64,000 nucleotides of DNA from an uncultured Candidatus Saccharibacteria bacterium (GCA_964648765.1 CAZYLF010000001.1:229797-293796), one strand, 5' to 3'. Shown: positions 1 to 64,000, counted from the stretch's first letter. Notes: generated by a model from the letters alone, not told the origin. Numbers and translations: made by a program.

Positions 1-413
1 TACTACCCAACAAAACTTGTTATGAAAACATTGCGTTTACAATGGAGGCGGCTGGCCGGAGTGAAAATGAGATTCGTACTGACGTGCCTCACGTGCTTGA
101 GTTGGTGGGGCTTGGCGACAAGGCTTGGAATTTCCCTAGTGAATTGTCGGGGGGTGAGAAGCAACGTTTAGCTTTAGCCCGCTCGATTGTTAATCAGCCG
201 GATCTCTTAATTGCAGACGAACCCACTGGTAATCTCGATCCAGTCAATACTTTTGAGGTAATTCAGATTTTTAAAAAAATTAATGAGATTGGCACAACGA
301 TTATTTTAACTACTCATAATAAAAATGTGATTGATTCTTTGGGTAAGAGAGTACTGACTATGGAGAATGGCAAAGTGGTAAGAGATGACGCCAATGGGCG
401 TTATGTACTATAA
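1..413 (+). CDS. ftsE: Cell division ATP-binding protein FtsE (5'-truncated by window edge)
   Basis: The frame stays open to position 3. It carries the ABC signature LSGGEKQRLALAR, the Walker B motif LLIADEPTGNLD and an H-loop. An FtsX gene lies immediately downstream. Confidence 0.85.
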   Translation, partial: LPNKTCYENIAFTMEAAGRSENEIRTDVPHVLELVGLGDKAWNFPSELSGGEKQRLALARSIVNQPDLLIADEPTGNLDPVNTFEVIQIFKKINEIGTTIILTTHNKNVIDSLGKRVLTMENGKVVRDDANGRYVL

Positions 414-422
414 TTAGAACTT

Positions 423-1346
423 ATGTTTTTCACCAATATTAAAAGAGTTATAAAAGCTGGGTTAATAAATTTTTGGCGTAATGGCAGCGTGTCGCTTGCT
501 TCTGTTGTTGTGATCACCATCACTCTTTTTGTTATCGGTTCTATTTTGGCAAGTCGAGCTTTCCTTGTTTCATCTTTGGATGATTTAAAAAGTAAAGTTG
601 ATATCAGTGTTTCTTTCTTACCACAAGTGGAGGAGAGTGTGGTTGAACAGTTTAAACAAGAGATCAGTCTACTCCCTGAGGTTAAGGAAGTCACAATGAG
701 CACTCGTGAGGAGGAACTAACTGATTTTAAAGATCGGAATAAAGACAATGCCCTGATTTTGCAATCACTTGAGGAGGTGGGTAATCCTTTTGGTGCACGG
801 ATAAATATTGTGGCCAATGATCCATCTCAGTACGAAAGTATCGTCAAATTTCTCAATACTAAAGATGACAGTGCTTTAGCGGGAACAAATAAAAATTTAA
901 TTGATGATGTGAGTTTTAAAAAAGATAGCGCTGAAAAGTTGATCAAGATTATTAATATGAGCGAGCGGATGGGTTTGGCGGTCAGTTTGATTTTGGTATT
1001 TATGTCGGTGATCGTAACCTTTAATACAATTGCTTTGGCCATCTACGTTTCTCGTGAGGAAATTGGCGTGATGCGACTGGTGGGAGCAGATGATACTTAC
1101 ATTCGTGGCCCATTCGTGATTGAAGGAGCACTTTCGGGTTTAATTGGAGCCTTTTTAGCTCAGGGGATGCTGTATCCAGCCACACTTTGGGTGCGTAATG
1201 TGACGGCTGGTGTTTATGGAGGTTTAGATCTTTTGGCGTATTATCTGGTAAATTTTGTCCCACTATTTTTCACCTTACTTGTTATCGGAATATTTTTAGG
1301 CGTGGCGGCCAGTTTCTTGGCAGTAAGGCGCCACCTAAAGATATAA
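423..1346 (+). CDS. ftsX: Cell division permease FtsX
   Basis: 307 aa with one N-terminal TM segment, a periplasmic domain and three C-terminal TM helices typical of FtsX. It is adjacent to ftsE. Confidence 0.8.
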   Translation: MFFTNIKRVIKAGLINFWRNGSVSLASVVVITITLFVIGSILASRAFLVSSLDDLKSKVDISVSFLPQVEESVVEQFKQEISLLPEVKEVTMSTREEELTDFKDRNKDNALILQSLEEVGNPFGARINIVANDPSQYESIVKFLNTKDDSALAGTNKNLIDDVSFKKDSAEKLIKIINMSERMGLAVSLILVFMSVIVTFNTIALAIYVSREEIGVMRLVGADDTYIRGPFVIEGALSGLIGAFLAQGMLYPATLWVRNVTAGVYGGLDLLAYYLVNFVPLFFTLLVIGIFLGVAASFLAVRRHLKI

Positions 1347-1353
1347 AATTAAT

Positions 1354-2988
1354 ATGCCGGCACACAAATACATTTTCGTAATCGGGGGAGTGATGTCGGG
1401 GGTTGGTAAAGGAGTCAGCGCCTCGTCGATCGGGAAAATTTTAAAAGCTCGTGGTTTCAAGGTCAATCCCATGAAGATTGACCCTTATTTAAACGTTGAT
1501 GCCGGCACCATGAATCCGGTGGAACATGGCGAGGTCTTCGTGCTCGATTCTGGTCTTGAGTGCGATCAGGACATGGGGAATTATGAAAGGTTTTTAGACA
1601 TTTCCGTGCCGGCAGAGAATTATATGACGAGTGGAATGGTGTACAAACATGTGATTGATAAGGAGCGGGCGCTTGGTTACGGTGGCAAATGTGTGGATCC
1701 AATTCCTGCTTTGCCTGATGAAATTATGCGCCGTATCGCGCTATCAGTGAACAAAACTAAAACCGATATTTCAGTAATTGAAGTTGGTGGTACAGCGGGG
1801 GAATATCAAAATGCCATCTTTTTTGAATCTGCAAGAATTTTGAAATTACGTCACCCGGATGACGTAATTTTTGTACTCGTGAGTTATCTACCAGTGCCGA
1901 GTAAAATTGGTGAGATGAAGACTAAGCCGACACAATACGCCGTGCGCACATTAAACTCTTACGGCATCCACCCAGATATAATTATTGCTCGTAGCGATAG
2001 GCCGCTTGATAATAAACGCAAAGAGAAGTTAGCCTTCTCGAGTAACGTGCGGGTGGAGAGTATTATTTCGGCGCCGGATATTGATAGCATTTATGATATT
2101 CCAATAAATTTTGAGAAAGATGGTTTGAGCGACACGGTTTTAAAATTATTGAAGACTAAACCAAAAACCACTGATCTTAAAGATTGGCGGCGCGCTTCCG
2201 AGCGGATTAAGAATGCTACTGATGAGGTAAAGATTGGAATTGTGGGTAAATACTTTAAAACTGGTGACTTCATACTTTCGGATGTTTACATTTCTGTTAT
2301 TGAATCGCTCAAGCATGCCTCGGGTAAACTAAATAAAAAGCTAAAAATCACTTGGCTAGATGCTGGTGACTACGAAGTCGAAAATGTTGATCTGAATTAT
2401 CTGAAACAATATGACGGTATTTTGGTACCAGGCGGATTTGGTAATCGGGGAGTGGTGGGGATAAAGAAGGTGATCAAGTTTGCTAGAGAAAATAAGATTC
2501 CTTATTTTGGTCTTTGTTATGGTATGCAACTCGCAGTTGTGGAATTCGCCGAGAACGTGCTCGGGCTTAAAGGTGCGAACACTGTGGAGATTGATCCTAA
2601 AACTCCATATCCAATCATTGATGAAATGCTTGAGCAAAAAGAATTAATTAAAAATAAAAATTATGGTGGCACGATGCGCCTCGGCGCCTACCCATGTGTG
2701 CTTAAGCCAAAAACTTTAGCTTATAAAGCCTATCAAGCCGATAAAATTAGTGAACGCCACCGCCATCGTTATGAGGTGAATAATGCTTATATTGAACAAT
2801 TAGAAAGTGGTGGCCTAATTTTCTCTGGTACTTCACCAAATGGCAAATTGATGGAAATCGCCGAACTCCCCACCAGTGTCCACCCCTTTTTCCTCGGCGT
2901 GCAATTCCATCCCGAATTTAAATCTACCCTTTTAAACCCTCACCCACTTTTCCTCGCTTTTATTAAAGCCTCTTCAAATAAAAAATAA
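1354..2988 (+). CDS. pyrG: CTP synthase
   Basis: 544 aa. The N-terminus KYIFVIGGVMSGVGKG is the PyrG P-loop, and the C-terminal GATase domain has GLCYGMQ and HRHRYEVN. Confidence 0.95.
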   Translation: MPAHKYIFVIGGVMSGVGKGVSASSIGKILKARGFKVNPMKIDPYLNVDAGTMNPVEHGEVFVLDSGLECDQDMGNYERFLDISVPAENYMTSGMVYKHVIDKERALGYGGKCVDPIPALPDEIMRRIALSVNKTKTDISVIEVGGTAGEYQNAIFFESARILKLRHPDDVIFVLVSYLPVPSKIGEMKTKPTQYAVRTLNSYGIHPDIIIARSDRPLDNKRKEKLAFSSNVRVESIISAPDIDSIYDIPINFEKDGLSDTVLKLLKTKPKTTDLKDWRRASERIKNATDEVKIGIVGKYFKTGDFILSDVYISVIESLKHASGKLNKKLKITWLDAGDYEVENVDLNYLKQYDGILVPGGFGNRGVVGIKKVIKFARENKIPYFGLCYGMQLAVVEFAENVLGLKGANTVEIDPKTPYPIIDEMLEQKELIKNKNYGGTMRLGAYPCVLKPKTLAYKAYQADKISERHRHRYEVNNAYIEQLESGGLIFSGTSPNGKLMEIAELPTSVHPFFLGVQFHPEFKSTLLNPHPLFLAFIKASSNKK

Positions 2989-2989
2989 A

Positions 2990-3030
2990 AAGACCCCGCG
3001 AACAAAAGTTCGCGGGGTGTTAGTTTTTTG
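2990..3030. terminator. Bidirectional intrinsic terminator (10-bp GC stem CCCCGCGAAC/GTTCGCGGGG)
   Basis: A perfect hairpin at 2994-3017 is flanked by an A-run upstream and a T-run downstream. It sits between the convergent pyrG gene and the AAA-CYTH gene. Confidence 0.6.
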
Positions 3031-3036
3031 CTTTAA

Positions 3037-4179
3037 TCAATCGTACGGTAACGCTGTATTTTTTGGTGGTCCAAATCGAGAGAGCTGATAGTTTGAGTAT
3101 CTGTCGTCGCCGGTGACTTCCTTACCTATGTCTAACCAAGGAGGTAAAACAATTGGTGCAGAGATATCAGAAACTTCAGCTTCGAGCAAAATTAAACCAT
3201 CGAGTTCAGGGTCCTTACTTACAAAATGATCAAGTTCAAAACGTTGATCACCCAAAATAAAGCAAACTCGAATTTTGGCGATCGGTGAGCAGTCAGGATC
3301 TTTTCGATTTAAGTAATACTCATACTCATTGCGGCCGATTCGCCACTCCTCCTCATCGCGTATACCGAGTGACACTTTTCGCTTTATTGTGCGAAAATAT
3401 AATCCCACTCCTTTGTATGACCAAAGTCTCACTCGCTCTTCATCACCCTCATTACTTGGAAGAAGATAATGTTGCTTGATCTGAATAACTTCATAGTGAA
3501 CAGGAAAGTTATCAAAATCGGGCAGAGAATTTACTTTCCATTTTCGTTCTTTTTCAAGTGGTTTTGGGATTCCGATGATGTTGCAAACATGGTCAAGCGT
3601 TTTTTTGTACTTAAGCTCAAAATCATCTTCAGCTGGAATGATGACGTGATGTGGATGACCACACCAAGCATTTTGTACTTTGGCATCACGCTCACGAGCC
3701 AAACTCTCATTTTCAGTACGTGCCGGATTATTAGCTCGAGTATAGTGAGCCTCAGCACCACAAGCAGCACTGCGTAAGTGGAGTACGGCGTCATAACGAT
3801 TAATCAATTCTCCAACTTCAGTACCAAGCTCACGAGCAATGATCTGAAACTCATGCGGTTCCACATAAGCCAAACAATCAAGAGCCGCACGATCACAAAG
3901 GAGAATGCTTTGTTCACCATCTTTAACCATCTGCTCTAAACTGTGGAGCATAATATCTTCAAGATGAAGAATGGTGGCCAATACTGAATACTGAAAAAAA
4001 GTAATCTTTAACCCCTTCTCGCCAACATTTACTCCGTGGGTTAGCAGTAAAGTGGCCGTTTCCGGCACCAAAACCACACGCACTCCACGCTCACCCAAAA
4101 ACTGGATTAAACGAGTCATTATGGTAGTTTTGCCACCACCAGGGCCGCCAGTAAGCACAATTACTTTAGGTTTTATCAA
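3037..4179 (-). CDS. P-loop ATPase/kinase (AAA_28/NadR-like) fused to C-terminal CYTH (triphosphate tunnel metalloenzyme) domain
   Basis: The start is TTG with an AGGAGGTG RBS. The N-terminus has Walker A VLTGGPGGGKTT. The C-terminal half has EKERKWKV (the CYTH ExExK signature), a later LLEAEV acidic strand and other CYTH-like strands. Confidence 0.6.
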   Translation of the reverse strand: MIKPKVIVLTGGPGGGKTTIMTRLIQFLGERGVRVVLVPETATLLLTHGVNVGEKGLKITFFQYSVLATILHLEDIMLHSLEQMVKDGEQSILLCDRAALDCLAYVEPHEFQIIARELGTEVGELINRYDAVLHLRSAACGAEAHYTRANNPARTENESLARERDAKVQNAWCGHPHHVIIPAEDDFELKYKKTLDHVCNIIGIPKPLEKERKWKVNSLPDFDNFPVHYEVIQIKQHYLLPSNEGDEERVRLWSYKGVGLYFRTIKRKVSLGIRDEEEWRIGRNEYEYYLNRKDPDCSPIAKIRVCFILGDQRFELDHFVSKDPELDGLILLEAEVSDISAPIVLPPWLDIGKEVTGDDRYSNYQLSRFGPPKNTALPYD

Positions 4180-4264
4180 GGTCCACCTCCTATTTAAAGG
4201 CCAAATTTTGTTTCTTTCAAGAAACTCTAACTCGAATATAGTTTAAGGAAGCGCAATTTGCAAG

Positions 4265-4297
4265 CAATAAAAAATCGCGCTCGGGGTGAGCGCGATA
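4265..4297 (-). terminator. Intrinsic terminator downstream of NUDIX gene
   Basis: A 9-bp stem ATCGCGCTC/GAGCGCGAT is followed by a T-run on the minus strand. Confidence 0.5.
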
Positions 4298-4306
4298 ATA
4301 CAAGTG

Positions 4307-4891
4307 TTACATATTCATTAGCAATTTTACCCTTGGATCGTTGACGACACTAAAAAGTTTGATGTCCACTAGTACTCCAGGTGGTGGGTGATGCAGAAAG
4401 TGATCTGCCTTATCTAGTGGAATGCGGAGCACTTCAATATCCTCACCAGTTTCAAGTTTTGGCTCAATCACTTTAACCGCGTTGAGGCCCAAGTAAACCA
4501 CCATTTGGTCTTCAAGTAACCCAGCATTGAACGGTCCCTGAAAGAGTGGCCCTGGCATAATCGTGGCCGTGTAACCCGTTTCCTCAAGCAGTTCTCGCCC
4601 GGCAAGTTCCACCTCACTTTCCCCGGATTGATCCATTAGCCCGGCGCAAAGTTCTATAACCCAAGCCTGGGCGGGCACACGATAAGTTTTGGTGAGGATG
4701 ATCTCACGATCCGCGGTGACTGCGGCCACGGCGACGATTCTTCCGTGTGTTTTACGTTTAACGCATTCCCATAAACCTTTACCTCCGTCTCGTTTATTAA
4801 CAAAACGGCGGCTAACAACTGAAATGAATTTGCCACTGAAAACTGTTTCTTCCTCCGTGACGATAATCGTTGACTCTCTTTGCTCTGGCAC
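4307..4891 (-). CDS. NUDIX hydrolase
   Basis: A Nudix box GX5EX7RELLEETGY is present (GESEVELAGRELLEETGYTA). Confidence 0.8.
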   Translation of the reverse strand: MPEQRESTIIVTEEETVFSGKFISVVSRRFVNKRDGGKGLWECVKRKTHGRIVAVAAVTADREIILTKTYRVPAQAWVIELCAGLMDQSGESEVELAGRELLEETGYTATIMPGPLFQGPFNAGLLEDQMVVYLGLNAVKVIEPKLETGEDIEVLRIPLDKADHFLHHPPPGVLVDIKLFSVVNDPRVKLLMNM

Positions 4892-4968
4892 TTTTTGATC
4901 CTCCTTAAAAAATTATCTCCACAATGAACAACTTTTTGGAGTCTAGCCTAATAGTAAACGCCAGTCAA

Positions 4969-5640
4969 TTATTTAGCGTTATGGATTTCACCGTCAGCGA
5001 GAGTGATCACGCGGTCGGCGAGTTCGGCAAATTCTGGCTCGTGAGTTACCATCACAATTGTTTGGCCGGCTTTGTTTAATTCCACAAAAGCGTTGAGCAC
5101 CACTTTAGAAGTTTCGCTATCTAGGTTAGCCGTAGGCTCATCAGCAAAAATGATTTTAGGATCATGGCCAATCGCGCGAGCAATTGAAACGCGTTGTTGT
5201 TGACCGCCTGAGAGTTGACTGGGGAGGTTAATTAATTTATCACCCAGACCTACGCGTTCCATCGCCTTCTGGGCTTTGGCTGCGGCTTCGCTTTTTGTTA
5301 AGCCTTGCATTAAGAGAGGGATCATCACGTTCTCAAGCGCGGTGAGGGAGGGGATGAGGGCGTAATCTTGGAAAACGTAACCAAGATCCTCAAGGCGCAT
5401 TTGGGTGCGCTCGTTGCTCGATAAATTAGCAGTTTCAATTCCGTCTATCACAATTGACCCAGAGTTTGGTTGATCAAGTAGACCAAGCTGATAAAGTAAA
5501 GTGCTTTTACCAGACCCAGAGCGCCCGGTAACGGCCAAGAATTCTCCAGCTTTAACGTCTAGGCTCACACCTTTAAGCACCACGAGTTCGCTCGAGTCTC
5601 CGCTTTTAAATGATTTAAATAAATTTTTGACTTGGATCAT
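4969..5640 (-). CDS. ABC transporter ATP-binding protein (MacB/LolD-like)
   Basis: Walker A GRSGSGKST, signature LSGGQQQRVSIARA and Walker B IIFADEPT are all present. Confidence 0.9.
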   Translation of the reverse strand: MIQVKNLFKSFKSGDSSELVVLKGVSLDVKAGEFLAVTGRSGSGKSTLLYQLGLLDQPNSGSIVIDGIETANLSSNERTQMRLEDLGYVFQDYALIPSLTALENVMIPLLMQGLTKSEAAAKAQKAMERVGLGDKLINLPSQLSGGQQQRVSIARAIGHDPKIIFADEPTANLDSETSKVVLNAFVELNKAGQTIVMVTHEPEFAELADRVITLADGEIHNAK

Positions 5641-5644
5641 TTTT

Positions 5645-6913
5645 TTATCTGCCCAATATGGCGTCTAAAGTATTTTGCCTCACCACAATTTTAGCAGGGA
5701 TGTAACCGGCAATAACTGTGGCGATCATTAATAATGCAACCCTGATTGCGGTGCCAGCAGCCGTAACCACCAAGATTCCGTCGCTGAAAGGGAAGTTGAT
5801 AGGGTTAGCATCAAAGTATGGCTTAAGTAATCCAAAAATAATTATGAGTCCAAGTGCCGTACCAAGTACACCATAAAAGATTGCTTGAAGCATATAAGAA
5901 AATTCAATGGCGGTGGCGCTAATTCCAATACCTTTTAAGATTCCAATAAACTTTCGGCGGGTGATAGCGTTAACGAAGATGACAATAAAGATGGTGATGG
6001 AGGCCACCGCGAGACCGATGGAACCAATCACATTGCCGAGCAAGGCGAAAGTTAATTTAATATCGTTTAAGAACTTTGGTTCGGCGTCGTCCGCGGTTTG
6101 CACCTTGGCATAGGTGCCCACACCAGAACCTAAGAGTGAAGCTTTAACTTGGTCAGGAGTAAATCCCGGTTTGGCTTTAATGGCAATTTCATCAACGTTA
6201 AAATCTCCACGGCCAATAAGTTGGCGGAATTGGGTATCAACCATAAAGATGCGCTGATCCACTTCACCAACTTTACTTTTGAGTACACCTTTAATAGTAA
6301 CCTCGCGTTTAATATCGCCAATCGCCAGACGGACTTTGGTGCCGGCGCCCACATTCTCAAGTGTGCGATAACTTGGAGTATCAATAGGCGTGTACTTAAA
6401 TAGCAAATCAGCGCCGATCATAATTTGATCAAAATCAGTGCGAGTTAAATATTCACCCTCGATAATATAATCAGCAATACCGGTGACAGCATTTTCTTCT
6501 TCTGGATTTATCCCTGACACTAAACCACCAGCACTTTCGGTGATGTCGGTTTCTCGTAGCTTAGTTTTGTAATTGGCTTCAATTTTGCCGCCTTGGATGT
6601 AGCGACTAGTGAGTTTGTCTACACTTGGTAGGCTTTTGGCTAGATTGATAATGTCTTGGCTGTGCTCAACAAAAGTGCGTTGGCGAAGAGGGGAGATGAT
6701 GACGTCTGAAGTGTAGCGGCCCTTGTTTGCCTCTACCGAACCCTCAATTAAGCCCACTAAAATTCCGCTAATCACTACTAAGTTTAAAAAAGTGATGGTC
6801 ATCACGAAGATGATGAGCAGGGTTGTCCAGATGTTAGCGCGACGGATGTCGCGGAAGGCCAAAAATGTGCCCACTTTGAGCGAGGTGAGATAATTACTTG
6901 TTGACCTTTTCAT
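5645..6913 (-). CDS. ABC transporter permease, FtsX/MacB-like
   Basis: 422 aa with an N-terminal TM, a large periplasmic domain and a C-terminal three-helix FtsX-like domain. It shares an operon with the ATPase above. Confidence 0.8.
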   Translation of the reverse strand: MKRSTSNYLTSLKVGTFLAFRDIRRANIWTTLLIIFVMTITFLNLVVISGILVGLIEGSVEANKGRYTSDVIISPLRQRTFVEHSQDIINLAKSLPSVDKLTSRYIQGGKIEANYKTKLRETDITESAGGLVSGINPEEENAVTGIADYIIEGEYLTRTDFDQIMIGADLLFKYTPIDTPSYRTLENVGAGTKVRLAIGDIKREVTIKGVLKSKVGEVDQRIFMVDTQFRQLIGRGDFNVDEIAIKAKPGFTPDQVKASLLGSGVGTYAKVQTADDAEPKFLNDIKLTFALLGNVIGSIGLAVASITIFIVIFVNAITRRKFIGILKGIGISATAIEFSYMLQAIFYGVLGTALGLIIIFGLLKPYFDANPINFPFSDGILVVTAAGTAIRVALLMIATVIAGYIPAKIVVRQNTLDAILGR

Positions 6914-6935
6914 CCTAATAAACTATCATAGTTCA

Positions 6936-7172
6936 ATGAAAAACGTAACAATTTATAGCACACCTACTTGCCATTATTGCCACGCCGCCAAAGATTTTTT
7001 TAAGGAAAATAATATTACTTTCACAGATAAAGATGTGGTGGTGGATCGCGCTGCTGGTCAGGAGGCGATTAAAAAGTCAGGTCAGATGGGCGTGCCGGTG
7101 ATTGATGTGGATGGAGAAATTGTTATCGGCTTTGATGAAGAAAAGCTCCGAGAACTTTTGGGAGTGAAGTAG
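6936..7172 (+). CDS. Glutaredoxin-like protein (NrdH/Grx family)
   Basis: 78 aa with a CHYC active-site CxxC motif after a beta-strand (IYSTPTCHYCHAAK), indicating a thioredoxin fold. Confidence 0.75.
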   Translation: MKNVTIYSTPTCHYCHAAKDFFKENNITFTDKDVVVDRAAGQEAIKKSGQMGVPVIDVDGEIVIGFDEEKLRELLGVK

Positions 7173-7182
7173 ATTTTTAAAG

Positions 7183-7231
7183 CAAAAAAAGATCCCCGAC
7201 GGCGCGTACGCACCGTCGGGGATTCTCGTTT
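7183..7231. terminator. Bidirectional terminator, copy 1 of the palindromic repeat CCCCGACGG-N10-CCGTCGGGG
   Basis: A hairpin at 7194-7221 has an A-run upstream and a T-rich tract downstream. A near-identical sequence recurs at 8392-8421. Confidence 0.65.
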
Positions 7232-7235
7232 TGCA

Positions 7236-8297
7236 CTAATGGCCAAAAAATCCTCGGCCAAAAGTGTCAGGCATCATGAGGAGCTTAATCCTACGGGCGG
7301 TACAAAGATCAATTACTTTTTGATCATTTTTTGACCCGCTGGTGGTAAAAATCATTTCTACCCCGGCATCAATCAAATGTGCCACGGCATCATTAAATGG
7401 AAAGAATGAGTCGCTATACGCAACGGCACCTCTCATGTGGTGACCGGCGTCTTTTGCGATCATTACCGCAAGTTTAGCTGCCAGCTTCCTGCTTGTTTGC
7501 CCAGAGGCATTGGCGATGATCTGATCGTGCTTGGCAAGTGTGATGGTGTTACTTTTGCTGGTTGATCCAACGGCATAAGCCAGAAGGGCGTTTTTCATCA
7601 TATGTGGCTCAATCTTATCTACGCTGTGGTCAACGATTTCTGACATCATCCCTGGAATTGGGATAAAAGTAAAATTATCCTGCATCAATACTCCACCACG
7701 AACATGGCGAAGAAGACATTCTCGGTCTAAACTCTCCCGACTTAAATTCCGCAATGCTTCATTTTTGGCTAGTCTGGGACGTTTACCTGATTTGCTCTCA
7801 AGAATTTGTAGCACCTCGTCTCGGTCTTCAAAATCTGGAGCCACAACACATGAAAGCATTTTAGCTGCGCTCAAAGCCCTGGCCTCTTTTGGCGTGACTG
7901 TGAAGTTACAAATTACTCCACCACCAAAGATTGCTTCGCGGTCACCACTTAGCATGTGCCAGATTGCATCATACGCTTCGTGCGCTATGCCAGCTCCGCA
8001 CACAGTGCTATGCTTGGCACCTACGCAGATCAGTGGCATGGCATTGTAATTTGCATGCATCACAGCTCCAATTGTGGCGACGGTGCGTACCAGTGCATCA
8101 TGTTGGCATATGTCGTTGTACCCTAACGTCTCAAGACTGGGATGAAAAAGAAACTTACAAAACGAAAGTGGATCGTCATTTTCTCCTTCCGTTTCAAGAT
8201 GGAGAGTGGCCTGTTGTCGAGGGTTCTCACCGTATTTTAGTTTATGGGTTTTCCACCCCGGCTGAACCAACGTATGACCTTTTTCTTCATCTGCCAT
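7236..8297 (-). CDS. Stand-alone AICAR transformylase domain protein (PurH C-terminal domain homologue)
   Basis: The KYGENPRQ motif matches PurH LRYGENPHQ. The C-terminus SDSFFPFNDAV...GVEMIFTTSGSKNDQKVIDLC...RGFFGH matches the PurH C-terminus. No IMP cyclohydrolase (MGS) domain is present. GC content is visibly higher than in neighbouring genes. Confidence 0.7.
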   Translation of the reverse strand: MADEEKGHTLVQPGWKTHKLKYGENPRQQATLHLETEGENDDPLSFCKFLFHPSLETLGYNDICQHDALVRTVATIGAVMHANYNAMPLICVGAKHSTVCGAGIAHEAYDAIWHMLSGDREAIFGGGVICNFTVTPKEARALSAAKMLSCVVAPDFEDRDEVLQILESKSGKRPRLAKNEALRNLSRESLDRECLLRHVRGGVLMQDNFTFIPIPGMMSEIVDHSVDKIEPHMMKNALLAYAVGSTSKSNTITLAKHDQIIANASGQTSRKLAAKLAVMIAKDAGHHMRGAVAYSDSFFPFNDAVAHLIDAGVEMIFTTSGSKNDQKVIDLCTARRIKLLMMPDTFGRGFFGH

Positions 8298-8382
8298 CCT
8301 TATTACCTCCTCAAGAGTTAAAGACCGTATTAGGCATACAATGCCTATCTTCGCTCAGGCTAGCAAAAATCACAATTTTTTA

Positions 8383-8422
8383 CAAAAAAATCCCCCGACG
8401 GCGCGTACGCGCCGTCGGGGGA
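8383..8422 (-). terminator. Terminator, copy 2 of the palindromic repeat (perfect 13-bp stem CCCCCGACGGCGC/GCGCCGTCGGGGG)
   Basis: A perfect palindrome at 8392-8421 is followed by a T-run on the minus strand. It lies downstream of the 8436-8750 gene and upstream of the AICARFT gene. Confidence 0.55.
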
Positions 8423-8435
8423 TTGTGTCATCGGC

Positions 8436-8750
8436 CTAGTGGGCCGCAACTATCTGCTTTATGAGTTTGGAAAGTTGGTGGCAGATTTCATCTGTGGTTT
8501 CTTCGGGCATCGCTTTGAGCACCGGCTCAAGGGTTAGGCGGATACGGTGTATCAACCAGAGGGTTTCAGGATCGCCACCGCTTGTGCGATCCTCAAAGTG
8601 TTCTGGCATCTCAAAATACGAAGACAACATTCCCAGAAACAAGCATGCCTTTTTGATATTTGCTGGTAAGGCAAGCAGCTTCCTCATGTGCACATCATAC
8701 TCATCCAACGTCATACCACTTCGTTCTTCTGCCATTACAATTTCCCCCAA
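8436..8750 (-). CDS. Hypothetical protein
   Basis: A 104-aa ORF with a terminator immediately downstream. I recognise no motif. Confidence 0.4.
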   Translation of the reverse strand: MGEIVMAEERSGMTLDEYDVHMRKLLALPANIKKACLFLGMLSSYFEMPEHFEDRTSGGDPETLWLIHRIRLTLEPVLKAMPEETTDEICHQLSKLIKQIVAAH

Positions 8751-8821
8751 AATCGTTAATGTTCTATTGATGCGACGATCGCACCTTCTAAAAATAAAGC
8801 TTAGCCTTTATCTGGAGGAAG

Positions 8822-9181
8822 TCAAATTTTATGATCATTTACTTCTGGCCCGGCAAGTAAGTGAAGATGGAGGTGAGGCACACGCAAAAAATTCCCCGCG
8901 TTGAAGATCAGTTTAAAATCACTGATACTTTTTTCTATTGCGAGTTTGGCGGCGGTTAAGTTTAGCTTTCCAATTATCTCTGCATCCTCGTTGTTTGCCT
9001 CAGTGATAGAAACTATTAATTTTTTAGGAATGATTAACCAATGGGTAGAGGCAGCAGGGAACTTACTTTTAATTACGATCAAATCATTGTCTTCATAAAT
9101 AAATTCCGCCGGTTCCTCCTTATCAATAATTTTTTGGAATATCGTTTTCATAATTCTATTTAAAATCATGGCTATCGCCAC
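8822..9181 (-). CDS. HIT family (histidine triad) protein
   Basis: The histidine triad HLHLHLL lies near the C-terminus. Confidence 0.8.
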   Translation of the reverse strand: MAIAMILNRIMKTIFQKIIDKEEPAEFIYEDNDLIVIKSKFPAASTHWLIIPKKLIVSITEANNEDAEIIGKLNLTAAKLAIEKSISDFKLIFNAGNFLRVPHLHLHLLAGPEVNDHKI

Positions 9182-9791
9182 TTAACATTTTAATAAACTT
9201 TAAATTAAAGTTAGGTAAAATCCGCTGGCAAAAGTCTTGGGCAAAACTTGGGCCAATGCCGTCGTGCACACCGAAGGCGATTTGGGGTTTGAGTAAAATC
9301 GCGTAATCAATTGCCTGCGAGACCTTCATCCACGGTCCGGCCACGGGGAGAGCGAGTATCTCAACTTCACGATCGGGGTTGGTAAAAGCGTCGCCCGGGT
9401 ACCACAGTCTCCCGTCGATAAAGAATCCGATATTATCTGCCTGCGGCACCGATGAATGCATTTGAGCGTGCTTCTCGCCAATACCAACCACTCGGATTTC
9501 TCCTAGAGTAAAGTTCTGGTTGTGATCGATTTTCTCGTGAGCAATATTTTCTTTAGTTAAAAGCGCGCTCAGGGAATGATTGGTGTAAATTTTTACCTGG
9601 GGATTTTTAGTAAGTAAAATTTTAAGTGACTCAAGATGGTAGTGGTCTTGGTGCTCATGAGTAAATAAAATGTAATCCAAATTTTCAAGTTTGGAGTGAG
9701 CTTCCGCCGTATAAAACCCCGGGTCGGTGAGAATTCTCTTTCCTTTCGTTTCAATCAATAAACAGCAATGTCCAAATTTAGTAATTTTCAT
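9156..9791 (-). CDS. MBL-fold metallo-hydrolase
   Basis: The HEHQDH (HxHxDH) motif is present. The gene overlaps the downstream HIT gene by 26 nt, which suggests an operon. Confidence 0.8.
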   Translation of the reverse strand: MKITKFGHCCLLIETKGKRILTDPGFYTAEAHSKLENLDYILFTHEHQDHYHLESLKILLTKNPQVKIYTNHSLSALLTKENIAHEKIDHNQNFTLGEIRVVGIGEKHAQMHSSVPQADNIGFFIDGRLWYPGDAFTNPDREVEILALPVAGPWMKVSQAIDYAILLKPQIAFGVHDGIGPSFAQDFCQRILPNFNLKFIKMLSGDSHDFK

Positions 9792-9938
9792 GACCCTATT
9801 TTATCATATCTAAATTTTGAAGACTGAGCGTTGCCAAGTTACACAAAACATGATAGTCAGAAGATGGAAATAGACCAGTTGGTGTGCGCTGACTTGGTAA
9901 AATATTGATCATTGTTACTTAACCTAAGGAGTTTGATC

Positions 9939-10631
9939 ATGGCGAAAAAAGCCACAAAGGCTGCGAGAAAGACGTGTTCGGGTTTTAAGGCTGCGGATGT
10001 TAAGCGAACTTGCAAGCGTTTGAGCAGTCTTGGATTCTTCACGGTGGATAAGATTGAGGTCTATCAGGCGTTGGGCTCAGACCAATATCTTAAAGATACG
10101 GATATCTTACTTGGCCGTATGGCTGATTACTTGCTTCCGACAGATGGCTGGGACCTTAAAAGAATCATCTTGGCTGCGCCCAAAAGTAGTGATTTAGTGA
10201 AGCGAGCACAAAAAATGTTGACTAAGCTGGTCAGATCCGAACTGGAGAAGGACAAGAATCTCAGTGAACTCTACATTCTCCGCCAGAAGACAATCTCAGG
10301 TACAAAACTGGAGCAGGCTGTTGAAGAGAGAATTATTGCGATTTACCAGGAACAGATGGCGCGCATCAGGAGTGTTAAGGACGCCTTCTATTTTTGGTTT
10401 GGTCTGCGGGATGTGAACCCCCCAGCGGTTATCAAAACCGAGGCGGCGGAAACCTTTGTTCGCCAAATTCAGAAAGAGGTGGGAAGTGCTGACTTGGTTG
10501 AATGCTCCACTATGCTCAGTTGGGATCTCAGGATGATTGAGAAAGAGATACCGCCGAGTTGTGTGGCGGCACGGGCTACGGTGATTCGGCGTGTGGCTGA
10601 GCTCCTGCGTCCTTCAGAAAAAAAGAAGTAG
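9939..10631 (+). CDS. Hypothetical protein (basic N-terminus)
   Basis: An ATG at 9939 is preceded by AAGGAG at -8. The longer ORF listed in the track starts at TTG 9912. Confidence 0.5.
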   Translation: MAKKATKAARKTCSGFKAADVKRTCKRLSSLGFFTVDKIEVYQALGSDQYLKDTDILLGRMADYLLPTDGWDLKRIILAAPKSSDLVKRAQKMLTKLVRSELEKDKNLSELYILRQKTISGTKLEQAVEERIIAIYQEQMARIRSVKDAFYFWFGLRDVNPPAVIKTEAAETFVRQIQKEVGSADLVECSTMLSWDLRMIEKEIPPSCVAARATVIRRVAELLRPSEKKK

Positions 10632-10717
10632 TTTTGTTTTCAATATAATCGCCTCGAGGGTTTACTGTCGTAAGTTTACGGCGTCAAATCCCGGGGCGGT
10701 TTTTTATCTTGATATTA

Positions 10718-11092
10718 TTATTTAGTGCTTGCTGATTTTTTACTTACACGCTTTGGGGCTTTGGTTGTTGTAAGGTCAGCCTTAATGTTTTTCCAGTGGC
10801 GTTTGAGATCGCTAGCCAAAGACATTACCTCATTTGGGTCTAGAGATTTCAGCATTTTGTATTTGTTCATCACGGTATCAACAACGGCATAATAGCGATC
10901 CTCATTTACTTCCTTCAAATTCTCAAATTTCTCTAAAACTTCACCTTTAGCTTTAAGCATCCAACCCTTTATCACTTTACGATTTTTTGGCGCATCTTTG
11001 CTTCCGTAGAGAAAGTAGGCGGCGGCTAAAGTCACTAAAACTCCTGCGCCCACACCGGCAATTGTTGCATTATTGTTTGTTTCTTTCTTCAT
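10718..11092 (-). CDS. YtxH-like membrane-anchored protein
   Basis: An N-terminal TM helix with a glycine zipper is followed by a coiled-coil and a lysine-rich tail. Confidence 0.45.
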   Translation of the reverse strand: MKKETNNNATIAGVGAGVLVTLAAAYFLYGSKDAPKNRKVIKGWMLKAKGEVLEKFENLKEVNEDRYYAVVDTVMNKYKMLKSLDPNEVMSLASDLKRHWKNIKADLTTTKAPKRVSKKSASTK

Positions 11093-11336
11093 TTTTTATA
11101 TTTTTACGATTAAAAAATTTTTTAAAATTCATACCTTTTTCCTTTAACCATTTGTGAAATTTGCGAATGTCGTTAATTGCCTCTTCACCTTCTTGCCGAA
11201 TGCTGTGAGATAACATTACACCGTGACGTAAAATTCGAATTAGATAAATAAAAGCTATTACAACAACAACGGTGATTATTATCACCGCAATAGTTGATAC
11301 AAAAAAGAAAATATCAGATTTTAGTACTTCTGCCAT
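11070..11336 (-). CDS. Small membrane protein
   Basis: 88 aa with one hydrophobic helix and a basic tail. It overlaps the downstream gene by 23 nt. Confidence 0.4.
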   Translation of the reverse strand: MAEVLKSDIFFFVSTIAVIIITVVVVIAFIYLIRILRHGVMLSHSIRQEGEEAINDIRKFHKWLKEKGMNFKKFFNRKNIKNEERNKQ

Positions 11337-11441
11337 TAACCCACTCTAGCACACAATCTAAGTTGACGTGGGCGAAAAATTAAAGTACTTTCAATTGTAG
11401 TGTAGGTCTTCGAAAGACTTTTTTAACGAAAGGAGGTAATT

Positions 11442-12632
11442 ATGGGTTTTAAGTTCCGTTACCTTGATCCAGTGTATGCCGCGATTTTTAGTCGTCATGC
11501 AGTGCTTAGTGAACAAGAGACAAACACCCTTATTGATGAGTTCAAAAGAGCTAAATCCAAAACTAAAAAAGCAAAGTTAATGAATCTTTTAGTTTTGGGT
11601 CACCAGAGATTAGTCGCCTCCATTGCTTTGCGTTACTCGGGGCGCGGAGTCCCACCTGATGATCTTATTCAAGAGGGCAATTTTGGTTTGATGAGGGCAG
11701 TGGAAAAATTTAACTTCACAGAAGCAAAATTTTCTACTTATGCCAGTCTTTGGATTAGATCGAAGGTCCGTCGTGCTTTGATTAACCAAAACGGTAGCCC
11801 GTGTGGTGTGTCAGTTTACGGTTACTATAAATCACCCAGACCAATCCGTGGTGAGTTGTCAAATTGTAATCTTGTGCAAGATAAATCATCTGCTTTACCT
11901 GAAACAAACACTATCGCTCGTGAAGAGTTGGCAGAATGTACACTGAGGCTGAGTAATTTTTTGGGTCTTGTGGCGATAGTTCCGACTAAAGCCAAGTCAC
12001 TCAAGGCTTTCAGACTTTACTATGGGCTAGGGCAATTTAATCCTAGGGCGCATGAAGATGTTGGTAAGATCATGGGTGTAACTCGTCAGAGAGTAAGTCA
12101 GTGGAATGCTCGCACTTGGCACATGCTCACCGTGATGGGTAACACATACGATGATTTGAGTTTGAAGCGGGAGTTCAAAAAGTTTGAGGAGCTTCAAAGC
12201 CTTCTGGGGGAGTTTAAAAAACCAGGCTTGATCAAACCTAAAAAATTCTCTCGCGCTGAAAAGGCGGGAATTTTAAATCGCCTACTCACACTGAAATGGG
12301 GCAAGTCATCTCAGGGTGAGGTCTGGGTAATTGTGTGTGAAATCGCAGATGCATTTGGTGTTTTGCCCGAGGAAGTATATGGACCCGTGAAGGATACACA
12401 TAATCGATCTAAGTCCTGGGTAAGAAAAATCGCAATGTATCTAGTAAGACTTGACCTCGGTCTTACTTGTGAGCGAGTGGCACATTTACTCAGGCTCGGA
12501 AATCCTGGAAAAGTGTCGTCTGCTTTTAACCACTTAAAATCAGAAGTTGATTTTAAGCCTGATTTGGCAAAAAAGATCGAGGCAATCCGGCGAAAGTATC
12601 TGCCGTTGATTAAGAAAGGAGAAACAACCTAA
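11442..12632 (+). CDS. Sigma-70 family RNA polymerase sigma factor with C-terminal DnaA-domain-IV-like extension
   Basis: The RBS is AAGGAGG. Region 2 (DDLIQEGNFGLMRAVEKF...YASLWIRSKVRRAL) and region 4 (VGKIMGVTRQRVSQWNAR) are both recognisable. An extra ~150-aa tail contains KIAMYLVRLDLGLTCERVAHLL...KVSSAFNHLK, which resembles the DnaA C-terminal HTH. Confidence 0.75.
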   Translation: MGFKFRYLDPVYAAIFSRHAVLSEQETNTLIDEFKRAKSKTKKAKLMNLLVLGHQRLVASIALRYSGRGVPPDDLIQEGNFGLMRAVEKFNFTEAKFSTYASLWIRSKVRRALINQNGSPCGVSVYGYYKSPRPIRGELSNCNLVQDKSSALPETNTIAREELAECTLRLSNFLGLVAIVPTKAKSLKAFRLYYGLGQFNPRAHEDVGKIMGVTRQRVSQWNARTWHMLTVMGNTYDDLSLKREFKKFEELQSLLGEFKKPGLIKPKKFSRAEKAGILNRLLTLKWGKSSQGEVWVIVCEIADAFGVLPEEVYGPVKDTHNRSKSWVRKIAMYLVRLDLGLTCERVAHLLRLGNPGKVSSAFNHLKSEVDFKPDLAKKIEAIRRKYLPLIKKGETT

Positions 12633-12670
12633 ACCACCGACTTACTTGCGTAAGCCGGTGGTCTTTTTAT
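12632..12670 (+). terminator. Intrinsic terminator
   Basis: A 12-bp stem with one mismatch (CCACCGACTTAC/GTAAGCCGGTGG) is followed by TCTTTTT. Confidence 0.6.
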
Positions 12671-12683
12671 ATTTATTTAACTT

Positions 12684-13427
12684 TTACTTTCCGTCGTTTT
12701 TGAATCCAGCGTAAGCCTTCATGATTTCAAGTGGCACGGTGAAGACGATTGTGTTGGAAGCATCTGAAGAAATGTCATTGATGGATTGCAGTGTGCGCAA
12801 GTGGAGGGCTCCAGGCACAGCCGCAAGCATTTGGGCAGCCTCGGCCATATTTTTAGATGCTGCCAATTCTCCCTCAGAATTGATAATCACCGCGCGCTTC
12901 TCGCGTTCGGCCTCGGCTTGTTTGGCGATGGTGCGTTCCATATTTTCAGGTAAAGAAATATCTTTGAGTTCTACGTTGTTAACCTTTAAGCCCCAAGCTT
13001 CAGTCTCTTGGTCAACAATTTCTCTAATCCGATCGGCAATTTTGTCGCGACCAGCCAAAAGTTCATCGAGTGTAACTTCACCCACAATGTTTCGCATTGT
13101 GGTTTGGGCGTATTGCGAGATGGCATAATAAAAATTTTCAACTTCAATGATGGCCTTCTCCGCGGAAGCTACGCGATAATAAATTACGGCGTTCACGGTT
13201 ACAGAAACGTTATCACGCGTGATGGCGCGTTGGTCAGGCACGTCCACAGCCTTCACCCGCATGTCTACTTTGTGATAACTTTGGAAGACGGGAATTACTA
13301 AACGCCAACCAGGATTCATGATCCCGCTGTAGCGACCCATCGTAAACTTTACTCCGCGCTGATATTGATTAACTTGTCTTAAACTAATAAAAATTACAAA
13401 AACAATCGCGAAAATTAAATAAAACAT
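12684..13427 (-). CDS. SPFH/band-7 (stomatin/prohibitin-like) protein
   Basis: An N-terminal TM is followed by an SPFH core (YQRGVKFTMGRY...RDNVSVTVNAVIYYRV) and an EAE-rich coiled coil. Confidence 0.85.
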   Translation of the reverse strand: MFYLIFAIVFVIFISLRQVNQYQRGVKFTMGRYSGIMNPGWRLVIPVFQSYHKVDMRVKAVDVPDQRAITRDNVSVTVNAVIYYRVASAEKAIIEVENFYYAISQYAQTTMRNIVGEVTLDELLAGRDKIADRIREIVDQETEAWGLKVNNVELKDISLPENMERTIAKQAEAEREKRAVIINSEGELAASKNMAEAAQMLAAVPGALHLRTLQSINDISSDASNTIVFTVPLEIMKAYAGFKNDGK

Positions 13428-13462
13428 ATTCTGATATTAGCTTAAGTCGACGATATTTTCAA

Positions 13463-13494
13463 TAAAAAAAATGACCGAGCGCGCGGCTCGGTCG
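13463..13494 (-). terminator. Intrinsic terminator (module AAAAAAATGACCGAGC...GCTCGGTC), copy 1
   Basis: Stem GACCGAGC/GCTCGGTC with loop GCGCG is followed by a T-run on the minus strand. Confidence 0.6.
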
Positions 13495-13504
13495 GGGTGT
13501 TTTG

Positions 13505-13945
13505 CTAAATTAACTTACGCAACGCTTTTGTTGTTGATCTTACGGCTTTACGGAAACAGGGTTCACTGAAGCGGCACTGTGAGCAACCCGACACATCAGA
13601 AGCCTTTTTGTTTTTATATAGCCACGCACCAGGTGACCAGTGTCGATTTTCGTTGTAAACGAGTATCGGACCGCCCAGGATACTTACCGGGTACACATCC
13701 ACAATATTGTTGCTTTTGAGGAGCAGCCAAGAGTGATTGCAATTTGGGTAAAAGAAGCCATCTTTGACTTGGAGGTCAAACACTTTCCCCGTGGCCCTAG
13801 CCAAAATGTGACAAGACATGATTATCTTATTTCCGTTAGGATAATCTCCAAGTTCAAGATCGGGGAGTGCCTCAACCGCAGCGCGTATGCGTTTAAAAAT
13901 TTCAATATCAGCCTCCGGAATTCGTGACTGTATCCATGGTGTCAT
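13505..13945 (-). CDS. Hypothetical protein, small paralogous family (GGP[IP][LI][YV] motif) member 1
   Basis: The RBS is AGGAGGTG. The segment HSWLLLKSNNIVDVYPVSILGGPILV aligns with HTFLQLDNNLIVDITADQYGGPPIYV of the 14517-14876 gene. Confidence 0.5.
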   Translation of the reverse strand: MTPWIQSRIPEADIEIFKRIRAAVEALPDLELGDYPNGNKIIMSCHILARATGKVFDLQVKDGFFYPNCNHSWLLLKSNNIVDVYPVSILGGPILVYNENRHWSPGAWLYKNKKASDVSGCSQCRFSEPCFRKAVRSTTKALRKLI

Positions 13946-14007
13946 TCCACACCTCCTTTCTAAAATTTAAACTACTCCTTCTTAGAAAAATGTAAAGGAT
14001 TTAGTGA

Positions 14008-14040
14008 TAAAAAAATGACCGAGCTGCGCTAGCTCGGTCG
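14008..14040 (-). terminator. Intrinsic terminator, copy 2 of the TGACCGAGC module
   Basis: Stem GACCGAGCT/AGCTCGGTC is followed by a T-run. It shares the AAAAAAATGACCGAGC...GCTCGGTCG flanks with copy 1. Confidence 0.6.
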
Positions 14041-14194
14041 AGAGTTACTTCTTTTTCGGTTTTGGTTTAATTCTCCGTCTTATTGACCTGGTTTTTTTCT
14101 TGAGTGGTTTTCGTAAGCAGAGGGGATTATTTTCCTCATTCCATTTTCTCTGCCATATTTCCATGATCTGAGTTACTGTAAGCATCAGTGTCTC

Positions 14195-14461
14195 CTAAAA
14201 AATACCCTTTAATTTGTTATGGTGAAAGACTTGGCGTCCATCCCAAACCCCACAACCCACAGCCGCTGTCTCACAAAAACGATCTTCACCACTTGTGGGG
14301 TCTAGATGATATCCAGCATGCACCAAACCTCCTCGGCTTGGCTCGGCAACATACTGGCCAATAAATATCGGTCCACCGCATATGATACATTTTTCTCGCC
14401 GATACCAAGGAGTGGATTTACAGAGTTTTCGCGCCCGCCATTTTCTTACCCATTTAAACAT
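14195..14461 (-). CDS. Small Cys-rich hypothetical protein (possible zinc ribbon)
   Basis: The start is ATG 14461 with AGGAGG 8 nt upstream, not the longer 14593 start in the track. The protein reads MFKWVRKWRARK...CIICGGP...CETAAVGCG. Confidence 0.5.
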   Translation of the reverse strand: MFKWVRKWRARKLCKSTPWYRREKCIICGGPIFIGQYVAEPSRGGLVHAGYHLDPTSGEDRFCETAAVGCGVWDGRQVFHHNKLKGIF

Positions 14462-14472
14462 TACTATCCTCC

Positions 14473-14521
14473 TAAAAAGTGCCTCAACTTTTATCATATC
14501 CCACCCTTTATAATTTTCAAT
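14473..14521 (-). promoter_or_regulatory. Promoter/5'UTR module copy 1 (TTGAAA-N16-TATGAT then conserved leader and RBS)
   Basis: Read on the minus strand it gives TTGAAAATTATAAAGGGTGGGATATGATAAAAGTTGAGGCACTTTTTAGGAGG-ATG. An approximately 49-bp direct repeat recurs at 14895-14943. Confidence 0.5.
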
Positions 14522-14876
14522 ATTTTCGATAGGGCGGGGTGATTGGTCCAACGTAGATTGGAGGACCGCCATATTGGTCGGCCGTGATATCAACTATTAG
14601 ATTGTTATCAAGTTGCAAGAAGGTGTGCGACTCATCAGCGTATTTACCTTTGATTATTTCTCCTTTTTTGAATAGGTGTTTAAGATAAACCGAGGCTAAT
14701 CCGCAATTTAGATTTGGGAACATCTTTTGTGCTCTAGTGACAAACTCTCGCGGATTTTTCAGCCGGTTATAACTTTGGTATAAATCGATCAATAACTTGG
14801 TATCGAGCGCTCCATTCTCAAAATCCTGTCGAGTTTTCGTCGCAATCAATCTTACCTCATTTATTTGTTTGGACAT
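14517..14876 (-). CDS. Hypothetical protein, small paralogous family member 2
   Basis: An internal ATG at 14876 follows AAGGTGG. The longer ORF start at 14909 lies inside the repeated leader. It is a paralogue of the 13505-13945 gene. Confidence 0.5.
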   Translation of the reverse strand: MSKQINEVRLIATKTRQDFENGALDTKLLIDLYQSYNRLKNPREFVTRAQKMFPNLNCGLASVYLKHLFKKGEIIKGKYADESHTFLQLDNNLIVDITADQYGGPPIYVGPITPPYRKY

Positions 14877-14894
14877 ATACCACCTTACTTTCTG

Positions 14895-14943
14895 TAAAAA
14901 GTGCCTCAACTTTTATCGTATCTCACCCTTTATAATTTTCAAT
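14895..14943 (-). promoter_or_regulatory. Promoter/5'UTR module copy 2
   Basis: Read on the minus strand it gives TTGAAAATTATAAAGGGTGAGATACGATAAAAGTTGAGGCACTTTTTA. It differs from copy 1 at 3 positions. Confidence 0.5.
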
Positions 14944-14982
14944 GATTTAACGCGTCAAAGTTTCTTTTCAGCACTTTTTGAT

Positions 14983-15240
14983 TTAATTACCCCTCGCTAC
15001 GCTCAGAGTGACAATACAATTTTCCACTGCATCTTCTTTGGAGGGGAAGTACTCCTCAAAAGTCTCTGCCCTCCAGTGCCAAGATTTAGTTGTAGGACTA
15101 TACGTACTCCAACTTAGGCACTTTAGTTCTTGGTCGTAGGCATCACTGCCCAAGGGTTGGACTTTCTGAGACTTGCGCCAAAAATAGCCTGTTGTACTCA
15201 GCAAAATGATAACTAAAATTATCAAAATCTTATTTAGCAT
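14983..15240 (-). CDS. Small secreted/membrane-anchored hypothetical protein
   Basis: 85 aa with an N-terminal hydrophobic helix (ILIILVIILLSTTGYF). Confidence 0.4.
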   Translation of the reverse strand: MLNKILIILVIILLSTTGYFWRKSQKVQPLGSDAYDQELKCLSWSTYSPTTKSWHWRAETFEEYFPSKEDAVENCIVTLSVARGN

Positions 15241-15379
15241 GAAATGATATTACCACAGGAATGATCCGATAAAAATACTAGGGCTCTTGAGAGTAATCTG
15301 ATCCTAGTCCTATTACCCTGTTAGGTTTTTATGTGGTTTAACAAAAAAGTTACGTTTTGAATATATTAATTTAGTAGAA

Positions 15380-15736
15380 TCATTTACTGTATAACAGGTA
15401 TGCATGTTTTATAAGTATGTTGTTTATTTGAGCATTTTGTAGTTCCATACTTCCGTGTTCAATAGAGAAAGTACTTTTTATGTTTTTGATAAAGTCATCT
15501 TTGGAATCCAGTAAAACAATTCTGGATAGGTCTCTAAGTTCGTTAGGATTTAGATTTTTTCTGAAGACATTAGCTATCTGGGATAAATCTTCTTGTGTGT
15601 CCAAATTAGAACCACCGATCACAACATCCCACAATGCGTTATCATCTCTTTTAACAATAATAAAAGTAGAAATATCCTTAGTGTTTCTAATTTCACTTAA
15701 GGAAGAACTGAGTTTGTTGATTATTTCTTTTTCCAT
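15380..15736 (-). CDS. Hypothetical protein, downstream partner of HEPN-like gene
   Basis: A 118-aa ORF begins 5 nt after the HEPN-like gene ends. It carries no MNT GSxxRG motif. Confidence 0.45.
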   Translation of the reverse strand: MEKEIINKLSSSLSEIRNTKDISTFIIVKRDDNALWDVVIGGSNLDTQEDLSQIANVFRKNLNPNELRDLSRIVLLDSKDDFIKNIKSTFSIEHGSMELQNAQINNILIKHAYLLYSK

Positions 15737-15740
15737 TTAA

Positions 15741-16157
15741 TTATATTTCTTTCCACAAATACCTCGCTATCCGCTGAGCTGATTTGACCGCCCCACTGGC
15801 TTGGCTGAGCATCATTTTACCCTTAATCGGAGCGTAACGCATTTCAGGATTCCACTGCAACAATATACTCCAGTCAGCTAGATAAGTGCTTTTTATCTTA
15901 TTGCCAATATGCGGCGGAACTTGTTTTAAAAGTTCTTCAAGATTATGAGTCTTTATCCTGGCCACAGCGTTAAACTCTTCATTAGTGTGAGGAATGCCAG
16001 ACAGGCAAATATTTTTACAAATTATTGCCTTTAAAGCTATTTCAATTGCGTATCCGGAGATATACAAAGACCCCTCATACGATTTGTTCTTGAGTAGAAT
16101 TTTTGAGTCTTTGATGCGAGCCCTGGATATTTTATCTAACTCTTGAGTGGATATCAT
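15741..16157 (-). CDS. HEPN-like domain protein
   Basis: 138 aa, all alpha-helical. SYEGSLYISGYAIEIALKAIICK matches the HEPN helix-1/2 pattern, and ARIKTHNLEEL gives an R-x3-HN motif, which is imperfect against Rx4-6H. Confidence 0.45.
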   Translation of the reverse strand: MISTQELDKISRARIKDSKILLKNKSYEGSLYISGYAIEIALKAIICKNICLSGIPHTNEEFNAVARIKTHNLEELLKQVPPHIGNKIKSTYLADWSILLQWNPEMRYAPIKGKMMLSQASGAVKSAQRIARYLWKEI

Positions 16158-16177
16158 GGATTCATTAACTCTCTTGC

Positions 16178-16615
16178 TTAGCGAACCCGTCTTACTTGTA
16201 CAGTTTCGCTCATACCATCTACACTTAGCTCTGTACCATTAATACCGTCAATAACCGTCGCTTCTGGTCTATAGGCGTAATGGTAACTGTATTTGTATTC
16301 AGACTGTTCCCAGATGGTACCATTTTGAAATTCAAATTTTGCATCTTGAAAAAAACCTTTGAAATCAGAGACAATGGGGCCACTCTGAAGCTTGCTTACA
16401 CGGATTACTTCAATAGGTGGGCAACCACTAATCTGGACCTCCAATACCCATTTTCCCGCAGATTTATAAATGCGCACATATGGACGATATGCATATTTGT
16501 ACATGTATTTATAACGCCTTTGCTGCCACACCTGCCCATTGGTCAAATTAAAAACAGCCCCACCGTTAAAACCAGTGAATGCCCCAGAAATCTGACTATT
16601 AATTTCTTGGTCCAT
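16178..16615 (-). CDS. Hypothetical protein with two tandem ~60-aa repeats (F.F.NG.[VI]W.Q..YKY.Y.YAYRP)
   Basis: The internal duplication is visible directly in the translation. Confidence 0.5.
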   Translation of the reverse strand: MDQEINSQISGAFTGFNGGAVFNLTNGQVWQQRRYKYMYKYAYRPYVRIYKSAGKWVLEVQISGCPPIEVIRVSKLQSGPIVSDFKGFFQDAKFEFQNGTIWEQSEYKYSYHYAYRPEATVIDGINGTELSVDGMSETVQVRRVR

Positions 16616-16639
16616 TTTTATAGATTATATCAAAATATT

Positions 16640-16930
16640 AAGTAATAAATGGCCCGCACAAAGCAAGGATATCTTTGTAAAGTTTTTCGAGTGTGACATG
16701 GCTTAACTGCCGGCCAGGACTCTCCCGCGCCTCTTGTCTCGCCGCCGCTCGACTCGGGCTGGGCACCGCCTCGCGAATTTATTTGCTAATAAATTAACGC
16801 TCCGGCGTCCTCGTCCCTGGCGCGAGTGAAGCAGTTCACTCGCTGCCGGCAGTTATCCGCTACGCTCCTAACTGGGGCTCTTGTCTGACGTTAGAACCCT
16901 TTTACTACAAGGTGAGAGCGAGTTTTATTA
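16640..16930. ncRNA. GC-rich, ORF-free, highly structured region; candidate structured RNA of unknown class
   Basis: GC content is well above the ~40% background. A perfect 9-bp hairpin GCGAGTGAA/TTCACTCGC sits at 16821-16842. An AT hairpin AATTTATT/AATAAATT is also present. CTTAACTGCCGGCC (16698-16711) pairs with GCTGCCGGCAGTTA (16844-16857) over long range. No ORF of 60 aa or more is present. Confidence 0.4.
16703..16720. repeat. Direct repeat of the tRNA-Gln 3' end (CTGCCGGCCAGG-ACTC); candidate att site
   Basis: A 12-nt exact match plus ACTC to the plus-strand sequence 26113-26131 (CTGCCGGCCAGGGACTC), which forms the 3' acceptor/T-arm of tRNA-Gln. Confidence 0.45.
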
Positions 16931-16957
16931 TCGTTGCCCAGCATTTGCTATGCAGAG

Positions 16958-17476
16958 CTAAACACCTTTAACCCCACTCTGCTTTTCACTATTGTTCAAG
17001 GTGGCGTTTATTTTCTCCAAGAGTTCACTCGTATTGAAACGTCCGTGATTTTCCAATCTCAATAACGGCAACCCTGCATCTTTGAGCACTCGTTCAACTT
17101 CAACATCTCGGCCCTTGCGGTCCTGCCTCTCGTGCGTGCGGTCATCAAGTTCTATTGCGAGTTTCGGTGAGAGGTATGACTTATCGCACAAAACAAAATC
17201 CACTGATTTCTGGCTTATATGCCGAAAAGCTCCTCGCCAATTTTGCCCCACAACTTTATTGTCTACGATGGATGGAAGATGGACCTGTGGAAAGATGAGA
17301 TATTTTTCTCCCACTGCGACGACAAGAGCATCGTAGCACTCGTGTTCAGCACGAGACATAAAAAAGTTTTTCTGCTTGTATTTATATTTCCGTGGCTCAT
17401 CCACTTTGCCTCGTAAAATCTCTACGAGAACGCCGATGACCACAATGACTGCAACAATAATGAGTATCTTTATCAC
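16958..17476 (-). CDS. DUF2726-like (NERD/restriction-endonuclease-like fold) protein with N-terminal TM
   Basis: The segment FVLCDK...LAIELDDRTHERQDRKGRDVEVERVLKDAGLPLLR resembles the DUF2726 core. Confidence 0.55.
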   Translation of the reverse strand: MIKILIIVAVIVVIGVLVEILRGKVDEPRKYKYKQKNFFMSRAEHECYDALVVAVGEKYLIFPQVHLPSIVDNKVVGQNWRGAFRHISQKSVDFVLCDKSYLSPKLAIELDDRTHERQDRKGRDVEVERVLKDAGLPLLRLENHGRFNTSELLEKINATLNNSEKQSGVKGV

Positions 17477-17523
17477 AAAGACATTTTAACTTATTTTGAT
17501 GATTTACCCCACCCTCGCTCTCA

Positions 17524-18165
17524 CTATAAACTTTGGTATGCCTCTACTTGCTGGTTGTATTCGTATTGGACCATCTGATAATTGGTTCCCCATTTTTGTT
17601 TTGCTTTCGCCATAATATCTGGGTATTTTGTCTGTGCCATTATCCATTCATACGCTTCTACCTGTTGATTGTATTCATACTGGACCATTTGGTAGTTGTT
17701 GCCCCACTTCTGCTTTGCCTTAGCCATTATGTCGGGATACTTTGTTTGAGCCACTACCCAGTCGTATGCTTCAACCTGCTGGTCATACTCGTATTTAACC
17801 ATCTGATAGTTATCGCCCCATTTTGCCGAAGCATTTGATTTCAAAACCACAAGAACGCTGGCTCTGTCTGATTGTGTCGCTGGTGCTGGAGTTGGTGTGG
17901 GAGCTGGGGTCGTCGGCACTGTTGCAGGTTTGGGAGTTGTCTTTGGGGTTTGCTTAACTGGAGCAACTGCTTCTGTGGTTTTAACAGCTTCTGCCGTTTT
18001 TTGATTTTCTACTGGAGCTGGCGTTGTTGTTTCAGATGCCACTTGTGAACTGGTGCTATCGCCACCCAACGAACCAAGAAAGCCGAGGAAAATAATAATG
18101 GCGAGAGTAATGAACCACCATCGCTTGTAAAAAGGTTTCTTTGCTTTGTTGATTTGTGTGTCCAT
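17524..18165 (-). CDS. Membrane-anchored repeat protein (Pro/Thr-rich linker + 3 tandem 33-aa repeats AKAKQKWGxNYQMVQYEYNQQVEAYEWIMAQTKYPDIM)
   Basis: An N-terminal TM is followed by a PT-rich low-complexity linker and three near-identical repeats. Confidence 0.55.
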   Translation of the reverse strand: MDTQINKAKKPFYKRWWFITLAIIIFLGFLGSLGGDSTSSQVASETTTPAPVENQKTAEAVKTTEAVAPVKQTPKTTPKPATVPTTPAPTPTPAPATQSDRASVLVVLKSNASAKWGDNYQMVKYEYDQQVEAYDWVVAQTKYPDIMAKAKQKWGNNYQMVQYEYNQQVEAYEWIMAQTKYPDIMAKAKQKWGTNYQMVQYEYNQQVEAYQSL

Positions 18166-18189
18166 ATTTTTATAAAGTTATTTTAATAA

Positions 18190-19245
18190 TTATTGGCACT
18201 GCGGACTTTTAGTTCTTGATGGATACGCGGCTAAAAGAGCATCCAACGTGTCGTAGGATTTCAAATAGCTGGCACTCAAACTTTTCCATCCATCGCACGC
18301 TTCTGGGTAGTAGTATTTTGAGCTGTAATATGAGGACGTATAAAACTTTCCAGTTGATTGCGTAGTAGCTGGAGGGGCTGTCTGGGTGCTTGTGTTTGAG
18401 CTTGTCGTGTCTCCATTACAAGTAGTCGGGGACCAAAGACCCAACTGGGCTGTCTGTGCGGATTTTTGTGCCGTCTTAAACTCCGCTTGGTATTTGTAAG
18501 GAGTGTTGTAGGTGTACTCGTGAGCATACCCCTGCTCAATCATAGATTTGTTGTAGAAAAGCCCGTCATCCCGATAGACATAGGCAAGGAGGCGGTCATA
18601 CTTATCTCTCTCGCCTTGAGTTGGGTCTATTTCTATCCGCACCTTTTTTCCAGAGAGCAATTCTTTTCCTTTGTTTGATGCCTCTTTACCGAAACACTGA
18701 ACGGGCTTTCTTGGGTCCACTGTCTCTGGTGTATCCAATCCGATGAGGCGTAGCGTTTCCACTTTCCCATTCATACTGATTTTAATCGTGTCTCCGTCTA
18801 CAACTTCTGTAACAGAGTAGTAGGTATATTGAGACGAAGATGGCTGTGCGGTTGCAGGTTTGGTCGTAACTACTGGTGTCTCCGTCTTTGCTTGCGTTAC
18901 GGCAGGAGCTGGAGCATTAGGAGTTGTTGTAGCAGTATCTATTGGGTTTGGTGCAACATTATTTTGGCTCTGCGTCTGTGTTGAGATGACATTATCTGCC
19001 ACCTGCGTAGGCGTAGTGTTTCCAGAAATCAATAAAATGGCAGAGAAAAAAGTGATGAGACAGAGAGCTCCTGTCGCTGTGTATTTCCAGCTTTTCTTAT
19101 CTATGAGCTTGTAAGCAACGAACGCTCCTACTGCATACACTATCGTATTGGGTAAAGCGATGATTGCGATTATAAAAATGATGAGGGCGATACCCATCTG
19201 GTATCCAGTGGAGAGTGCTTTATATTTTGAGATTATATTTTTCAT
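18190..19245 (-). CDS. Membrane-anchored secreted thermonuclease (SNase/micrococcal nuclease family)
   Basis: The C-terminal domain LRLIGLDTPETVDP...CFGKEAS...GKKVRIEIDPTQGERDKYDRLLAYVY matches the SNase fold with catalytic D/E/R residues. A Thr-rich linker and TM helix precede it. The start is taken at the internal ATG 19245 before the TM helix. The ORF extends to 19395. Confidence 0.7.
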   Translation of the reverse strand: MKNIISKYKALSTGYQMGIALIIFIIAIIALPNTIVYAVGAFVAYKLIDKKSWKYTATGALCLITFFSAILLISGNTTPTQVADNVISTQTQSQNNVAPNPIDTATTTPNAPAPAVTQAKTETPVVTTKPATAQPSSSQYTYYSVTEVVDGDTIKISMNGKVETLRLIGLDTPETVDPRKPVQCFGKEASNKGKELLSGKKVRIEIDPTQGERDKYDRLLAYVYRDDGLFYNKSMIEQGYAHEYTYNTPYKYQAEFKTAQKSAQTAQLGLWSPTTCNGDTTSSNTSTQTAPPATTQSTGKFYTSSYYSSKYYYPEACDGWKSLSASYLKSYDTLDALLAAYPSRTKSPQCQ

Positions 19246-19525
19246 AGTAATAGTAATAAAAAATCGCCCTAATAGTTTGGGCAATTTGTTTTTTTCCAAC
19301 AAAAAGCCCATCACAAGGAAGGTCCTTTCGGATACCTCTGCACGAGTTTCCCCGTGCAACGACGTGAACGCCCTTATGATGGGTTCTCTGTTCACGTCGT
19401 TTTATGACCATATCTCAAGAAAATCTCTTGAGGGTTAGGTCCCACTGCATATTCAGTTGTGCCTACATTTAACCACACTTCTTATCAATTTCAAAGAAAA
19501 ATGATAGGATGCTGTTACTATTACT

Positions 19526-20260
19526 ATGACAATTACGATTGAAGAAAAGTTCATAAAGGATGCACGCTTGATATTGGACGAGCTCCAAGCGGAGCTTATA
19601 GCTTCCAAAGACGGCATCATACGTTACCTTTTTATAAAGGAAGACAAAGCACCCAACGAGCGAGAGCAGAGACGTATCATTCGTTGGCTTATAAACGCAG
19701 GGGCACTTCAATCTATTGGAGAAATACACGAAGACCTACCATCTATTTTTGTTACGCTTAATCCATTCGTTAAAACTGCTACTATCGGATTTCGGTTAGG
19801 TATAGATAAAACACTTTTTGCCGAGGTGAGAAAAATCTGCGAAAGTGATTTGAGTAAAAAATCAGCCAAAGAACTTTTGGACCAAGTAGAAACACTGGGC
19901 AGAGCGAAACGCCTTGAAACTCAAAAACTAACGGAGCCAGAGAAAGTCGTCATCAAACCATTTCTTGATGAACCAAGTAAGACAGTCATTCTTGCTGGAA
20001 AAAAATCTACAATCCCCGTTGGCAATCAGTGGGTTTTATGCAAAGAGCTTTTTAATAAACCAGCAAGCGATTGGGTGAAAGAAAATGATGTGGTCCACCT
20101 TTTTAACAAAGACGGCAAGCAGAGTTTCTACGATGCACAGCGTCTACTCAATGCTCGCATAGAAAAAGATTTGGGCATAAAGGATTTCATTGAATATGAG
20201 ACAGCTATGGCGAGGATAAACCCAAAAACGATTGAAAAACTGAACCATTCAGAAAAATAG
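19526..20260 (+). CDS. Hypothetical protein
   Basis: A 244-aa ORF. It is the first plus-strand gene of the element after a divergent intergenic region. Confidence 0.5.
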   Translation: MTITIEEKFIKDARLILDELQAELIASKDGIIRYLFIKEDKAPNEREQRRIIRWLINAGALQSIGEIHEDLPSIFVTLNPFVKTATIGFRLGIDKTLFAEVRKICESDLSKKSAKELLDQVETLGRAKRLETQKLTEPEKVVIKPFLDEPSKTVILAGKKSTIPVGNQWVLCKELFNKPASDWVKENDVVHLFNKDGKQSFYDAQRLLNARIEKDLGIKDFIEYETAMARINPKTIEKLNHSEK

Positions 20261-20309
20261 AGATTTCTGACTCACGAATGAGTCAAACGAACACAGGTAC
20301 GCTCAAGGC

Positions 20310-20663
20310 GTGCCTTTTTCGTTCCCAAAAATTGCACACATTATTAGCCAATATCCAATTACAATGACCAACAAAAAAACCAAAAGGTCATCAACAACCG
20401 ATGGACAAAAAGAAGCTCCGCCAAATGACCCCACGGCGGTGTTCACTACTTATGACCTCGGTGTATCCACCGCACTTTTGTGTGCGGATTTTGAGCTTGT
20501 CTCGGTAGACAAAGAGAACCCACGAAAAGCATTATTCATCTTCAAGAAAGCAGACGGCATTGAAGATGTTGCGAACCGATACTTTTCGGACAGGTTAGAA
20601 GTCAAAGCAAGGTCGTTCTTTGACCATCTCAAAGCTCTCAAGAATAAGCTTTATTCCGAGTAG
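20310..20663 (+). CDS. Hypothetical protein
   Basis: A GTG start at 20310. An alternative ATG lies at 20364. Confidence 0.4.
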   Translation: MPFSFPKIAHIISQYPITMTNKKTKRSSTTDGQKEAPPNDPTAVFTTYDLGVSTALLCADFELVSVDKENPRKALFIFKKADGIEDVANRYFSDRLEVKARSFFDHLKALKNKLYSE

Positions 20664-20665
20664 CT

Positions 20666-20851
20666 ATGCAGTTAGCGGATGAACATATCAAAGAGTTTCA
20701 GGTGCTCTACAAAAAGCACTACGGCGTTGAAATAAGCACTGCCGAAGCTCTGGAAAAAGGCATACGTCTCATCCGCTTGATGGAGATTGTTTTGAAGCAC
20801 GAAGCAAAGAAACAAGCGACACAGACGGTCCCAACTCCGATTACCAATTAA
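20666..20851 (+). CDS. Small hypothetical protein (61 aa, helical)
   Basis: The ORF is tightly packed between its neighbours. Confidence 0.35.
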   Translation: MQLADEHIKEFQVLYKKHYGVEISTAEALEKGIRLIRLMEIVLKHEAKKQATQTVPTPITN

Positions 20852-20861
20852 AAAAATAATT

Positions 20862-23051
20862 ATGAACCTATCAAACATTACAATCAAAGAATATCTTACC
20901 GAGAAAGGCATACCCTTTCGTGAGAGTGGCAAAGAGCTCATCGCCAAGTGCCTTTTCAATGATTGCGACAGAGACAGCAAAGGTGATGAAGCTCACCTTT
21001 ATTTCAGCACGGAAACAGGACAATATGATTGCAAAAAATGCGGCGAAAAAGGAAACCTGCTTACGCTCGCAAAACATCTTGGCGATACAGGACCGAAACC
21101 ACGCAAGGCAAATGCTTTCAATGCCGAGCTCGTAGAGAAATGTCATCTTGCACTGCCACCCCATATCAGAGAGTACCTGCACAAGCGTGGGCTTACGGAT
21201 GCCGTTATAGACGATTATAAGCTCGGTTACGGGCAGTTCTACCGCAAGCCGTGGATTACTATCCCTATCAAAGACATCTACGGCAACTATTCATTTTTCA
21301 AATTGAGACAGGACCCAGCGTTCGGCAACGACAAAATCACTTTCCCGAAAGGAGCGGAAGCCCAGCTTTATGATTGGGAAACTCTCGTAAAAAGTGATGT
21401 GAACAAGCCAATGATTATCAGTGAGGGTGAGATGGACCGATTGCTTCTCATTTCAAAAGGAGTGCCAGCGATAACCTCCACTCACGGAGCGATGACATTC
21501 AAAGATGAGTGGGTTGAAAAAGTCGGCAAAGACAGAAAAATCTACATCTGCTTTGATAACGACGACGCTGGCAAAAAAGGGTCCGAACGAGTAGCAAAGA
21601 TGGTGGAAAATGGTGGATGCGAGACACACATCATCACACTTCCCGAAGAAGTCGGAGAGCACGGAGACATCACAGATTATTTCGTGAAGCTCAATGGGTC
21701 CGTAGATGATTTGTTCAGCAAATACGCAAAGCCATACCCAGAAAAAATTGATACCACACAATTTTCTGCGATGAGTTCGGAGCAACTCTTGGACACCCTC
21801 GGACTTACCATCAAATACGATGCCGAAAATAAGCTGGCTACTTTCCTTTGCGAGCTGTCGGCTTATACAGAAAGCTCACAGTTTAATATCAGTTATAATG
21901 CACCATCTTCAACAGGTAAAAGCTATATACCGACAGAGATAGCTCGCCTATTCCCAGAGGATGACGTGATGGAGATTGCTTACTGCTCACCCACAGCTTT
22001 TTTCCACGATGTCGGGCAGTATGACAAGGAAAAGAACAGCTACTTGGTAGACCTCTCACACAAGATACTCATCTTCTTGGACCAACCGCACAACGAACTG
22101 CTTGCCCGATTGCGTCCACTCCTGTCGCACGACAAGAAAGAGATTGCTATCAAAATCACCGACAAGACCCAAAAGAATGGGACCAAAACAAAGAACATCC
22201 TTTTGCGTGGCTATCCATCCGTTATTTTCTGCACGGCTGGGCTCCGCATAGACGAGCAAGAAGCGACACGTTTTCTGCTTCTCTCTCCAGAGGTCAATCA
22301 AGACAAAATACAGCAAGGTATCAGTGCCACTATTCTCAAAGAAGCAGACACTGATAGTTTCAAAAGCTGGCTTGAAGAAAACCCAGACCGAGCATTACTC
22401 AAAGAGCGTATCCGTGCTATCAAACTGGAGAACGTTAAAGAGATAAACATCGCATCGCACGAAACTATCAAAGAGAGGTTTCTGAAAAATAACAAGACAC
22501 TCAAGCCACGCCACCAACGAGACATCAAACGTCTTTTGTCTCTCATCAAATCCTTTGCCATCCTCAATGTCTGGTGGCGAGAAAGAGATGGGTCCACGAT
22601 TACTGCGAATGAAGATGACATCAATGATGCTTTCAAGCTCTGGGACAAAATATCTGTGAGTCAGGAGTTGAACTTGCCCCCTTACATCTACAATCTCTAC
22701 AAAGAGGTCATATTGCCAGCGTGGGAGGCAAAAAACGACAGCAGGAGCGAGGCGTTTGAGGAACTCACAGGCAAGCTCGGGCTCTCACGCCAAGAGGTCC
22801 TCGGGAAGCATTTTGCGGTATACGGCAGGATGCTTGATAGCCATCAACTCCGTCAACAGATACTCCCTATGCTTGAAACAGCAGGGCTTATTGTGCAGGA
22901 ACAAGACCCGAGCGATAAACGCAAGATGATGATTTTCCCCTCTACCCTGTATCAACTTTCTGAACCAAAAGGAAATAGTGAGACGGACAGTGGGGTAAAA
23001 AACACCGAACAGAAAGACGATGAGATTATTAGCGATAACATAGATTTTTAA
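20862..23051 (+). CDS. DNA primase: zinc-binding domain + TOPRIM + C-terminal P-loop domain
   Basis: An N-terminal Cys cluster CLFNDC...CKKCGEKGN forms a primase-type zinc finger. TOPRIM motifs IISEGEMD and ICFDNDDAGKKG are present. Downstream lie a Walker-A-like APSSTGKS and a Walker-B-like ILIFLDQ. Confidence 0.7.
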   Translation: MNLSNITIKEYLTEKGIPFRESGKELIAKCLFNDCDRDSKGDEAHLYFSTETGQYDCKKCGEKGNLLTLAKHLGDTGPKPRKANAFNAELVEKCHLALPPHIREYLHKRGLTDAVIDDYKLGYGQFYRKPWITIPIKDIYGNYSFFKLRQDPAFGNDKITFPKGAEAQLYDWETLVKSDVNKPMIISEGEMDRLLLISKGVPAITSTHGAMTFKDEWVEKVGKDRKIYICFDNDDAGKKGSERVAKMVENGGCETHIITLPEEVGEHGDITDYFVKLNGSVDDLFSKYAKPYPEKIDTTQFSAMSSEQLLDTLGLTIKYDAENKLATFLCELSAYTESSQFNISYNAPSSTGKSYIPTEIARLFPEDDVMEIAYCSPTAFFHDVGQYDKEKNSYLVDLSHKILIFLDQPHNELLARLRPLLSHDKKEIAIKITDKTQKNGTKTKNILLRGYPSVIFCTAGLRIDEQEATRFLLLSPEVNQDKIQQGISATILKEADTDSFKSWLEENPDRALLKERIRAIKLENVKEINIASHETIKERFLKNNKTLKPRHQRDIKRLLSLIKSFAILNVWWRERDGSTITANEDDINDAFKLWDKISVSQELNLPPYIYNLYKEVILPAWEAKNDSRSEAFEELTGKLGLSRQEVLGKHFAVYGRMLDSHQLRQQILPMLETAGLIVQEQDPSDKRKMMIFPSTLYQLSEPKGNSETDSGVKNTEQKDDEIISDNIDF

Positions 23052-23055
23052 CACT

Positions 23056-23634
23056 ATGGAAGAAACATCACAAAAACAAATTGATGCCAACCGAGAGAAC
23101 GGCAAGAAAGGCGGAGTGAAGACCGACGAGGGCAAAGCTGTGAGCAAATATAACGCTATCAAACACGGTATTTTGAAAGAGGTCGTCTCTGATTACGAGC
23201 AGAGTTTCTACGAGGACATTATCGAACGTCTCAATGACCAATTCAGCCCCGTAGGAGTGCTTGAGAAGATGCTCGTGGACCGAGTGGGTGTGTATTACCT
23301 CAAGCTCTACCGAGTAGCAAAGGCAGAGAATGAGTATATGCAGTCGGTCCTCAATCCGAGAAAGGTTACAGTCAGAGACACCCTTGATATTGGGATGAAC
23401 TACACTGAAACCATAATAGAAAATGAGGGCTACATTCCAAAGGTCGGTTTGGGTCCAGTAGAAAAACTCTCCGACACTTATCTCCGCTACGAAATAGCGA
23501 TTGAGAACAGATTGTACAAAGCACTTCACGAACTCCAACGATTACAGTCAGCAAGAAATGGTGAAAAGGTCCCACCCCCATTAGCATTAGATATTGATGT
23601 GTCAGGAGAAAAGGAAAATGGGTTCGTTTCGTAA
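23056..23634 (+). CDS. Hypothetical protein
   Basis: A 192-aa ORF placed 4 nt after the primase stop. Confidence 0.45.
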   Translation: MEETSQKQIDANRENGKKGGVKTDEGKAVSKYNAIKHGILKEVVSDYEQSFYEDIIERLNDQFSPVGVLEKMLVDRVGVYYLKLYRVAKAENEYMQSVLNPRKVTVRDTLDIGMNYTETIIENEGYIPKVGLGPVEKLSDTYLRYEIAIENRLYKALHELQRLQSARNGEKVPPPLALDIDVSGEKENGFVS

Positions 23635-23773
23635 AAGTGAAAAACGCCATCCGTATTTGGTGTATTCACTCAAAAAGACGAAAAAAGCTCTCAACACAAA
23701 CGTAAAATGTCGGTTTTATTAGGGAAAATAGGGTAACAATCTCAAATGATTTCGGCAATTTATTTCCAAAACT

Positions 23774-24370
23774 ATGAGTAAAAGCGAAGCAGACAACGTG
23801 AAAAAAATCTCTACGGCTTTCCTAAAAAAGCACGGCTACTTCAAAGGGTGGAGGTCAGGTACGATTACTTGGACCAACAACGGCTTATGGGGTGAAAATA
23901 AAAGCAGTGTGGGGGTAGAGGTTTCTACATCAGATGGAGTGAGTCATCTCCGTATTACCTACACCCAGACAGACAGGGATACGGACGAAAAGAAAGAGTT
24001 TGATTACAAAGTACCACTCACCACTACCCCGTGCCGTTATGGAGGCGAGAGATACTGGTTTCTCTGTCCTCTGGTTAAAAATAATGTGCATTGTGGCAAA
24101 CGAGTAGGCACACTCTACAAAGACGGAGATTACTTTGGCTGTCGCCACTGCTATGACCTCGGCTATAGTTCTCAAAAAACCAATCACCGATACAAAATGC
24201 TACCCCTGTTCAACGTGTTCACGATTGAGAAGAAAATTGAGGAACTTCAAGGGCAGATAAAGCGTCCCCACTACGCTGGCAAGCCAACAAGAAAAGAAAG
24301 ACAGCTTGAAAAGCTATATGAACAGGTAAACACCAACTATGCTCAACTTTTACAAAAAAAATTGTTATAA
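23774..24370 (+). CDS. Hypothetical protein with Cys4 cluster (C..C...C..C)
   Basis: 198 aa. CPLVKNNVHCGKRVG...CRHC suggests a zinc ribbon. Confidence 0.45.
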   Translation: MSKSEADNVKKISTAFLKKHGYFKGWRSGTITWTNNGLWGENKSSVGVEVSTSDGVSHLRITYTQTDRDTDEKKEFDYKVPLTTTPCRYGGERYWFLCPLVKNNVHCGKRVGTLYKDGDYFGCRHCYDLGYSSQKTNHRYKMLPLFNVFTIEKKIEELQGQIKRPHYAGKPTRKERQLEKLYEQVNTNYAQLLQKKLL

Positions 24371-24519
24371 TGCTTATGTTGTCCCAGTTAGTAATTGTTT
24401 TGCCAGAGGTTTTTTATTGCAAAATGGAACCCGAGAGGGGCGTTCTGCCAACTATTTTGCAGTCCTCTGGATTACACTTATAGCTGGGACAACCAGAGCG
24501 TCCCTTTCGGGTTTTTAAT

Positions 24520-26172
24520 ATGAAAAAAGATAACGAAAAAATAAAATACTTTGTCTATGTGCGAAAATCTACCGAGGGCGTAGAGCGACAAGCACTCTCC
24601 ATTCCTGCACAGAAAGACCAGCTCGTAAAAGTGTTTGGACACTTGGATATTGAGTTCGTGGAAGACCGAGCAAGTGCTTTCAAGCCATTCAACCGCCCAG
24701 CTTTTGCAGATATGCTTGAGCGTATAAGAAAAGGAGAAAGGACTGGGCTTATTGCTTGGCATCCAGACCGCCTTTCACGAAATGAAAAAGACGCTGGCGA
24801 AATAACTTATATGATACGCACTGGCGTGATTGCAGAACTCAAGCTCGCTACCTACCAGTTTGAAAACACTCCCGAGGGTATTTGGATGCTCCAGATGGCA
24901 CTCTCTCAATCTCAATACGAAAGTGCAAAGAAAGGGCGAGACGTGAAGCGTGGGCTTGAACAGAGTGCAAAAATGGGCTTTTACCCTGCACCAGCACCTC
25001 TAGGTTACTTGGATGACAAATACAGCGAACGAGGTAAGAAAAAGAAATTGCCAGACCCAGACAGATTTGACCTTGTTCGTAAGATGTTTGATTTGATGCT
25101 CACTGGAGAACATACCCCACCTCAAATCAGAAGAATAGTGAACGAGGAGTGGGGGTTCAGAGGACCATACGGAAAAAAGATGAGTAACAGTGCCATCTAT
25201 AACCTTTTTACTCGCACATATTACTACGGCGAGTTTGAGTATCCTGTCGCAAGTGGAAAGTTTTACATTGGAAGTCATAAGCCGATGATTACCAGAGACG
25301 AGTACGAGAGGATACAGATATTGCTCGGTAGGAAAAATGCAACGAGATTGAAACAGCACGATATTATTTACCGAGGTCCAATGAGGTGTGGCGAATGTGG
25401 GGCGATGATTACTGCCGAAGAAAAGACAAAATATCAGAAGAACGGAAACACACATCACTACACCTACTACCACTGCACAAAGAGAAAGGACCCTAACTGT
25501 TCTCAAAAATCTATTGAGGAAAAGGAGCTTGAAAAACAAATTGCTAAAGAGCTTGGAAAGATAGAGATACCTGCGGACTTCAAAAACTGGGCTCTGGCAC
25601 GCTTGAAAACACAAAACTCACAAGAGGTTGATGACAGAGAAAAGATATATGGGTCCCAGAGGCGTGGATATGAGGCAGTAGTGCGAAAAATAGACAACCT
25701 CATTGATATGCGTGCAGACCAAGAAATAACCGAGGATGAGTTCAAACACAGAAAAGAAGTGTTGCTTGCAGAAAAATCCAAGTTCAAAGAGCTCCTCAAG
25801 GATACAGACACAAGAATTGATAAGTGGCTTGAGATAGCAGAGCGTGGCTTCAATTATTCAGAAAAAGCATCGGCTGTTTTTGCAGACATTGAAGACCCAA
25901 ACACTCTTGAAGCCAAGAAAGAGATATTTGCCACATTAGGTTCGGACCTCATCCTAAAAGACAGAATGTTGAGCTTTGAGTGGGATAAACTGCTATTTCC
26001 AATAAAAGAGATGGCAAAAGAGGTTCGTGGTATTCACGAAAGGTTAGAACCTCCGAAAAAGCCAATGACTACAAAGGAAATGGAAGAAATCTACTCACAA
26101 AATCCTAGATTGCTGCCGGCCAGGGACTCGAACCCCAATACCATCCTCCAGAGGGATGTGTCCTACCATTAG
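24520..26172 (+). CDS. Large serine recombinase (integrase)
   Basis: The N-terminal resolvase domain has a catalytic Ser in YVRKSTEG. A recombinase domain follows, then a zinc ribbon (CGECGAM...HHYTYYHCTKRKDPNC) and a coiled coil. The last ~20 codons are antisense to tRNA-Gln. Confidence 0.85.
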   Translation: MKKDNEKIKYFVYVRKSTEGVERQALSIPAQKDQLVKVFGHLDIEFVEDRASAFKPFNRPAFADMLERIRKGERTGLIAWHPDRLSRNEKDAGEITYMIRTGVIAELKLATYQFENTPEGIWMLQMALSQSQYESAKKGRDVKRGLEQSAKMGFYPAPAPLGYLDDKYSERGKKKKLPDPDRFDLVRKMFDLMLTGEHTPPQIRRIVNEEWGFRGPYGKKMSNSAIYNLFTRTYYYGEFEYPVASGKFYIGSHKPMITRDEYERIQILLGRKNATRLKQHDIIYRGPMRCGECGAMITAEEKTKYQKNGNTHHYTYYHCTKRKDPNCSQKSIEEKELEKQIAKELGKIEIPADFKNWALARLKTQNSQEVDDREKIYGSQRRGYEAVVRKIDNLIDMRADQEITEDEFKHRKEVLLAEKSKFKELLKDTDTRIDKWLEIAERGFNYSEKASAVFADIEDPNTLEAKKEIFATLGSDLILKDRMLSFEWDKLLFPIKEMAKEVRGIHERLEPPKKPMTTKEMEEIYSQNPRLLPARDSNPNTILQRDVSYH

Positions 26173-26183
26173 ACGAGCCGGCA
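26113..26183 (-). tRNA. tRNA-Gln (anticodon CUG)
   Basis: The minus-strand sequence TGCCGGC-TC-GTCT-AATGGTA-GGAC-A-CATCC-CTCTGGA-GGATG-GTAT-TGGGG-TTCGAGT-CCCTG-GCCGGCA-G folds as a cloverleaf. It has a U1-A72 pair, U8, GG in the D-loop, a TTCGAGT T-loop and a G73 discriminator. CCA is not encoded. Confidence 0.75.
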
Positions 26184-26244
26184 ATGATGTCCACAATCTA
26201 ACACAATATTGGTAGTTTATGAAGACGTAAAAGGGGTGGAGGGG

Positions 26245-26892
26245 CTAAGCTTTCTCTAACGTAAAGATATACACCAACGATCCAACTTCTTCTGAATCTC
26301 TAATTTTTAAACCTGCTTTAATGGCTAATTGGCTGAATTCTTCTTTTGAAAATTGTTCAGAGGTATATGTTTCGTCTTTCCCATTAATTACTACGCAGCT
26401 ATTTTGGGTGACCTCCTTTATTGGTAAACCGATTTGTTTATAAATCTCAAGTCTACTCTCGAGCGCTTTTTCAGAATAAACGCTCACAATAATTTTCCCA
26501 TCATCTTTTATAACCCTTTTCATTTCTTCCAGTGCTTTTTGTTTTCCATCAGCTAAATTCACCAAGGTCATTAATAAAAGTGAATAATCAAAAGTTTTTT
26601 CAGCAAACGGGAGATCCAGAGCGTTGGCAACCAAAAACTTGATGTCTGGATGGCCCTCGAGATTTTTCTTCGCGTCTTCAATTGCTTTCGGATCGTTATC
26701 GACTCCAGTAATATCTTGCGTGGTATCTAAAAGCGACACAATATTTCTTCCATCGCCACAACCAATGTCTAAAACTTTAGAGTTTGATTTAATATTCTTC
26801 CTTAAATATTCTTTTTCTTTTGTGAACAGATTCTCAAATTGTGGAGTTGGGGATTTTATTATCAGCTCCCAATAATCAATGTTGGCGCTCAT
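26245..26892 (-). CDS. Class I SAM-dependent methyltransferase
   Basis: Motif I is VLDIGCGDGRN. Confidence 0.8.
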   Translation of the reverse strand: MSANIDYWELIIKSPTPQFENLFTKEKEYLRKNIKSNSKVLDIGCGDGRNIVSLLDTTQDITGVDNDPKAIEDAKKNLEGHPDIKFLVANALDLPFAEKTFDYSLLLMTLVNLADGKQKALEEMKRVIKDDGKIIVSVYSEKALESRLEIYKQIGLPIKEVTQNSCVVINGKDETYTSEQFSKEEFSQLAIKAGLKIRDSEEVGSLVYIFTLEKA

Positions 26893-26987
26893 GCGGAAAA
26901 TCCTAACAGAAAAATCTTTTCGAGTGAAGTCGTTTGAAATAGCTAGGTGTGTTATATTCTATTCTAGTAAAAGGAAAATTAATTTAG

Positions 26988-27476
26988 ATGAAAACTAAAA
27001 TAATTATTTTAATAGTTCTCGCGATAGGTGTAATTTTATTATTTAAATTTCTCGATAAATCTGAAGAGGATTATAAAAATATTGAATACTTAATTGAAGG
27101 TGGAAATGCTCATTACTTTGGCTATGAATTAAAAACTGATTTAGACGCTGATGGTGATGAGGACGTTGTGTTTATCGTCACCCAAGAGCTTGGCGGCTCC
27201 GGAACATTCTTCTACGCTGTTGCTGCGCTTAAAACTGATCATGGATATGTTGGCTCGGATGGATATTTATTAGGAGACAGAATAGCTCCGCAGTCTACTG
27301 AAGTTAGCCCGAATCCCAGACACAAGAATGTGATTGTGGTAAATTACGCCGACCGCGCGGTAGGAGAGCCAATGACCACACCTCCCTCTGTTGGCAAGAG
27401 TGTTTACTTAAAGATCGACTCAGCAAGCATGCGCTGGGGAATCGTAGAGCCAAACTTTGAGGGTGAATCGCGCTAG
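26988..27476 (+). CDS. Hypothetical exported protein
   Basis: An N-terminal TM/signal-anchor helix is present. Confidence 0.45.
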   Translation: MKTKIIILIVLAIGVILLFKFLDKSEEDYKNIEYLIEGGNAHYFGYELKTDLDADGDEDVVFIVTQELGGSGTFFYAVAALKTDHGYVGSDGYLLGDRIAPQSTEVSPNPRHKNVIVVNYADRAVGEPMTTPPSVGKSVYLKIDSASMRWGIVEPNFEGESR

Positions 27477-27505
27477 CGTAAATTCTGTGCTAAACTACAG
27501 GTAAT

Positions 27506-28423
27506 ATGAAAAATTTAATTATTGTATTGATCGTGATCGTGCTAGTAGGGGTTGGGGCTTACTTTTTAACTCGCCCAGATGGTGAGCCAACACCCACACC
27601 AGATCCAGTAGGAACCATTCCTACACCATTACCAAATGGATCAACCACTCCTCCTGTGGGCACAACTCCAGTAGATGACACCAAAACAGTAATTGGTAAA
27701 TCCGTAGAAGGTCGCGATATTACAGCTTTCCATTTCGGTAAAGGCGCTGATGAACTTATCTTCGTGGGAGGCGTACACGGCGGTTACTCATGGAACACCG
27801 CGCTAGTGGCGTATGAGCTCATGGATTATCTTGGCTCCGCTTCATCCACAACTATTCCGAGTAATGTGAAGGTTACTGTTATCCCAGTTTTTAACCCGGA
27901 TGGTTTATATAAAGTAGTTGGTAAAGAAGGACGTTTTGCTGCAGCCGATGTGCCGACTGCGTCGGGTGCCACAGTGCCTGGGCGTTATAATGCTAATAAA
28001 GTGGACTTAAATCGTAACTTCGACTGCGATTGGGCCGCTACGAGCAAATGGCAAAACACTGATGTGAGCGGAGGCACTGCAGCCTTCTCTGAACCTGAAG
28101 CCCTCGCCTTTAAAAATTATATTGAAAGTAAAAATCCTAAAGCCGTGGTGGTGTGGTATAGCGCCGCCGGCGGAGTCTTCGCTTCAGAATGTCACAACGG
28201 CGTACTTGCCGAAACTCGCACTCTCACTACCGCTTATGCCAAAGCTTCTGGCTACAAACCTTATGAGACCTTCGACTTTTACGAGATCACTGGCGATATG
28301 GTTAATTGGCTTGCAGGTGAGAAGATCCCCGCCATCAGCGTACTTCTCACTGATCACAAAAATACGGAGTGGACTAAAAACAAAGCCGGTATCGACGCTT
28401 TACTTAAAAATTACGCTAAATAG
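27506..28423 (+). CDS. M14-like zinc carboxypeptidase/deacylase superfamily protein, copy 1
   Basis: A TM and Pro-rich linker precede FVGGVHGGYSWN, NPDG and VDLNRNFDCDW, which are M14-like substrate/zinc motifs. Confidence 0.55.
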   Translation: MKNLIIVLIVIVLVGVGAYFLTRPDGEPTPTPDPVGTIPTPLPNGSTTPPVGTTPVDDTKTVIGKSVEGRDITAFHFGKGADELIFVGGVHGGYSWNTALVAYELMDYLGSASSTTIPSNVKVTVIPVFNPDGLYKVVGKEGRFAAADVPTASGATVPGRYNANKVDLNRNFDCDWAATSKWQNTDVSGGTAAFSEPEALAFKNYIESKNPKAVVVWYSAAGGVFASECHNGVLAETRTLTTAYAKASGYKPYETFDFYEITGDMVNWLAGEKIPAISVLLTDHKNTEWTKNKAGIDALLKNYAK

Positions 28424-28431
28424 TTCTCGAG

Positions 28432-29325
28432 GTGAAGAAGTTTTTAATTCTCTTTTTAATCCTTGTAGCGCTCGGCTTGGGCGCTTACTTGGTGTTTAAA
28501 AAGGAACCACCAGCGCCAGTTCCGGCTCCTATCGTGGTCGTTCCGGAACCATCACCTAAACGCGTGGTGATCGGCAAATCAGTGGAGGGTCGCGAGATTG
28601 AGAGCTTTACTTATGGTACAAGTTTACCCGACCAATCGGCGGGTACGAAAAATCTTCTCTTTGTAGGTGGAGTGCATGGCGGTTATGAGTGGAACAGCGT
28701 GCTGCTAGCTTACGAATTCATGGATTATCTCAAAGCTAATCCTGCGGTGGTGCCGAGTAACGTAAGCGTCACAGTAATCCCTTCCCTTAATCCTGATGGC
28801 GTTTTTAAAGTTATAAAAAAAGAGGGGAGATTCGCGCTTGCCGATATCCCGGCTGATGCGGAGGAACCGCTGGGTAAAGGACGTTTCAACGCTCACGACG
28901 TGGATCTCAATCGCAACTTCGATTGTAAATGGCAACCAGAAGCTACTTGGAGACAGCAGAAGGTGAGTGCGGGCACGGCGGCATTTTCAGAACCTGAAGC
29001 CGCGGCCCTTCGCGATTATGTTCTCTCAAGCAAACCTTCGGCGGTAATCTTCTGGCACAGCCAAGCCAATGCCGTTTACGCTTCAGAGTGTGAAGCGGGG
29101 ATTCTCCCCGACACGCGCGAGATTATGAACGCATACTCGCAAGCTTCGGGTTATCCGCCGGTTGACTCTTTCACTGCCTATCCAGTTTCTGGTGATGCAG
29201 AAGGTTGGCTTGCCTCCATCGGCATTCCGGCTATCACGGTGGAACTTAAAACTCATGAGACCATCGAGTGGACCCAAAATCTCGCCGGCACCAAAGCGGT
29301 GATGGATTATTATAAAAATAATTAA
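28432..29325 (+). CDS. M14-like zinc carboxypeptidase/deacylase superfamily protein, copy 2 (tandem paralogue)
   Basis: It has the same architecture, with FVGGVHGGYEWN, NPDG and VDLNRNFDCKW. Confidence 0.55.
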   Translation: MKKFLILFLILVALGLGAYLVFKKEPPAPVPAPIVVVPEPSPKRVVIGKSVEGREIESFTYGTSLPDQSAGTKNLLFVGGVHGGYEWNSVLLAYEFMDYLKANPAVVPSNVSVTVIPSLNPDGVFKVIKKEGRFALADIPADAEEPLGKGRFNAHDVDLNRNFDCKWQPEATWRQQKVSAGTAAFSEPEAAALRDYVLSSKPSAVIFWHSQANAVYASECEAGILPDTREIMNAYSQASGYPPVDSFTAYPVSGDAEGWLASIGIPAITVELKTHETIEWTQNLAGTKAVMDYYKNN

Positions 29326-29327
29326 AC

Positions 29328-30077
29328 ATGCTAAATTTTAAACAAATTATTTTCGGGGCGATTGTCGGAATCTTTATTATTAATATCTCACCAGCTCGAG
29401 CCACGGTGGGTGGGCCGACGATTATAAGTGAGGTGAGGGCGAATGCGGCTGGAGAGGTAATTTATGTAGAGCAGAGCATGAGCGGTCGTGGCTGTCCGCC
29501 AATAATCTATTCTCTCAATACTGAAACGGGTGCGAAGAATGTGGTAGTCTCGTGTGATTTATCTGAGCAAAATTTGGATGGTTACACCGAACTTTTTTCT
29601 CAAACCTTAGCGCAATTCCCTGCTGTGCTTGAGTCTGTGGCCTTTGAGAGTATGGGTGTGGAGATGCGCGCGAAGGTAAACGTGGTGCAAGAAGTGGTAG
29701 AGGATTTAGAAAATAATATTTTCCCTCGCACGGACTACAGTGTAGATATTTTAAGAAATGGCGAAAAGTTGGGGACGCTAGAATATTCTGGTTGCCGGCC
29801 AGATCAGGCACATCAATTTAGTGTTTACTCATCAGTAAATCCGGAGAAGTTATTAATTAAATCCACGAGCATTGGTGACTGCTTTGAGGGAGGTTACCTT
29901 GTTGACCGTCTCCATCTTTTGGATGTGCCCACTTCTCCAAACGTGGTGGCAACTACCACGCAAACTGGTGGAGGTTTAGGAATCCCATCCTACGTTTACC
30001 AAATCATCATCGTGCTCATTCTCGGCATTCTCGCCTGGTTTGCATATGGGAAGAAGGGTGGAGAAGGTTCAAATTAA
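29328..30077 (+). CDS. Hypothetical exported protein with C-terminal TM anchor
   Basis: A signal peptide AxA and a C-terminal hydrophobic helix are present. Confidence 0.45.
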   Translation: MLNFKQIIFGAIVGIFIINISPARATVGGPTIISEVRANAAGEVIYVEQSMSGRGCPPIIYSLNTETGAKNVVVSCDLSEQNLDGYTELFSQTLAQFPAVLESVAFESMGVEMRAKVNVVQEVVEDLENNIFPRTDYSVDILRNGEKLGTLEYSGCRPDQAHQFSVYSSVNPEKLLIKSTSIGDCFEGGYLVDRLHLLDVPTSPNVVATTTQTGGGLGIPSYVYQIIIVLILGILAWFAYGKKGGEGSN

Positions 30078-30677
30078 ATGGATCTTAAACAGCAAACAAT
30101 AGAAACTTATAACAAAAGCGCCAAAGCTTTGGCAGATAAGTTTGATAGTTTGGGTGTTCGAGTTTCTGATATTGATGAGACTTTTAAATTGGTAGAGAAG
30201 GAGAATCCTGTGGTTTTAGAGATTGGTTGCGGCAATGGGCGGGATGCGCAGGAAATCTTGAAGCGGACGAACAATTATTTCGGTATTGATATCTCTACTG
30301 AGCTTATAAAATTAGCACAAGAAAAAAATCCTGAAGGCAGATTTAAAGTCGCGGATGTTGAATCATTCCAGTTTCCTGCTGGTGTCGATATTATCTTTGC
30401 TTTCGTTTCTTTGTTGCATGTTAATCGTGAGAGTTTAAAAGATATTATAGGGAAAATATTTAATGCTTTAAACCCGAAGGGTGTTGTAAGAATTTCTTTA
30501 AAGTATGGTGGGGGTTATCGTGAGGTGACTAAAGAAGATGAGTTTGGCGTTCGAACTTACTATTATTATTCCGATCAAGATATTAGAGAACTCTCGAAGG
30601 ATTTTGTAATCATAAAAAATGAGATCAGTAGTTTAAGAGACCAAGATTATCTTGAAGTTATTTTGAAAAAAGTATGA
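30078..30677 (+). CDS. Class I SAM-dependent methyltransferase
   Basis: Motif I is VLEIGCGNGRD. Confidence 0.75.
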   Translation: MDLKQQTIETYNKSAKALADKFDSLGVRVSDIDETFKLVEKENPVVLEIGCGNGRDAQEILKRTNNYFGIDISTELIKLAQEKNPEGRFKVADVESFQFPAGVDIIFAFVSLLHVNRESLKDIIGKIFNALNPKGVVRISLKYGGGYREVTKEDEFGVRTYYYYSDQDIRELSKDFVIIKNEISSLRDQDYLEVILKKV

Positions 30678-30741
30678 ACATGTTTAAGGCCGTGAAGGTT
30701 GGGTTGGTGATGAGTAAGTGATTTGCTATAGTGGGGGTAAT

Positions 30742-31539
30742 ATGAACAAGCAAATTTTAATTGTTTTAGCAATTATTGTGATCGGATTTGGGGTCTGGTT
30801 TGTGAGTGATAAAAAAGCGCCAGAAGTGGCCGAGGTGAAGAATGCCGACATGATGGATAATGGGAGTGAGGTAGCGATTGTTAAACAAGAGGTGGATTAT
30901 TTTACTGGTGCTAAAGGTTATTTTGTAAAGCCGGAGGTGGCCGGAGTTTACCCGGGCGTGGTGATGATCCACGAGAACAGGGGTTTGCGTCCGGAGATCC
31001 GCGATACGGCTGAGACGCTCGCACGCGAGGGTTATATGGTGCTGGCCGTGGACCTTTTGGGTGGCACAGCTGAAGATCAAACTGGCGCACGGGCTCTAAC
31101 GGCTAATTTTAAGCAAGATGTTGGTGTGGCCAATATGCAGGCCGCGGCTGATTATCTTAAAGAGCAAGGGGCTACCAAACTTGCCTCACTCGGCTGGTGT
31201 TTTGGTGGACGGCAATCGCTTGAACTTGCGATGTCGGGCGAGATGCTTGATGCCACGGTGGTTTATTATGGTGGGGGCATGGCCACCACCACGGCTCGTT
31301 TGGCACCGATCAAGTGGCCAGTGCTCGGCATCTTCGGTGATCAGGATCAGGCAATCCCACTTACTATGGTGGAGCAATTCCGCTCGTCGCTTAATACACT
31401 TGGCGTGCCTAATGAGATCCACATTTACCCTGGAGTCGGTCACGCCTTCGCAAATCCATCTGGCGCCAACTATGCTCCTGAAGCTACGATGGACGCTTGG
31501 AGTAAAACCCTCGCCTTTCTTGAAATAAATCTGAAATAG
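30742..31539 (+). CDS. Dienelactone hydrolase family protein
   Basis: The nucleophile elbow GWCFGG and the DLH-like layout (VMIHENRGL, GVGHAF) are present. The start is the internal ATG at 30742. Confidence 0.8.
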   Translation: MNKQILIVLAIIVIGFGVWFVSDKKAPEVAEVKNADMMDNGSEVAIVKQEVDYFTGAKGYFVKPEVAGVYPGVVMIHENRGLRPEIRDTAETLAREGYMVLAVDLLGGTAEDQTGARALTANFKQDVGVANMQAAADYLKEQGATKLASLGWCFGGRQSLELAMSGEMLDATVVYYGGGMATTTARLAPIKWPVLGIFGDQDQAIPLTMVEQFRSSLNTLGVPNEIHIYPGVGHAFANPSGANYAPEATMDAWSKTLAFLEINLK

Positions 31540-31567
31540 TAATAAACTATAGGCACAACTAAATAAG

Positions 31568-31666
31568 TAGTTATTAAGAGTGTGGCGAGAGAATTGGCTC
31601 GATGACCCACCAGCAACCCTTATCAATAAGAAGGTGCTCCCAACCCCGTAAGCGGGGGAAGATAAT
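31568..31666 (+). promoter_or_regulatory. SAM-I (S-box) riboswitch-like aptamer upstream of metK
   Basis: The sequence TTATTAAGAGTGTGGCGAGAGA...GGCTCGATGACCC...GCAACC...GGTGC...CCCCGTAAGCGGGGG...AGATAA matches the conserved SAM-I blocks UUAUCAAGAG, GGCCCGAUGA, GCAACC, GGUGC, a P4 hairpin and the 3' P1 strand. Confidence 0.5.
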
Positions 31667-31672
31667 TTTTTT

Positions 31673-31699
31673 CCTCTGCATCTCGGGCAGAGTTTTTTT
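31673..31699 (+). terminator. Intrinsic terminator (riboswitch expression platform)
   Basis: Stem CTCTGC/GCAGAG is followed by TTTTTTT, 21 nt before the metK ATG. Confidence 0.5.
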
Positions 31700-31720
31700 A
31701 TTATTAATTATAAAAATATT

Positions 31721-32656
31721 ATGCAAAAAACAGCTGAATTTGTGAGCCCAAGTCATCCAGACAAAAAATGTGATTTTATTGCCGACAGTATTTTAGATGC
31801 GTATCTTAAGGGTGATAAGGAGAGCAGAGTGGCCGTGGAGGTGATGGGCGGACATAAATTAATTTGTGTTAATGGCGAAGTGACGTCATTGGCGAAGCCA
31901 GATATTAAGTTATTGGTAAAACAAATTGTGGGTAGTGAGTACAAAGTAATCGTTAATCTTGTGACACAAAGCAGAGAAATTTCTCAAGGTGTGGACACTG
32001 GTGGGGCTGGTGATCAGGGGATAATGAAGGGCTTTGCAACTTCCGAGACGAAGACTTTAATGCCGAGAGAGTATGAACTTGCGCGCACGCTTTGCCAAAA
32101 AATTTATGAGGTTTACCCATTTGACGGAAAGACTCAAGTAACTTTGGAAGGTGAAAAAATTAAAACAGTGGTGGCGAGTTTTCAAAATAGTAAAAACAAA
32201 GACTTGTTGAATTTGGTGAAAAAAATAGTAAAAGCTGAAGAATATTTTATTAATCCCGCTGGCGAGTGGAAGCAAGGTGGCTTTGATGCTGATACGGGGT
32301 TATCGGGTAGAAAGTTGATCGTGGATAATTATGGTCCAGAGATTACGATTGGTGGTGGGTCATTCTCGGGTAAAGATTACACCAAAGTGGATCGGTCGGG
32401 AGCCTATATGGCCAGGCGCGTGGCGGTGGATTTGCTTAAAGCGCGTAAGGCCAAAAATGTTTATACCAAACTTGCTTATGCGATAGGCAAAAGTGAGCCG
32501 GTGATGGCGGTGGCACTTGTGGATGGCAAGGAAGAGATAATTACGGGTTACGATTTATCTCCACTTGGGATCCGTAAGGCATTAAAATTGGATAAGGTTA
32601 AATATACTAATACTTGTGTTTGGGGACATTTTGGCCGCAAATTCCCTTGGGATTAG
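31721..32656 (+). CDS. metK: S-adenosylmethionine synthetase (short form, 311 aa)
   Basis: SHPDKKCDFIADSILDAYL, GDQGIMKGFA and GGGSFSGKDYTKVDRSGAYMARRVA match MetK signatures. The protein is about 75 aa shorter than typical MetK. Confidence 0.8.
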   Translation: MQKTAEFVSPSHPDKKCDFIADSILDAYLKGDKESRVAVEVMGGHKLICVNGEVTSLAKPDIKLLVKQIVGSEYKVIVNLVTQSREISQGVDTGGAGDQGIMKGFATSETKTLMPREYELARTLCQKIYEVYPFDGKTQVTLEGEKIKTVVASFQNSKNKDLLNLVKKIVKAEEYFINPAGEWKQGGFDADTGLSGRKLIVDNYGPEITIGGGSFSGKDYTKVDRSGAYMARRVAVDLLKARKAKNVYTKLAYAIGKSEPVMAVALVDGKEEIITGYDLSPLGIRKALKLDKVKYTNTCVWGHFGRKFPWD

Positions 32657-32757
32657 TTCCGTTGATTTTTAGTATAAAAAAAGATGCCGTAACGTGACGA
32701 TCTTTAGGGGACAGCCCTAAGTAATCATCAAGCGCCACGGCATTTCTATATATTACC

Positions 32758-33111
32758 TCAACGCAGGCTACTGTCAAATAATTGGAGTTGACCCGGCACA
32801 TCTCGGATTCGGCGCCACTCATCCAGTTTTGACCAAAGTCCATCAAGATCTTGGATTAACAGTACTTCCTCCAGAAAATCAATTTTTTCCCCGCGCCAGC
32901 CGCAACCGTAGCAGAAAAAATCATAGAAGCAGGAACCGGGAGGGTAAAGTACTAATGATGCCGTCTTCTCACAATGTTTTACGCACAAACAGTAGAGTTT
33001 GCCATTACCTTGAACCCGGTACTTTATCCCAAGTTGACTCGCGATTTCTTCCCAAGCCAATTTGTTGGCTTCCCGAGAAACTGCTTCTCTTTTGTCGTAT
33101 TCTCTTGCCAC
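32758..33111 (-). CDS. Stand-alone CHC2-type (primase-like) zinc-finger protein
   Basis: CLCVKHCEKTASLVLYPPGSCFYDFFCYGCGWRGEKIDFL matches the pattern of the DnaG zinc-binding domain. Confidence 0.55.
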   Translation of the reverse strand: MAREYDKREAVSREANKLAWEEIASQLGIKYRVQGNGKLYCLCVKHCEKTASLVLYPPGSCFYDFFCYGCGWRGEKIDFLEEVLLIQDLDGLWSKLDEWRRIRDVPGQLQLFDSSLR

Positions 33112-33201
33112 TTTGCACCTCCCTTTCTGCTCTTCAGATTATCATCTAAAAAATTTAAAACAAGAATGGACTTTGGTTAAGATGAAAGGTATATTTTTAC
33201 C

Positions 33202-33630
33202 GTGCTTACTAAATACCTCTCGTTTTCATTTTTCAAACTCTACATTTTTTTGTTCTTTCTTGGCGCCCAATCGTTTTTAGTTTTTTGGATTGGGGTTACA
33301 CTTTTCCTCTTTCCACCTTTCGCGTTGTTTGGATTAATTATGTATTTGTTAATGTTTCTAATCCAAAAGGTTATCCAAACTCGAGCGGGAGAGATGATTC
33401 CAGAAAATATTCAAAAACCAAATACAGCACCAGACCCCTTTTTGCCAATTTTCTTCCTCATTATGATTATCTTCGTTGTGGCTTATATTTTGGTTGTTTA
33501 TTGGATGCAAAATTTAGTTATTGCACATTTTGGCGTGCCAGAAAAAATATTTTCTTACGTCTCCTCATCCCTCAACGCGATTTCCTTCATTCTTTCCTTC
33601 TACTTTTCGTTTGTAACTAAACGGAAATAG
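33202..33630 (+). CDS. Polytopic membrane protein, hypothetical
   Basis: Four hydrophobic helices. Confidence 0.45.
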   Translation: MLTKYLSFSFFKLYIFLFFLGAQSFLVFWIGVTLFLFPPFALFGLIMYLLMFLIQKVIQTRAGEMIPENIQKPNTAPDPFLPIFFLIMIIFVVAYILVVYWMQNLVIAHFGVPEKIFSYVSSSLNAISFILSFYFSFVTKRK

Positions 33631-33636
33631 TTTTCT

Positions 33637-34179
33637 ATGCAAAGGGAAATAAACGGAATTACATACACGCTGCGGAATAGTGGTCGGGGAAGGCGAGTGG
33701 TGATAAGCGTGAGGTCGGGTGGGGAGGTGGTGGTGAGTAAGTCACCGCGTGTGACGCTTGCCAGCGTGGAGCGCTTAATGAGAGAGCGATGGGCGTGGCT
33801 AACGGAGAAGGTGCGAGAGCAGAGGTTGAAGCCAGCTAAATTACTTGGGCATTATTCGGTGAAAGACTTTAAGGTAAATAAGGAGAAGGCGCGCGAGCTT
33901 ACGCTCGCGCGCCTGACCTACTTTAATCAATTTTACAATTTTAAATTTAATCGAGTTTTTATAAGGAATCAGAAGTCGAGGTGGGGGAGTTGTTCGAGTA
34001 GGAGGAATTTAAGCTTTAATTATAAAATCATTTTCCTCCCGCCACCGCTCGCGGATTATTTAATCGTCCACGAACTGTGCCACTTAGGGCAGATGAATCA
34101 CAGCCCCAATTTTTGGCATCTTGTCGCTCTCCAAATTCCGGATTATAAAAAGCTACGAAGAGAGTTAAAGTTGTATTAA
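33637..34179 (+). CDS. YgjP/DUF45 family metal-dependent hydrolase
   Basis: A HELCH zinc motif (VHELCHLGQMNHSPNFW) lies near the C-terminus. Confidence 0.7.
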   Translation: MQREINGITYTLRNSGRGRRVVISVRSGGEVVVSKSPRVTLASVERLMRERWAWLTEKVREQRLKPAKLLGHYSVKDFKVNKEKARELTLARLTYFNQFYNFKFNRVFIRNQKSRWGSCSSRRNLSFNYKIIFLPPPLADYLIVHELCHLGQMNHSPNFWHLVALQIPDYKKLRRELKLY

Positions 34180-35135
34180 CTATTCAATAAGAATTCTATA
34201 AACACAAAAACCATCCATAAGGAGACCAGGAGTTCCGCTTCACTCTTGGTAAGAGATCGGCCGGAGCGCATGAAGCGAAGGAGAAAGAAAGCGGAAATAA
34301 CCATCAAGAGGCCAGTGAAGTAGACAATGCGCTTGGGGAAGTCGAAGGGGTGAACGACCGAAATAATACCCACCACAAGTGTGGCGTCGGCAAGTACGGT
34401 GCCGAGGATGTCGCCGATGGCGAGAGAGTCGTCTCCTTTTTTAATAGATTTGAGAGAAAAAATTAATTCTGGCATTGTGGTGCCTAAGCCTACCACGAGC
34501 ATGCCGATCAAGATTGGACTCACGCCCCAAGCAAACGCGAGGGCTGAAGCAGAAGTGACGGTGAAGTGCGAGCCAACTAAAAGAATAACCATACTGCAGA
34601 GGAGAAGACCGAAATTTTTTAGTTTATGATTTTTAACTGGCGCTAATTCTTCTCCATTCCCGCCATTTTTAAACGCCATGTAATAAAATATTCCACCCAC
34701 CACCATGAGCGCGAGACCTTCAAGACGTGAGTAGTGACCGTCGAAGCCGAGGATGAGAGGAAAGATTAATATAAGCGGATAAGTGGCGTGATTTTTTATA
34801 ATCTTACTTTCCACCTTAATACTCCGGCGACTTAAATAAATTATTAAAGCGAAGACGAGTGTGAGATCGGCGATGTTGGAACCGAAGAGTACGCTCAAGC
34901 CGAATTCTGGCACACCGCGGAGAGCGGCTGTAACGGAGATGAAAGTTTCTGGCAAAATGGAAATGAGCGCCACCACCATAAATCCCACCACATAAGAGGA
35001 GAGTCGATAACTTTGAGCCAGTGCCGAAGCGTAGCGCGTGGCCAACGTGGCGCCTTTAATCAGTAAAAATATTGCCACAACGAAGATGAAAATTTGATTA
35101 ACCATACCCACAAATGTTAGCAAAACATAGATCAA
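34176..35135 (-). CDS. Ca2+/cation antiporter (CaCA family)
   Basis: Two alpha-repeats GSNIADL and GTTMPELIFS sit within about 10 TM helices. Confidence 0.8.
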   Translation of the reverse strand: MIYVLLTFVGMVNQIFIFVVAIFLLIKGATLATRYASALAQSYRLSSYVVGFMVVALISILPETFISVTAALRGVPEFGLSVLFGSNIADLTLVFALIIYLSRRSIKVESKIIKNHATYPLILIFPLILGFDGHYSRLEGLALMVVGGIFYYMAFKNGGNGEELAPVKNHKLKNFGLLLCSMVILLVGSHFTVTSASALAFAWGVSPILIGMLVVGLGTTMPELIFSLKSIKKGDDSLAIGDILGTVLADATLVVGIISVVHPFDFPKRIVYFTGLLMVISAFFLLRFMRSGRSLTKSEAELLVSLWMVFVFIEFLLNS

Positions 35136-35174
35136 ACTGCTACAATTTAGGCATTAGAAGTTTTTAAAAATAAT

Positions 35175-35588
35175 ATGCATAAAATAAATAAGTGGGTGGA
35201 GAATTTAGATAATCCAGACTTTGGTAAATTGGCAATTCGTGTCGCGCTCGGTGTGGTGTTTATTGTTGCTGGTTGGTTAAAGGTTAATAATCTCGAGATG
35301 GTTATTGGCGGTTTTGCCACTAGTGGTTTACCAGTGTGGACGGCCTACTTTGTATCTTATGCGGAATTAATTTGTGGAATCTTAATGATCCTCGGTCTTT
35401 GGGTGCGTCATGCAGGTATTGTGATCGCCGTCATTATGGCGGTGGCGATTTATAAAGCTCACTGGGCCAATGGTTTTGCTTTGGCAAATGGTGGTTATGA
35501 GTACACCTTAGTTTTACTCTTGGTTGCACTTGGAGTGGTAACTCTCGGCGCCGGCAAACACACCATTGCAAAATTGATGAAGAAGTAA
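35175..35588 (+). CDS. DoxX family membrane protein
   Basis: 137 aa with four TM helices in a DoxX-like arrangement. Confidence 0.65.
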   Translation: MHKINKWVENLDNPDFGKLAIRVALGVVFIVAGWLKVNNLEMVIGGFATSGLPVWTAYFVSYAELICGILMILGLWVRHAGIVIAVIMAVAIYKAHWANGFALANGGYEYTLVLLLVALGVVTLGAGKHTIAKLMKK

Positions 35589-35616
35589 GAAAAGAATTTA
35601 AAATTTAAACAAACAA

Positions 35617-35652
35617 AAAGCCCCGTACCACAGAAAGCACGGGGCTTTTTGC
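35617..35652. terminator. Bidirectional intrinsic terminator
   Basis: Stem AGCCCCGT/ACGGGGCT is followed by TTTTT. An A-run on the opposite side sits between the convergent genes. Confidence 0.65.
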
Positions 35653-35672
35653 AATACGGGGCGAGGGATTAA

Positions 35673-36176
35673 CTAACAAATCACTTCGTACTCTCGTCGG
35701 AAAAATTCAAAAAGTTCCCGAGTTGCATGTTGTGTGAGTTCAGGCAAAGGAGCCTCACTCTTAGGCGCACTTCGACCCCATGGCTTACCCGTGAGCATTA
35801 GCGACATCACTGGGATATTTAGTGGTCGAACATAATGCCAGCCATCTTGGTCGGTCATTTCGTACACCGTTTTTGCGGGTAACTCAATTCTTAAGGAAAC
35901 TGGCGGCGCTTTCTCTCCCGCGCTGACACCATATCCCATCTCATAGCTACCCTCTAATACACGCATGATTGAGGGCCAGGGGTGCGGATGGAAAAGAGCC
36001 TCTTCTCTATTGCACGGCAATATCCGATGGAGGTAGACGCGGTAATCTCCCCAGGGGCACCAGAGCCTTTCGACGACGGGTGGGTGATAATTCACCAACA
36101 CCCCATTCCACATTGATGGGATCCTCAACAGGTGGGGCAATTCATCCTGCTCTAATCTTTCAAGTACCTCGCGCAT
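35673..36176 (-). CDS. Hypothetical protein (possible cupin-like), GC-richer than neighbours
   Basis: A 167-aa ORF containing HPHPW and a His/Cys cluster. I cannot assign a family. Confidence 0.4.
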   Translation of the reverse strand: MREVLERLEQDELPHLLRIPSMWNGVLVNYHPPVVERLWCPWGDYRVYLHRILPCNREEALFHPHPWPSIMRVLEGSYEMGYGVSAGEKAPPVSLRIELPAKTVYEMTDQDGWHYVRPLNIPVMSLMLTGKPWGRSAPKSEAPLPELTQHATRELFEFFRREYEVIC

Positions 36177-36317
36177 TTGTTTTCCTTTCTGTTTGGGGAA
36201 CTAGATTAACTTCTACCTATTTACTACTATATTTATGTATTTTTTACAATACTCTAAATTATGGCTTTTGACATGAGAGTGTTGCGTAGGATAAGGTAAT
36301 AAAGTCTATTACATAAA

Positions 36318-36644
36318 ATGAAATCCCTTAAGTTCACCAACGATTTAGCTGAAAAAATTTTGGCGGGGGAGAAGGATTCAACCTGGCGGCTTTTTGATGA
36401 CAAAAATTTAACGGTTGGAGATGAATTAGCGCTTGTAAATCGCGACACCGGGCAAGAGTTTGCTAAGGCGACGATCATTTCAATTAAAGAAAAGAAGATG
36501 GGGGAGATTAAAGAATCAGATTTTTCCGGTCATGAGAAATATAAAAGTGAAGAAGAAATGTATCAATTTTACAAAAGTTATTACGGCGACAAAGTGACCC
36601 CCGAAAGTGTGGTGAAGATTGTTAGGTTTAAACTTAATAAATAA
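36318..36644 (+). CDS. ASCH domain protein
   Basis: It begins with K at positions 2-3 then S, then TWRLFDDK...GDELALV, which is the ASCH GxKxxExR-like beta-barrel start. Confidence 0.55.
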   Translation: MKSLKFTNDLAEKILAGEKDSTWRLFDDKNLTVGDELALVNRDTGQEFAKATIISIKEKKMGEIKESDFSGHEKYKSEEEMYQFYKSYYGDKVTPESVVKIVRFKLNK

Positions 36645-37110
36645 TAAAGTGACAGAAGTTACCCTTAAACCAGCCACAGAGAAAGATATTGACCTTTTTC
36701 TGGAGATAGAGAGAAGTGTTGATAATTCTAGAACTTTTTCGGCCACCACAACGAGAGAGGAGGCAGAGGAAGAATTCAAAGCAAATAAAATCTTTTTTAT
36801 TGAAAATAAGGGAGAAGTTGTCGGCCTCATTTCTTACGAACCTAAAAACCAAGACTTGGCATATTTAAGTGATTTTATTGTTTTGCCAAAACTGCAAGGA
36901 CGGGGGATTGGAAGAGAAGCGCTGAGACAAATACTTGATGAATTAAAATGGGCAAAAAGAATATATTTTGTGACTCATCCGGATAATGTTCGAGGTTTAG
37001 CTTTATACAAATCCTTCGGTTTTCAAGTTGAAGAACGAAAAGAAAATTATTTTGGTGATGGCGAACCCAGATTAGTGATGGCAAGAATTAATAGCCATGC
37101 TACAATTTAG
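36619..37110 (+). CDS. GNAT family N-acetyltransferase
   Basis: The acetyl-CoA binding motif is LQGRGIGREALRQIL. Confidence 0.75.
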   Translation: MLGLNLINNKVTEVTLKPATEKDIDLFLEIERSVDNSRTFSATTTREEAEEEFKANKIFFIENKGEVVGLISYEPKNQDLAYLSDFIVLPKLQGRGIGREALRQILDELKWAKRIYFVTHPDNVRGLALYKSFGFQVEERKENYFGDGEPRLVMARINSHATI

Positions 37111-37226
37111 GTAAATAAATTTATGGGAAAAGGAAATTTTAGAGAGAGAAAAGAAAAGAAGAAACCTAAGAAGGTTGTCGCGAAATAATTGCTAATCGCC
37201 CTTGACTTAGGTATCCTTTAATACCT

Positions 37227-38684
37227 ATGGCTAAAGGCGAGATCGTGGTTAGGTTCGAGGAAGTTTTCTTCGGCTATAAACATTCTAAACCCCTCTTGGA
37301 GGAGGTGAGCTTTTCTGTGCGCCGTGGCACCAAGTCGACCATTATGGGTCAAAATGGCGCTGGCAAAAGCACGATTTTTAGTTTGATTACTGGCGCTGCT
37401 AACCCCGCCGTTGGCGGGGCGAGGCCCGAGAGTGGGAGGGTGATTGTGGGCAATGACGTCTCAATTGCCATCTCGCGGCAGGTGATCCCGCGCGCCGATC
37501 TCGAGCTCTCGGTGCGAGAGTTCTTCCTCAAATGTTTTGCGCATAAAGTTTATGATATCGATCCGAAGATTGAAGAAGTTTTGGAGGTCGTCAATTTGCA
37601 CGCGCCGCTTGAGCGACTTATTAAAACTTTTTCTGGTGGTCAGCAGGCGCGTTTACTTTTAGCCTCCGCGCTTATCCAAGATCCTGACCTTCTCCTTCTC
37701 GACGAGCCCACAAATAATCTAGACAAAGCGGGGATTGAGCATCTCACTAAATTTTTGGTGGATTATAAAAAGACTTGTTTGGTGATCTCCCACGATGCCG
37801 ACTTCTTAAACGCCTTCACCGACGGTGTGCTTTATTTAGATATTTTTACGCGCAAAGTTGAGTCTTATGTGGGTAACTATTTTGATGTGGTGGAACAAAT
37901 TAAAATTAGGGTAGAGAAGGAGAATAGTAAAAACGCGCAATTGGCTAAAGAAATTCAGGCCAAAAAAGATAAGGCCAACTTTTTTGCTCACAAGGGTGGC
38001 AAAATGCGTTTGGTGGCTAAGCGCATGCGCGAAACAGCCGAGGAGCTCGAGGAGGAGAAGGTGGATATTAGGCGTGAAGATAAAACCATTCATACCTTCA
38101 CCATTCCTTTACAACCAGATCTTGTCGGTGAGATTTTAAAAATTCCGAAACATAACATTTCACTTAAACGTAATCGCCATTTACTTTTGGCCGGGCCAAA
38201 CGGCATCGGCAAAAGCACAATGCTTGAGGCGATTGTTAAAGGCTTGCCCGACCACAAAGGTGGGCGGGTGGCTGAGATTTCTCCCGGCGTGCGTGTGGGT
38301 TATTATCGCCAGGACTTCTCTAATTTAAATTTTGAAGACACGGTGCATAAAACTTTATTTTCGGCGATGGCGCGACCAGTGGAGGAGGAGATGCGTAAAG
38401 TGGCGGCCGGCTTTCTTATTACTTCAGAATTAATCCACGCCACGATCGGTAGCCTCTCGGAGGGGCAAAAGGGTTTGGTGGCCTTTGCCCGCCTCGTACT
38501 CGAGCGCCCAGGCTTACTTTTACTCGACGAGCCTACTAACCACATCAACTTTCGCCATTTGCCGATCATTGCTGAAGCGCTCAATAAATATGACGGCGCG
38601 ATGATCCTCGTCTCCCACGTCCCCGAATTCGTCTCCAAAATCCGCATCGACGAAATTTTAGATTTAGGAAAAGCTAAAAAATAA
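37227..38684 (+). CDS. ABC-F family ATPase (tandem ABC domains, no TMD)
   Basis: There are two Walker A motifs (GQNGAGKST, GPNGIGKST) and two signature motifs (FSGGQQARL, LSEGQKGLV), with a charged linker between the domains. Confidence 0.85.
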   Translation: MAKGEIVVRFEEVFFGYKHSKPLLEEVSFSVRRGTKSTIMGQNGAGKSTIFSLITGAANPAVGGARPESGRVIVGNDVSIAISRQVIPRADLELSVREFFLKCFAHKVYDIDPKIEEVLEVVNLHAPLERLIKTFSGGQQARLLLASALIQDPDLLLLDEPTNNLDKAGIEHLTKFLVDYKKTCLVISHDADFLNAFTDGVLYLDIFTRKVESYVGNYFDVVEQIKIRVEKENSKNAQLAKEIQAKKDKANFFAHKGGKMRLVAKRMRETAEELEEEKVDIRREDKTIHTFTIPLQPDLVGEILKIPKHNISLKRNRHLLLAGPNGIGKSTMLEAIVKGLPDHKGGRVAEISPGVRVGYYRQDFSNLNFEDTVHKTLFSAMARPVEEEMRKVAAGFLITSELIHATIGSLSEGQKGLVAFARLVLERPGLLLLDEPTNHINFRHLPIIAEALNKYDGAMILVSHVPEFVSKIRIDEILDLGKAKK

Positions 38685-38766
38685 TTTAGGTAAAAGGAAA
38701 TGGCGTATCCATAAGGATACGCCATGCCTAACTTTTTGTTGAGCGGTGTTAACTAACCGCTTAAGA

Positions 38767-39261
38767 TCAAGATTGACAATCGGCCGGATCATTTACAACT
38801 TTGTGGGCAGAGACCCATGTCTTCTCCTTTGTCGGACTGAGTTCCTCAATCACAATCTGATTACCTGGAGGTTTGGATTCGTCAAATCTTATTATCTTTG
38901 ACGGTCCGGAGATTGTGTAGATTCTAACCTCGTCTCCAACAGCCATGTGGTTGGCGGTATCATGATAAGCTCGATGTTCACCACTCTCCGTCTCCACAGT
39001 TATCGTCCCAAATTTGGGATTACTGCTGTCGATAATTTCCACAACCGTGGCGATCTCCCCACTGTACACCTTCTCAACCGGAAGACGATTTGTGCTGATG
39101 ATTAAATAAACTAGCAACGACAGCCCACAAAACACCAAAAAGCCTATAGCTGTATCGATCGGTGTAATTCCGCGTCTACGATTCAACATGTACCTATCCC
39201 TTGTTCTTGTGATAATCTGGCCAGCGGACACCCGCTGTAACCAGAGCAATTCACCATTCAT
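38767..39261 (-). CDS. Hypothetical membrane-anchored protein
   Basis: One TM helix. Confidence 0.4.
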   Translation of the reverse strand: MNGELLWLQRVSAGQIITRTRDRYMLNRRRGITPIDTAIGFLVFCGLSLLVYLIISTNRLPVEKVYSGEIATVVEIIDSSNPKFGTITVETESGEHRAYHDTANHMAVGDEVRIYTISGPSKIIRFDESKPPGNQIVIEELSPTKEKTWVSAHKVVNDPADCQS

Positions 39262-39265
39262 AGGC

Positions 39266-39592
39266 CTAATTGCCTTCTGTCACTGCCAACACAAAGGAAA
39301 CTTGGTCGACTAACGCCTTTTTCGATATGAACACTGGGGTGAATCCATGTTTGGGACTGCCGTCGTCGTTGTAGGAATTCTTTCCACGGCGCCTGCTTTC
39401 CCATCCGATATTCTCCCACTCGGCTTCCGACCCGACATCGCACAGATGAACTTCCCCCTCCACCATTTCTGGATGGGTCAGTTTGATCCCTAACTTACTC
39501 GCTATTGATCCGGTCATTTTTTCTATCTCCGCTTGCAAGGTCCAGAGGCTTGATGGAACCCCCATCAACGCCGTGTTTTCAACTTCCACCAT
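39266..39592 (-). CDS. Hypothetical protein
   Basis: A 108-aa ORF located 5 nt upstream of the previous gene. Confidence 0.35.
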   Translation of the reverse strand: MVEVENTALMGVPSSLWTLQAEIEKMTGSIASKLGIKLTHPEMVEGEVHLCDVGSEAEWENIGWESRRRGKNSYNDDGSPKHGFTPVFISKKALVDQVSFVLAVTEGN

Positions 39593-39671
39593 ACTAGCAT
39601 AAAAGATAGGTGTTTGTCAAGTCCAAAAAATCATTGTTTTTGGGCGTATTTTAGGGCATTATGAGAGACAT

Positions 39672-40646
39672 ATGGCATTCACTGACGAATTAACGATTCA
39701 TATTAAAGCCGGCAAGGGCGGCGACGGCGTGCTACGTTGGCTGCATGAAAAGGGTAAAGACCTAGCCGGACCGGCTGGCGGCAACGGTGGTCGCGGTGCT
39801 GATGTGTACGCACTTGCTCGCCGTGACACGCATCTTCTTGCGCGTTATAAAGCGGAGAAGGAATTCCGCGGACAAAACGGCGGCGACGGTGGGAGCAAAA
39901 GTAAACACGGGGCCAATGGTGACGACTACAATATTGAATTCCCTGTCGGTTCAATTATTACTAACTTGCGCACAGGTGAGAAAATTAATTTATTGAAGGA
40001 TGGCGAGCGCGTACTCTTGCTTAAAGGTGGTGACGGCGGACGGGGCAATGAATCTTACAAAAGTTCGGTGAATCGTTCACCTACAAAAACCACTAAAGGT
40101 AAAGTGGGTGAAGAGGCTGATTTTTATATTGAAGTAGAGTTGATCGCCGATATTGGCTTAATTGGTTTACCAAACGCCGGCAAAACTAGTTTGCTTAACG
40201 AGCTCACTCGGAGCCAAGGCAAAGTTGGCGCTTACCCCTTCACCACTCTTGAGCCCGCACTTGGCGACATGTACGGCTACATCATCGCCGACATCCCCGG
40301 GCTGATTGAAGGCGCGGCCGAAGGCAAAGGTTTGGGTCATAAATTCCTCCGTCATATTCGCCGGACTAAAGTTCTCGCGCATTTACTCTCGCTTGAGAAT
40401 GAAGATATCGTGGCCGCTTATAAGACTATCCGCGCCGAGCTTGAGCGTTACGATAAAACTTTAATGGATAAAAAGGAAATTATAATTCTCACCAAAACGG
40501 ATTTAATAGAAGATCCTAAAAAGCTAAAGAGCTTAATAACTAAAATAAAAAAACTAAATAAAGATATCCTCACCGTGACAGTGTATGATGATGCCAGTAT
40601 CAAAAATTTAACTGACGAGTTGATGAAAGAACTGAAGGATGAATAA
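39672..40646 (+). CDS. obg: GTPase Obg (short form lacking C-terminal extension)
   Basis: The Obg fold Gly-rich repeats are present (GGDGV, GGNGGRGADV, GGDGGSKSKHGANGDD). The GTPase motifs G1 GLPNAGKTS, G3 DIPGL and G4 TKTD are also present. Confidence 0.9.
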   Translation: MAFTDELTIHIKAGKGGDGVLRWLHEKGKDLAGPAGGNGGRGADVYALARRDTHLLARYKAEKEFRGQNGGDGGSKSKHGANGDDYNIEFPVGSIITNLRTGEKINLLKDGERVLLLKGGDGGRGNESYKSSVNRSPTKTTKGKVGEEADFYIEVELIADIGLIGLPNAGKTSLLNELTRSQGKVGAYPFTTLEPALGDMYGYIIADIPGLIEGAAEGKGLGHKFLRHIRRTKVLAHLLSLENEDIVAAYKTIRAELERYDKTLMDKKEIIILTKTDLIEDPKKLKSLITKIKKLNKDILTVTVYDDASIKNLTDELMKELKDE

Positions 40647-40686
40647 AAAAACAGCGCGTTCAATAAATCTTGAACGCGCTGTGACG

Positions 40687-41073
40687 TTAGTTGGCAGTAG
40701 ATAAAGGTTGGCAAGTGTAGATGAATTCTTGTTTTCCAACCCTATCGGTGTTGACCGGCGTCTGATAAACGACGATCATCTTGTTTACTTCCCGATACTC
40801 TGGATTGGCACATTTTACCATTTGATTCTCTTTGGATTTGTCGATCATTTCGACTTGCAGAAAAGTGGAATTACTGTCGTTGGTTACCTCTCTCACCACG
40901 CCGATCCCGTGCACTGTAGATTTGTCGTGGGACTGGAGTTTGATTTTATCGTACTCCGTTCCGTAAATAATACAAAAAATGAAAACAACCATAACCGCCA
41001 GAACAATGGAAATCCCTACCACATGTTCTCCTCTAACCTCAATACCGGCACGTCTCTTTTTTGGTCCCGACAT
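40687..41073 (-). CDS. Membrane-anchored hypothetical protein
   Basis: The start is the internal ATG 41073 before the TM helix. The longer ORF extends to 41238. Confidence 0.4.
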   Translation of the reverse strand: MSGPKKRRAGIEVRGEHVVGISIVLAVMVVFIFCIIYGTEYDKIKLQSHDKSTVHGIGVVREVTNDSNSTFLQVEMIDKSKENQMVKCANPEYREVNKMIVVYQTPVNTDRVGKQEFIYTCQPLSTAN

Positions 41074-41167
41074 CTTTACCTGCCTTTCTTTTTTTGACAA
41101 AATTAACTCTGTTGTTACCCTAACACATATTATTTTTTTTGCAATAAGCCTCAATTTGTGATATTGT

Positions 41168-41758
41168 TTGGCGATGCAAATTAGGTACGTAAATGGCTTT
41201 CTGATCAGGAATACCCTCGATGATGATTTTGGGATCATTCATGAACCAACCCAAGATATTAGTCATTTTGCTACTAAATTTTATATTCCTGAGGGCGAAG
41301 TTTGGATTGACCACTGTTTTAAAGATGAAGAAAAGTTTTTACTCGATTTAGAAAGTTATAAAGTTTCTGGCGAGCCAGCGCCCAATTACGTTATTAAATC
41401 AGAGATGATCGATGGATTAAATGTGAAGGATGTGGACGGCGCTCTGGTGAGGCAGTATCTTGATCCTGAATTTATTTTTGGTGGTCATGATTTGGTTTAC
41501 CCGAGCTATATTCCCGCGGGTGAAATTTGGTTGGATAATAAAATGGATCCGAGCGAGCGCGAATTTATTTTGCTTCATGAGCAGGTGGAGCGTGAGTTGA
41601 TGAGTAAAGGCAAGAGTTATGATGTGGCGCATGAGTTTGCCACCGTGAGCGACAAGGAGCTCCGCCGCGCGCGTGGCGTGGGATGTTACCCAGGAGACGC
41701 TAATTATCCGTGGCGCGATTTAAGTAATGAAGAAATAATTAAAAAATATTATGCCTGA
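41168..41758 (+). CDS. Hypothetical protein with internal duplication (YIPxGE[VI]W[IL]D...F[LI]L)
   Basis: Two homologous ~60-aa halves are visible in the translation. Confidence 0.45.
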   Translation: MAMQIRYVNGFLIRNTLDDDFGIIHEPTQDISHFATKFYIPEGEVWIDHCFKDEEKFLLDLESYKVSGEPAPNYVIKSEMIDGLNVKDVDGALVRQYLDPEFIFGGHDLVYPSYIPAGEIWLDNKMDPSEREFILLHEQVERELMSKGKSYDVAHEFATVSDKELRRARGVGCYPGDANYPWRDLSNEEIIKKYYA

Positions 41759-42254
41759 AAAGAGCGCCAACATTGCGGTTAAAAATTATTTTCAAACTGC
41801 TGGGCTGTGTGGACCGGCGTCGCTCAAAATTCTTTTTTCATACTTTGGCAAAGATTTTACTGAAGCCCAACTTGCTCAATTGGCCAGCGCCACGCAAGAG
41901 AGTGGTACAGAGCATGAAGGGATGATTAAGGCAGTTAAGGAGATTGGGGCTTACCCATTTGTAAAAGAAAACGGCACGATTGAAGAACTCGAGTATTTTA
42001 TTAAGGAGGAAAAGTTGCCCGTGATAATTGGTTGGTTTGATAAAGATGGCGATCACTATAGTGTGGTAGTAAACATTACTGACAAAAATATTATTATTGT
42101 GGACCCAGCCGTTAATGAGCCAGAGCGCTGGCTTGATCGTGAGACTTTTCCGCAGATTTGGTTTGATTTTGTGGGTAAAGACAATCGAACTGTCTCTTGG
42201 GGATGGTATTTGGTCGCAACGTTTGAGAAAAAAGAATTTAAGATTAAAAAATAA
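41751..42254 (+). CDS. Peptidase C39-like (papain-fold) domain protein
   Basis: QTAGLCGPASLKILFSY contains the Cys of a C39-like Q..CG motif. A downstream GDHYSVVV matches the catalytic His region. Confidence 0.5.
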   Translation: MPEKSANIAVKNYFQTAGLCGPASLKILFSYFGKDFTEAQLAQLASATQESGTEHEGMIKAVKEIGAYPFVKENGTIEELEYFIKEEKLPVIIGWFDKDGDHYSVVVNITDKNIIIVDPAVNEPERWLDRETFPQIWFDFVGKDNRTVSWGWYLVATFEKKEFKIKK

Positions 42255-42498
42255 AATTTTATTTTTTAATTTCATAAAACATAAAAAAATTTTTCGCTAG
42301 TAGACGGGCGTGAGTGATTAGTGCAAGCTTACTTAAATTATTAATCAGCCGGTGGGCTTGGTTGTTTATAAAATCAGTGGTGGCCGGTCAAAATTGAACA
42401 CTTTTACCCAAAACCCGCCAGATTGGCTGGTTTTGGGGCTGTGATATAATTCATCAAGTTAGGACCCTGGCAGTATTAACATTAATCAGTAATCTAAT

Positions 42499-43179
42499 AT
42501 GAAAAACAAAAGCAATTTAATTATTTTTATTATCATCATTATCCTCGCCATCTTACTTATTTGGCCAGCAATCAAGGGCCCAAGCGATGATGTGGTGACC
42601 GATAGTGAAGATGTAATGACCGAAGATTCAAGTGATGACGCAATTACAGAAGTGGACGATAAGGGCAGCGATGATGTAATGGTAGAGGTTAAAGATACTA
42701 CAACCTCAAGTGATGTAATGGTTAAGCCAATTACTACAACTCCAAATGGAGACGTAATGGTAAAGCTCACTCCGGTTACTCCAAGCAACTCCATGACCGT
42801 TAACGCTTACTTTACTGCCACGGTGGAAGGTGACACGAGCACTGATTGTTCAGTTGTTTATGCTACCCCCCGCACAATTGCTCGCACTCAAGCTCCTGCT
42901 CGCGCTGCTTTGATGGAACTTTTCAAAGGAGTAACTACCATGGAAGCTTCACAAGGTGTGTCAACAGCTATTGGTTCAGGAGTTAAAATTAATAGTTTGA
43001 TGATTAATAACGGTATTGCCAAGGTTGATTTAAGCAGCGAGCTTGAAGCCAATGTGGCCGGTTCATGCCGAGTTACCGCTATCCGCTCTCAGATTGAGAA
43101 GACTCTTTTGCAATTTCCTACCGTTACGGGCGTCTTAATTTCTGTAGATGGCAAAACCGCAGGGATTTTACAGCCGTAA
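42499..43179 (+). CDS. GerMN-like domain lipoprotein/exported protein
   Basis: A TM is followed by an acidic low-complexity region and a C-terminal ~130-aa domain ending VTGVLISVDGK, which is GerMN-like. Confidence 0.4.
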   Translation: MKNKSNLIIFIIIIILAILLIWPAIKGPSDDVVTDSEDVMTEDSSDDAITEVDDKGSDDVMVEVKDTTTSSDVMVKPITTTPNGDVMVKLTPVTPSNSMTVNAYFTATVEGDTSTDCSVVYATPRTIARTQAPARAALMELFKGVTTMEASQGVSTAIGSGVKINSLMINNGIAKVDLSSELEANVAGSCRVTAIRSQIEKTLLQFPTVTGVLISVDGKTAGILQP

Positions 43180-43227
43180 TTATTAAGAGTCTGTCCAGTC
43201 GGGCAGGGATTAATTAAAATAAATTAA

Positions 43228-44031
43228 ATGAGTGAACGAACAAAAAACTTTTTAGGTTGGGCAATTATCATCGCCGTGCTCGCCGTCGGCTTCTCTTCTG
43301 TTAGCTATGTACGATCGTTTGGCAAAACGATTCGCCCAGACTCTTTCCGTAGCTTTGCGGTAACAGGCGAGGGTAAAGCCGTTGGCATTCCGGATGTAGC
43401 AGAATTTAGCTTTACTGTGCTCACTGAGGGTGGCAAAGATATTGCTGCACTAAGGAAGACAAATGATGAAAAGTCTAATAAGGCAATTGAGTTCTTAAAA
43501 AAAGAGGGAGTAGAGAGTGCTGATATTAAAACAGCTAGTTATAATCTCTCACCTCGTTACCAAAATTCTACTTGTGGTTATTCAGCTGAAGCTGGAAGAC
43601 AAGTTTGCCCTCCACCAGAGATCGTTGGTTACTCAATCTCCAATACTGTAGAAGTAAAGATGAGAAAAGAGATGTTTAATAAAGTGGGCACTGTGCTCTC
43701 GGGCGTAGTTTCTGCCGGAGCCAATACCGTGTCACAACTTAGCTTCACCATGGATGATCCTACTGAGGTGGAGAACGAGGCTCGCGCTATGGCTATCACT
43801 AAAGCTGAGGCTAAGGCCAAAGCCATTGCTAAAGCCGGAGGTTTCTCAGTTGGCCGCTTGCTCGACATTAGCGAGGGAGGATTTACTCCTTACTATCGCG
43901 AGTCACTCTATGATCTAGATTCTAAAGTTATGAATATGGCCGGAGGAGTAGCCGCCAGCCCAGCCCCAACAATTGAACCCGGCTCCCGCGACGTGGTTGT
44001 AAGCGTTACTCTCCGCTACGAGATTGATTAA
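43228..44031 (+). CDS. SIMPL domain (DUF541/YggE-like) protein
   Basis: A TM anchor is followed by a SIMPL-like duplicated alpha/beta layout and an AEAKAKAIAKAGGFSVGRL motif. Confidence 0.6.
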   Translation: MSERTKNFLGWAIIIAVLAVGFSSVSYVRSFGKTIRPDSFRSFAVTGEGKAVGIPDVAEFSFTVLTEGGKDIAALRKTNDEKSNKAIEFLKKEGVESADIKTASYNLSPRYQNSTCGYSAEAGRQVCPPPEIVGYSISNTVEVKMRKEMFNKVGTVLSGVVSAGANTVSQLSFTMDDPTEVENEARAMAITKAEAKAKAIAKAGGFSVGRLLDISEGGFTPYYRESLYDLDSKVMNMAGGVAASPAPTIEPGSRDVVVSVTLRYEID

Positions 44032-44032
44032 A

Positions 44033-44485
44033 TTAAACTAAGAGTTTTTCAGCAATAGACTTAACCATCATACCGTCAGCCTTACCCTTTAAGTCTTTCA
44101 TTAAAGCCGACATCAGCTTGCCTGAGTCGGCTTTTGTGGTGACACCAAGCTCTGCCATTTTGGCTTTCACCGCTTTCTCCACATCTGCCTCGCTCATCAT
44201 TGTTGGCAAATAAACTTCCACAAATTTAAGCTCGGCTTCTTCCACTTCCACAAGGTCGGTGCGGCCAGCTTCGCGGAATTGAGCAATAGAGTCTTTACGT
44301 TGTTTGGCACTGCGCTGAATGACTGCCATTGTGTCTTCGTCGCTCAACCAGTCGGTGGGCATTTTGCCTTTGGATACTAATTCATTGGTGAAGGCGGTTA
44401 CCAATCCGCGCACCACGCCCAACTTGACGCTATTTTTCTCCATCATTGCTTGTTTAATTTCCCCTTTGATTTGTTCGTGTAGCAT
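44033..44485 (-). CDS. GatB/YqeY domain protein
   Basis: The YqeY N-terminal pattern is present (MLHEQIKGEIKQAMMEK...VRGLVTAFTNE). The start is ATG 44485, which has a TTATAAT box about 11 nt upstream. Confidence 0.75.
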   Translation of the reverse strand: MLHEQIKGEIKQAMMEKNSVKLGVVRGLVTAFTNELVSKGKMPTDWLSDEDTMAVIQRSAKQRKDSIAQFREAGRTDLVEVEEAELKFVEVYLPTMMSEADVEKAVKAKMAELGVTTKADSGKLMSALMKDLKGKADGMMVKSIAEKLLV

Positions 44486-44509
44486 AGTGCGAAGATTATA
44501 ACAAAAAAA

Positions 44510-44529
44510 CACCCCAGGCAAAAGGGGTG
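44510..44529 (-). terminator. Hairpin CACCCC-N8-GGGGTG followed by T-run on minus strand
   Basis: It lies between the small ORF 44555-44752 and yqeY. Confidence 0.45.
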
Positions 44530-44554
44530 CTGAACGAGCGGTTCCTCCTGTGCT

Positions 44555-44752
44555 TTAAGGTTTTGGAGCGTCAATTGCCCTTGTTAGTTTCTCCACAAAG
44601 ACTCGGGGATTAACTCTGCCACTGGCGAGTTCTGAGGACTCCAACATCGCCATCATTATTTCTGGAGATAAAATCAAAACCTTTCCACCAAAAAGGGCAG
44701 ATGTGTCGCAGATAACAAGTGGTTCTTGTTTCTGATCATTTCCGTTAACCAT
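44555..44752 (-). CDS. Small hypothetical ORF (65 aa)
   Basis: The only support is a downstream hairpin with a T-run. Confidence 0.25.
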   Translation of the reverse strand: MVNGNDQKQEPLVICDTSALFGGKVLILSPEIMMAMLESSELASGRVNPRVFVEKLTRAIDAPKP

Positions 44753-44851
44753 TAAAGTTTCCTTAAAAAAGAACCAAGGTTTGATAACTAACCAAAAGCT
44801 ACCACAGCAAACTCTTATCAGTCAACCTTAATTACGGGCTATAATAATGAT

Positions 44852-47791
44852 GTGAGCAAAGGTAAATTCAATCAACTTTTTAAACAGCTTAATCCAGCGC
44901 AGGCGCAAGCGGTGGAGGCGATTGATGGTCCCGTGATGGTGATCGCGGGCCCCGGCACGGGTAAAACCCAGATTCTTACTCTGCGGATCGCCAACATTTT
45001 ACTTAAAACCGACACGCCGCCAGACGCTGTGCTCGCGCTTACCTTTACACGCTCGGGTGTGCACTCAATGCGAAAGCGTTTGGTGGAGATTATTGGCTCG
45101 GCTGGTTACCGCGTAGCCATTCACACCTTCCATGGTTTTTGTAATAACATCATCCGTGATTACGCTGAAGAATTCCCACGCATTATTGGTTCGGCCCAAG
45201 CTACGATTATTGATCAAGTAAAAATCTTACGCGAGATTATTCACCCCGCCAAGGGCGGGGTTGATACTCTAAAGCTCAATGTGCTCAAACCTTACGGCAA
45301 TCCGTATTATCACCTCGTCTCAATTTTGGGCGAGATTGAGAGATTTAAACGCGAGAACGTTTCGCCGGCTGATTTACTTCGACTTCTGAAAGCCAACGAG
45401 AAGCATTTTAAGGAGAACACCCCCGATCTTTATTATGAGAAAGGCGCTCGGGCTGGCCAGATGCGCGGTAAGTATCGGGCGATGGTCAAGAGTTTGGCTA
45501 AGAATCTTGAGCTTTACCAAGTTTATAAAAAGTATGAGGAAGCGCTCCGCGATCGTAAACTCTACGACTTCGGCGACATGGTGATGGAAGTGTTGCGTGA
45601 ACTTCGCGAGAATAAAGATTTATTGTTGACGCTGCAAGAAGAATATCAATATCTCTTGGCAGATGAACATCAAGATGCCAACCAAGCGCAGAATGAATTA
45701 TTGAAATTATTGGCTTCATATTACGACGAGCCGAACCTTTTTATTGTAGGTGATGACAAGCAAGCTATTTTCCAATTCCAAGGCGCGTCGCTTGATAACT
45801 TTAATTATTTTAAAAAGTTATTTCCAACTGCTAAATTAATTGTGCTTACGGACAATTACCGTTCGACCCAAACAATCCTTGATGCCGCTCACAGCTTAAT
45901 TCAGGCCGACAGCGCGCTTTCAGCTGAAACGCGCGGCATACTTTTGGCAAAAAATAAAATAAAAGGCGAGATTAAGAAAGCTAAATTATTAGCTTTCAGT
46001 ACTCTGGAGCAGGAGGTTAATTATTTAATTGGTGAGGCAAGAGAAAGGTTAAAAAACGATCAAGAATCGGTGGCGATTATTTATCGTGATAATGCCGACG
46101 CGCGGCCGCTGGTGGCGGCCCTTGAACGCGCCGGGTTAGCTTTTACGCTGTATGCCGAAGAAAGTTTATTTGCCGATCGAGATATTGCTAAATTACTGAC
46201 TTTGCTCCGCGCGGTGAGCGACTTCGGCGACGAAACATATTTGGCGGCCAGTCTTCAGCTCGATTTTATTGGCTTACCGCTCAATATTATCTATGAACTT
46301 TTCCATCGGGCTAAAGAGGATAAGAAAAAGTTATTTCAAGTGATTGCGGAAAGTGAGGAGAAGAAAGTAAAAAAGTTTTACGATAATTACAGCGCCTGGC
46401 ATAAATTGGCGCAGAATGCCACGCTGATCAATTTTTTCGAAACGATAATTAAAGAGTCGGGCTTTGTGGACGATTTATTAAAAAAGCCTGAAGTGGCTGA
46501 TAAATTAAATAAGTTGCGCGGGCTGTTTGACTTGGTGAAAAATTTATCCGAGAAGCATCACGAGGCGCGGTTGGGTGAATTGGTAGAATATCTTGATCTG
46601 GCGATCGCGCATAATCTAAAAATTGGTGAAGCCTCACCGCTCTCGGGTGGTGGCGTGCAACTTCTAACGGCGCATAAATCTAAAGGTTTGGAGTTTGATC
46701 ACGTTTATATTATTAATTCGCGCGATGGCCATTGGGGGAACAGGCGCAAACGCTCGTTCTCAATTCCGCTGCGCGGGTTAGCTACTGTTGTTTCAGGCGA
46801 TGACAATGCCGACGAGAGGCGACTGTTTTATGTGGCGCTCACACGGGCTAAAAAGTCGGTGACGATTACTTATCCGGTCACTGGTGAAGCGGGGCAAAAT
46901 TATCTGCAAACGCAGTTTGTGGAGGAGATGAATAAAGAATTAATTGAAGTGGTGACACCGGAAGAAATAAAAAAAGAACCGGAATTTCTTACTCCGCGAC
47001 GTTACACGGGGCCGAAGTTTAGTGATAAGGAATATTTGAAGGATTTATTTTTAACTCAAGGTTTGTCGGTGACGGCACTTAACAACTACTTAGATTGCCC
47101 GTGGAAGTACTTCTTCCAAAATATGCTCAGGATGCCAGCGGCGAAAACGCGTTACTTAATTTATGGTACAGCCGTGCACGCTGGGCTTGCGACCTTCTTC
47201 GATAATTATAAAAATACGGAAAAGTTAGATAAAAAATTGCTTTTAAAAACTTTTGAAACTTCACTTGAATCTGAACCACTTTCACCAGGCGACTTTAAAA
47301 TTTTAAAAGAGAAGGGCGAGAAGTCTTTGGCTGGTTACTTTAAGCTATATCAGAAAGCTTGGCCCGTGCCGCTTTATAACGAATTCCAAGTGAAGGGGAT
47401 TAAGCTCACGCCGGAGATAAAGCTGAAAGGCGTGATTGATAAAATTGAACCGGGGTTAGATGACACCGTGCATGTGGTGGATTATAAAACTGGTAAGCCA
47501 AAGCCTCGAAGTGATAAAAATTATTTTCGGCAATTAGTTTTCTATAAAATTCTGCTGGAGAGATTCTCGGATAAATTTAAAGTAAATTCTGGCACGTTAG
47601 ATTATATTGAACCGAATGACCGAGGGATTTATAAAAAAGAAGAATTTGAATTAAAGACTGAAGATGCGGAAAAAGTGGTTGAACAAATTAAAAGTGTGGC
47701 CGAAGAAATCCTTACTCTCAAATTCTGGCGCACCCGCTGCGGCAAACCCGATTGCGAATTTTGCCGTCTCCGTAACGCGATGAAGGATTAG
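44852..47791 (+). CDS. UvrD/PcrA-type helicase fused to C-terminal PD-(D/E)xK (RecB/Cas4-like, Cys-cluster) nuclease domain
   Basis: The start is GTG, 6 nt after a TATAAT box. The helicase motifs are I AGPGTGKT, II LLADEHQD and VI VALTRAK. The C-terminus has YLDCPWKY...VDYKTGKP...CGKPDCEFC, which is typical of AddA/AddB-type nuclease domains with an iron-sulfur cluster. Confidence 0.85.
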   Translation: MSKGKFNQLFKQLNPAQAQAVEAIDGPVMVIAGPGTGKTQILTLRIANILLKTDTPPDAVLALTFTRSGVHSMRKRLVEIIGSAGYRVAIHTFHGFCNNIIRDYAEEFPRIIGSAQATIIDQVKILREIIHPAKGGVDTLKLNVLKPYGNPYYHLVSILGEIERFKRENVSPADLLRLLKANEKHFKENTPDLYYEKGARAGQMRGKYRAMVKSLAKNLELYQVYKKYEEALRDRKLYDFGDMVMEVLRELRENKDLLLTLQEEYQYLLADEHQDANQAQNELLKLLASYYDEPNLFIVGDDKQAIFQFQGASLDNFNYFKKLFPTAKLIVLTDNYRSTQTILDAAHSLIQADSALSAETRGILLAKNKIKGEIKKAKLLAFSTLEQEVNYLIGEARERLKNDQESVAIIYRDNADARPLVAALERAGLAFTLYAEESLFADRDIAKLLTLLRAVSDFGDETYLAASLQLDFIGLPLNIIYELFHRAKEDKKKLFQVIAESEEKKVKKFYDNYSAWHKLAQNATLINFFETIIKESGFVDDLLKKPEVADKLNKLRGLFDLVKNLSEKHHEARLGELVEYLDLAIAHNLKIGEASPLSGGGVQLLTAHKSKGLEFDHVYIINSRDGHWGNRRKRSFSIPLRGLATVVSGDDNADERRLFYVALTRAKKSVTITYPVTGEAGQNYLQTQFVEEMNKELIEVVTPEEIKKEPEFLTPRRYTGPKFSDKEYLKDLFLTQGLSVTALNNYLDCPWKYFFQNMLRMPAAKTRYLIYGTAVHAGLATFFDNYKNTEKLDKKLLLKTFETSLESEPLSPGDFKILKEKGEKSLAGYFKLYQKAWPVPLYNEFQVKGIKLTPEIKLKGVIDKIEPGLDDTVHVVDYKTGKPKPRSDKNYFRQLVFYKILLERFSDKFKVNSGTLDYIEPNDRGIYKKEEFELKTEDAEKVVEQIKSVAEEILTLKFWRTRCGKPDCEFCRLRNAMKD

Positions 47792-47792
47792 T

Positions 47793-48965
47793 TTACTTAG
47801 TATCTTTTAATCTCAAACTTTGGGTGAGGCCGAGAGCAACGATGATGGATAGGGCTACGAAGATAAAACGGTAGGGGAAGAAGATGAGGAAAATGGAGGC
47901 CAGCAGTGGGGCAATGGAGTGGGCAAGTGGCGCCATCAAACGCGAAGTTGAGAGCACGTCGAGATCGTTGCCATCGATTTTTTTAAATAAATAAGTCTCC
48001 TTCATAATCTCCACTGTGGCTGCTCCCACACGAGTGAGGAAGAGGATCAGCGCCCACACGACTACAATTTTTCCGGTAAAAAAAGCCACAGGCAAAGTGG
48101 CGAGTGCCATAATGGCGAGACCTGCTGTAAGCAACTCCTTTTCCCCCAGCCACTTATCTGCAATAAGCCCAAGCGGATAATCAAAGATTACAAAGGGGAT
48201 CAACATGATAGTTAAGATTTGCCCGATTGTGCCCCAATCAAAACCAAGATAAGTGTTGAGATAAAATGGTGCGTAAATCACCATTATTGAGTAAAAAAAG
48301 TTAAGTAAAAATTCAATAACTAAAATTCTTCTTAAGTTTATTTTGATACTCGTTCGCTCTCCACCAAAAATTTTTGTAAAAGTTTTAAGACTGAAGGGGT
48401 GTTGACCGTGCGTACTTACGCGCGGTGAGTGTGTTTGATAATAAATGGCGATCGCAAGTACTGGCAAGAGAGCAAGTGAGGAGGCGAGATAAACATTTTG
48501 ATAATTATTATTACCAACCAAAATTCCAGCCAAAAGCGGTGAGGCAAGCCACGCGGTGTTTACACAAGTCCAGTAAAGTCCCCGAATGCCACCAGTTTTA
48601 GAGTTTGAAGATGTTTGCTCGAGTAAGAGATCAAGGGTGAGACTCATCAAAATATTGCCGACAAAATAAACACTAAAAGCGCCCACAATAATAATTAAAT
48701 TTTTTGTGTGGCCAAAGGTAGCGAGCGTCACGAGTGAGGCGAGGCTAATTGTGCCTGCGTACAAAATAAATCTGGCCGGTCGGAAGCTCCTAATGAGCGG
48801 CGAGATAAAAAGTATGCCGAGTACGGCAAAAATTGAAGCAACGGTAAAGATTAAACCAACCCTTTTTTCGCCCACTGTGAGGGCTAAAAATGATGAGTTC
48901 ACATAGGCCGGCAAGGCGGCCGTGAGCGCAAGCCAAAAACCAGCTACATAAATTAACCAACGCAT
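47793..48965 (-). CDS. MFS transporter
   Basis: Twelve predicted TM helices in an MFS arrangement. Confidence 0.75.
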   Translation of the reverse strand: MRWLIYVAGFWLALTAALPAYVNSSFLALTVGEKRVGLIFTVASIFAVLGILFISPLIRSFRPARFILYAGTISLASLVTLATFGHTKNLIIIVGAFSVYFVGNILMSLTLDLLLEQTSSNSKTGGIRGLYWTCVNTAWLASPLLAGILVGNNNYQNVYLASSLALLPVLAIAIYYQTHSPRVSTHGQHPFSLKTFTKIFGGERTSIKINLRRILVIEFLLNFFYSIMVIYAPFYLNTYLGFDWGTIGQILTIMLIPFVIFDYPLGLIADKWLGEKELLTAGLAIMALATLPVAFFTGKIVVVWALILFLTRVGAATVEIMKETYLFKKIDGNDLDVLSTSRLMAPLAHSIAPLLASIFLIFFPYRFIFVALSIIVALGLTQSLRLKDTK

Positions 48966-48981
48966 TATTTTATTATAACCT

Positions 48982-50712
48982 CTAAACTTCGATCAAAACA
49001 GGTAAAACGATTGGTCGGTTGTTAGTCTTTTGGTAGAGATAGCGTCCAATATCTTCTCGTACCACGTTTTTAACATAGTCAAAGTTGATTGGATGCATTT
49101 TGGCTGTAGTTTCTTCAATCTTCTTTTTGGCTAAGATTCGCACTTGTCTTAAGAGGTCTTGAGATTCTTTAAGATAAATAAATCCTCGAGAAATAATGTC
49201 TGGTGACTTCACGATCTTACCCGTCTTAATGTCGATCAAAGCAATGATTACGAACATCCCTTCTTGGGCAAGCATCACGCGATCTTTAATCACCACATCC
49301 TTCACATTATTTTTACCCATACCGTCTACCATAATGAGGTTTGAGGAAACCTTTTCTTTAAGCATGTGGATTTTCTCACCGCCATCGGTGATGTCAATCA
49401 CTGAGCCGTTGTCGGGCACTACAATATGATTCGCAGGCATGCCAAGTTCCAGAGCCAATTCTTCATGCAGGCGGAGTTTGTGATGTGAGCCGTGGTTAGG
49501 GATAAAGAATTTAGGTTTAACCTTTTTATGTAACCATTCAATTTCTCCGCGATTGCCGTGACCGGAGGAGTGGATATAAACTTCTGAAGTTCGGTAGCTC
49601 ACAATCTTCGCACCTTGTCGGGCAATATTATCTTTTAGTTTTTGTACGGTGATTTCGTTGCCAGGGATAATAGATGAAGAAAGGAGTACGGTGTCACCTT
49701 TTTTAAATCGTAAGAATTTATGAGTCTTATTCGACATTCTCATTAGTGCGGCAAATTCTTCACCTTGAGCGCCAGTGGCAAGCACCACAATTTTATCTTC
49801 TGGATAATTTCCGATTTCTTGAGTTGGGATTATCACGCCCTTACCCACAGTAAGTAAGCCAGCTTGTGTGGCCACTTCCACGTTAGTTTTCATGCTTCTG
49901 CCTTCAATTACCAATTTACGTCCGTAGCGTTCCACGGCGCCAATGATCTTGATCATACGCTCAAGCTGTGAGGCGAAGGTGCCGATAATTAATCGTCCTT
50001 TAATATTTTTAATTATCTCTTCAAGATTTCTGTTAGTTTCGCCTTCTGGTACGGAGAAGCCTGGATTCTCAATGTTGGTTGAGTCCGCCATTAAAAGCAG
50101 AACCTTCATCTCAGAAAAGATTTTGTAAGTATTTTCTTCAGCCTCGGTGGGTACGCCGTCTACTTTATCAAGATCGAGTTTAAAGTCGCTTGGATTAACA
50201 ATCGCGCCATAAGGAGTATCTATAACTACACCCATGGAGTCGGGGATAGTGTGAGTAACACCGAAAAAGCTAATTGGAATTTGCCCAGCTTTAATTTTAG
50301 TATCCTTTTCTACTTCAATAATATTGAGTGGTGGCAAGTGAGGGAATTCGGCCATGCGCTTCTTCACAAAGAGCGCGGTTAAATTACGAGTATAAAGTGG
50401 GGGATTTCCGATCCGATTCATTACATAAGGAATACCGCCAGTGTGGTCTAAGTGGCCGTGAGTAATAATCACCGCACGCACGCGCGACTTATTCTCCTCC
50501 AAGTAAGTGGTGTCGGGGATGAGGTAATCCACGCCAGGCATGTCGCTGGTAGGGAAGGCGAGACCAATATCAATCACCACAATATCTTCGCCGATTTCCA
50601 CAGCGGTCATATTTTTGCCAATTTCTTCCACACCTCCAAGCGGAATAATTCGGATATTACCTGCTTCTAATTTCGGCACTTTCTTTATTGGTTTTCGGTT
50701 ATCTTGAAACAT
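48982..50712 (-). CDS. rnj: Ribonuclease J (beta-CASP MBL-fold RNase)
   Basis: The HGHLDHTGG motif, a beta-CASP domain and a C-terminal domain are present. The 576-aa length fits RNase J. Confidence 0.9.
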   Translation of the reverse strand: MFQDNRKPIKKVPKLEAGNIRIIPLGGVEEIGKNMTAVEIGEDIVVIDIGLAFPTSDMPGVDYLIPDTTYLEENKSRVRAVIITHGHLDHTGGIPYVMNRIGNPPLYTRNLTALFVKKRMAEFPHLPPLNIIEVEKDTKIKAGQIPISFFGVTHTIPDSMGVVIDTPYGAIVNPSDFKLDLDKVDGVPTEAEENTYKIFSEMKVLLLMADSTNIENPGFSVPEGETNRNLEEIIKNIKGRLIIGTFASQLERMIKIIGAVERYGRKLVIEGRSMKTNVEVATQAGLLTVGKGVIIPTQEIGNYPEDKIVVLATGAQGEEFAALMRMSNKTHKFLRFKKGDTVLLSSSIIPGNEITVQKLKDNIARQGAKIVSYRTSEVYIHSSGHGNRGEIEWLHKKVKPKFFIPNHGSHHKLRLHEELALELGMPANHIVVPDNGSVIDITDGGEKIHMLKEKVSSNLIMVDGMGKNNVKDVVIKDRVMLAQEGMFVIIALIDIKTGKIVKSPDIISRGFIYLKESQDLLRQVRILAKKKIEETTAKMHPINFDYVKNVVREDIGRYLYQKTNNRPIVLPVLIEV

Positions 50713-50737
50713 ATTTATTATTTATTAATTTTATTGA

Positions 50738-52471
50738 TTATTTTTTTGTGAAAAACCCCCAAACTTTTTCTGTTGTGATGTACCATTCATTAATGTTGGT
50801 AAAGCGTTCTGCTGCTAAATTAATTGGTGGTAAATCCTTATTTTTAATTTTGTCTGGTGCTAAATACATAAAGTATGGTTGATAGAGGAAGATGGCTGGA
50901 GTTTCTTTTATTATTTCTTCAGAAATCTCGGCTGACTTGGCTCGTCTGGCACTTGAGTCAGATAGCTTTCGGAGTTCTTCTAACTTTTTATCAACTGTGA
51001 GGTTGGTGTAAAGCGCGATGTTTGAGCCTGGGTCGAGACGTTGTGATGAATGCCAAAATGAGTAGGGGTCGGTATTGCGACCCAACACTTCACCAAAAAA
51101 TAAAGCTTCATATTGACGAGGACGAATTACGTTTTGGTTTAAGTCAGCAATTTCAAAAACTTTAAGTTCCACTTTAGCGCCAATTTCCCCCCAAGTTTTT
51201 TTGAGATTTTCTGCGACTTGCTTTAATTCTGGCACGTCGGATGTGGCCAAACTAAAACTCAAACTAGTGACTTCTTTAGCTTTGTTCGTTTTCTCCATTA
51301 CGCCAGTTTCTGCATTTGGCTTCCAGCCCGCATCGGTTAAAATTTCAATCGGTTTGCCAATTTTCGTGCTACTGGCATTTAGTTCAACACTTTCTGTACT
51401 GTTTTGTGGTGGATCAAAAATTAATAGTGGATCATACACAGCTTGGCCGTAACCTGCTAAAGTACTTTCGATAATTTGTTCACGATTTACCGCCGCATTT
51501 AAGGCGCGTCTTACTTCAGCGTTTGCAAAAAGTGGAGCATGATTTTGGTTAAAAAAGACAGCAAACATTCTTGGTAGTGGTACAGTAAGAATTTTAGCTC
51601 CATCGTCTTCTAACTTTTTGGCCAGGGTCGGTGAGAGACCGCTCACGTTCTCAACCTCGCCACTTTGATACGCTGTGAGCAGTTCAAGTTCATTTGGGTA
51701 AAATTTAACTCGGATGTTACTAATTTTGGCAGCCCCGAGAGTAAAGTTTTCAAACGGTTCTAATTCATAATATTCTGGCAAAGTTGAGGCTCCGCGACGG
51801 AACCTAATGTCGGTAACGAGGTAAGGTCCAGAACCAACTGCTTCAATATTTAGATCGCTGAAGGGGAAGGCCTCTGGTTCAATTTGCTCCCATAAATGTT
51901 TTGGCAAAATTCCGAGCGTGAGATTTTCTAAAAAGGCGTGATAAGGTTGCTTTAAAGTGAATGAGATTTTTCTATCACTTAACTTTTCAACTTTTACGCT
52001 TTCCCAAGTGGACCAACGAGGACTTTTCACCGTTGGATTTTGGATTCGGTTGATTGTAAAGATTACATCATCAGCAGTAATTGACTTTTTGTCGTGAAAG
52101 CGCAAATCATCTTTTAAAGTAATTGTGTAGGTGAGTCCGTCTGGGGAAACTTCGTAACCTTGGGCAAGATCGGGGACTAATTCGCCTTTGGCATTGAGTC
52201 GCATTAAGCCGGAGTATATGAGCATGCTCAGATCACGGTCCACATCAGACACAGCCAACACTGGGTTCACAAATCTTGGTGAACCAATTATCCCTTCCAC
52301 AAAACTTCCACCACGAGTTGGTACGCGATTTAAATAACTACCGTTTAAAATAAGTAGGAGGGCAATTACACTTCCAATTAAAATAATTACTCCCGCCACC
52401 ACTAAATACCATTGCTTGCGAGGCATAGTTTTAATAGCTAAATCAATTTCGGCTTGAGAGGGCCGTTTCAT
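50738..52471 (-). CDS. ABC transporter substrate-binding protein, family 5 (peptide/nickel, OppA-like), membrane-anchored
   Basis: An N-terminal TM anchor is followed by a ~540-aa SBP_bac_5-like layout. Confidence 0.8.
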   Translation of the reverse strand: MKRPSQAEIDLAIKTMPRKQWYLVVAGVIILIGSVIALLLILNGSYLNRVPTRGGSFVEGIIGSPRFVNPVLAVSDVDRDLSMLIYSGLMRLNAKGELVPDLAQGYEVSPDGLTYTITLKDDLRFHDKKSITADDVIFTINRIQNPTVKSPRWSTWESVKVEKLSDRKISFTLKQPYHAFLENLTLGILPKHLWEQIEPEAFPFSDLNIEAVGSGPYLVTDIRFRRGASTLPEYYELEPFENFTLGAAKISNIRVKFYPNELELLTAYQSGEVENVSGLSPTLAKKLEDDGAKILTVPLPRMFAVFFNQNHAPLFANAEVRRALNAAVNREQIIESTLAGYGQAVYDPLLIFDPPQNSTESVELNASSTKIGKPIEILTDAGWKPNAETGVMEKTNKAKEVTSLSFSLATSDVPELKQVAENLKKTWGEIGAKVELKVFEIADLNQNVIRPRQYEALFFGEVLGRNTDPYSFWHSSQRLDPGSNIALYTNLTVDKKLEELRKLSDSSARRAKSAEISEEIIKETPAIFLYQPYFMYLAPDKIKNKDLPPINLAAERFTNINEWYITTEKVWGFFTKK

Positions 52472-52482
52472 TAAATATAAAT

Positions 52483-52728
52483 TTAGAGAAACAAAGCGAT
52501 AATTGCGGACACGATGAAAAGAATTGCAACAATAATTGTGGCAATAAAGATGGTTCGTTCGATTCCGCGCTTGGTGTGGGCAAAGCTTGCGCTCGCACCA
52601 CCGAAGGCACTGCCGAGACTTGCTTCATTTTGCTGAATGAGCACTAGGGCAATGAGGACTACGGACAAACCTACTTGTATCCAAGGTAAAATACTCGCTA
52701 GCATTTCCATTAACGTACACTCTACCAA
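52483..52728 (-). CDS. secG: Preprotein translocase subunit SecG
   Basis: Two TM helices and a Gly-rich loop (LGSAFGGASASFAH) are present. The true start is probably ATG 52710 or 52704. Confidence 0.7.
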   Translation of the reverse strand: MVECTLMEMLASILPWIQVGLSVVLIALVLIQQNEASLGSAFGGASASFAHTKRGIERTIFIATIIVAILFIVSAIIALFL

Positions 52729-52810
52729 AAGTCAAAACGGAATGCAAACTGCATATTTATCCCCCGTTTTTTGTATTTATGTTGGTGTTTATTTGTTATA
52801 ATTTGTCATC

Positions 52811-55800
52811 ATGCCTAAATATAGTCTCGGCGCGAAGTTAATTCTGGTTGGAATATTTTTTTACTCAGCCTACGCCGGGAGTACGATTTACGAGGCTTAT
52901 CTCAACAGCGACTTTTTAGGAAATCTTAAATTAACCGCGCAAACTTACACTCCGCCACCTTCTACACTTAATGCTGTGGCTGACACACAGGTCCGTCAGG
53001 GGGTAAGCACAAACAGTAATGCTAACCTTGAGTACGCAATCTCTAATGACTCAAGTGCCGGCAATCGTCAGACGTATTTAAAATTTGATCTCTCAAATAT
53101 TTCTGGAACAATTTCTTCAGCGAAGTTGAAGGTTTATGTAATTAATACTGACGCCAAACCTATCACAGTCTCTTCTGTTGCAAACGACGCTTGGCAAGAA
53201 TCAACAATGGTTTGGAATACTAAGCCGGCACCAGTTACCTCGCTGGGGACATTAGATGTCTCTACTATTAATTCATATTCCACTGAATTTGATGTTACTA
53301 ACTTTGTTAAGTCTGCAGAAAATTTAAGTGATAAACTAGTTTCCTTTTCTCTTTCATATCCAACTGCCGACAATACAGCCAAGCCGTTTGTGGCGATTAA
53401 CCCAAAAGAAAAAGGTAACGGAGCTCAATTAATAATCACCTACAACTCTGTAACCACCACAACCCCACCACCGACTGCACCGGTCACTCAATCCACTCAA
53501 ACGACACAAACAACTCAGACAACCCAAAATCAAACCGGAGTCGGCGCTTTGGCTGCGGCCGCCCCAGAAACTTACAATCTCACGTTCTCAAATATTTTTG
53601 GCGGATCAGCAGATGATCAAACTCGCGATGTGGCATATGACAGCGCAGGAAATATTTACGCCGTTGGCGGCTCAACAGCCCCAGGGTTTGTGGCAACCGG
53701 AAGTGTTTTTGATACGTCACACAACGGCAACATGGACGCATTTTTGGTTAAACTAAATTCTAGTGGACAAGTACTCTGGTCAACGTTTATTGGCGGGCCA
53801 AATTATGACCGAGCTTATGCGGTGGAAGTAGATTCGGCTGGCAATGTGTTTGTGGCAGGAAGATCTGGCGCCGGTTTCCCAACTACTTTCGGTCCAGGCT
53901 TTCTAAATCAAAATATTAATGGCCCTGGCTATGATGCCAATCCTTACGGTCATCAAAATGCTTTTCTAGCTAAGTTTGATAGCTCCGGCCAGCGTCTCTG
54001 GGCTCGCTACAATCAAAAGACTGGGAACGAGGTTGGATTGTTTCGTGATATTGCCCTTGATTCAAATGGGAATATTTATGGTGTGACTACTGGTTATGGT
54101 TTATTTAAATTTAAAGCAGATGGTACAAACGATTGGGACTTACCATTAAAGGGAAATGGCTCTATTAATATGAATGTCCCTTCTGTTCGGGTTGATGGAC
54201 AAAATAACATTTACGTTTCTGGAGGAACAAACTCAACAAGCGGGTTAACGGTTGGTGGTTATCAATCAACTAATGGGGGAGGTTCAGCAGATATTTATTT
54301 GGCCAAAGTAAATTCAAATGGCAGTGTTGTTTGGGGTACATATGTGGGTGGTACCGGCGAGGAATTTGGCGAGACGCACAACTTGGCAGTCGACCCACAG
54401 AGAAATATTTACTTAGCTTACTCCACTAGGTCAAACGATCTTATCCCGGCCAGCGCCACATTGGATGCCACAAGTTACGATGTTAATTTTGGTGGTGGGG
54501 CAGATGGTTTTATTGCAAAGATCGATACTAATGGAAATTTGAAAGGTGCAACTTATCTCGGTGGTAGCGACGTGGAAGAATTTCAAGGTGTAGATACAGA
54601 TTCGGCTGGCAATGTTTACGTTTCGGGGAAGTCTAAGTCTAATCTTTCTTTAAATAATCCTTTATTCCCCGCCAAACCTTCATCTGTAGGTAATGAAGAT
54701 ATTATTTTTGCCAAGTTTAGTAGTGATCTTGGGAGTTTAGTTTTTGGAACGTATTTTGGGGGTAGTACTAGTGAGAGTGGTCGCTCGCTCGATGTGCATA
54801 CCTCTGGCGCAGTGGCGGTTGGTGGCCAGAACTCTGCTTCCGGTAACAGTGGTGTAGTTTTAGGATATGTGCAAGGTTCAGCTCCAACTGGTGATCAAAC
54901 TCCACCAACACTCTCCAACCTTTTACCTTCTGGCACAATTGCGGCCTTACCTTTACCTATTCTGTCAGTAACGACTAACGAGGCTGCAACTTGTCGTTGG
55001 AGCACCACTGCCAATGCCAGTTTCAGTAATATGAATGCCATGACAGCGCTTGGCAATGTGCACACCTCACTTGGACTCTCAGGTTTACTTGCTGGTAGTT
55101 CTTACAACCGTTATGTTCGTTGCCAAGACACTTCTGCTAATCAGAACATGAGTGCCGAGTCGACGATTACTTTTACGATTTCTATTACTGTCGGTGGTAG
55201 TCTCCCGCAATGTGTTGCCGCCGCTAACCACGATTTGCCAGCCACCGGTACTTCAATTGGTTCTGGTTTGCCCTCGAATTTCGAGGGCAGCGGAGTGGAG
55301 TGGCATTCAGTTAGAAATAGCTTCTTTCTTGTTCATGATGGAGGCACGCTCTTTGAGCGAAGGGCAGACGGAACGGCGGTGGCCCAATGGAGTATTGGTG
55401 GAGATCTAGAGGGCGTGACGGTTGCCGACCCAAATAGTAATTTTATTTATGTGGGAGTTGAGGACCCAGACAGTATTAGAGAAATTAATTTAATAAATGG
55501 GCAAGTCACGCGTACCTTCGACCTTACGCCTTGGATGACTGGTGCCGCTAACTCCGGACTGGAGGCGATCACTTTTGCCCCGATTGCTGGTCACCCTGAA
55601 GGCGGAATCTTTTATGCTGGTCTGCAAGCCGATGGTGATATTTACGCCTTTAGCTTGCCGATTAAATCCAGTGCCACCTCTGTCACGGTTACATCACTAA
55701 ATGATCCACTAAATCCAACTAACTATTATAAAATTACTGGCAATAGCACAAACACAGATATTGCCGGCATGGATTATGATTCATCGATAGATGTGCTCTA

Positions 55801-58800
55801 TGTTTTGTATGATTCTAATAATTTACTTCAAGCATTAAATACTAAACGTGCCGCAGTCTCTGGCGCTACCTATGGCAGTGTTATTGAGTTCTGGGACTGG
55901 AATACTACAGATGATAGAGAAGGTATAGATATACATAACTGTCAGCTTTATGTCACCACTGATCACGCGGGAGCACCAAAAGGAGACTTTTTGTATTTCC
56001 CATTTGCGGGTTGTATTGCTTCTTGCAGCGCTCCAGCGGGGGATACCACCGACCCCACAACTCCTGGCACACCTACAGCTACAGTAGTTTCAAGTTCACA
56101 AATTAATTTATCTTGGGGAGCTTCAACCGACGCTGTGGGAGTAACAGGTTACAGAATTTATTTAAACGGCACAGCTAACCCTGCCAATTTACTAACTACT
56201 GTCACAGGCCTTTCATATTCACACACTGGTCTTGCCGCCAGCACTGTACACACCTATCGCGTCACCGCCATCGACGCCGCCGGCAATGAGTCCGCCTTTG
56301 CCGGCCCCGTGAGCGCCACGACACAAGCGCCACCAACAAACGTGTCTTGCCCGCAAGGCTCGCTAGCTAGTCGTTGTTCTGGTGTGGCACCACTCGGAGT
56401 ATTCTTTGATGCCACCAATCTAACTTTTAATGGCGTTGCTAGACCATTCCATGATCTTGAGTACGAGTGGAACTTTGGTGACCTAGCTTCTGGTAACTGG
56501 AGCACGAACGGTAAAAGTAAAAATATTGCTTATGGTGCGGTAGCCGCCCACGTATTTGAAAGTGTAGGCACTTTTAATGTAAATCTTAAAGTTAGAAATG
56601 GAACTAGTATTTTGCATGACCAAAATTACCCAATTTCTGTCGGTTCATTTTTGGCCCTGCCAAGCGCCCAGACAATGTGTTTGTCTAACTCCGGCATCGA
56701 CACAAGTTGCGCGCCAAGTGCTATAGCGGAAAATAATTTCGACGAGGCGTTCGACTGGCTATTCCAGAGTGACGGCCCCAGACGAGTTTTGGTAAAAGAG
56801 GGTGAGACATTTAGCAATCTAGTTCCACGGGCGGGGAGTACACAAATATCAGATAGAACTGGCCCATTTATTTTAGGCACCTATGGAAGTGGAGCCAAAC
56901 CCGTTGTGAACATGTTGCATAATAGCTGGTTACAACTCTCTAACACCACCAAAGACGTGGTATTCGATAATATTGAATTTAAGGGTAAATATAACATGAC
57001 GAGCGCCCCGGCAACTTTTACTGGTGATAATCGTCTTAGTACTGATGGCGAACACGTACTGTTTCAGGGACTAAAGGTGAGCGGTATGAATTATGGTATC
57101 TCTTGGGGTGGTAAAAATGTATTTATCCATGACAGTGTTGTAGAACTCCAGCACGACTACAACGTCTTTGGTTCTGGCGATAACTTCTCTGCTCAAGGTC
57201 TCCGTTTGGGTAGCGTGGCCAATGAAAGTAACATGAGGAATACAAGCGCAAGAAAAGCTGTTTACTCCCATAATATATTTAAACCAACGATACACTATGT
57301 AAGATTCGAGACCAATTTCAGACTCCATGGATCTGATCAACCAGGAAAGAATACTAGATATGTGATAATTTCTGATAATGAATTTACCCGTAATCCTGGC
57401 ATAGGCAATGTTGGTGGTGGACCAAACGTGGGGCCTGGTAATGGTTCCAATCCAGACGGGAGTATACCAAGAGAGGTTGTGGACGATGTAATTGTGGAGA
57501 GGAATATGATGCGGATAACCACGTCTGAGGGCACCATGAACGCAATGGATGTTTGCACCATGAATAACCTGACTATCCGTAATAACATTTTTTCTGGACC
57601 TCATAATGGAGGAGTTGGACTGTGTAGTTCAACGTACCCGGGTTGGGATAGGGGGGCAACTCGAGTTGATGTGTACAACAACACAATGTCGGCTTCAGGT
57701 GACCCAAGATTTATTGCAGTTGGTAATTTTGGGACGGGTCCGACAACGTGGAATATCCGAAACAACATTGCCAATATTCCAAGCGCCACACAGGTTTCTA
57801 TTAATTCTCGGAGAATGGCCGTGGACAACATTAACGAATCCAATAACATTTGGTTTAAGGCTGGCCAGTATCTTGCTGAAATCCCAGTGGACAACATTCC
57901 TACGCCAGTGACTTATTCATGGAGTAAGGTGGCAGGGTCTGGGACAGTGCAGTTTTCGAGTTCCAATATTGTAAATCCTTCCGTCACCATTAGCACACCG
58001 GGCCAGTACTTACTTAGATTAACCTCCACAGATGGTTCTCGGACTGCTTCAGACGATGTATTTATTGATTATTTGAGTGCCGCTAATCCGACTACTAAGT
58101 TCAATATCGGCGCGCCAATTTCTGTGTCAGTTCCAACTGCTACAGTCTATTCGTCGGCTTCTGCAAGTAGTGCACTTGGCACACAGAATAACGGCGCTCC
58201 GGGTTTAGTTATTAGCGGTCCGGTTACTAACGCTTCAGGAACTTGGTGGGAAGTAGACTTTAACAATGGTGTGGATGGTTGGGTGGATGGGGCGGTGATT
58301 AAAATGAGGAAGTCACACATTGTTAATCCCTCGAACGCTGATCCACTGCTCGATATTACACGGCAAGGTGATATTAGCACTCAAACCGGGCAAATTTCTT
58401 TAGACCCGACGGTTGTTGAGAGATTTTCTTTAACTACTTGGAAATCTTGTGCCGTTGGCCATGCATGTAAAGGTCAGAATAGTTTTAATTCGGATCCAAA
58501 CATAGACCCAACTAATTTTAGTTTAACTTCCTCCAGTGTGGCAGCAATTAACACTGGTACATCTATGCCAGTCTGGAAGGATTTTGCTAGCAATGTTCGT
58601 CCGTTCAGCAATACAAATTACGACATTGGTGCGTATGAATCTGGCTCAACGGTTTCTCCAACTACTTACACTATCAATGCCACAGCTGGATCAAATGGTT
58701 TCATTTCTCCGTCAGGTTCAGTAAGTGTTAATTCTGGCGCTTCGCAAACTTTTATTTTTACCCCATTAAATTCAAGTTTCCAGGTTGCCACTGTCACAGT

Positions 58801-61800
58801 TAATGGTTCACTCGTTCCTAATCCAGGGGCTAGTTACACTTTTAATAATGTCACAAGTAACGGCCAAACAATAAATGTCACTTTTGCTCCTGTTTCAGTG
58901 GTTGATCTGTTGCCCCCAGTAGTTTCATTAACTAACCCATCTGCCGGTGCGATAGTTGAGGGCGTGGTTAATCTTAGTGCCGATGCCACGGATGATGTGG
59001 GGGTGCTCGATGTCCAGTTTAGGGTTGATGGAGTTAATTTAGGTAATCCGGTGATCGGCATCAATCCTTATATTAAAAGTTGGGATACAACCGCTCTGGC
59101 AAATAATTCCCAGCACATCATCACTGCTGTGGCACGTGACGCTTCTGGCAAAAGCACTACATCATTACCAATTACGGTAACAGTAAATAGAGCTCCACCG
59201 GTTGTGATTAGCGCCATGACCGCTACCACCTTTATTCCACCAACCCCAGCAATGTTGGCGGTGACGGCCGCTGATGTTACTGGCCCTGTAACTTGCCGAT
59301 TCAGTAATGTGGCCAATACCTCATTCGCCCAAATGCCAATTGGTAACACTCTTACCGCAAACGGTATCACTCATTCTTATAATTTTGGCACTTCACTCGC
59401 TGCCGGTAACTACATATATTATGTACGTTGCCAAGACTCGGCCGTTCCGCCAAACGCTAATACCCAAGATCTCACAATTAGCTTTACCGTCGGCACAACT
59501 CAAACCAACGACACCGCTGCACCATCTGTCCCACAAAATTTATCTGCCACAGCAATCTCCAGTTCACAAATTACTTTAAATTGGACTGCTTCCACTGATA
59601 ACACCGCCGTAACAGGCTACCGCATCTTCCGGGGGACTGATCTCATTAACCCAGTTGCTACTTCCACTGGCACTGGTGTTACTTTTACTGATTCAGGTTT
59701 ACAAGCGAGCACTCAGTACATCTACCGCATTGCCGCTATTGATGCTGCTAATAATCAATCAACACTCTCGGCTCAAGCGAGCGCCACAACGCAGGCACCG
59801 CCAGCAGGTGGAACAACATATTCCCTAAGTTTGATTAGTGATGATTCTGGTAGTATCACGCCAAACCCACCTCAGTCAGAATATACTCCTGGTGCAGTTG
59901 TTACTCTCACAGCTACTCCAGCGTTTGGTTATCAGTTTACTGGTTGGACTGGAGCACTCACGGGGACGACCAATCCAGCGACGCTTACTATGGATGCTAA
60001 TAAGACCGTAACTGCAAGTTTTGTGTTGGTTGGAAATGGAAACTATCAGATTGGTGATCGGATAAAGGTTGTGGACGGACCAACAGTAATTTTTGATGTT
60101 ATTTCATCAGCATCTAACAGTCAGGGTAGTCAGTATACTAGTTCGCCTGGGACAATCATTGGTGGCCCAGCAACAGCTGCAAACGGGTCAGTGTTTTGGC
60201 AAACTGATTTTGATATCAACCCCGATGGTTGGGTAGATCAATCGGATACCATTTTGTCGCCACAAAGTAACGACGCCCTTGCGCCTTATGTGGAAGTGCG
60301 GAGATTTACTCCCGAGGATGTTAGTGGAACAATTACCTTTACTGCTGACGTGCTTGACCCAGTCCTTTCCAACGAGACAACATCCGGCATAGCTGGTGTC
60401 CGCTTTATTGTTGACGGTCAGATGATTGGTGCAGAAGATACTTTTGCTCCTTATCAGATAAGCTGGAATTCTCGATCTCTCTCTAACGGTTATCACGTGG
60501 TAACGGCGATCAGTCGTGACAATGCCAGAAACACTCGGCGCGCTCCACCCACGGTTATTCATATTGTTAACCCGACCACTCCTAAAGAAATTTATTATAT
60601 TTCTAATACTGGCAGTGACACCAATGACGGTCTGCATCCAACGCAAGTGGGTCCGGGTCAGGGTCCTTGGCAAACAATCGCTAAGGTTCAAACAAATATG
60701 GGTAATCCTGGCACCAAATTTTTATTCAAACGAGGTGGAGTTTATCCTGTTACAGCTATGGTCTCTAACGACCCTGGCTTAATCAGAATTACTCATGTTC
60801 GAGACTTGAGTTTTAGTAGTTATTACAATAGTGATGGCAGTGACGATCCTTCTCTACCACGGCCGGTGATTAAGGGTGACGGCACCAAACATATTTTTGG
60901 TTATTATTATGGGGGTGTTGGTGTTAATGGGCGAAGGACACAAAATGATCTTAATTATTTGATTGAAAATCTTCGTCTCGAGAATCCAATTGGTAATAAT
61001 AGTGGTGGTGGAATGAGGCTAAATAATGATCCATTTGTTCTTGGAACCCTTACTATGCGAAATCTGGAGATAGTTGGTGGCAATGTTGCTATGGTAGTTA
61101 CTGGCACCCAGCGATACATTTTAGAAAATAGTATTATTCATGATACCTGGTCCGGCCCATTTGCTGGTGGTGCCGGTGACAGTATTATCCGGAATAATAA
61201 ATTTTACGCTTGCGGTTTAGAACCGACAGCTACACAGGGTTCTGGGTTACATCAACATTGTATTTACGCTACCGCTAATCCGGAATCATTTAACTTGCTG
61301 ATTGAAAACAATAGTTTTGAAAGTAGCCCCCTTAGCCCGGGAGTGATTGTTGTTTCTCGAGTCAAAGAAGGTAATTATATCCGCAATAATCATATTTATT
61401 CTAGTTTTGCGTCTGATTATGGGATCGGTATCGCTCCTGGGGGTACATCTGGTTCCGAAGTTAATATTCAGCATTTTCGCGATATTGAGATTTCAGGCAA
61501 TTTTGTGACCGGTAACGGTGATGCTATTAGTCTCGGTGGTGTTAGTGATGTCAGAGTTTTTAATAATATACTTAATGATCAGCAGAACAGGTTATCCTTT
61601 AGTTTGGATTTTGCAAACACCATTAATAAATATGTTCGTTTCTTTAACAACACTATTTATAATTTCGGTGGAGATAACTCTGGTGCACCAATTATCCGTG
61701 TTGATGGTAGCGTGAGTACTGCTGGTGAGCGACGGAGCACCTATGTGCAGGTGGTCAATAACGTCATCTTTGCTAACCGGCCGAAAATATTCCATTATAA

Positions 61801-64000
61801 AGCAAGTACCCCAGCAATCGATCCAACGGTTACAATTAAGAACAATTTATACCGCTTACCCAACACTGGCTCAAATATCAAACCATTTATAATTGATCCA
61901 AATTCTCCACCAGTTAATACTCCAGTTGGGAGCTATACTTTGTCGGAATTCCAAACTCAATTCGGTCAAGATTTAGCCAGTAGCTATGGTGATCCACTTT
62001 TTGTTAATTCTAGTTTGCCACTTGGTTCTGATGATTTGATCGGTACGACAGATGACGGCTTGATTATTTCTACAGCTCAAAGTCCAGCAATAAATCAAGG
62101 TGTTTCATTCTCCGGTGTTGAATTATTTAATCGAGACATATTGGATACAATTAGACCACAGGGTGCCGCTTACGATCTAGGAGCTTATGAATTTACTGGC
62201 TCTACTCCTAATCCAAGCACCTTTACCATCTCCATCACTAAACAAGGTACCGGTACTGGCACAGTAGCCGGCGGTGGAATAAATTGTGGCAACACCTGCT
62301 CAGCAACTTTAAATTCTGGGGCGAGTGTCGATCTTTTGGCTACACCTACACTTGGCCATACCTTTGCCGGCTGGAGCGGAGCAGTAACAGGTACGACCAA
62401 TCCAATCACGGTCACGATGAACGGTAACAAAGATGTTACAGCTACCTTTAATCTCACAACTCAAGATCCAGCGCCAACTGTTACTAATGCTACTTCCCCA
62501 TCATTTACTTTACCCGCTCAAGCGGTTTTGAATGTCACAACAAGCGAGAATGCTAATTGCAAATGGTCAGCTAACCAAACTGCCACTTACGCACAGATGA
62601 CCGATTTCCTTACCACTGGAAATATTTCCCACGCGCATTCACTGGGCGTTTTGGCTGGTTCTGTTTCTCCTGGTACCCCTTATACTTACTACGCACTCTG
62701 CCAAGATGGAACTGGTAATATTAGTACCCCAACCACCGCAATAACTTTTAATGTTATTTCTGCCACAGTTCAGACCAATCAACCCCCAACCGTCAATGCA
62801 GGATCAGATAATTCCATTACTCTTCCTACTAACTCTTATAGTTTAAATGCCACAGTTAGCGATGATGGATTACCTGCTTCGCCTGGCCTTGTCACAACTA
62901 GTTGGAGTCGAGTAAGCGGACCCACCAATGTCACGTTTGCTAATGCGGGCGCGGTGGATACAACCGTGAGTGGCTTAACTAATACTACGGCACCGTATGT
63001 ACTTCGATTATCGGCTGATGATGATGGCGCTGGACCCAACGCGGCGGTAATTGACGATATACAGATTACTGTCAATCCAGCTGTTGTGGTAGACAACACC
63101 CCACCTACAATTCTTAGCTCCTCACCAAGTGGCACACTTGCGGTGGGCACTACTCAAGTAACGATGCAAGTAGTAACGGATGAGAACGCCACTTGTAAAT
63201 GGGGCACTGCTTCAAACACCTATACTGGATTGCCAAACACATTCACCACCACCGGCACCACCAATCATTCACAAACCTTATCTGGTCTCATTCCAAACAG
63301 TTACACCAGGTACGTGCGTTGCCGCGACCTTTCTGCCAACTTAAACTTCAACACTACTGACACTGTAATCACCTTCACCATCCCAAATAATCCAGATACC
63401 ACTGATCCATCAGTGCCGGTAAATGTGCAAGCATCGGCTAATTCTTCTACTCAAATTAATGTGACTTGGGATGCTTCCACCGACGTGTCGCCAGCCGGGC
63501 AAGCAAGTTCTGGTGTGGCGGGTTATCGCGTGTACCGTTTACCAGACACCACTAACCCAGTTGGTTCACCTACCACTAATTCATTCTCCCACACCGGTTT
63601 AAGTCCTAACACTTCCCATCAATATCGCGTCTCAGCAATTGATAATGCGGGTAATGTTTCTAATCTTTCAATCGCGTCTGCTTCAGTAACTACACCAAAT
63701 CTCCCAGATACTGCAGCACCAAATATTACCAACACCACTCAAGCCACCTTCCCGGCGCCTACAACACAGGTGGCAGTGAGCGTGACCACCAACGAGCCTG
63801 CCACTTGTCGCATTGGCACAAGTGATGTTGCCTTCGGTTCATTACCAGCAAATTCTATGACGGCTGGAGCGGTCTCCAATAATTTTTACCCCCACCAATC
63901 AGCATTAATTTCTGGTCTAACACCAAACACGAATCATACACGTTATATTCGTTGCCAGGATTCTGTTCTTAACACTAATCAAGCAGGTGTCCGTGTAGAC
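52811..64000 (+). CDS. Giant extracellular multidomain protein (3'-truncated by window edge; >3700 aa)
   Basis: The frame is open from ATG 52811 to the window end; I checked codon continuity at several points. The domain content is:
- a signal peptide;
- an N-terminal beta-sandwich (TYLKFDLS...VWNTKP);
- SBBP-type beta-propeller repeats (D.AGN.Y..G);
- several FN3 domains;
- a PKD domain;
- a right-handed beta-helix region;
- Big-like domains;
- at least five Cys-bracketed repeats ending YVRCQD.
A TGTTATAAT box lies 9 nt before the ATG. Confidence 0.75.
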   Translation, partial: MPKYSLGAKLILVGIFFYSAYAGSTIYEAYLNSDFLGNLKLTAQTYTPPPSTLNAVADTQVRQGVSTNSNANLEYAISNDSSAGNRQTYLKFDLSNISGTISSAKLKVYVINTDAKPITVSSVANDAWQESTMVWNTKPAPVTSLGTLDVSTINSYSTEFDVTNFVKSAENLSDKLVSFSLSYPTADNTAKPFVAINPKEKGNGAQLIITYNSVTTTTPPPTAPVTQSTQTTQTTQTTQNQTGVGALAAAAPETYNLTFSNIFGGSADDQTRDVAYDSAGNIYAVGGSTAPGFVATGSVFDTSHNGNMDAFLVKLNSSGQVLWSTFIGGPNYDRAYAVEVDSAGNVFVAGRSGAGFPTTFGPGFLNQNINGPGYDANPYGHQNAFLAKFDSSGQRLWARYNQKTGNEVGLFRDIALDSNGNIYGVTTGYGLFKFKADGTNDWDLPLKGNGSINMNVPSVRVDGQNNIYVSGGTNSTSGLTVGGYQSTNGGGSADIYLAKVNSNGSVVWGTYVGGTGEEFGETHNLAVDPQRNIYLAYSTRSNDLIPASATLDATSYDVNFGGGADGFIAKIDTNGNLKGATYLGGSDVEEFQGVDTDSAGNVYVSGKSKSNLSLNNPLFPAKPSSVGNEDIIFAKFSSDLGSLVFGTYFGGSTSESGRSLDVHTSGAVAVGGQNSASGNSGVVLGYVQGSAPTGDQTPPTLSNLLPSGTIAALPLPILSVTTNEAATCRWSTTANASFSNMNAMTALGNVHTSLGLSGLLAGSSYNRYVRCQDTSANQNMSAESTITFTISITVGGSLPQCVAAANHDLPATGTSIGSGLPSNFEGSGVEWHSVRNSFFLVHDGGTLFERRADGTAVAQWSIGGDLEGVTVADPNSNFIYVGVEDPDSIREINLINGQVTRTFDLTPWMTGAANSGLEAITFAPIAGHPEGGIFYAGLQADGDIYAFSLPIKSSATSVTVTSLNDPLNPTNYYKITGNSTNTDIAGMDYDSSIDVLYVLYDSNNLLQALNTKRAAVSGATYGSVIEFWDWNTTDDREGIDIHNCQLYVTTDHAGAPKGDFLYFPFAGCIASCSAPAGDTTDPTTPGTPTATVVSSSQINLSWGASTDAVGVTGYRIYLNGTANPANLLTTVTGLSYSHTGLAASTVHTYRVTAIDAAGNESAFAGPVSATTQAPPTNVSCPQGSLASRCSGVAPLGVFFDATNLTFNGVARPFHDLEYEWNFGDLASGNWSTNGKSKNIAYGAVAAHVFESVGTFNVNLKVRNGTSILHDQNYPISVGSFLALPSAQTMCLSNSGIDTSCAPSAIAENNFDEAFDWLFQSDGPRRVLVKEGETFSNLVPRAGSTQISDRTGPFILGTYGSGAKPVVNMLHNSWLQLSNTTKDVVFDNIEFKGKYNMTSAPATFTGDNRLSTDGEHVLFQGLKVSGMNYGISWGGKNVFIHDSVVELQHDYNVFGSGDNFSAQGLRLGSVANESNMRNTSARKAVYSHNIFKPTIHYVRFETNFRLHGSDQPGKNTRYVIISDNEFTRNPGIGNVGGGPNVGPGNGSNPDGSIPREVVDDVIVERNMMRITTSEGTMNAMDVCTMNNLTIRNNIFSGPHNGGVGLCSSTYPGWDRGATRVDVYNNTMSASGDPRFIAVGNFGTGPTTWNIRNNIANIPSATQVSINSRRMAVDNINESNNIWFKAGQYLAEIPVDNIPTPVTYSWSKVAGSGTVQFSSSNIVNPSVTISTPGQYLLRLTSTDGSRTASDDVFIDYLSAANPTTKFNIGAPISVSVPTATVYSSASASSALGTQNNGAPGLVISGPVTNASGTWWEVDFNNGVDGWVDGAVIKMRKSHIVNPSNADPLLDITRQGDISTQTGQISLDPTVVERFSLTTWKSCAVGHACKGQNSFNSDPNIDPTNFSLTSSSVAAINTGTSMPVWKDFASNVRPFSNTNYDIGAYESGSTVSPTTYTINATAGSNGFISPSGSVSVNSGASQTFIFTPLNSSFQVATVTVNGSLVPNPGASYTFNNVTSNGQTINVTFAPVSVVDLLPPVVSLTNPSAGAIVEGVVNLSADATDDVGVLDVQFRVDGVNLGNPVIGINPYIKSWDTTALANNSQHIITAVARDASGKSTTSLPITVTVNRAPPVVISAMTATTFIPPTPAMLAVTAADVTGPVTCRFSNVANTSFAQMPIGNTLTANGITHSYNFGTSLAAGNYIYYVRCQDSAVPPNANTQDLTISFTVGTTQTNDTAAPSVPQNLSATAISSSQITLNWTASTDNTAVTGYRIFRGTDLINPVATSTGTGVTFTDSGLQASTQYIYRIAAIDAANNQSTLSAQASATTQAPPAGGTTYSLSLISDDSGSITPNPPQSEYTPGAVVTLTATPAFGYQFTGWTGALTGTTNPATLTMDANKTVTASFVLVGNGNYQIGDRIKVVDGPTVIFDVISSASNSQGSQYTSSPGTIIGGPATAANGSVFWQTDFDINPDGWVDQSDTILSPQSNDALAPYVEVRRFTPEDVSGTITFTADVLDPVLSNETTSGIAGVRFIVDGQMIGAEDTFAPYQISWNSRSLSNGYHVVTAISRDNARNTRRAPPTVIHIVNPTTPKEIYYISNTGSDTNDGLHPTQVGPGQGPWQTIAKVQTNMGNPGTKFLFKRGGVYPVTAMVSNDPGLIRITHVRDLSFSSYYNSDGSDDPSLPRPVIKGDGTKHIFGYYYGGVGVNGRRTQNDLNYLIENLRLENPIGNNSGGGMRLNNDPFVLGTLTMRNLEIVGGNVAMVVTGTQRYILENSIIHDTWSGPFAGGAGDSIIRNNKFYACGLEPTATQGSGLHQHCIYATANPESFNLLIENNSFESSPLSPGVIVVSRVKEGNYIRNNHIYSSFASDYGIGIAPGGTSGSEVNIQHFRDIEISGNFVTGNGDAISLGGVSDVRVFNNILNDQQNRLSFSLDFANTINKYVRFFNNTIYNFGGDNSGAPIIRVDGSVSTAGERRSTYVQVVNNVIFANRPKIFHYKASTPAIDPTVTIKNNLYRLPNTGSNIKPFIIDPNSPPVNTPVGSYTLSEFQTQFGQDLASSYGDPLFVNSSLPLGSDDLIGTTDDGLIISTAQSPAINQGVSFSGVELFNRDILDTIRPQGAAYDLGAYEFTGSTPNPSTFTISITKQGTGTGTVAGGGINCGNTCSATLNSGASVDLLATPTLGHTFAGWSGAVTGTTNPITVTMNGNKDVTATFNLTTQDPAPTVTNATSPSFTLPAQAVLNVTTSENANCKWSANQTATYAQMTDFLTTGNISHAHSLGVLAGSVSPGTPYTYYALCQDGTGNISTPTTAITFNVISATVQTNQPPTVNAGSDNSITLPTNSYSLNATVSDDGLPASPGLVTTSWSRVSGPTNVTFANAGAVDTTVSGLTNTTAPYVLRLSADDDGAGPNAAVIDDIQITVNPAVVVDNTPPTILSSSPSGTLAVGTTQVTMQVVTDENATCKWGTASNTYTGLPNTFTTTGTTNHSQTLSGLIPNSYTRYVRCRDLSANLNFNTTDTVITFTIPNNPDTTDPSVPVNVQASANSSTQINVTWDASTDVSPAGQASSGVAGYRVYRLPDTTNPVGSPTTNSFSHTGLSPNTSHQYRVSAIDNAGNVSNLSIASASVTTPNLPDTAAPNITNTTQATFPAPTTQVAVSVTTNEPATCRIGTSDVAFGSLPANSMTAGAVSNNFYPHQSALISGLTPNTNHTRYIRCQDSVLNTNQAGVRVD

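Follow-up and report, generated by a model that had tools for sequence, protein, structure and literature searches.

The locus studied here raises two questions: whether one reading frame of a CPR bacterium really encodes a giant secreted protein, and what the Cys-bracketed units are that recur within it five times. Here we address both in the window, the whole stretch of 64,000 nucleotides that was analysed (GCA_964648765.1, CAZYLF010000001.1:229797-293796), for which an initial annotation had proposed a single ORF of >3,700 codons, five copies of an unrecognised domain and a candidate role in host attachment.

The ORF is stop-free over 3,730 codons and still open at the window end, and ATG 52811 is its sole possible start, since an in-frame stop lies upstream at 52799. 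A Logan contig (SRR14271335_46772, 15,578 nt) is identical to window positions 44469-60046 with 0 mismatches, so that codons 1 to 2,412 are confirmed by a second, independent assembly. The five Cys-bracketed copies compared within the window are only 26-47% identical to one another and thus represent old duplications rather than assembly stutter. The single giant ORF is thus confirmed, translation of the part within the window having met no stop. We consider it highly improbable that the ORF is an artefact of assembly or annotation in which several genes were fused by mis-assembly across the repeats: one frame stays open across 11.2 kb, GC content is uniform (44.9% in the ORF, 43.1% in the remaining window), the match to the independent assembly extends over 15.6 kb, the copies are too divergent for collapse, and proteins of 5,000-6,000 aa of the same family are known elsewhere. 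This holds even though an internal-segment search of the protein collection did not retrieve the ORF product and the independent support stops at codon 2,412, where the Logan contig ends within the gene (window position 60046), with the last 1,318 codons (2,413-3,730) lying outside it.

The named best matches of the CTP synthase (PyrG), at 70-74% identity, belong to Paceibacterota, Pacebacteria, Vogelbacteria or Patescibacteria, with one exception labelled only "bacterium", and the housekeeping genes of the window sit on a 553-kb contig. Judged by these matches, the sequence comes from a CPR bacterium of Paceibacterota type, in agreement with the CPR (Patescibacteria) origin first assigned. 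Read by eye, the N-terminus, MPKYSLGAK-LILVGIFFYSAYA-GS, combines a basic n-region with a hydrophobic core and an A-x-A site; the signal peptide initially noted thus stands as a signal-peptide-like N-terminus. Of 138 family proteins beginning with Met, 103 likewise have an N-terminal hydrophobic segment. The giant protein is probably Sec-exported and located at the cell surface or outside the cell.

The domain organization is given in Table 1. Pfam bore out the SBBP repeats (detected in two overlapping segments by the segment scan), FN3, PKD and Big-like domains listed previously, the last as two Big_7 domains; missing from that list were the CBM96/DNRLRE module and the paired K319L-like PKD and Flg_new_2 domains. 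Residues 800-1084 had no PDB sequence match, and all their Pfam matches were sub-threshold.

Table 1. Features of the giant ORF, with residue numbers of its product and positions in the window.
Feature	Residues (aa)	Window position	Strand	Evidence
Giant ORF, at least 3,730 codons, open at window end		52811..64000	+	Translation; Logan contig identity
Signal-peptide-like N-terminus (...SAYA/GS)	1-23	52811..52879	+	Read from sequence
CBM96/DNRLRE carbohydrate-binding module	50-211	52958..53443	+	PF24517 104 bits (cutoff 26); NF033679 70.7 bits (cutoff 34)
SBBP beta-propeller region	~265-690	53603..54880	+	Pfam SBBP 56 bits; NCBIfam LipL53-type SBBP 92.5 bits
Cys-bracketed unit 1, Cys728/Cys771	696-790	54896..55180	+	Unit HMM 110 bits
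Possible YjiK/SdiA-regulated-type propeller	800-1084	55208..56062	+	Sub-threshold PF06977: E 0.004, 16.9 bits (cutoff 21)
Classical FN3 number 1	1085-1164	56063..56302	+	Pfam fn3 30.2 bits
PKD domain	1202-1266	56414..56608	+	Pfam PKD 28.3 bits (cutoff 23.5)
Putative beta-helix 1	1280-1700	56648..57910	+	NN.I-type sequence pattern only
K319L-like PKD number 1	1700-1752	57908..58066	+	PF22352 30.5 bits
Big_7 number 1	2036-2106	58916..59128	+	PF17957 50.3 bits
Cys-bracketed unit 2, Cys2162/Cys2207, without T-N-E motif	2127-2227	59189..59491	+	Unit HMM 98 bits
Classical FN3 number 2	2240-2323	59528..59779	+	Pfam fn3 40.5 bits
Flg_new_2 (InlB B-repeat-like) number 1	2337-2405	59819..60025	+	PF18998 58.8 bits
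Big_7 number 2	2504-2566	60320..60508	+	PF17957 33.6 bits
Putative right-handed beta-helix 2	2590-3140	60578..62230	+	NF041518; sub-threshold NosD; NN.I motif
Choice-of-anchor-Q domain, inside putative beta-helix 2	3089-3128		+	NF041518 47.7 bits (cutoff 25)
Flg_new_2 number 2	3152-3214	62264..62452	+	PF18998 39.5 bits
Cys-bracketed unit 3, Cys3250/Cys3297	3218-3315	62462..62755	+	Unit HMM 97.5 bits
K319L-like PKD number 2	3330-3421	62798..63073	+	PF22352 55.6 bits whole-protein (best stretch at these residues); 43.6 bits segment scan
Cys-bracketed unit 4, Cys3462/Cys3504	3429-3524	63095..63382	+	Unit chosen for modelling
Classical FN3 number 3	3535-3616	63413..63658	+	Pfam fn3 32.4 bits
Cys-bracketed unit 5, Cys3666/Cys3715, cut at window end	3634-3730	63710..64000	+	Unit HMM 96 bits

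The N-terminal module passes both curated cutoffs for CBM96/DNRLRE. Alginate binding is known for the founding CBM96 member only, and the DNRLRE domain has been described in S-layer proteins of archaea as well as in polysaccharide lyases (PMC9971899). The "pectate-lyase-like beta-helix" of the earlier reading did not fare as well, as neither region gave a beta-helix or lyase profile above cutoff or a PDB sequence match. The first region had no Pfam match at E<=10 and two weak homologues only among 5.8 billion proteins searched. The second, apart from its choice-of-anchor-Q domain, matched NosD at 17.3-17.9 bits, below the 23.6-bit cutoff, and carries the NN.I motif at spacings of 22-38 residues; its single-sequence AlphaFold model had a pLDDT of 32. 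Both regions are putative beta-helices, and any catalytic role for them is conjecture.

The unit HMM scored 96-115 bits against each of the five window units, values that are partly circular because the same units seeded it; non-circular support comes from outside homologues bearing the same signature. When the five units were scanned one by one, no curated Pfam or NCBIfam model recognised any of them. The repeat is real, present in five copies and unrecognised by curated models, as first described.

An AlphaFold model of unit 4 is a confident beta-sandwich (pLDDT 91) of ~90 residues and seven strands with Ig/FN3 topology, in keeping with the module originally envisaged. By hhalign, the unit matched the protein's own FN3 domains over strands E-G (88.9% probability, E 2.4e-6), with unit Cys78 falling on the F-strand Ala position, and a PDB profile search with the unit retrieved the FN3 domain of chitinase A1 (1k85; E 0.006-0.008). 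Homology with the FN3 superfamily is established by the hhalign link and, transitively, through sister domains: 26 units with neither Cys, mostly Ser/Ser, occur in the same protein families; they align over their whole length to the unit HMM, the Ser/Ser sisters scoring 21-38 bits. Among eight Cys-less sisters tested, seven exceeded the gathering cutoff of Pur_ac_phosph_N (PF16656, 30 bits) and six that of fn3 (PF00041, 25 bits for a single domain). The sister alignment fixes the register: strand C begins at position 34, and position 78 lies close to where strand F ends. The B-strand Trp at position 26, present in 20 of the 26 sisters, is lost in the Cys units, where Leu (44%), Val (31%) and Phe (11%) take its place.

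The Cys units themselves barely register with these models. Pfam fn3 matched 0/5 window units and 2/40 family units at E<=0.01; for Pur_ac_phosph_N the counts at the same threshold were 0/5 (best window unit 15.7 bits) and 10/40 (best 8.8e-5), and multi-copy proteins clear its cutoff at the whole-protein level solely by summed partial matches. Big_13 matched 9/40 family units, the best stretches covering about profile positions 53-100 of 102 and a few starting at 23; the three matches to Y_Y_Y (3/40) included no near-complete single-domain match, and no single-domain match across most of the DUF7800 profile was found. On these alignments the Cys unit represents a derived lineage within the Pur_ac_phosph_N-type FN3 domains. 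A novel fold or superfamily is rejected on account of the sandwich model, the hhalign match and the sisters' membership of curated Pur_ac_phosph_N and fn3 families. A match to a known FN3/Big subfamily, which the initial annotation had named as the contrary outcome, was half realised: the unit is an FN3 branch, yet the window units score below the Pfam cutoffs.

The two unit Cys are gained and lost together perfectly (both in 619 units, neither in 26, single in 0; Fisher p = 6e-47), and this argues for a disulfide, upholding the earlier suggestion as far as pair behaviour is concerned. A further, optional Cys pair (positions 51/61) behaves likewise, being complete in 93 units, single in 3 and missing from 557, and all 26 Cys of the giant protein occur in near-neighbour pairs. 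An intradomain disulfide between the two unit Cys is most likely, although no disulfide-forming enzyme is encoded within the window. In the sister-domain alignment the first Cys falls on strand C, in agreement with the AlphaFold strand spacing; in a weak HMMER alignment with PDB 1k85 it falls on strand B instead. By homology, the bond would connect strand C with strand F, unlike the B-F bond typical of Ig domains, and, with its first Cys on strand C, would link neighbouring strands of one sheet.

An HMM search with the repeat recovered a large family of 8,492 representative clusters, with up to 43 matched stretches in one protein. Its members come from CPR, DPANN, Bdellovibrionales, Acidobacteriota and others, free-living ones included, and those seen with names were all "hypothetical protein". 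CPR are represented, but neither they nor this protein have the unit to themselves. A repeat family of this size without a curated model merits cataloguing, though it implies no new kind of biology.

What might such a protein do? We somewhat favour a Sec-exported surface protein that carries glycan-binding heads on disulfide-stiffened, FN3-derived spacers. The heads would be the CBM96/DNRLRE module, the SBBP propeller, the possible second propeller and the two putative beta-helix regions, strung along small Ig-fold spacers (FN3, PKD, Big_7 and Flg_new_2). The five Cys-bracketed units would form a further spacer type, derived from Pur_ac_phosph_N-type fibronectin-III by loss of the B-strand Trp and replacement of a contacting Ser pair (strand C start and near strand F end) with Cys. 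The resulting disulfide would lie within one sheet, near the pole of the BC and FG loops, and would protect the module from unfolding and from proteolysis in the extracellular space; the whole protein would most likely bind, and perhaps cut, polysaccharide on another cell or in the matrix. Judged by its architecture, the protein could plausibly attach to a host.

A purely structural role does not explain the conserved polar residues T28, E30 and H59, and the Cys units might instead be functional binding modules, with a pole cluster (T28, N/D29, E30, H59, D80, N84) that binds a metal or a partner-cell ligand. The cluster residues are 82-97% conserved over ~650 units, beyond the need of a strict spacer, and by FN3 topology would lie in or adjoin the BC, C'E and FG loops at one shared pole; some proteins are nearly all tandem units (up to 43 stretches), and there the units must supply any function. 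Yet D80 and G83-N84 belong to the usual FN3 hallmarks, shared by the Ser/Ser sisters and chitinase A1 FN3, unit 2 retains its Cys pair without the T-N-E motif, long tandem arrays are typical of stalks, and metal or ligand binding by the units remains putative. We regard this reading as quite improbable, together with its variant in which the same-sheet disulfide acts as a redox or force-sensitive switch. Also unlikely, to a slightly lesser degree, is a role mainly as a secreted polysaccharide-degrading enzyme complex for nutrient scavenging rather than as an adhesin, with the beta-helices as lyase or hydrolase domains targeted by CBM96. Such modules are present in alginate, hyaluronate and pectate lyases (PMC9971899), the second beta-helix region has its choice-of-anchor-Q domain and NosD-like signal, and genes for an oligopeptide-type solute-binding protein and an MFS transporter adjoin; against it, no catalytic family appeared among Pfam, NCBIfam or PDB sequences, the first beta-helix region is practically without homologues, and the DNRLRE domain occurs just as readily in S-layer proteins.

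Among known systems, the Cys units most resemble the Pur_ac_phosph_N-type FN3 domains (PF16656; consensus W-T-T-[ND]-E-x-A-x-S-x-V-x-Y-G ... H-S ... L-x-G-L ... Y-x-Y-R-V-x-S-x-D-x-x-G-N). These domains are frequent in proteins secreted by uncultivated bacteria and archaea; they are found in the same proteins as the Cys units and match them in length and predicted sandwich. Both share the T-[ND]-E, H-S, G-L, Tyr-corner and D-x-x-G-N motifs, whereas the Cys units have Leu/Val for the B-strand Trp, Tyr/Trp at position 36 and Cys/Cys for Ser/Ser at 34/78, and as single units fall under every Pfam cutoff. Classical FN3 domains (PF00041; chitinase A1, 1k85), with three copies in this ORF, are homologous over strands E-G and play the same linker role in multidomain extracellular proteins, but their N-terminal half is unalignable by profile methods and they are without the conserved core disulfide predicted for the unit. 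Ig-superfamily domains (I-set and V-set: MAG, OBCAM, LILR, titin, antibody V domains) feature prominently in the top structural matches, as do bacterial Ig/FN3 domains, although Foldseek TM-scores were <=0.63 with no match at E<=1e-3. The F-strand Cys of the unit stands in a similar Y-x-C-like context; the unit and the Ig superfamily share no sequence homology, and the canonical Ig disulfide spans B-F across sheets, whereas the first Cys of our unit would lie on strand C. Finally, predatory and episymbiotic bacteria have giant multidomain surface proteins (giant-gene survey, bioRxiv 10.1101/2023.11.21.568195; neck of the grappling-hook protein GhpA, PDB 9flp). Apart from the generic fold (20% identity), these show no relationship in sequence to the protein described here, which is set apart by its Sec-type N-terminus and its distinctive architecture.

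The Cys-bracketed unit repeated in the giant protein belongs to a branch of FN3 domains that is very large, probably carries a disulfide and is covered by no curated family; the giant protein of this CPR bacterium, probably a surface protein, is otherwise an orphan. The protein is a single, very long exported chain in which a few large modules are set between many small Ig-fold domains. Translation of its ORF gave 3,730 codons with no stop, and because an in-frame TAA lies at 52799, the ATG at 52811 is the sole start. The N-terminus, MPKYSLGAK-LILVGIFFYSAYA-GS, appears by eye to be organized like a Sec signal peptide, in agreement with the initial annotation. Domain order was taken from Pfam and NCBIfam profile scans, which matched all of the SBBP, FN3, PKD and Big domains that had been named from the sequence and also placed a CBM96 module that had been missed. 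A PDB sequence search with aa 800-1084 returned no significant match.

Domain order of the giant protein (aa numbered from the ATG at 52811) and other features of the window (nt)
Feature	Position	Basis or remark
CBM96/DNRLRE	aa 50-211	Pfam/NCBIfam
SBBP beta-propeller	about aa 265-690	Pfam/NCBIfam; Unit 1 next
Unit 1	aa 696-790	Cys 728/771
Region after Unit 1	aa 800-1084	SdiA-regulated/YjiK-like signal, sub-threshold only
fn3, then PKD	between aa 800-1084 and beta-helix 1	Pfam/NCBIfam
Putative beta-helix 1	aa 1280-1700 (~420 aa)	after PKD, before K319L-like PKD; no profile match
K319L-like PKD, Big_7, Unit 2, fn3, Flg_new_2, Big_7	between the two putative beta-helices	Pfam/NCBIfam
Unit 2	aa 2127-2227	Cys 2162/2207
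Putative beta-helix 2	aa 2590-3140	choice-of-anchor-Q above cutoff, NosD below cutoff
Flg_new_2, Unit 3, K319L-like PKD, Unit 4, fn3, Unit 5	after beta-helix 2	Unit 5 cut by window end
Unit 3	aa 3218-3315	Cys 3250/3297
Unit 4	aa 3429-3524	Cys 3462/3504
Unit 5	aa 3634-3730	Cys 3666/3715
ORF (nuclease)	18190-19395 (-)	401 aa
LOOT RNA (Rfam RF03000)	19319-19441 (-)	72 bits; gathering score 46.4
Primase-like ORF	20862-23051	
Two ORFs	23056-23634, 23774-24370	no Pfam match
Large serine recombinase	24520-26172 (+)	
tRNA-Gln(CTG)	26112-26183 (-)	
SAM-I riboswitch	31568-31668 (+)	59.8 bits
metK	31721-32656 (+)	
Peptidase_C39 ORF	41751-42254 (+)	167 aa, 63.9 bits
Giant ORF	52811-64000 (+)	open at window end

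That the ORF is an assembly artefact was considered as an unlikely rival reading. A Logan contig, SRR14271335_46772, found through exact-protein look-up of the neighbor genes, matched window positions 44469-60046 (15,578 nt) without a single mismatch, so that codons 1-2,412 are reproduced by an independent assembly that covers none of the last 1,318. The single reading frame originally described, starting at 52811 and still open at 64000, thus stands with 3,730 stop-free codons, 2,412 of them matched independently. The Logan contig ends inside the giant gene, at 60046 between Flg_new_2 and Big_7, with no obvious repeat at that point; a drop in coverage or strain variation could account for the break. 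Upstream lie genes for secG, an SBP_bac_5 solute-binding protein, RNase J, an MFS transporter and an AddA-type helicase-nuclease, which place the giant gene in a housekeeping neighborhood, and its GC content is 44.9% vs 43.1% in the remaining window. Beyond the Logan contig, an exact 60-mer matched nothing among genome or metagenome contigs, a protein-based scan of metagenome contigs returned only distant fragments (≤48% identity), and a search of 5.8 billion proteins with an internal segment gave no self-match.

The five window copies of the unit share 26-47% pairwise identity, a divergence too great for BLAST, which detected no internal repeats at E≤1e-3 when the giant protein was compared with itself. 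Similarly, a word-indexed search recovered only eight short fragments bearing the signature TxExATC[RK][WY]...YYVRCQD..GN. In an exhaustive HMMER search of 1.84 billion cluster representatives, 8,492 proteins passed E≤1e-3, of which 4,702 also passed E≤1e-10 and 890 passed E≤1e-30. Single proteins had as many as 43 matched stretches and lengths reaching about 6,000 aa; the best 150 of the 8,492 held 640 units (median 3 per protein). All named members seen, among them proteins of Paceibacterota, Staskawiczbacteria and Woesearchaeota, are annotated "hypothetical protein", and we found no description of the module in the literature. Scanning GTDB species representatives yielded 298 confirmed loci. 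Among the 79 of these that were retained, all from metagenome-assembled genomes and counted by record title, were 31 from CPR, 9 from archaea (7 DPANN, 1 Methanosarcinales, 1 unclassified), 8 from Bdellovibrionales or Bacteriovoracaceae and 13 from Acidobacteriota, counts that are no enrichment test since the loci were ranked by similarity to a CPR query; the remainder came from Geobacter, beta-proteobacteria, Rokubacteria, Acidimicrobiales, Omnitrophota, Thiodiazotropha, Negativicutes and others. Three giants of 6,033 aa (Woesearchaeota, MBI3051823.1), 5,994 aa and 5,271 aa, one of them from a DPANN archaeon, carry 20-43 matched stretches. Also, an SBBP propeller resembling aa 260-695 occurs in three ORFs or proteins of this family from other genomes, one of them CPR (Candidatus Moraniibacteriota, complete genome CP064994.1), and the pairing of an SBBP propeller with the Cys unit may be a recurring arrangement.

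The initial annotation had called the unit an unrecognized domain of Ig/FN3-like type. No curated model indeed covers it, but its fold is a known one. Against Pfam, nothing significant was found for the five window units even at E≤10, the best score being 15.7 bits to Pur_ac_phosph_N (Unit 5). When 40 diverse family units were scanned singly at E≤0.01, Pur_ac_phosph_N was matched by 10/40, Big_13 by 9/40 and any other family by at most 3/40; multi-copy proteins reach some whole-protein Pfam cutoffs solely through summed partial matches. Partial matches to Big_13, fn3 and Y_Y_Y are centered on the "GL..G..Y.Y.V...D..GN" half of the unit, and NCBIfam gave FN3-like matches only, all sub-threshold. 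An AlphaFold model of Unit 4 from 11 aligned sequences was an all-beta domain with pLDDT 90.9, in keeping with the proposed module type; Foldseek found no close representative for it (best E 1.8e-3, TM-scores ≤0.63). PDB profile searches with the unit matched the FN3 domain of chitinase A1 with E-values of about 0.006-0.008, and hhalign of the unit against the three FN3 domains of the giant protein and one related unit lacking both Cys gave 88.9% probability over strands E-G.

Such related units within family proteins supply the decisive link. The 26 with neither Cys, which we call Ser/Ser sisters, have the consensus ATITW-TT[ND]E.A.S.V.YG...TSHS..LSGL...T.YHYRV.S.D..GN. Of eight scanned, 7 exceeded the Pur_ac_phosph_N cutoff and 6 the fn3 cutoff with full-length coverage, and the unit HMM matched the sisters at 21-38 bits over nearly full length. 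Being members of Pur_ac_phosph_N/fn3 and matched by the unit HMM, the sisters identify the Cys unit as a derived Pur_ac_phosph_N-type FN3 branch; by sequence it belongs clearly to a known superfamily and lies outside any existing curated family.

Over about 650 units, Cys34 and Cys78 (HMM positions) are conserved at 96% and 95%, P4, D80, F94, N84, P11, T28 and E30 at 88-98%, and H59, Y44 and M47 at 82%. The two Cys are present together in 619 units and absent together in 26 (mostly Ser/Ser), with no unit carrying one (Fisher p = 6e-47). An optional further pair, 51/61, occurs in about 14% of family units (both 93, single 3, neither 557) and in 0/5 window units. All-or-none and near-all-or-none occurrence is the pattern expected of disulfide partners, and the covariation supports the suggestion of a disulfide made from the sequence. 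Cys51 and Cys61 are 10 residues apart and flank a conserved T-G-G turn, implying a second predicted disulfide across a hairpin. The 26 Cys among the 3,730 residues of the giant protein all fall in near-neighbor pairs, which would fit an oxidized extracellular protein. Scanned window ORFs included no Dsb- or VKOR-type gene.

In the sisters, the FN3 B-strand Trp is found at position 26 in 20/26, T-[ND]-E forms the BC loop and S34-x-V-x-Y-G forms strand C. The strand spacing of the Unit 4 model is that of a seven-strand FN3/I-set layout, with residues 37-48 strandless. Together, register and spacing would put Cys34 where strand C begins and Cys78 near the end of strand F, so that the pair probably joins these two neighboring antiparallel strands within a single sheet, not far from the pole formed by the BC and FG loops. 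A weak HMMER alignment of the unit to 1k85 places the first Cys on strand B; the canonical Ig B-F cross-sheet disulfide is disfavored by the sister register. Intramolecular isopeptide or Thr-Gln ester cross-links, considered as a reason for the conserved T, E, H and D residues, were rejected because the Lys and Gln they need are unconserved (position 35 is Arg in 48% and Lys in 44%; Gln occupies position 79 in only 32%). Conservation of T28, E30 and H59 in Cys units is 82-89%, the sisters for the most part retain T28 and H59, and Unit 2 has lost the T-N-E motif; a metal site, an interdomain contact and a loop scaffold are candidate roles for the three residues.

The pectate-lyase-like beta-helix of the initial annotation was not upheld. 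The first putative region matched nothing in Pfam at E≤10 or among PDB sequences, and only two weak homologues were found among 5.8 billion proteins. In the second, an NN.I motif recurs every 22-38 residues, a spacing compatible with a parallel beta-helix; a PDB sequence search gave no significant match, and the AlphaFold model from single-sequence input (pLDDT 32) is unusable.

Elsewhere in the window, encoded proteins are found in NCBI on a contig of 553,057 nt, and the CPR assignment was supported by matches to the CTP synthase (70-74% identity), the named ones all being from Paceibacterota, Pacebacteria, Vogelbacteria or Patescibacteria, bar one "bacterium". The LOOT RNA overlaps the start of an ORF that in its C-terminal half matches nucleases of the thermonuclease NucI/EcnA type, and may be the 5' leader of that nuclease gene. 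The segment 20862-26183, in which the 3' end of the serine recombinase ORF overlaps the opposite-strand tRNA-Gln, may be an integrated mobile element. A SAM-I riboswitch stands directly 5' of metK, a textbook arrangement, and the Peptidase_C39 ORF is stand-alone, without an attached ABC transporter domain.

Taken together, the sequence makes the giant protein a candidate cell-surface contact or glycan-harvesting apparatus of this CPR genome. The Cys units would act as disulfide-locked spacers, stiffening and protecting the chain outside the cell, while the CBM96/DNRLRE module would recognize polysaccharide and the propellers and probable beta-helices would supply further binding or catalytic heads. 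The founding member of CBM96 binds alginate, and the domain is also found in archaeal S-layer proteins and lyases (PMC9971899). We also considered that the protein is a scavenging enzyme, and that the Cys units are themselves binding or redox modules. A more far-reaching reading, to which we give only a small chance, is that the Cys/Cys FN3 branch is a distinct, uncatalogued family marking contact-dependent surface machinery in predators and in episymbionts of ultra-small size (CPR, DPANN, Bdellovibrionales, Omnitrophota). On this reading the unusual disulfide between strands C and F of the same sheet, joined in some units by the 51/61 pair, would be a mechanical clamp or a redox-sensitive latch governing the reach and stiffness of giant attachment proteins, and so a functional element, not a neutral stabilizer.

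The unit is carried by thousands of large secreted proteins of uncultivated lineages (CPR, DPANN, predatory bacteria, Acidobacteriota), and a new profile model for it would be useful. With a dedicated profile, annotators could spot extracellular stalk regions and tell spacers from functional heads. Furthermore, the strict alternation of Cys-Cys and Ser-Ser at two positions predicted to be in contact is a clean natural example of an FN3 core acquiring a probable disulfide, useful to work on protein stability and engineering. In its architecture the giant protein itself resembles giant adhesive or degradative proteins that have been discussed in connection with predatory and episymbiotic bacteria (bioRxiv 10.1101/2023.11.21.568195).
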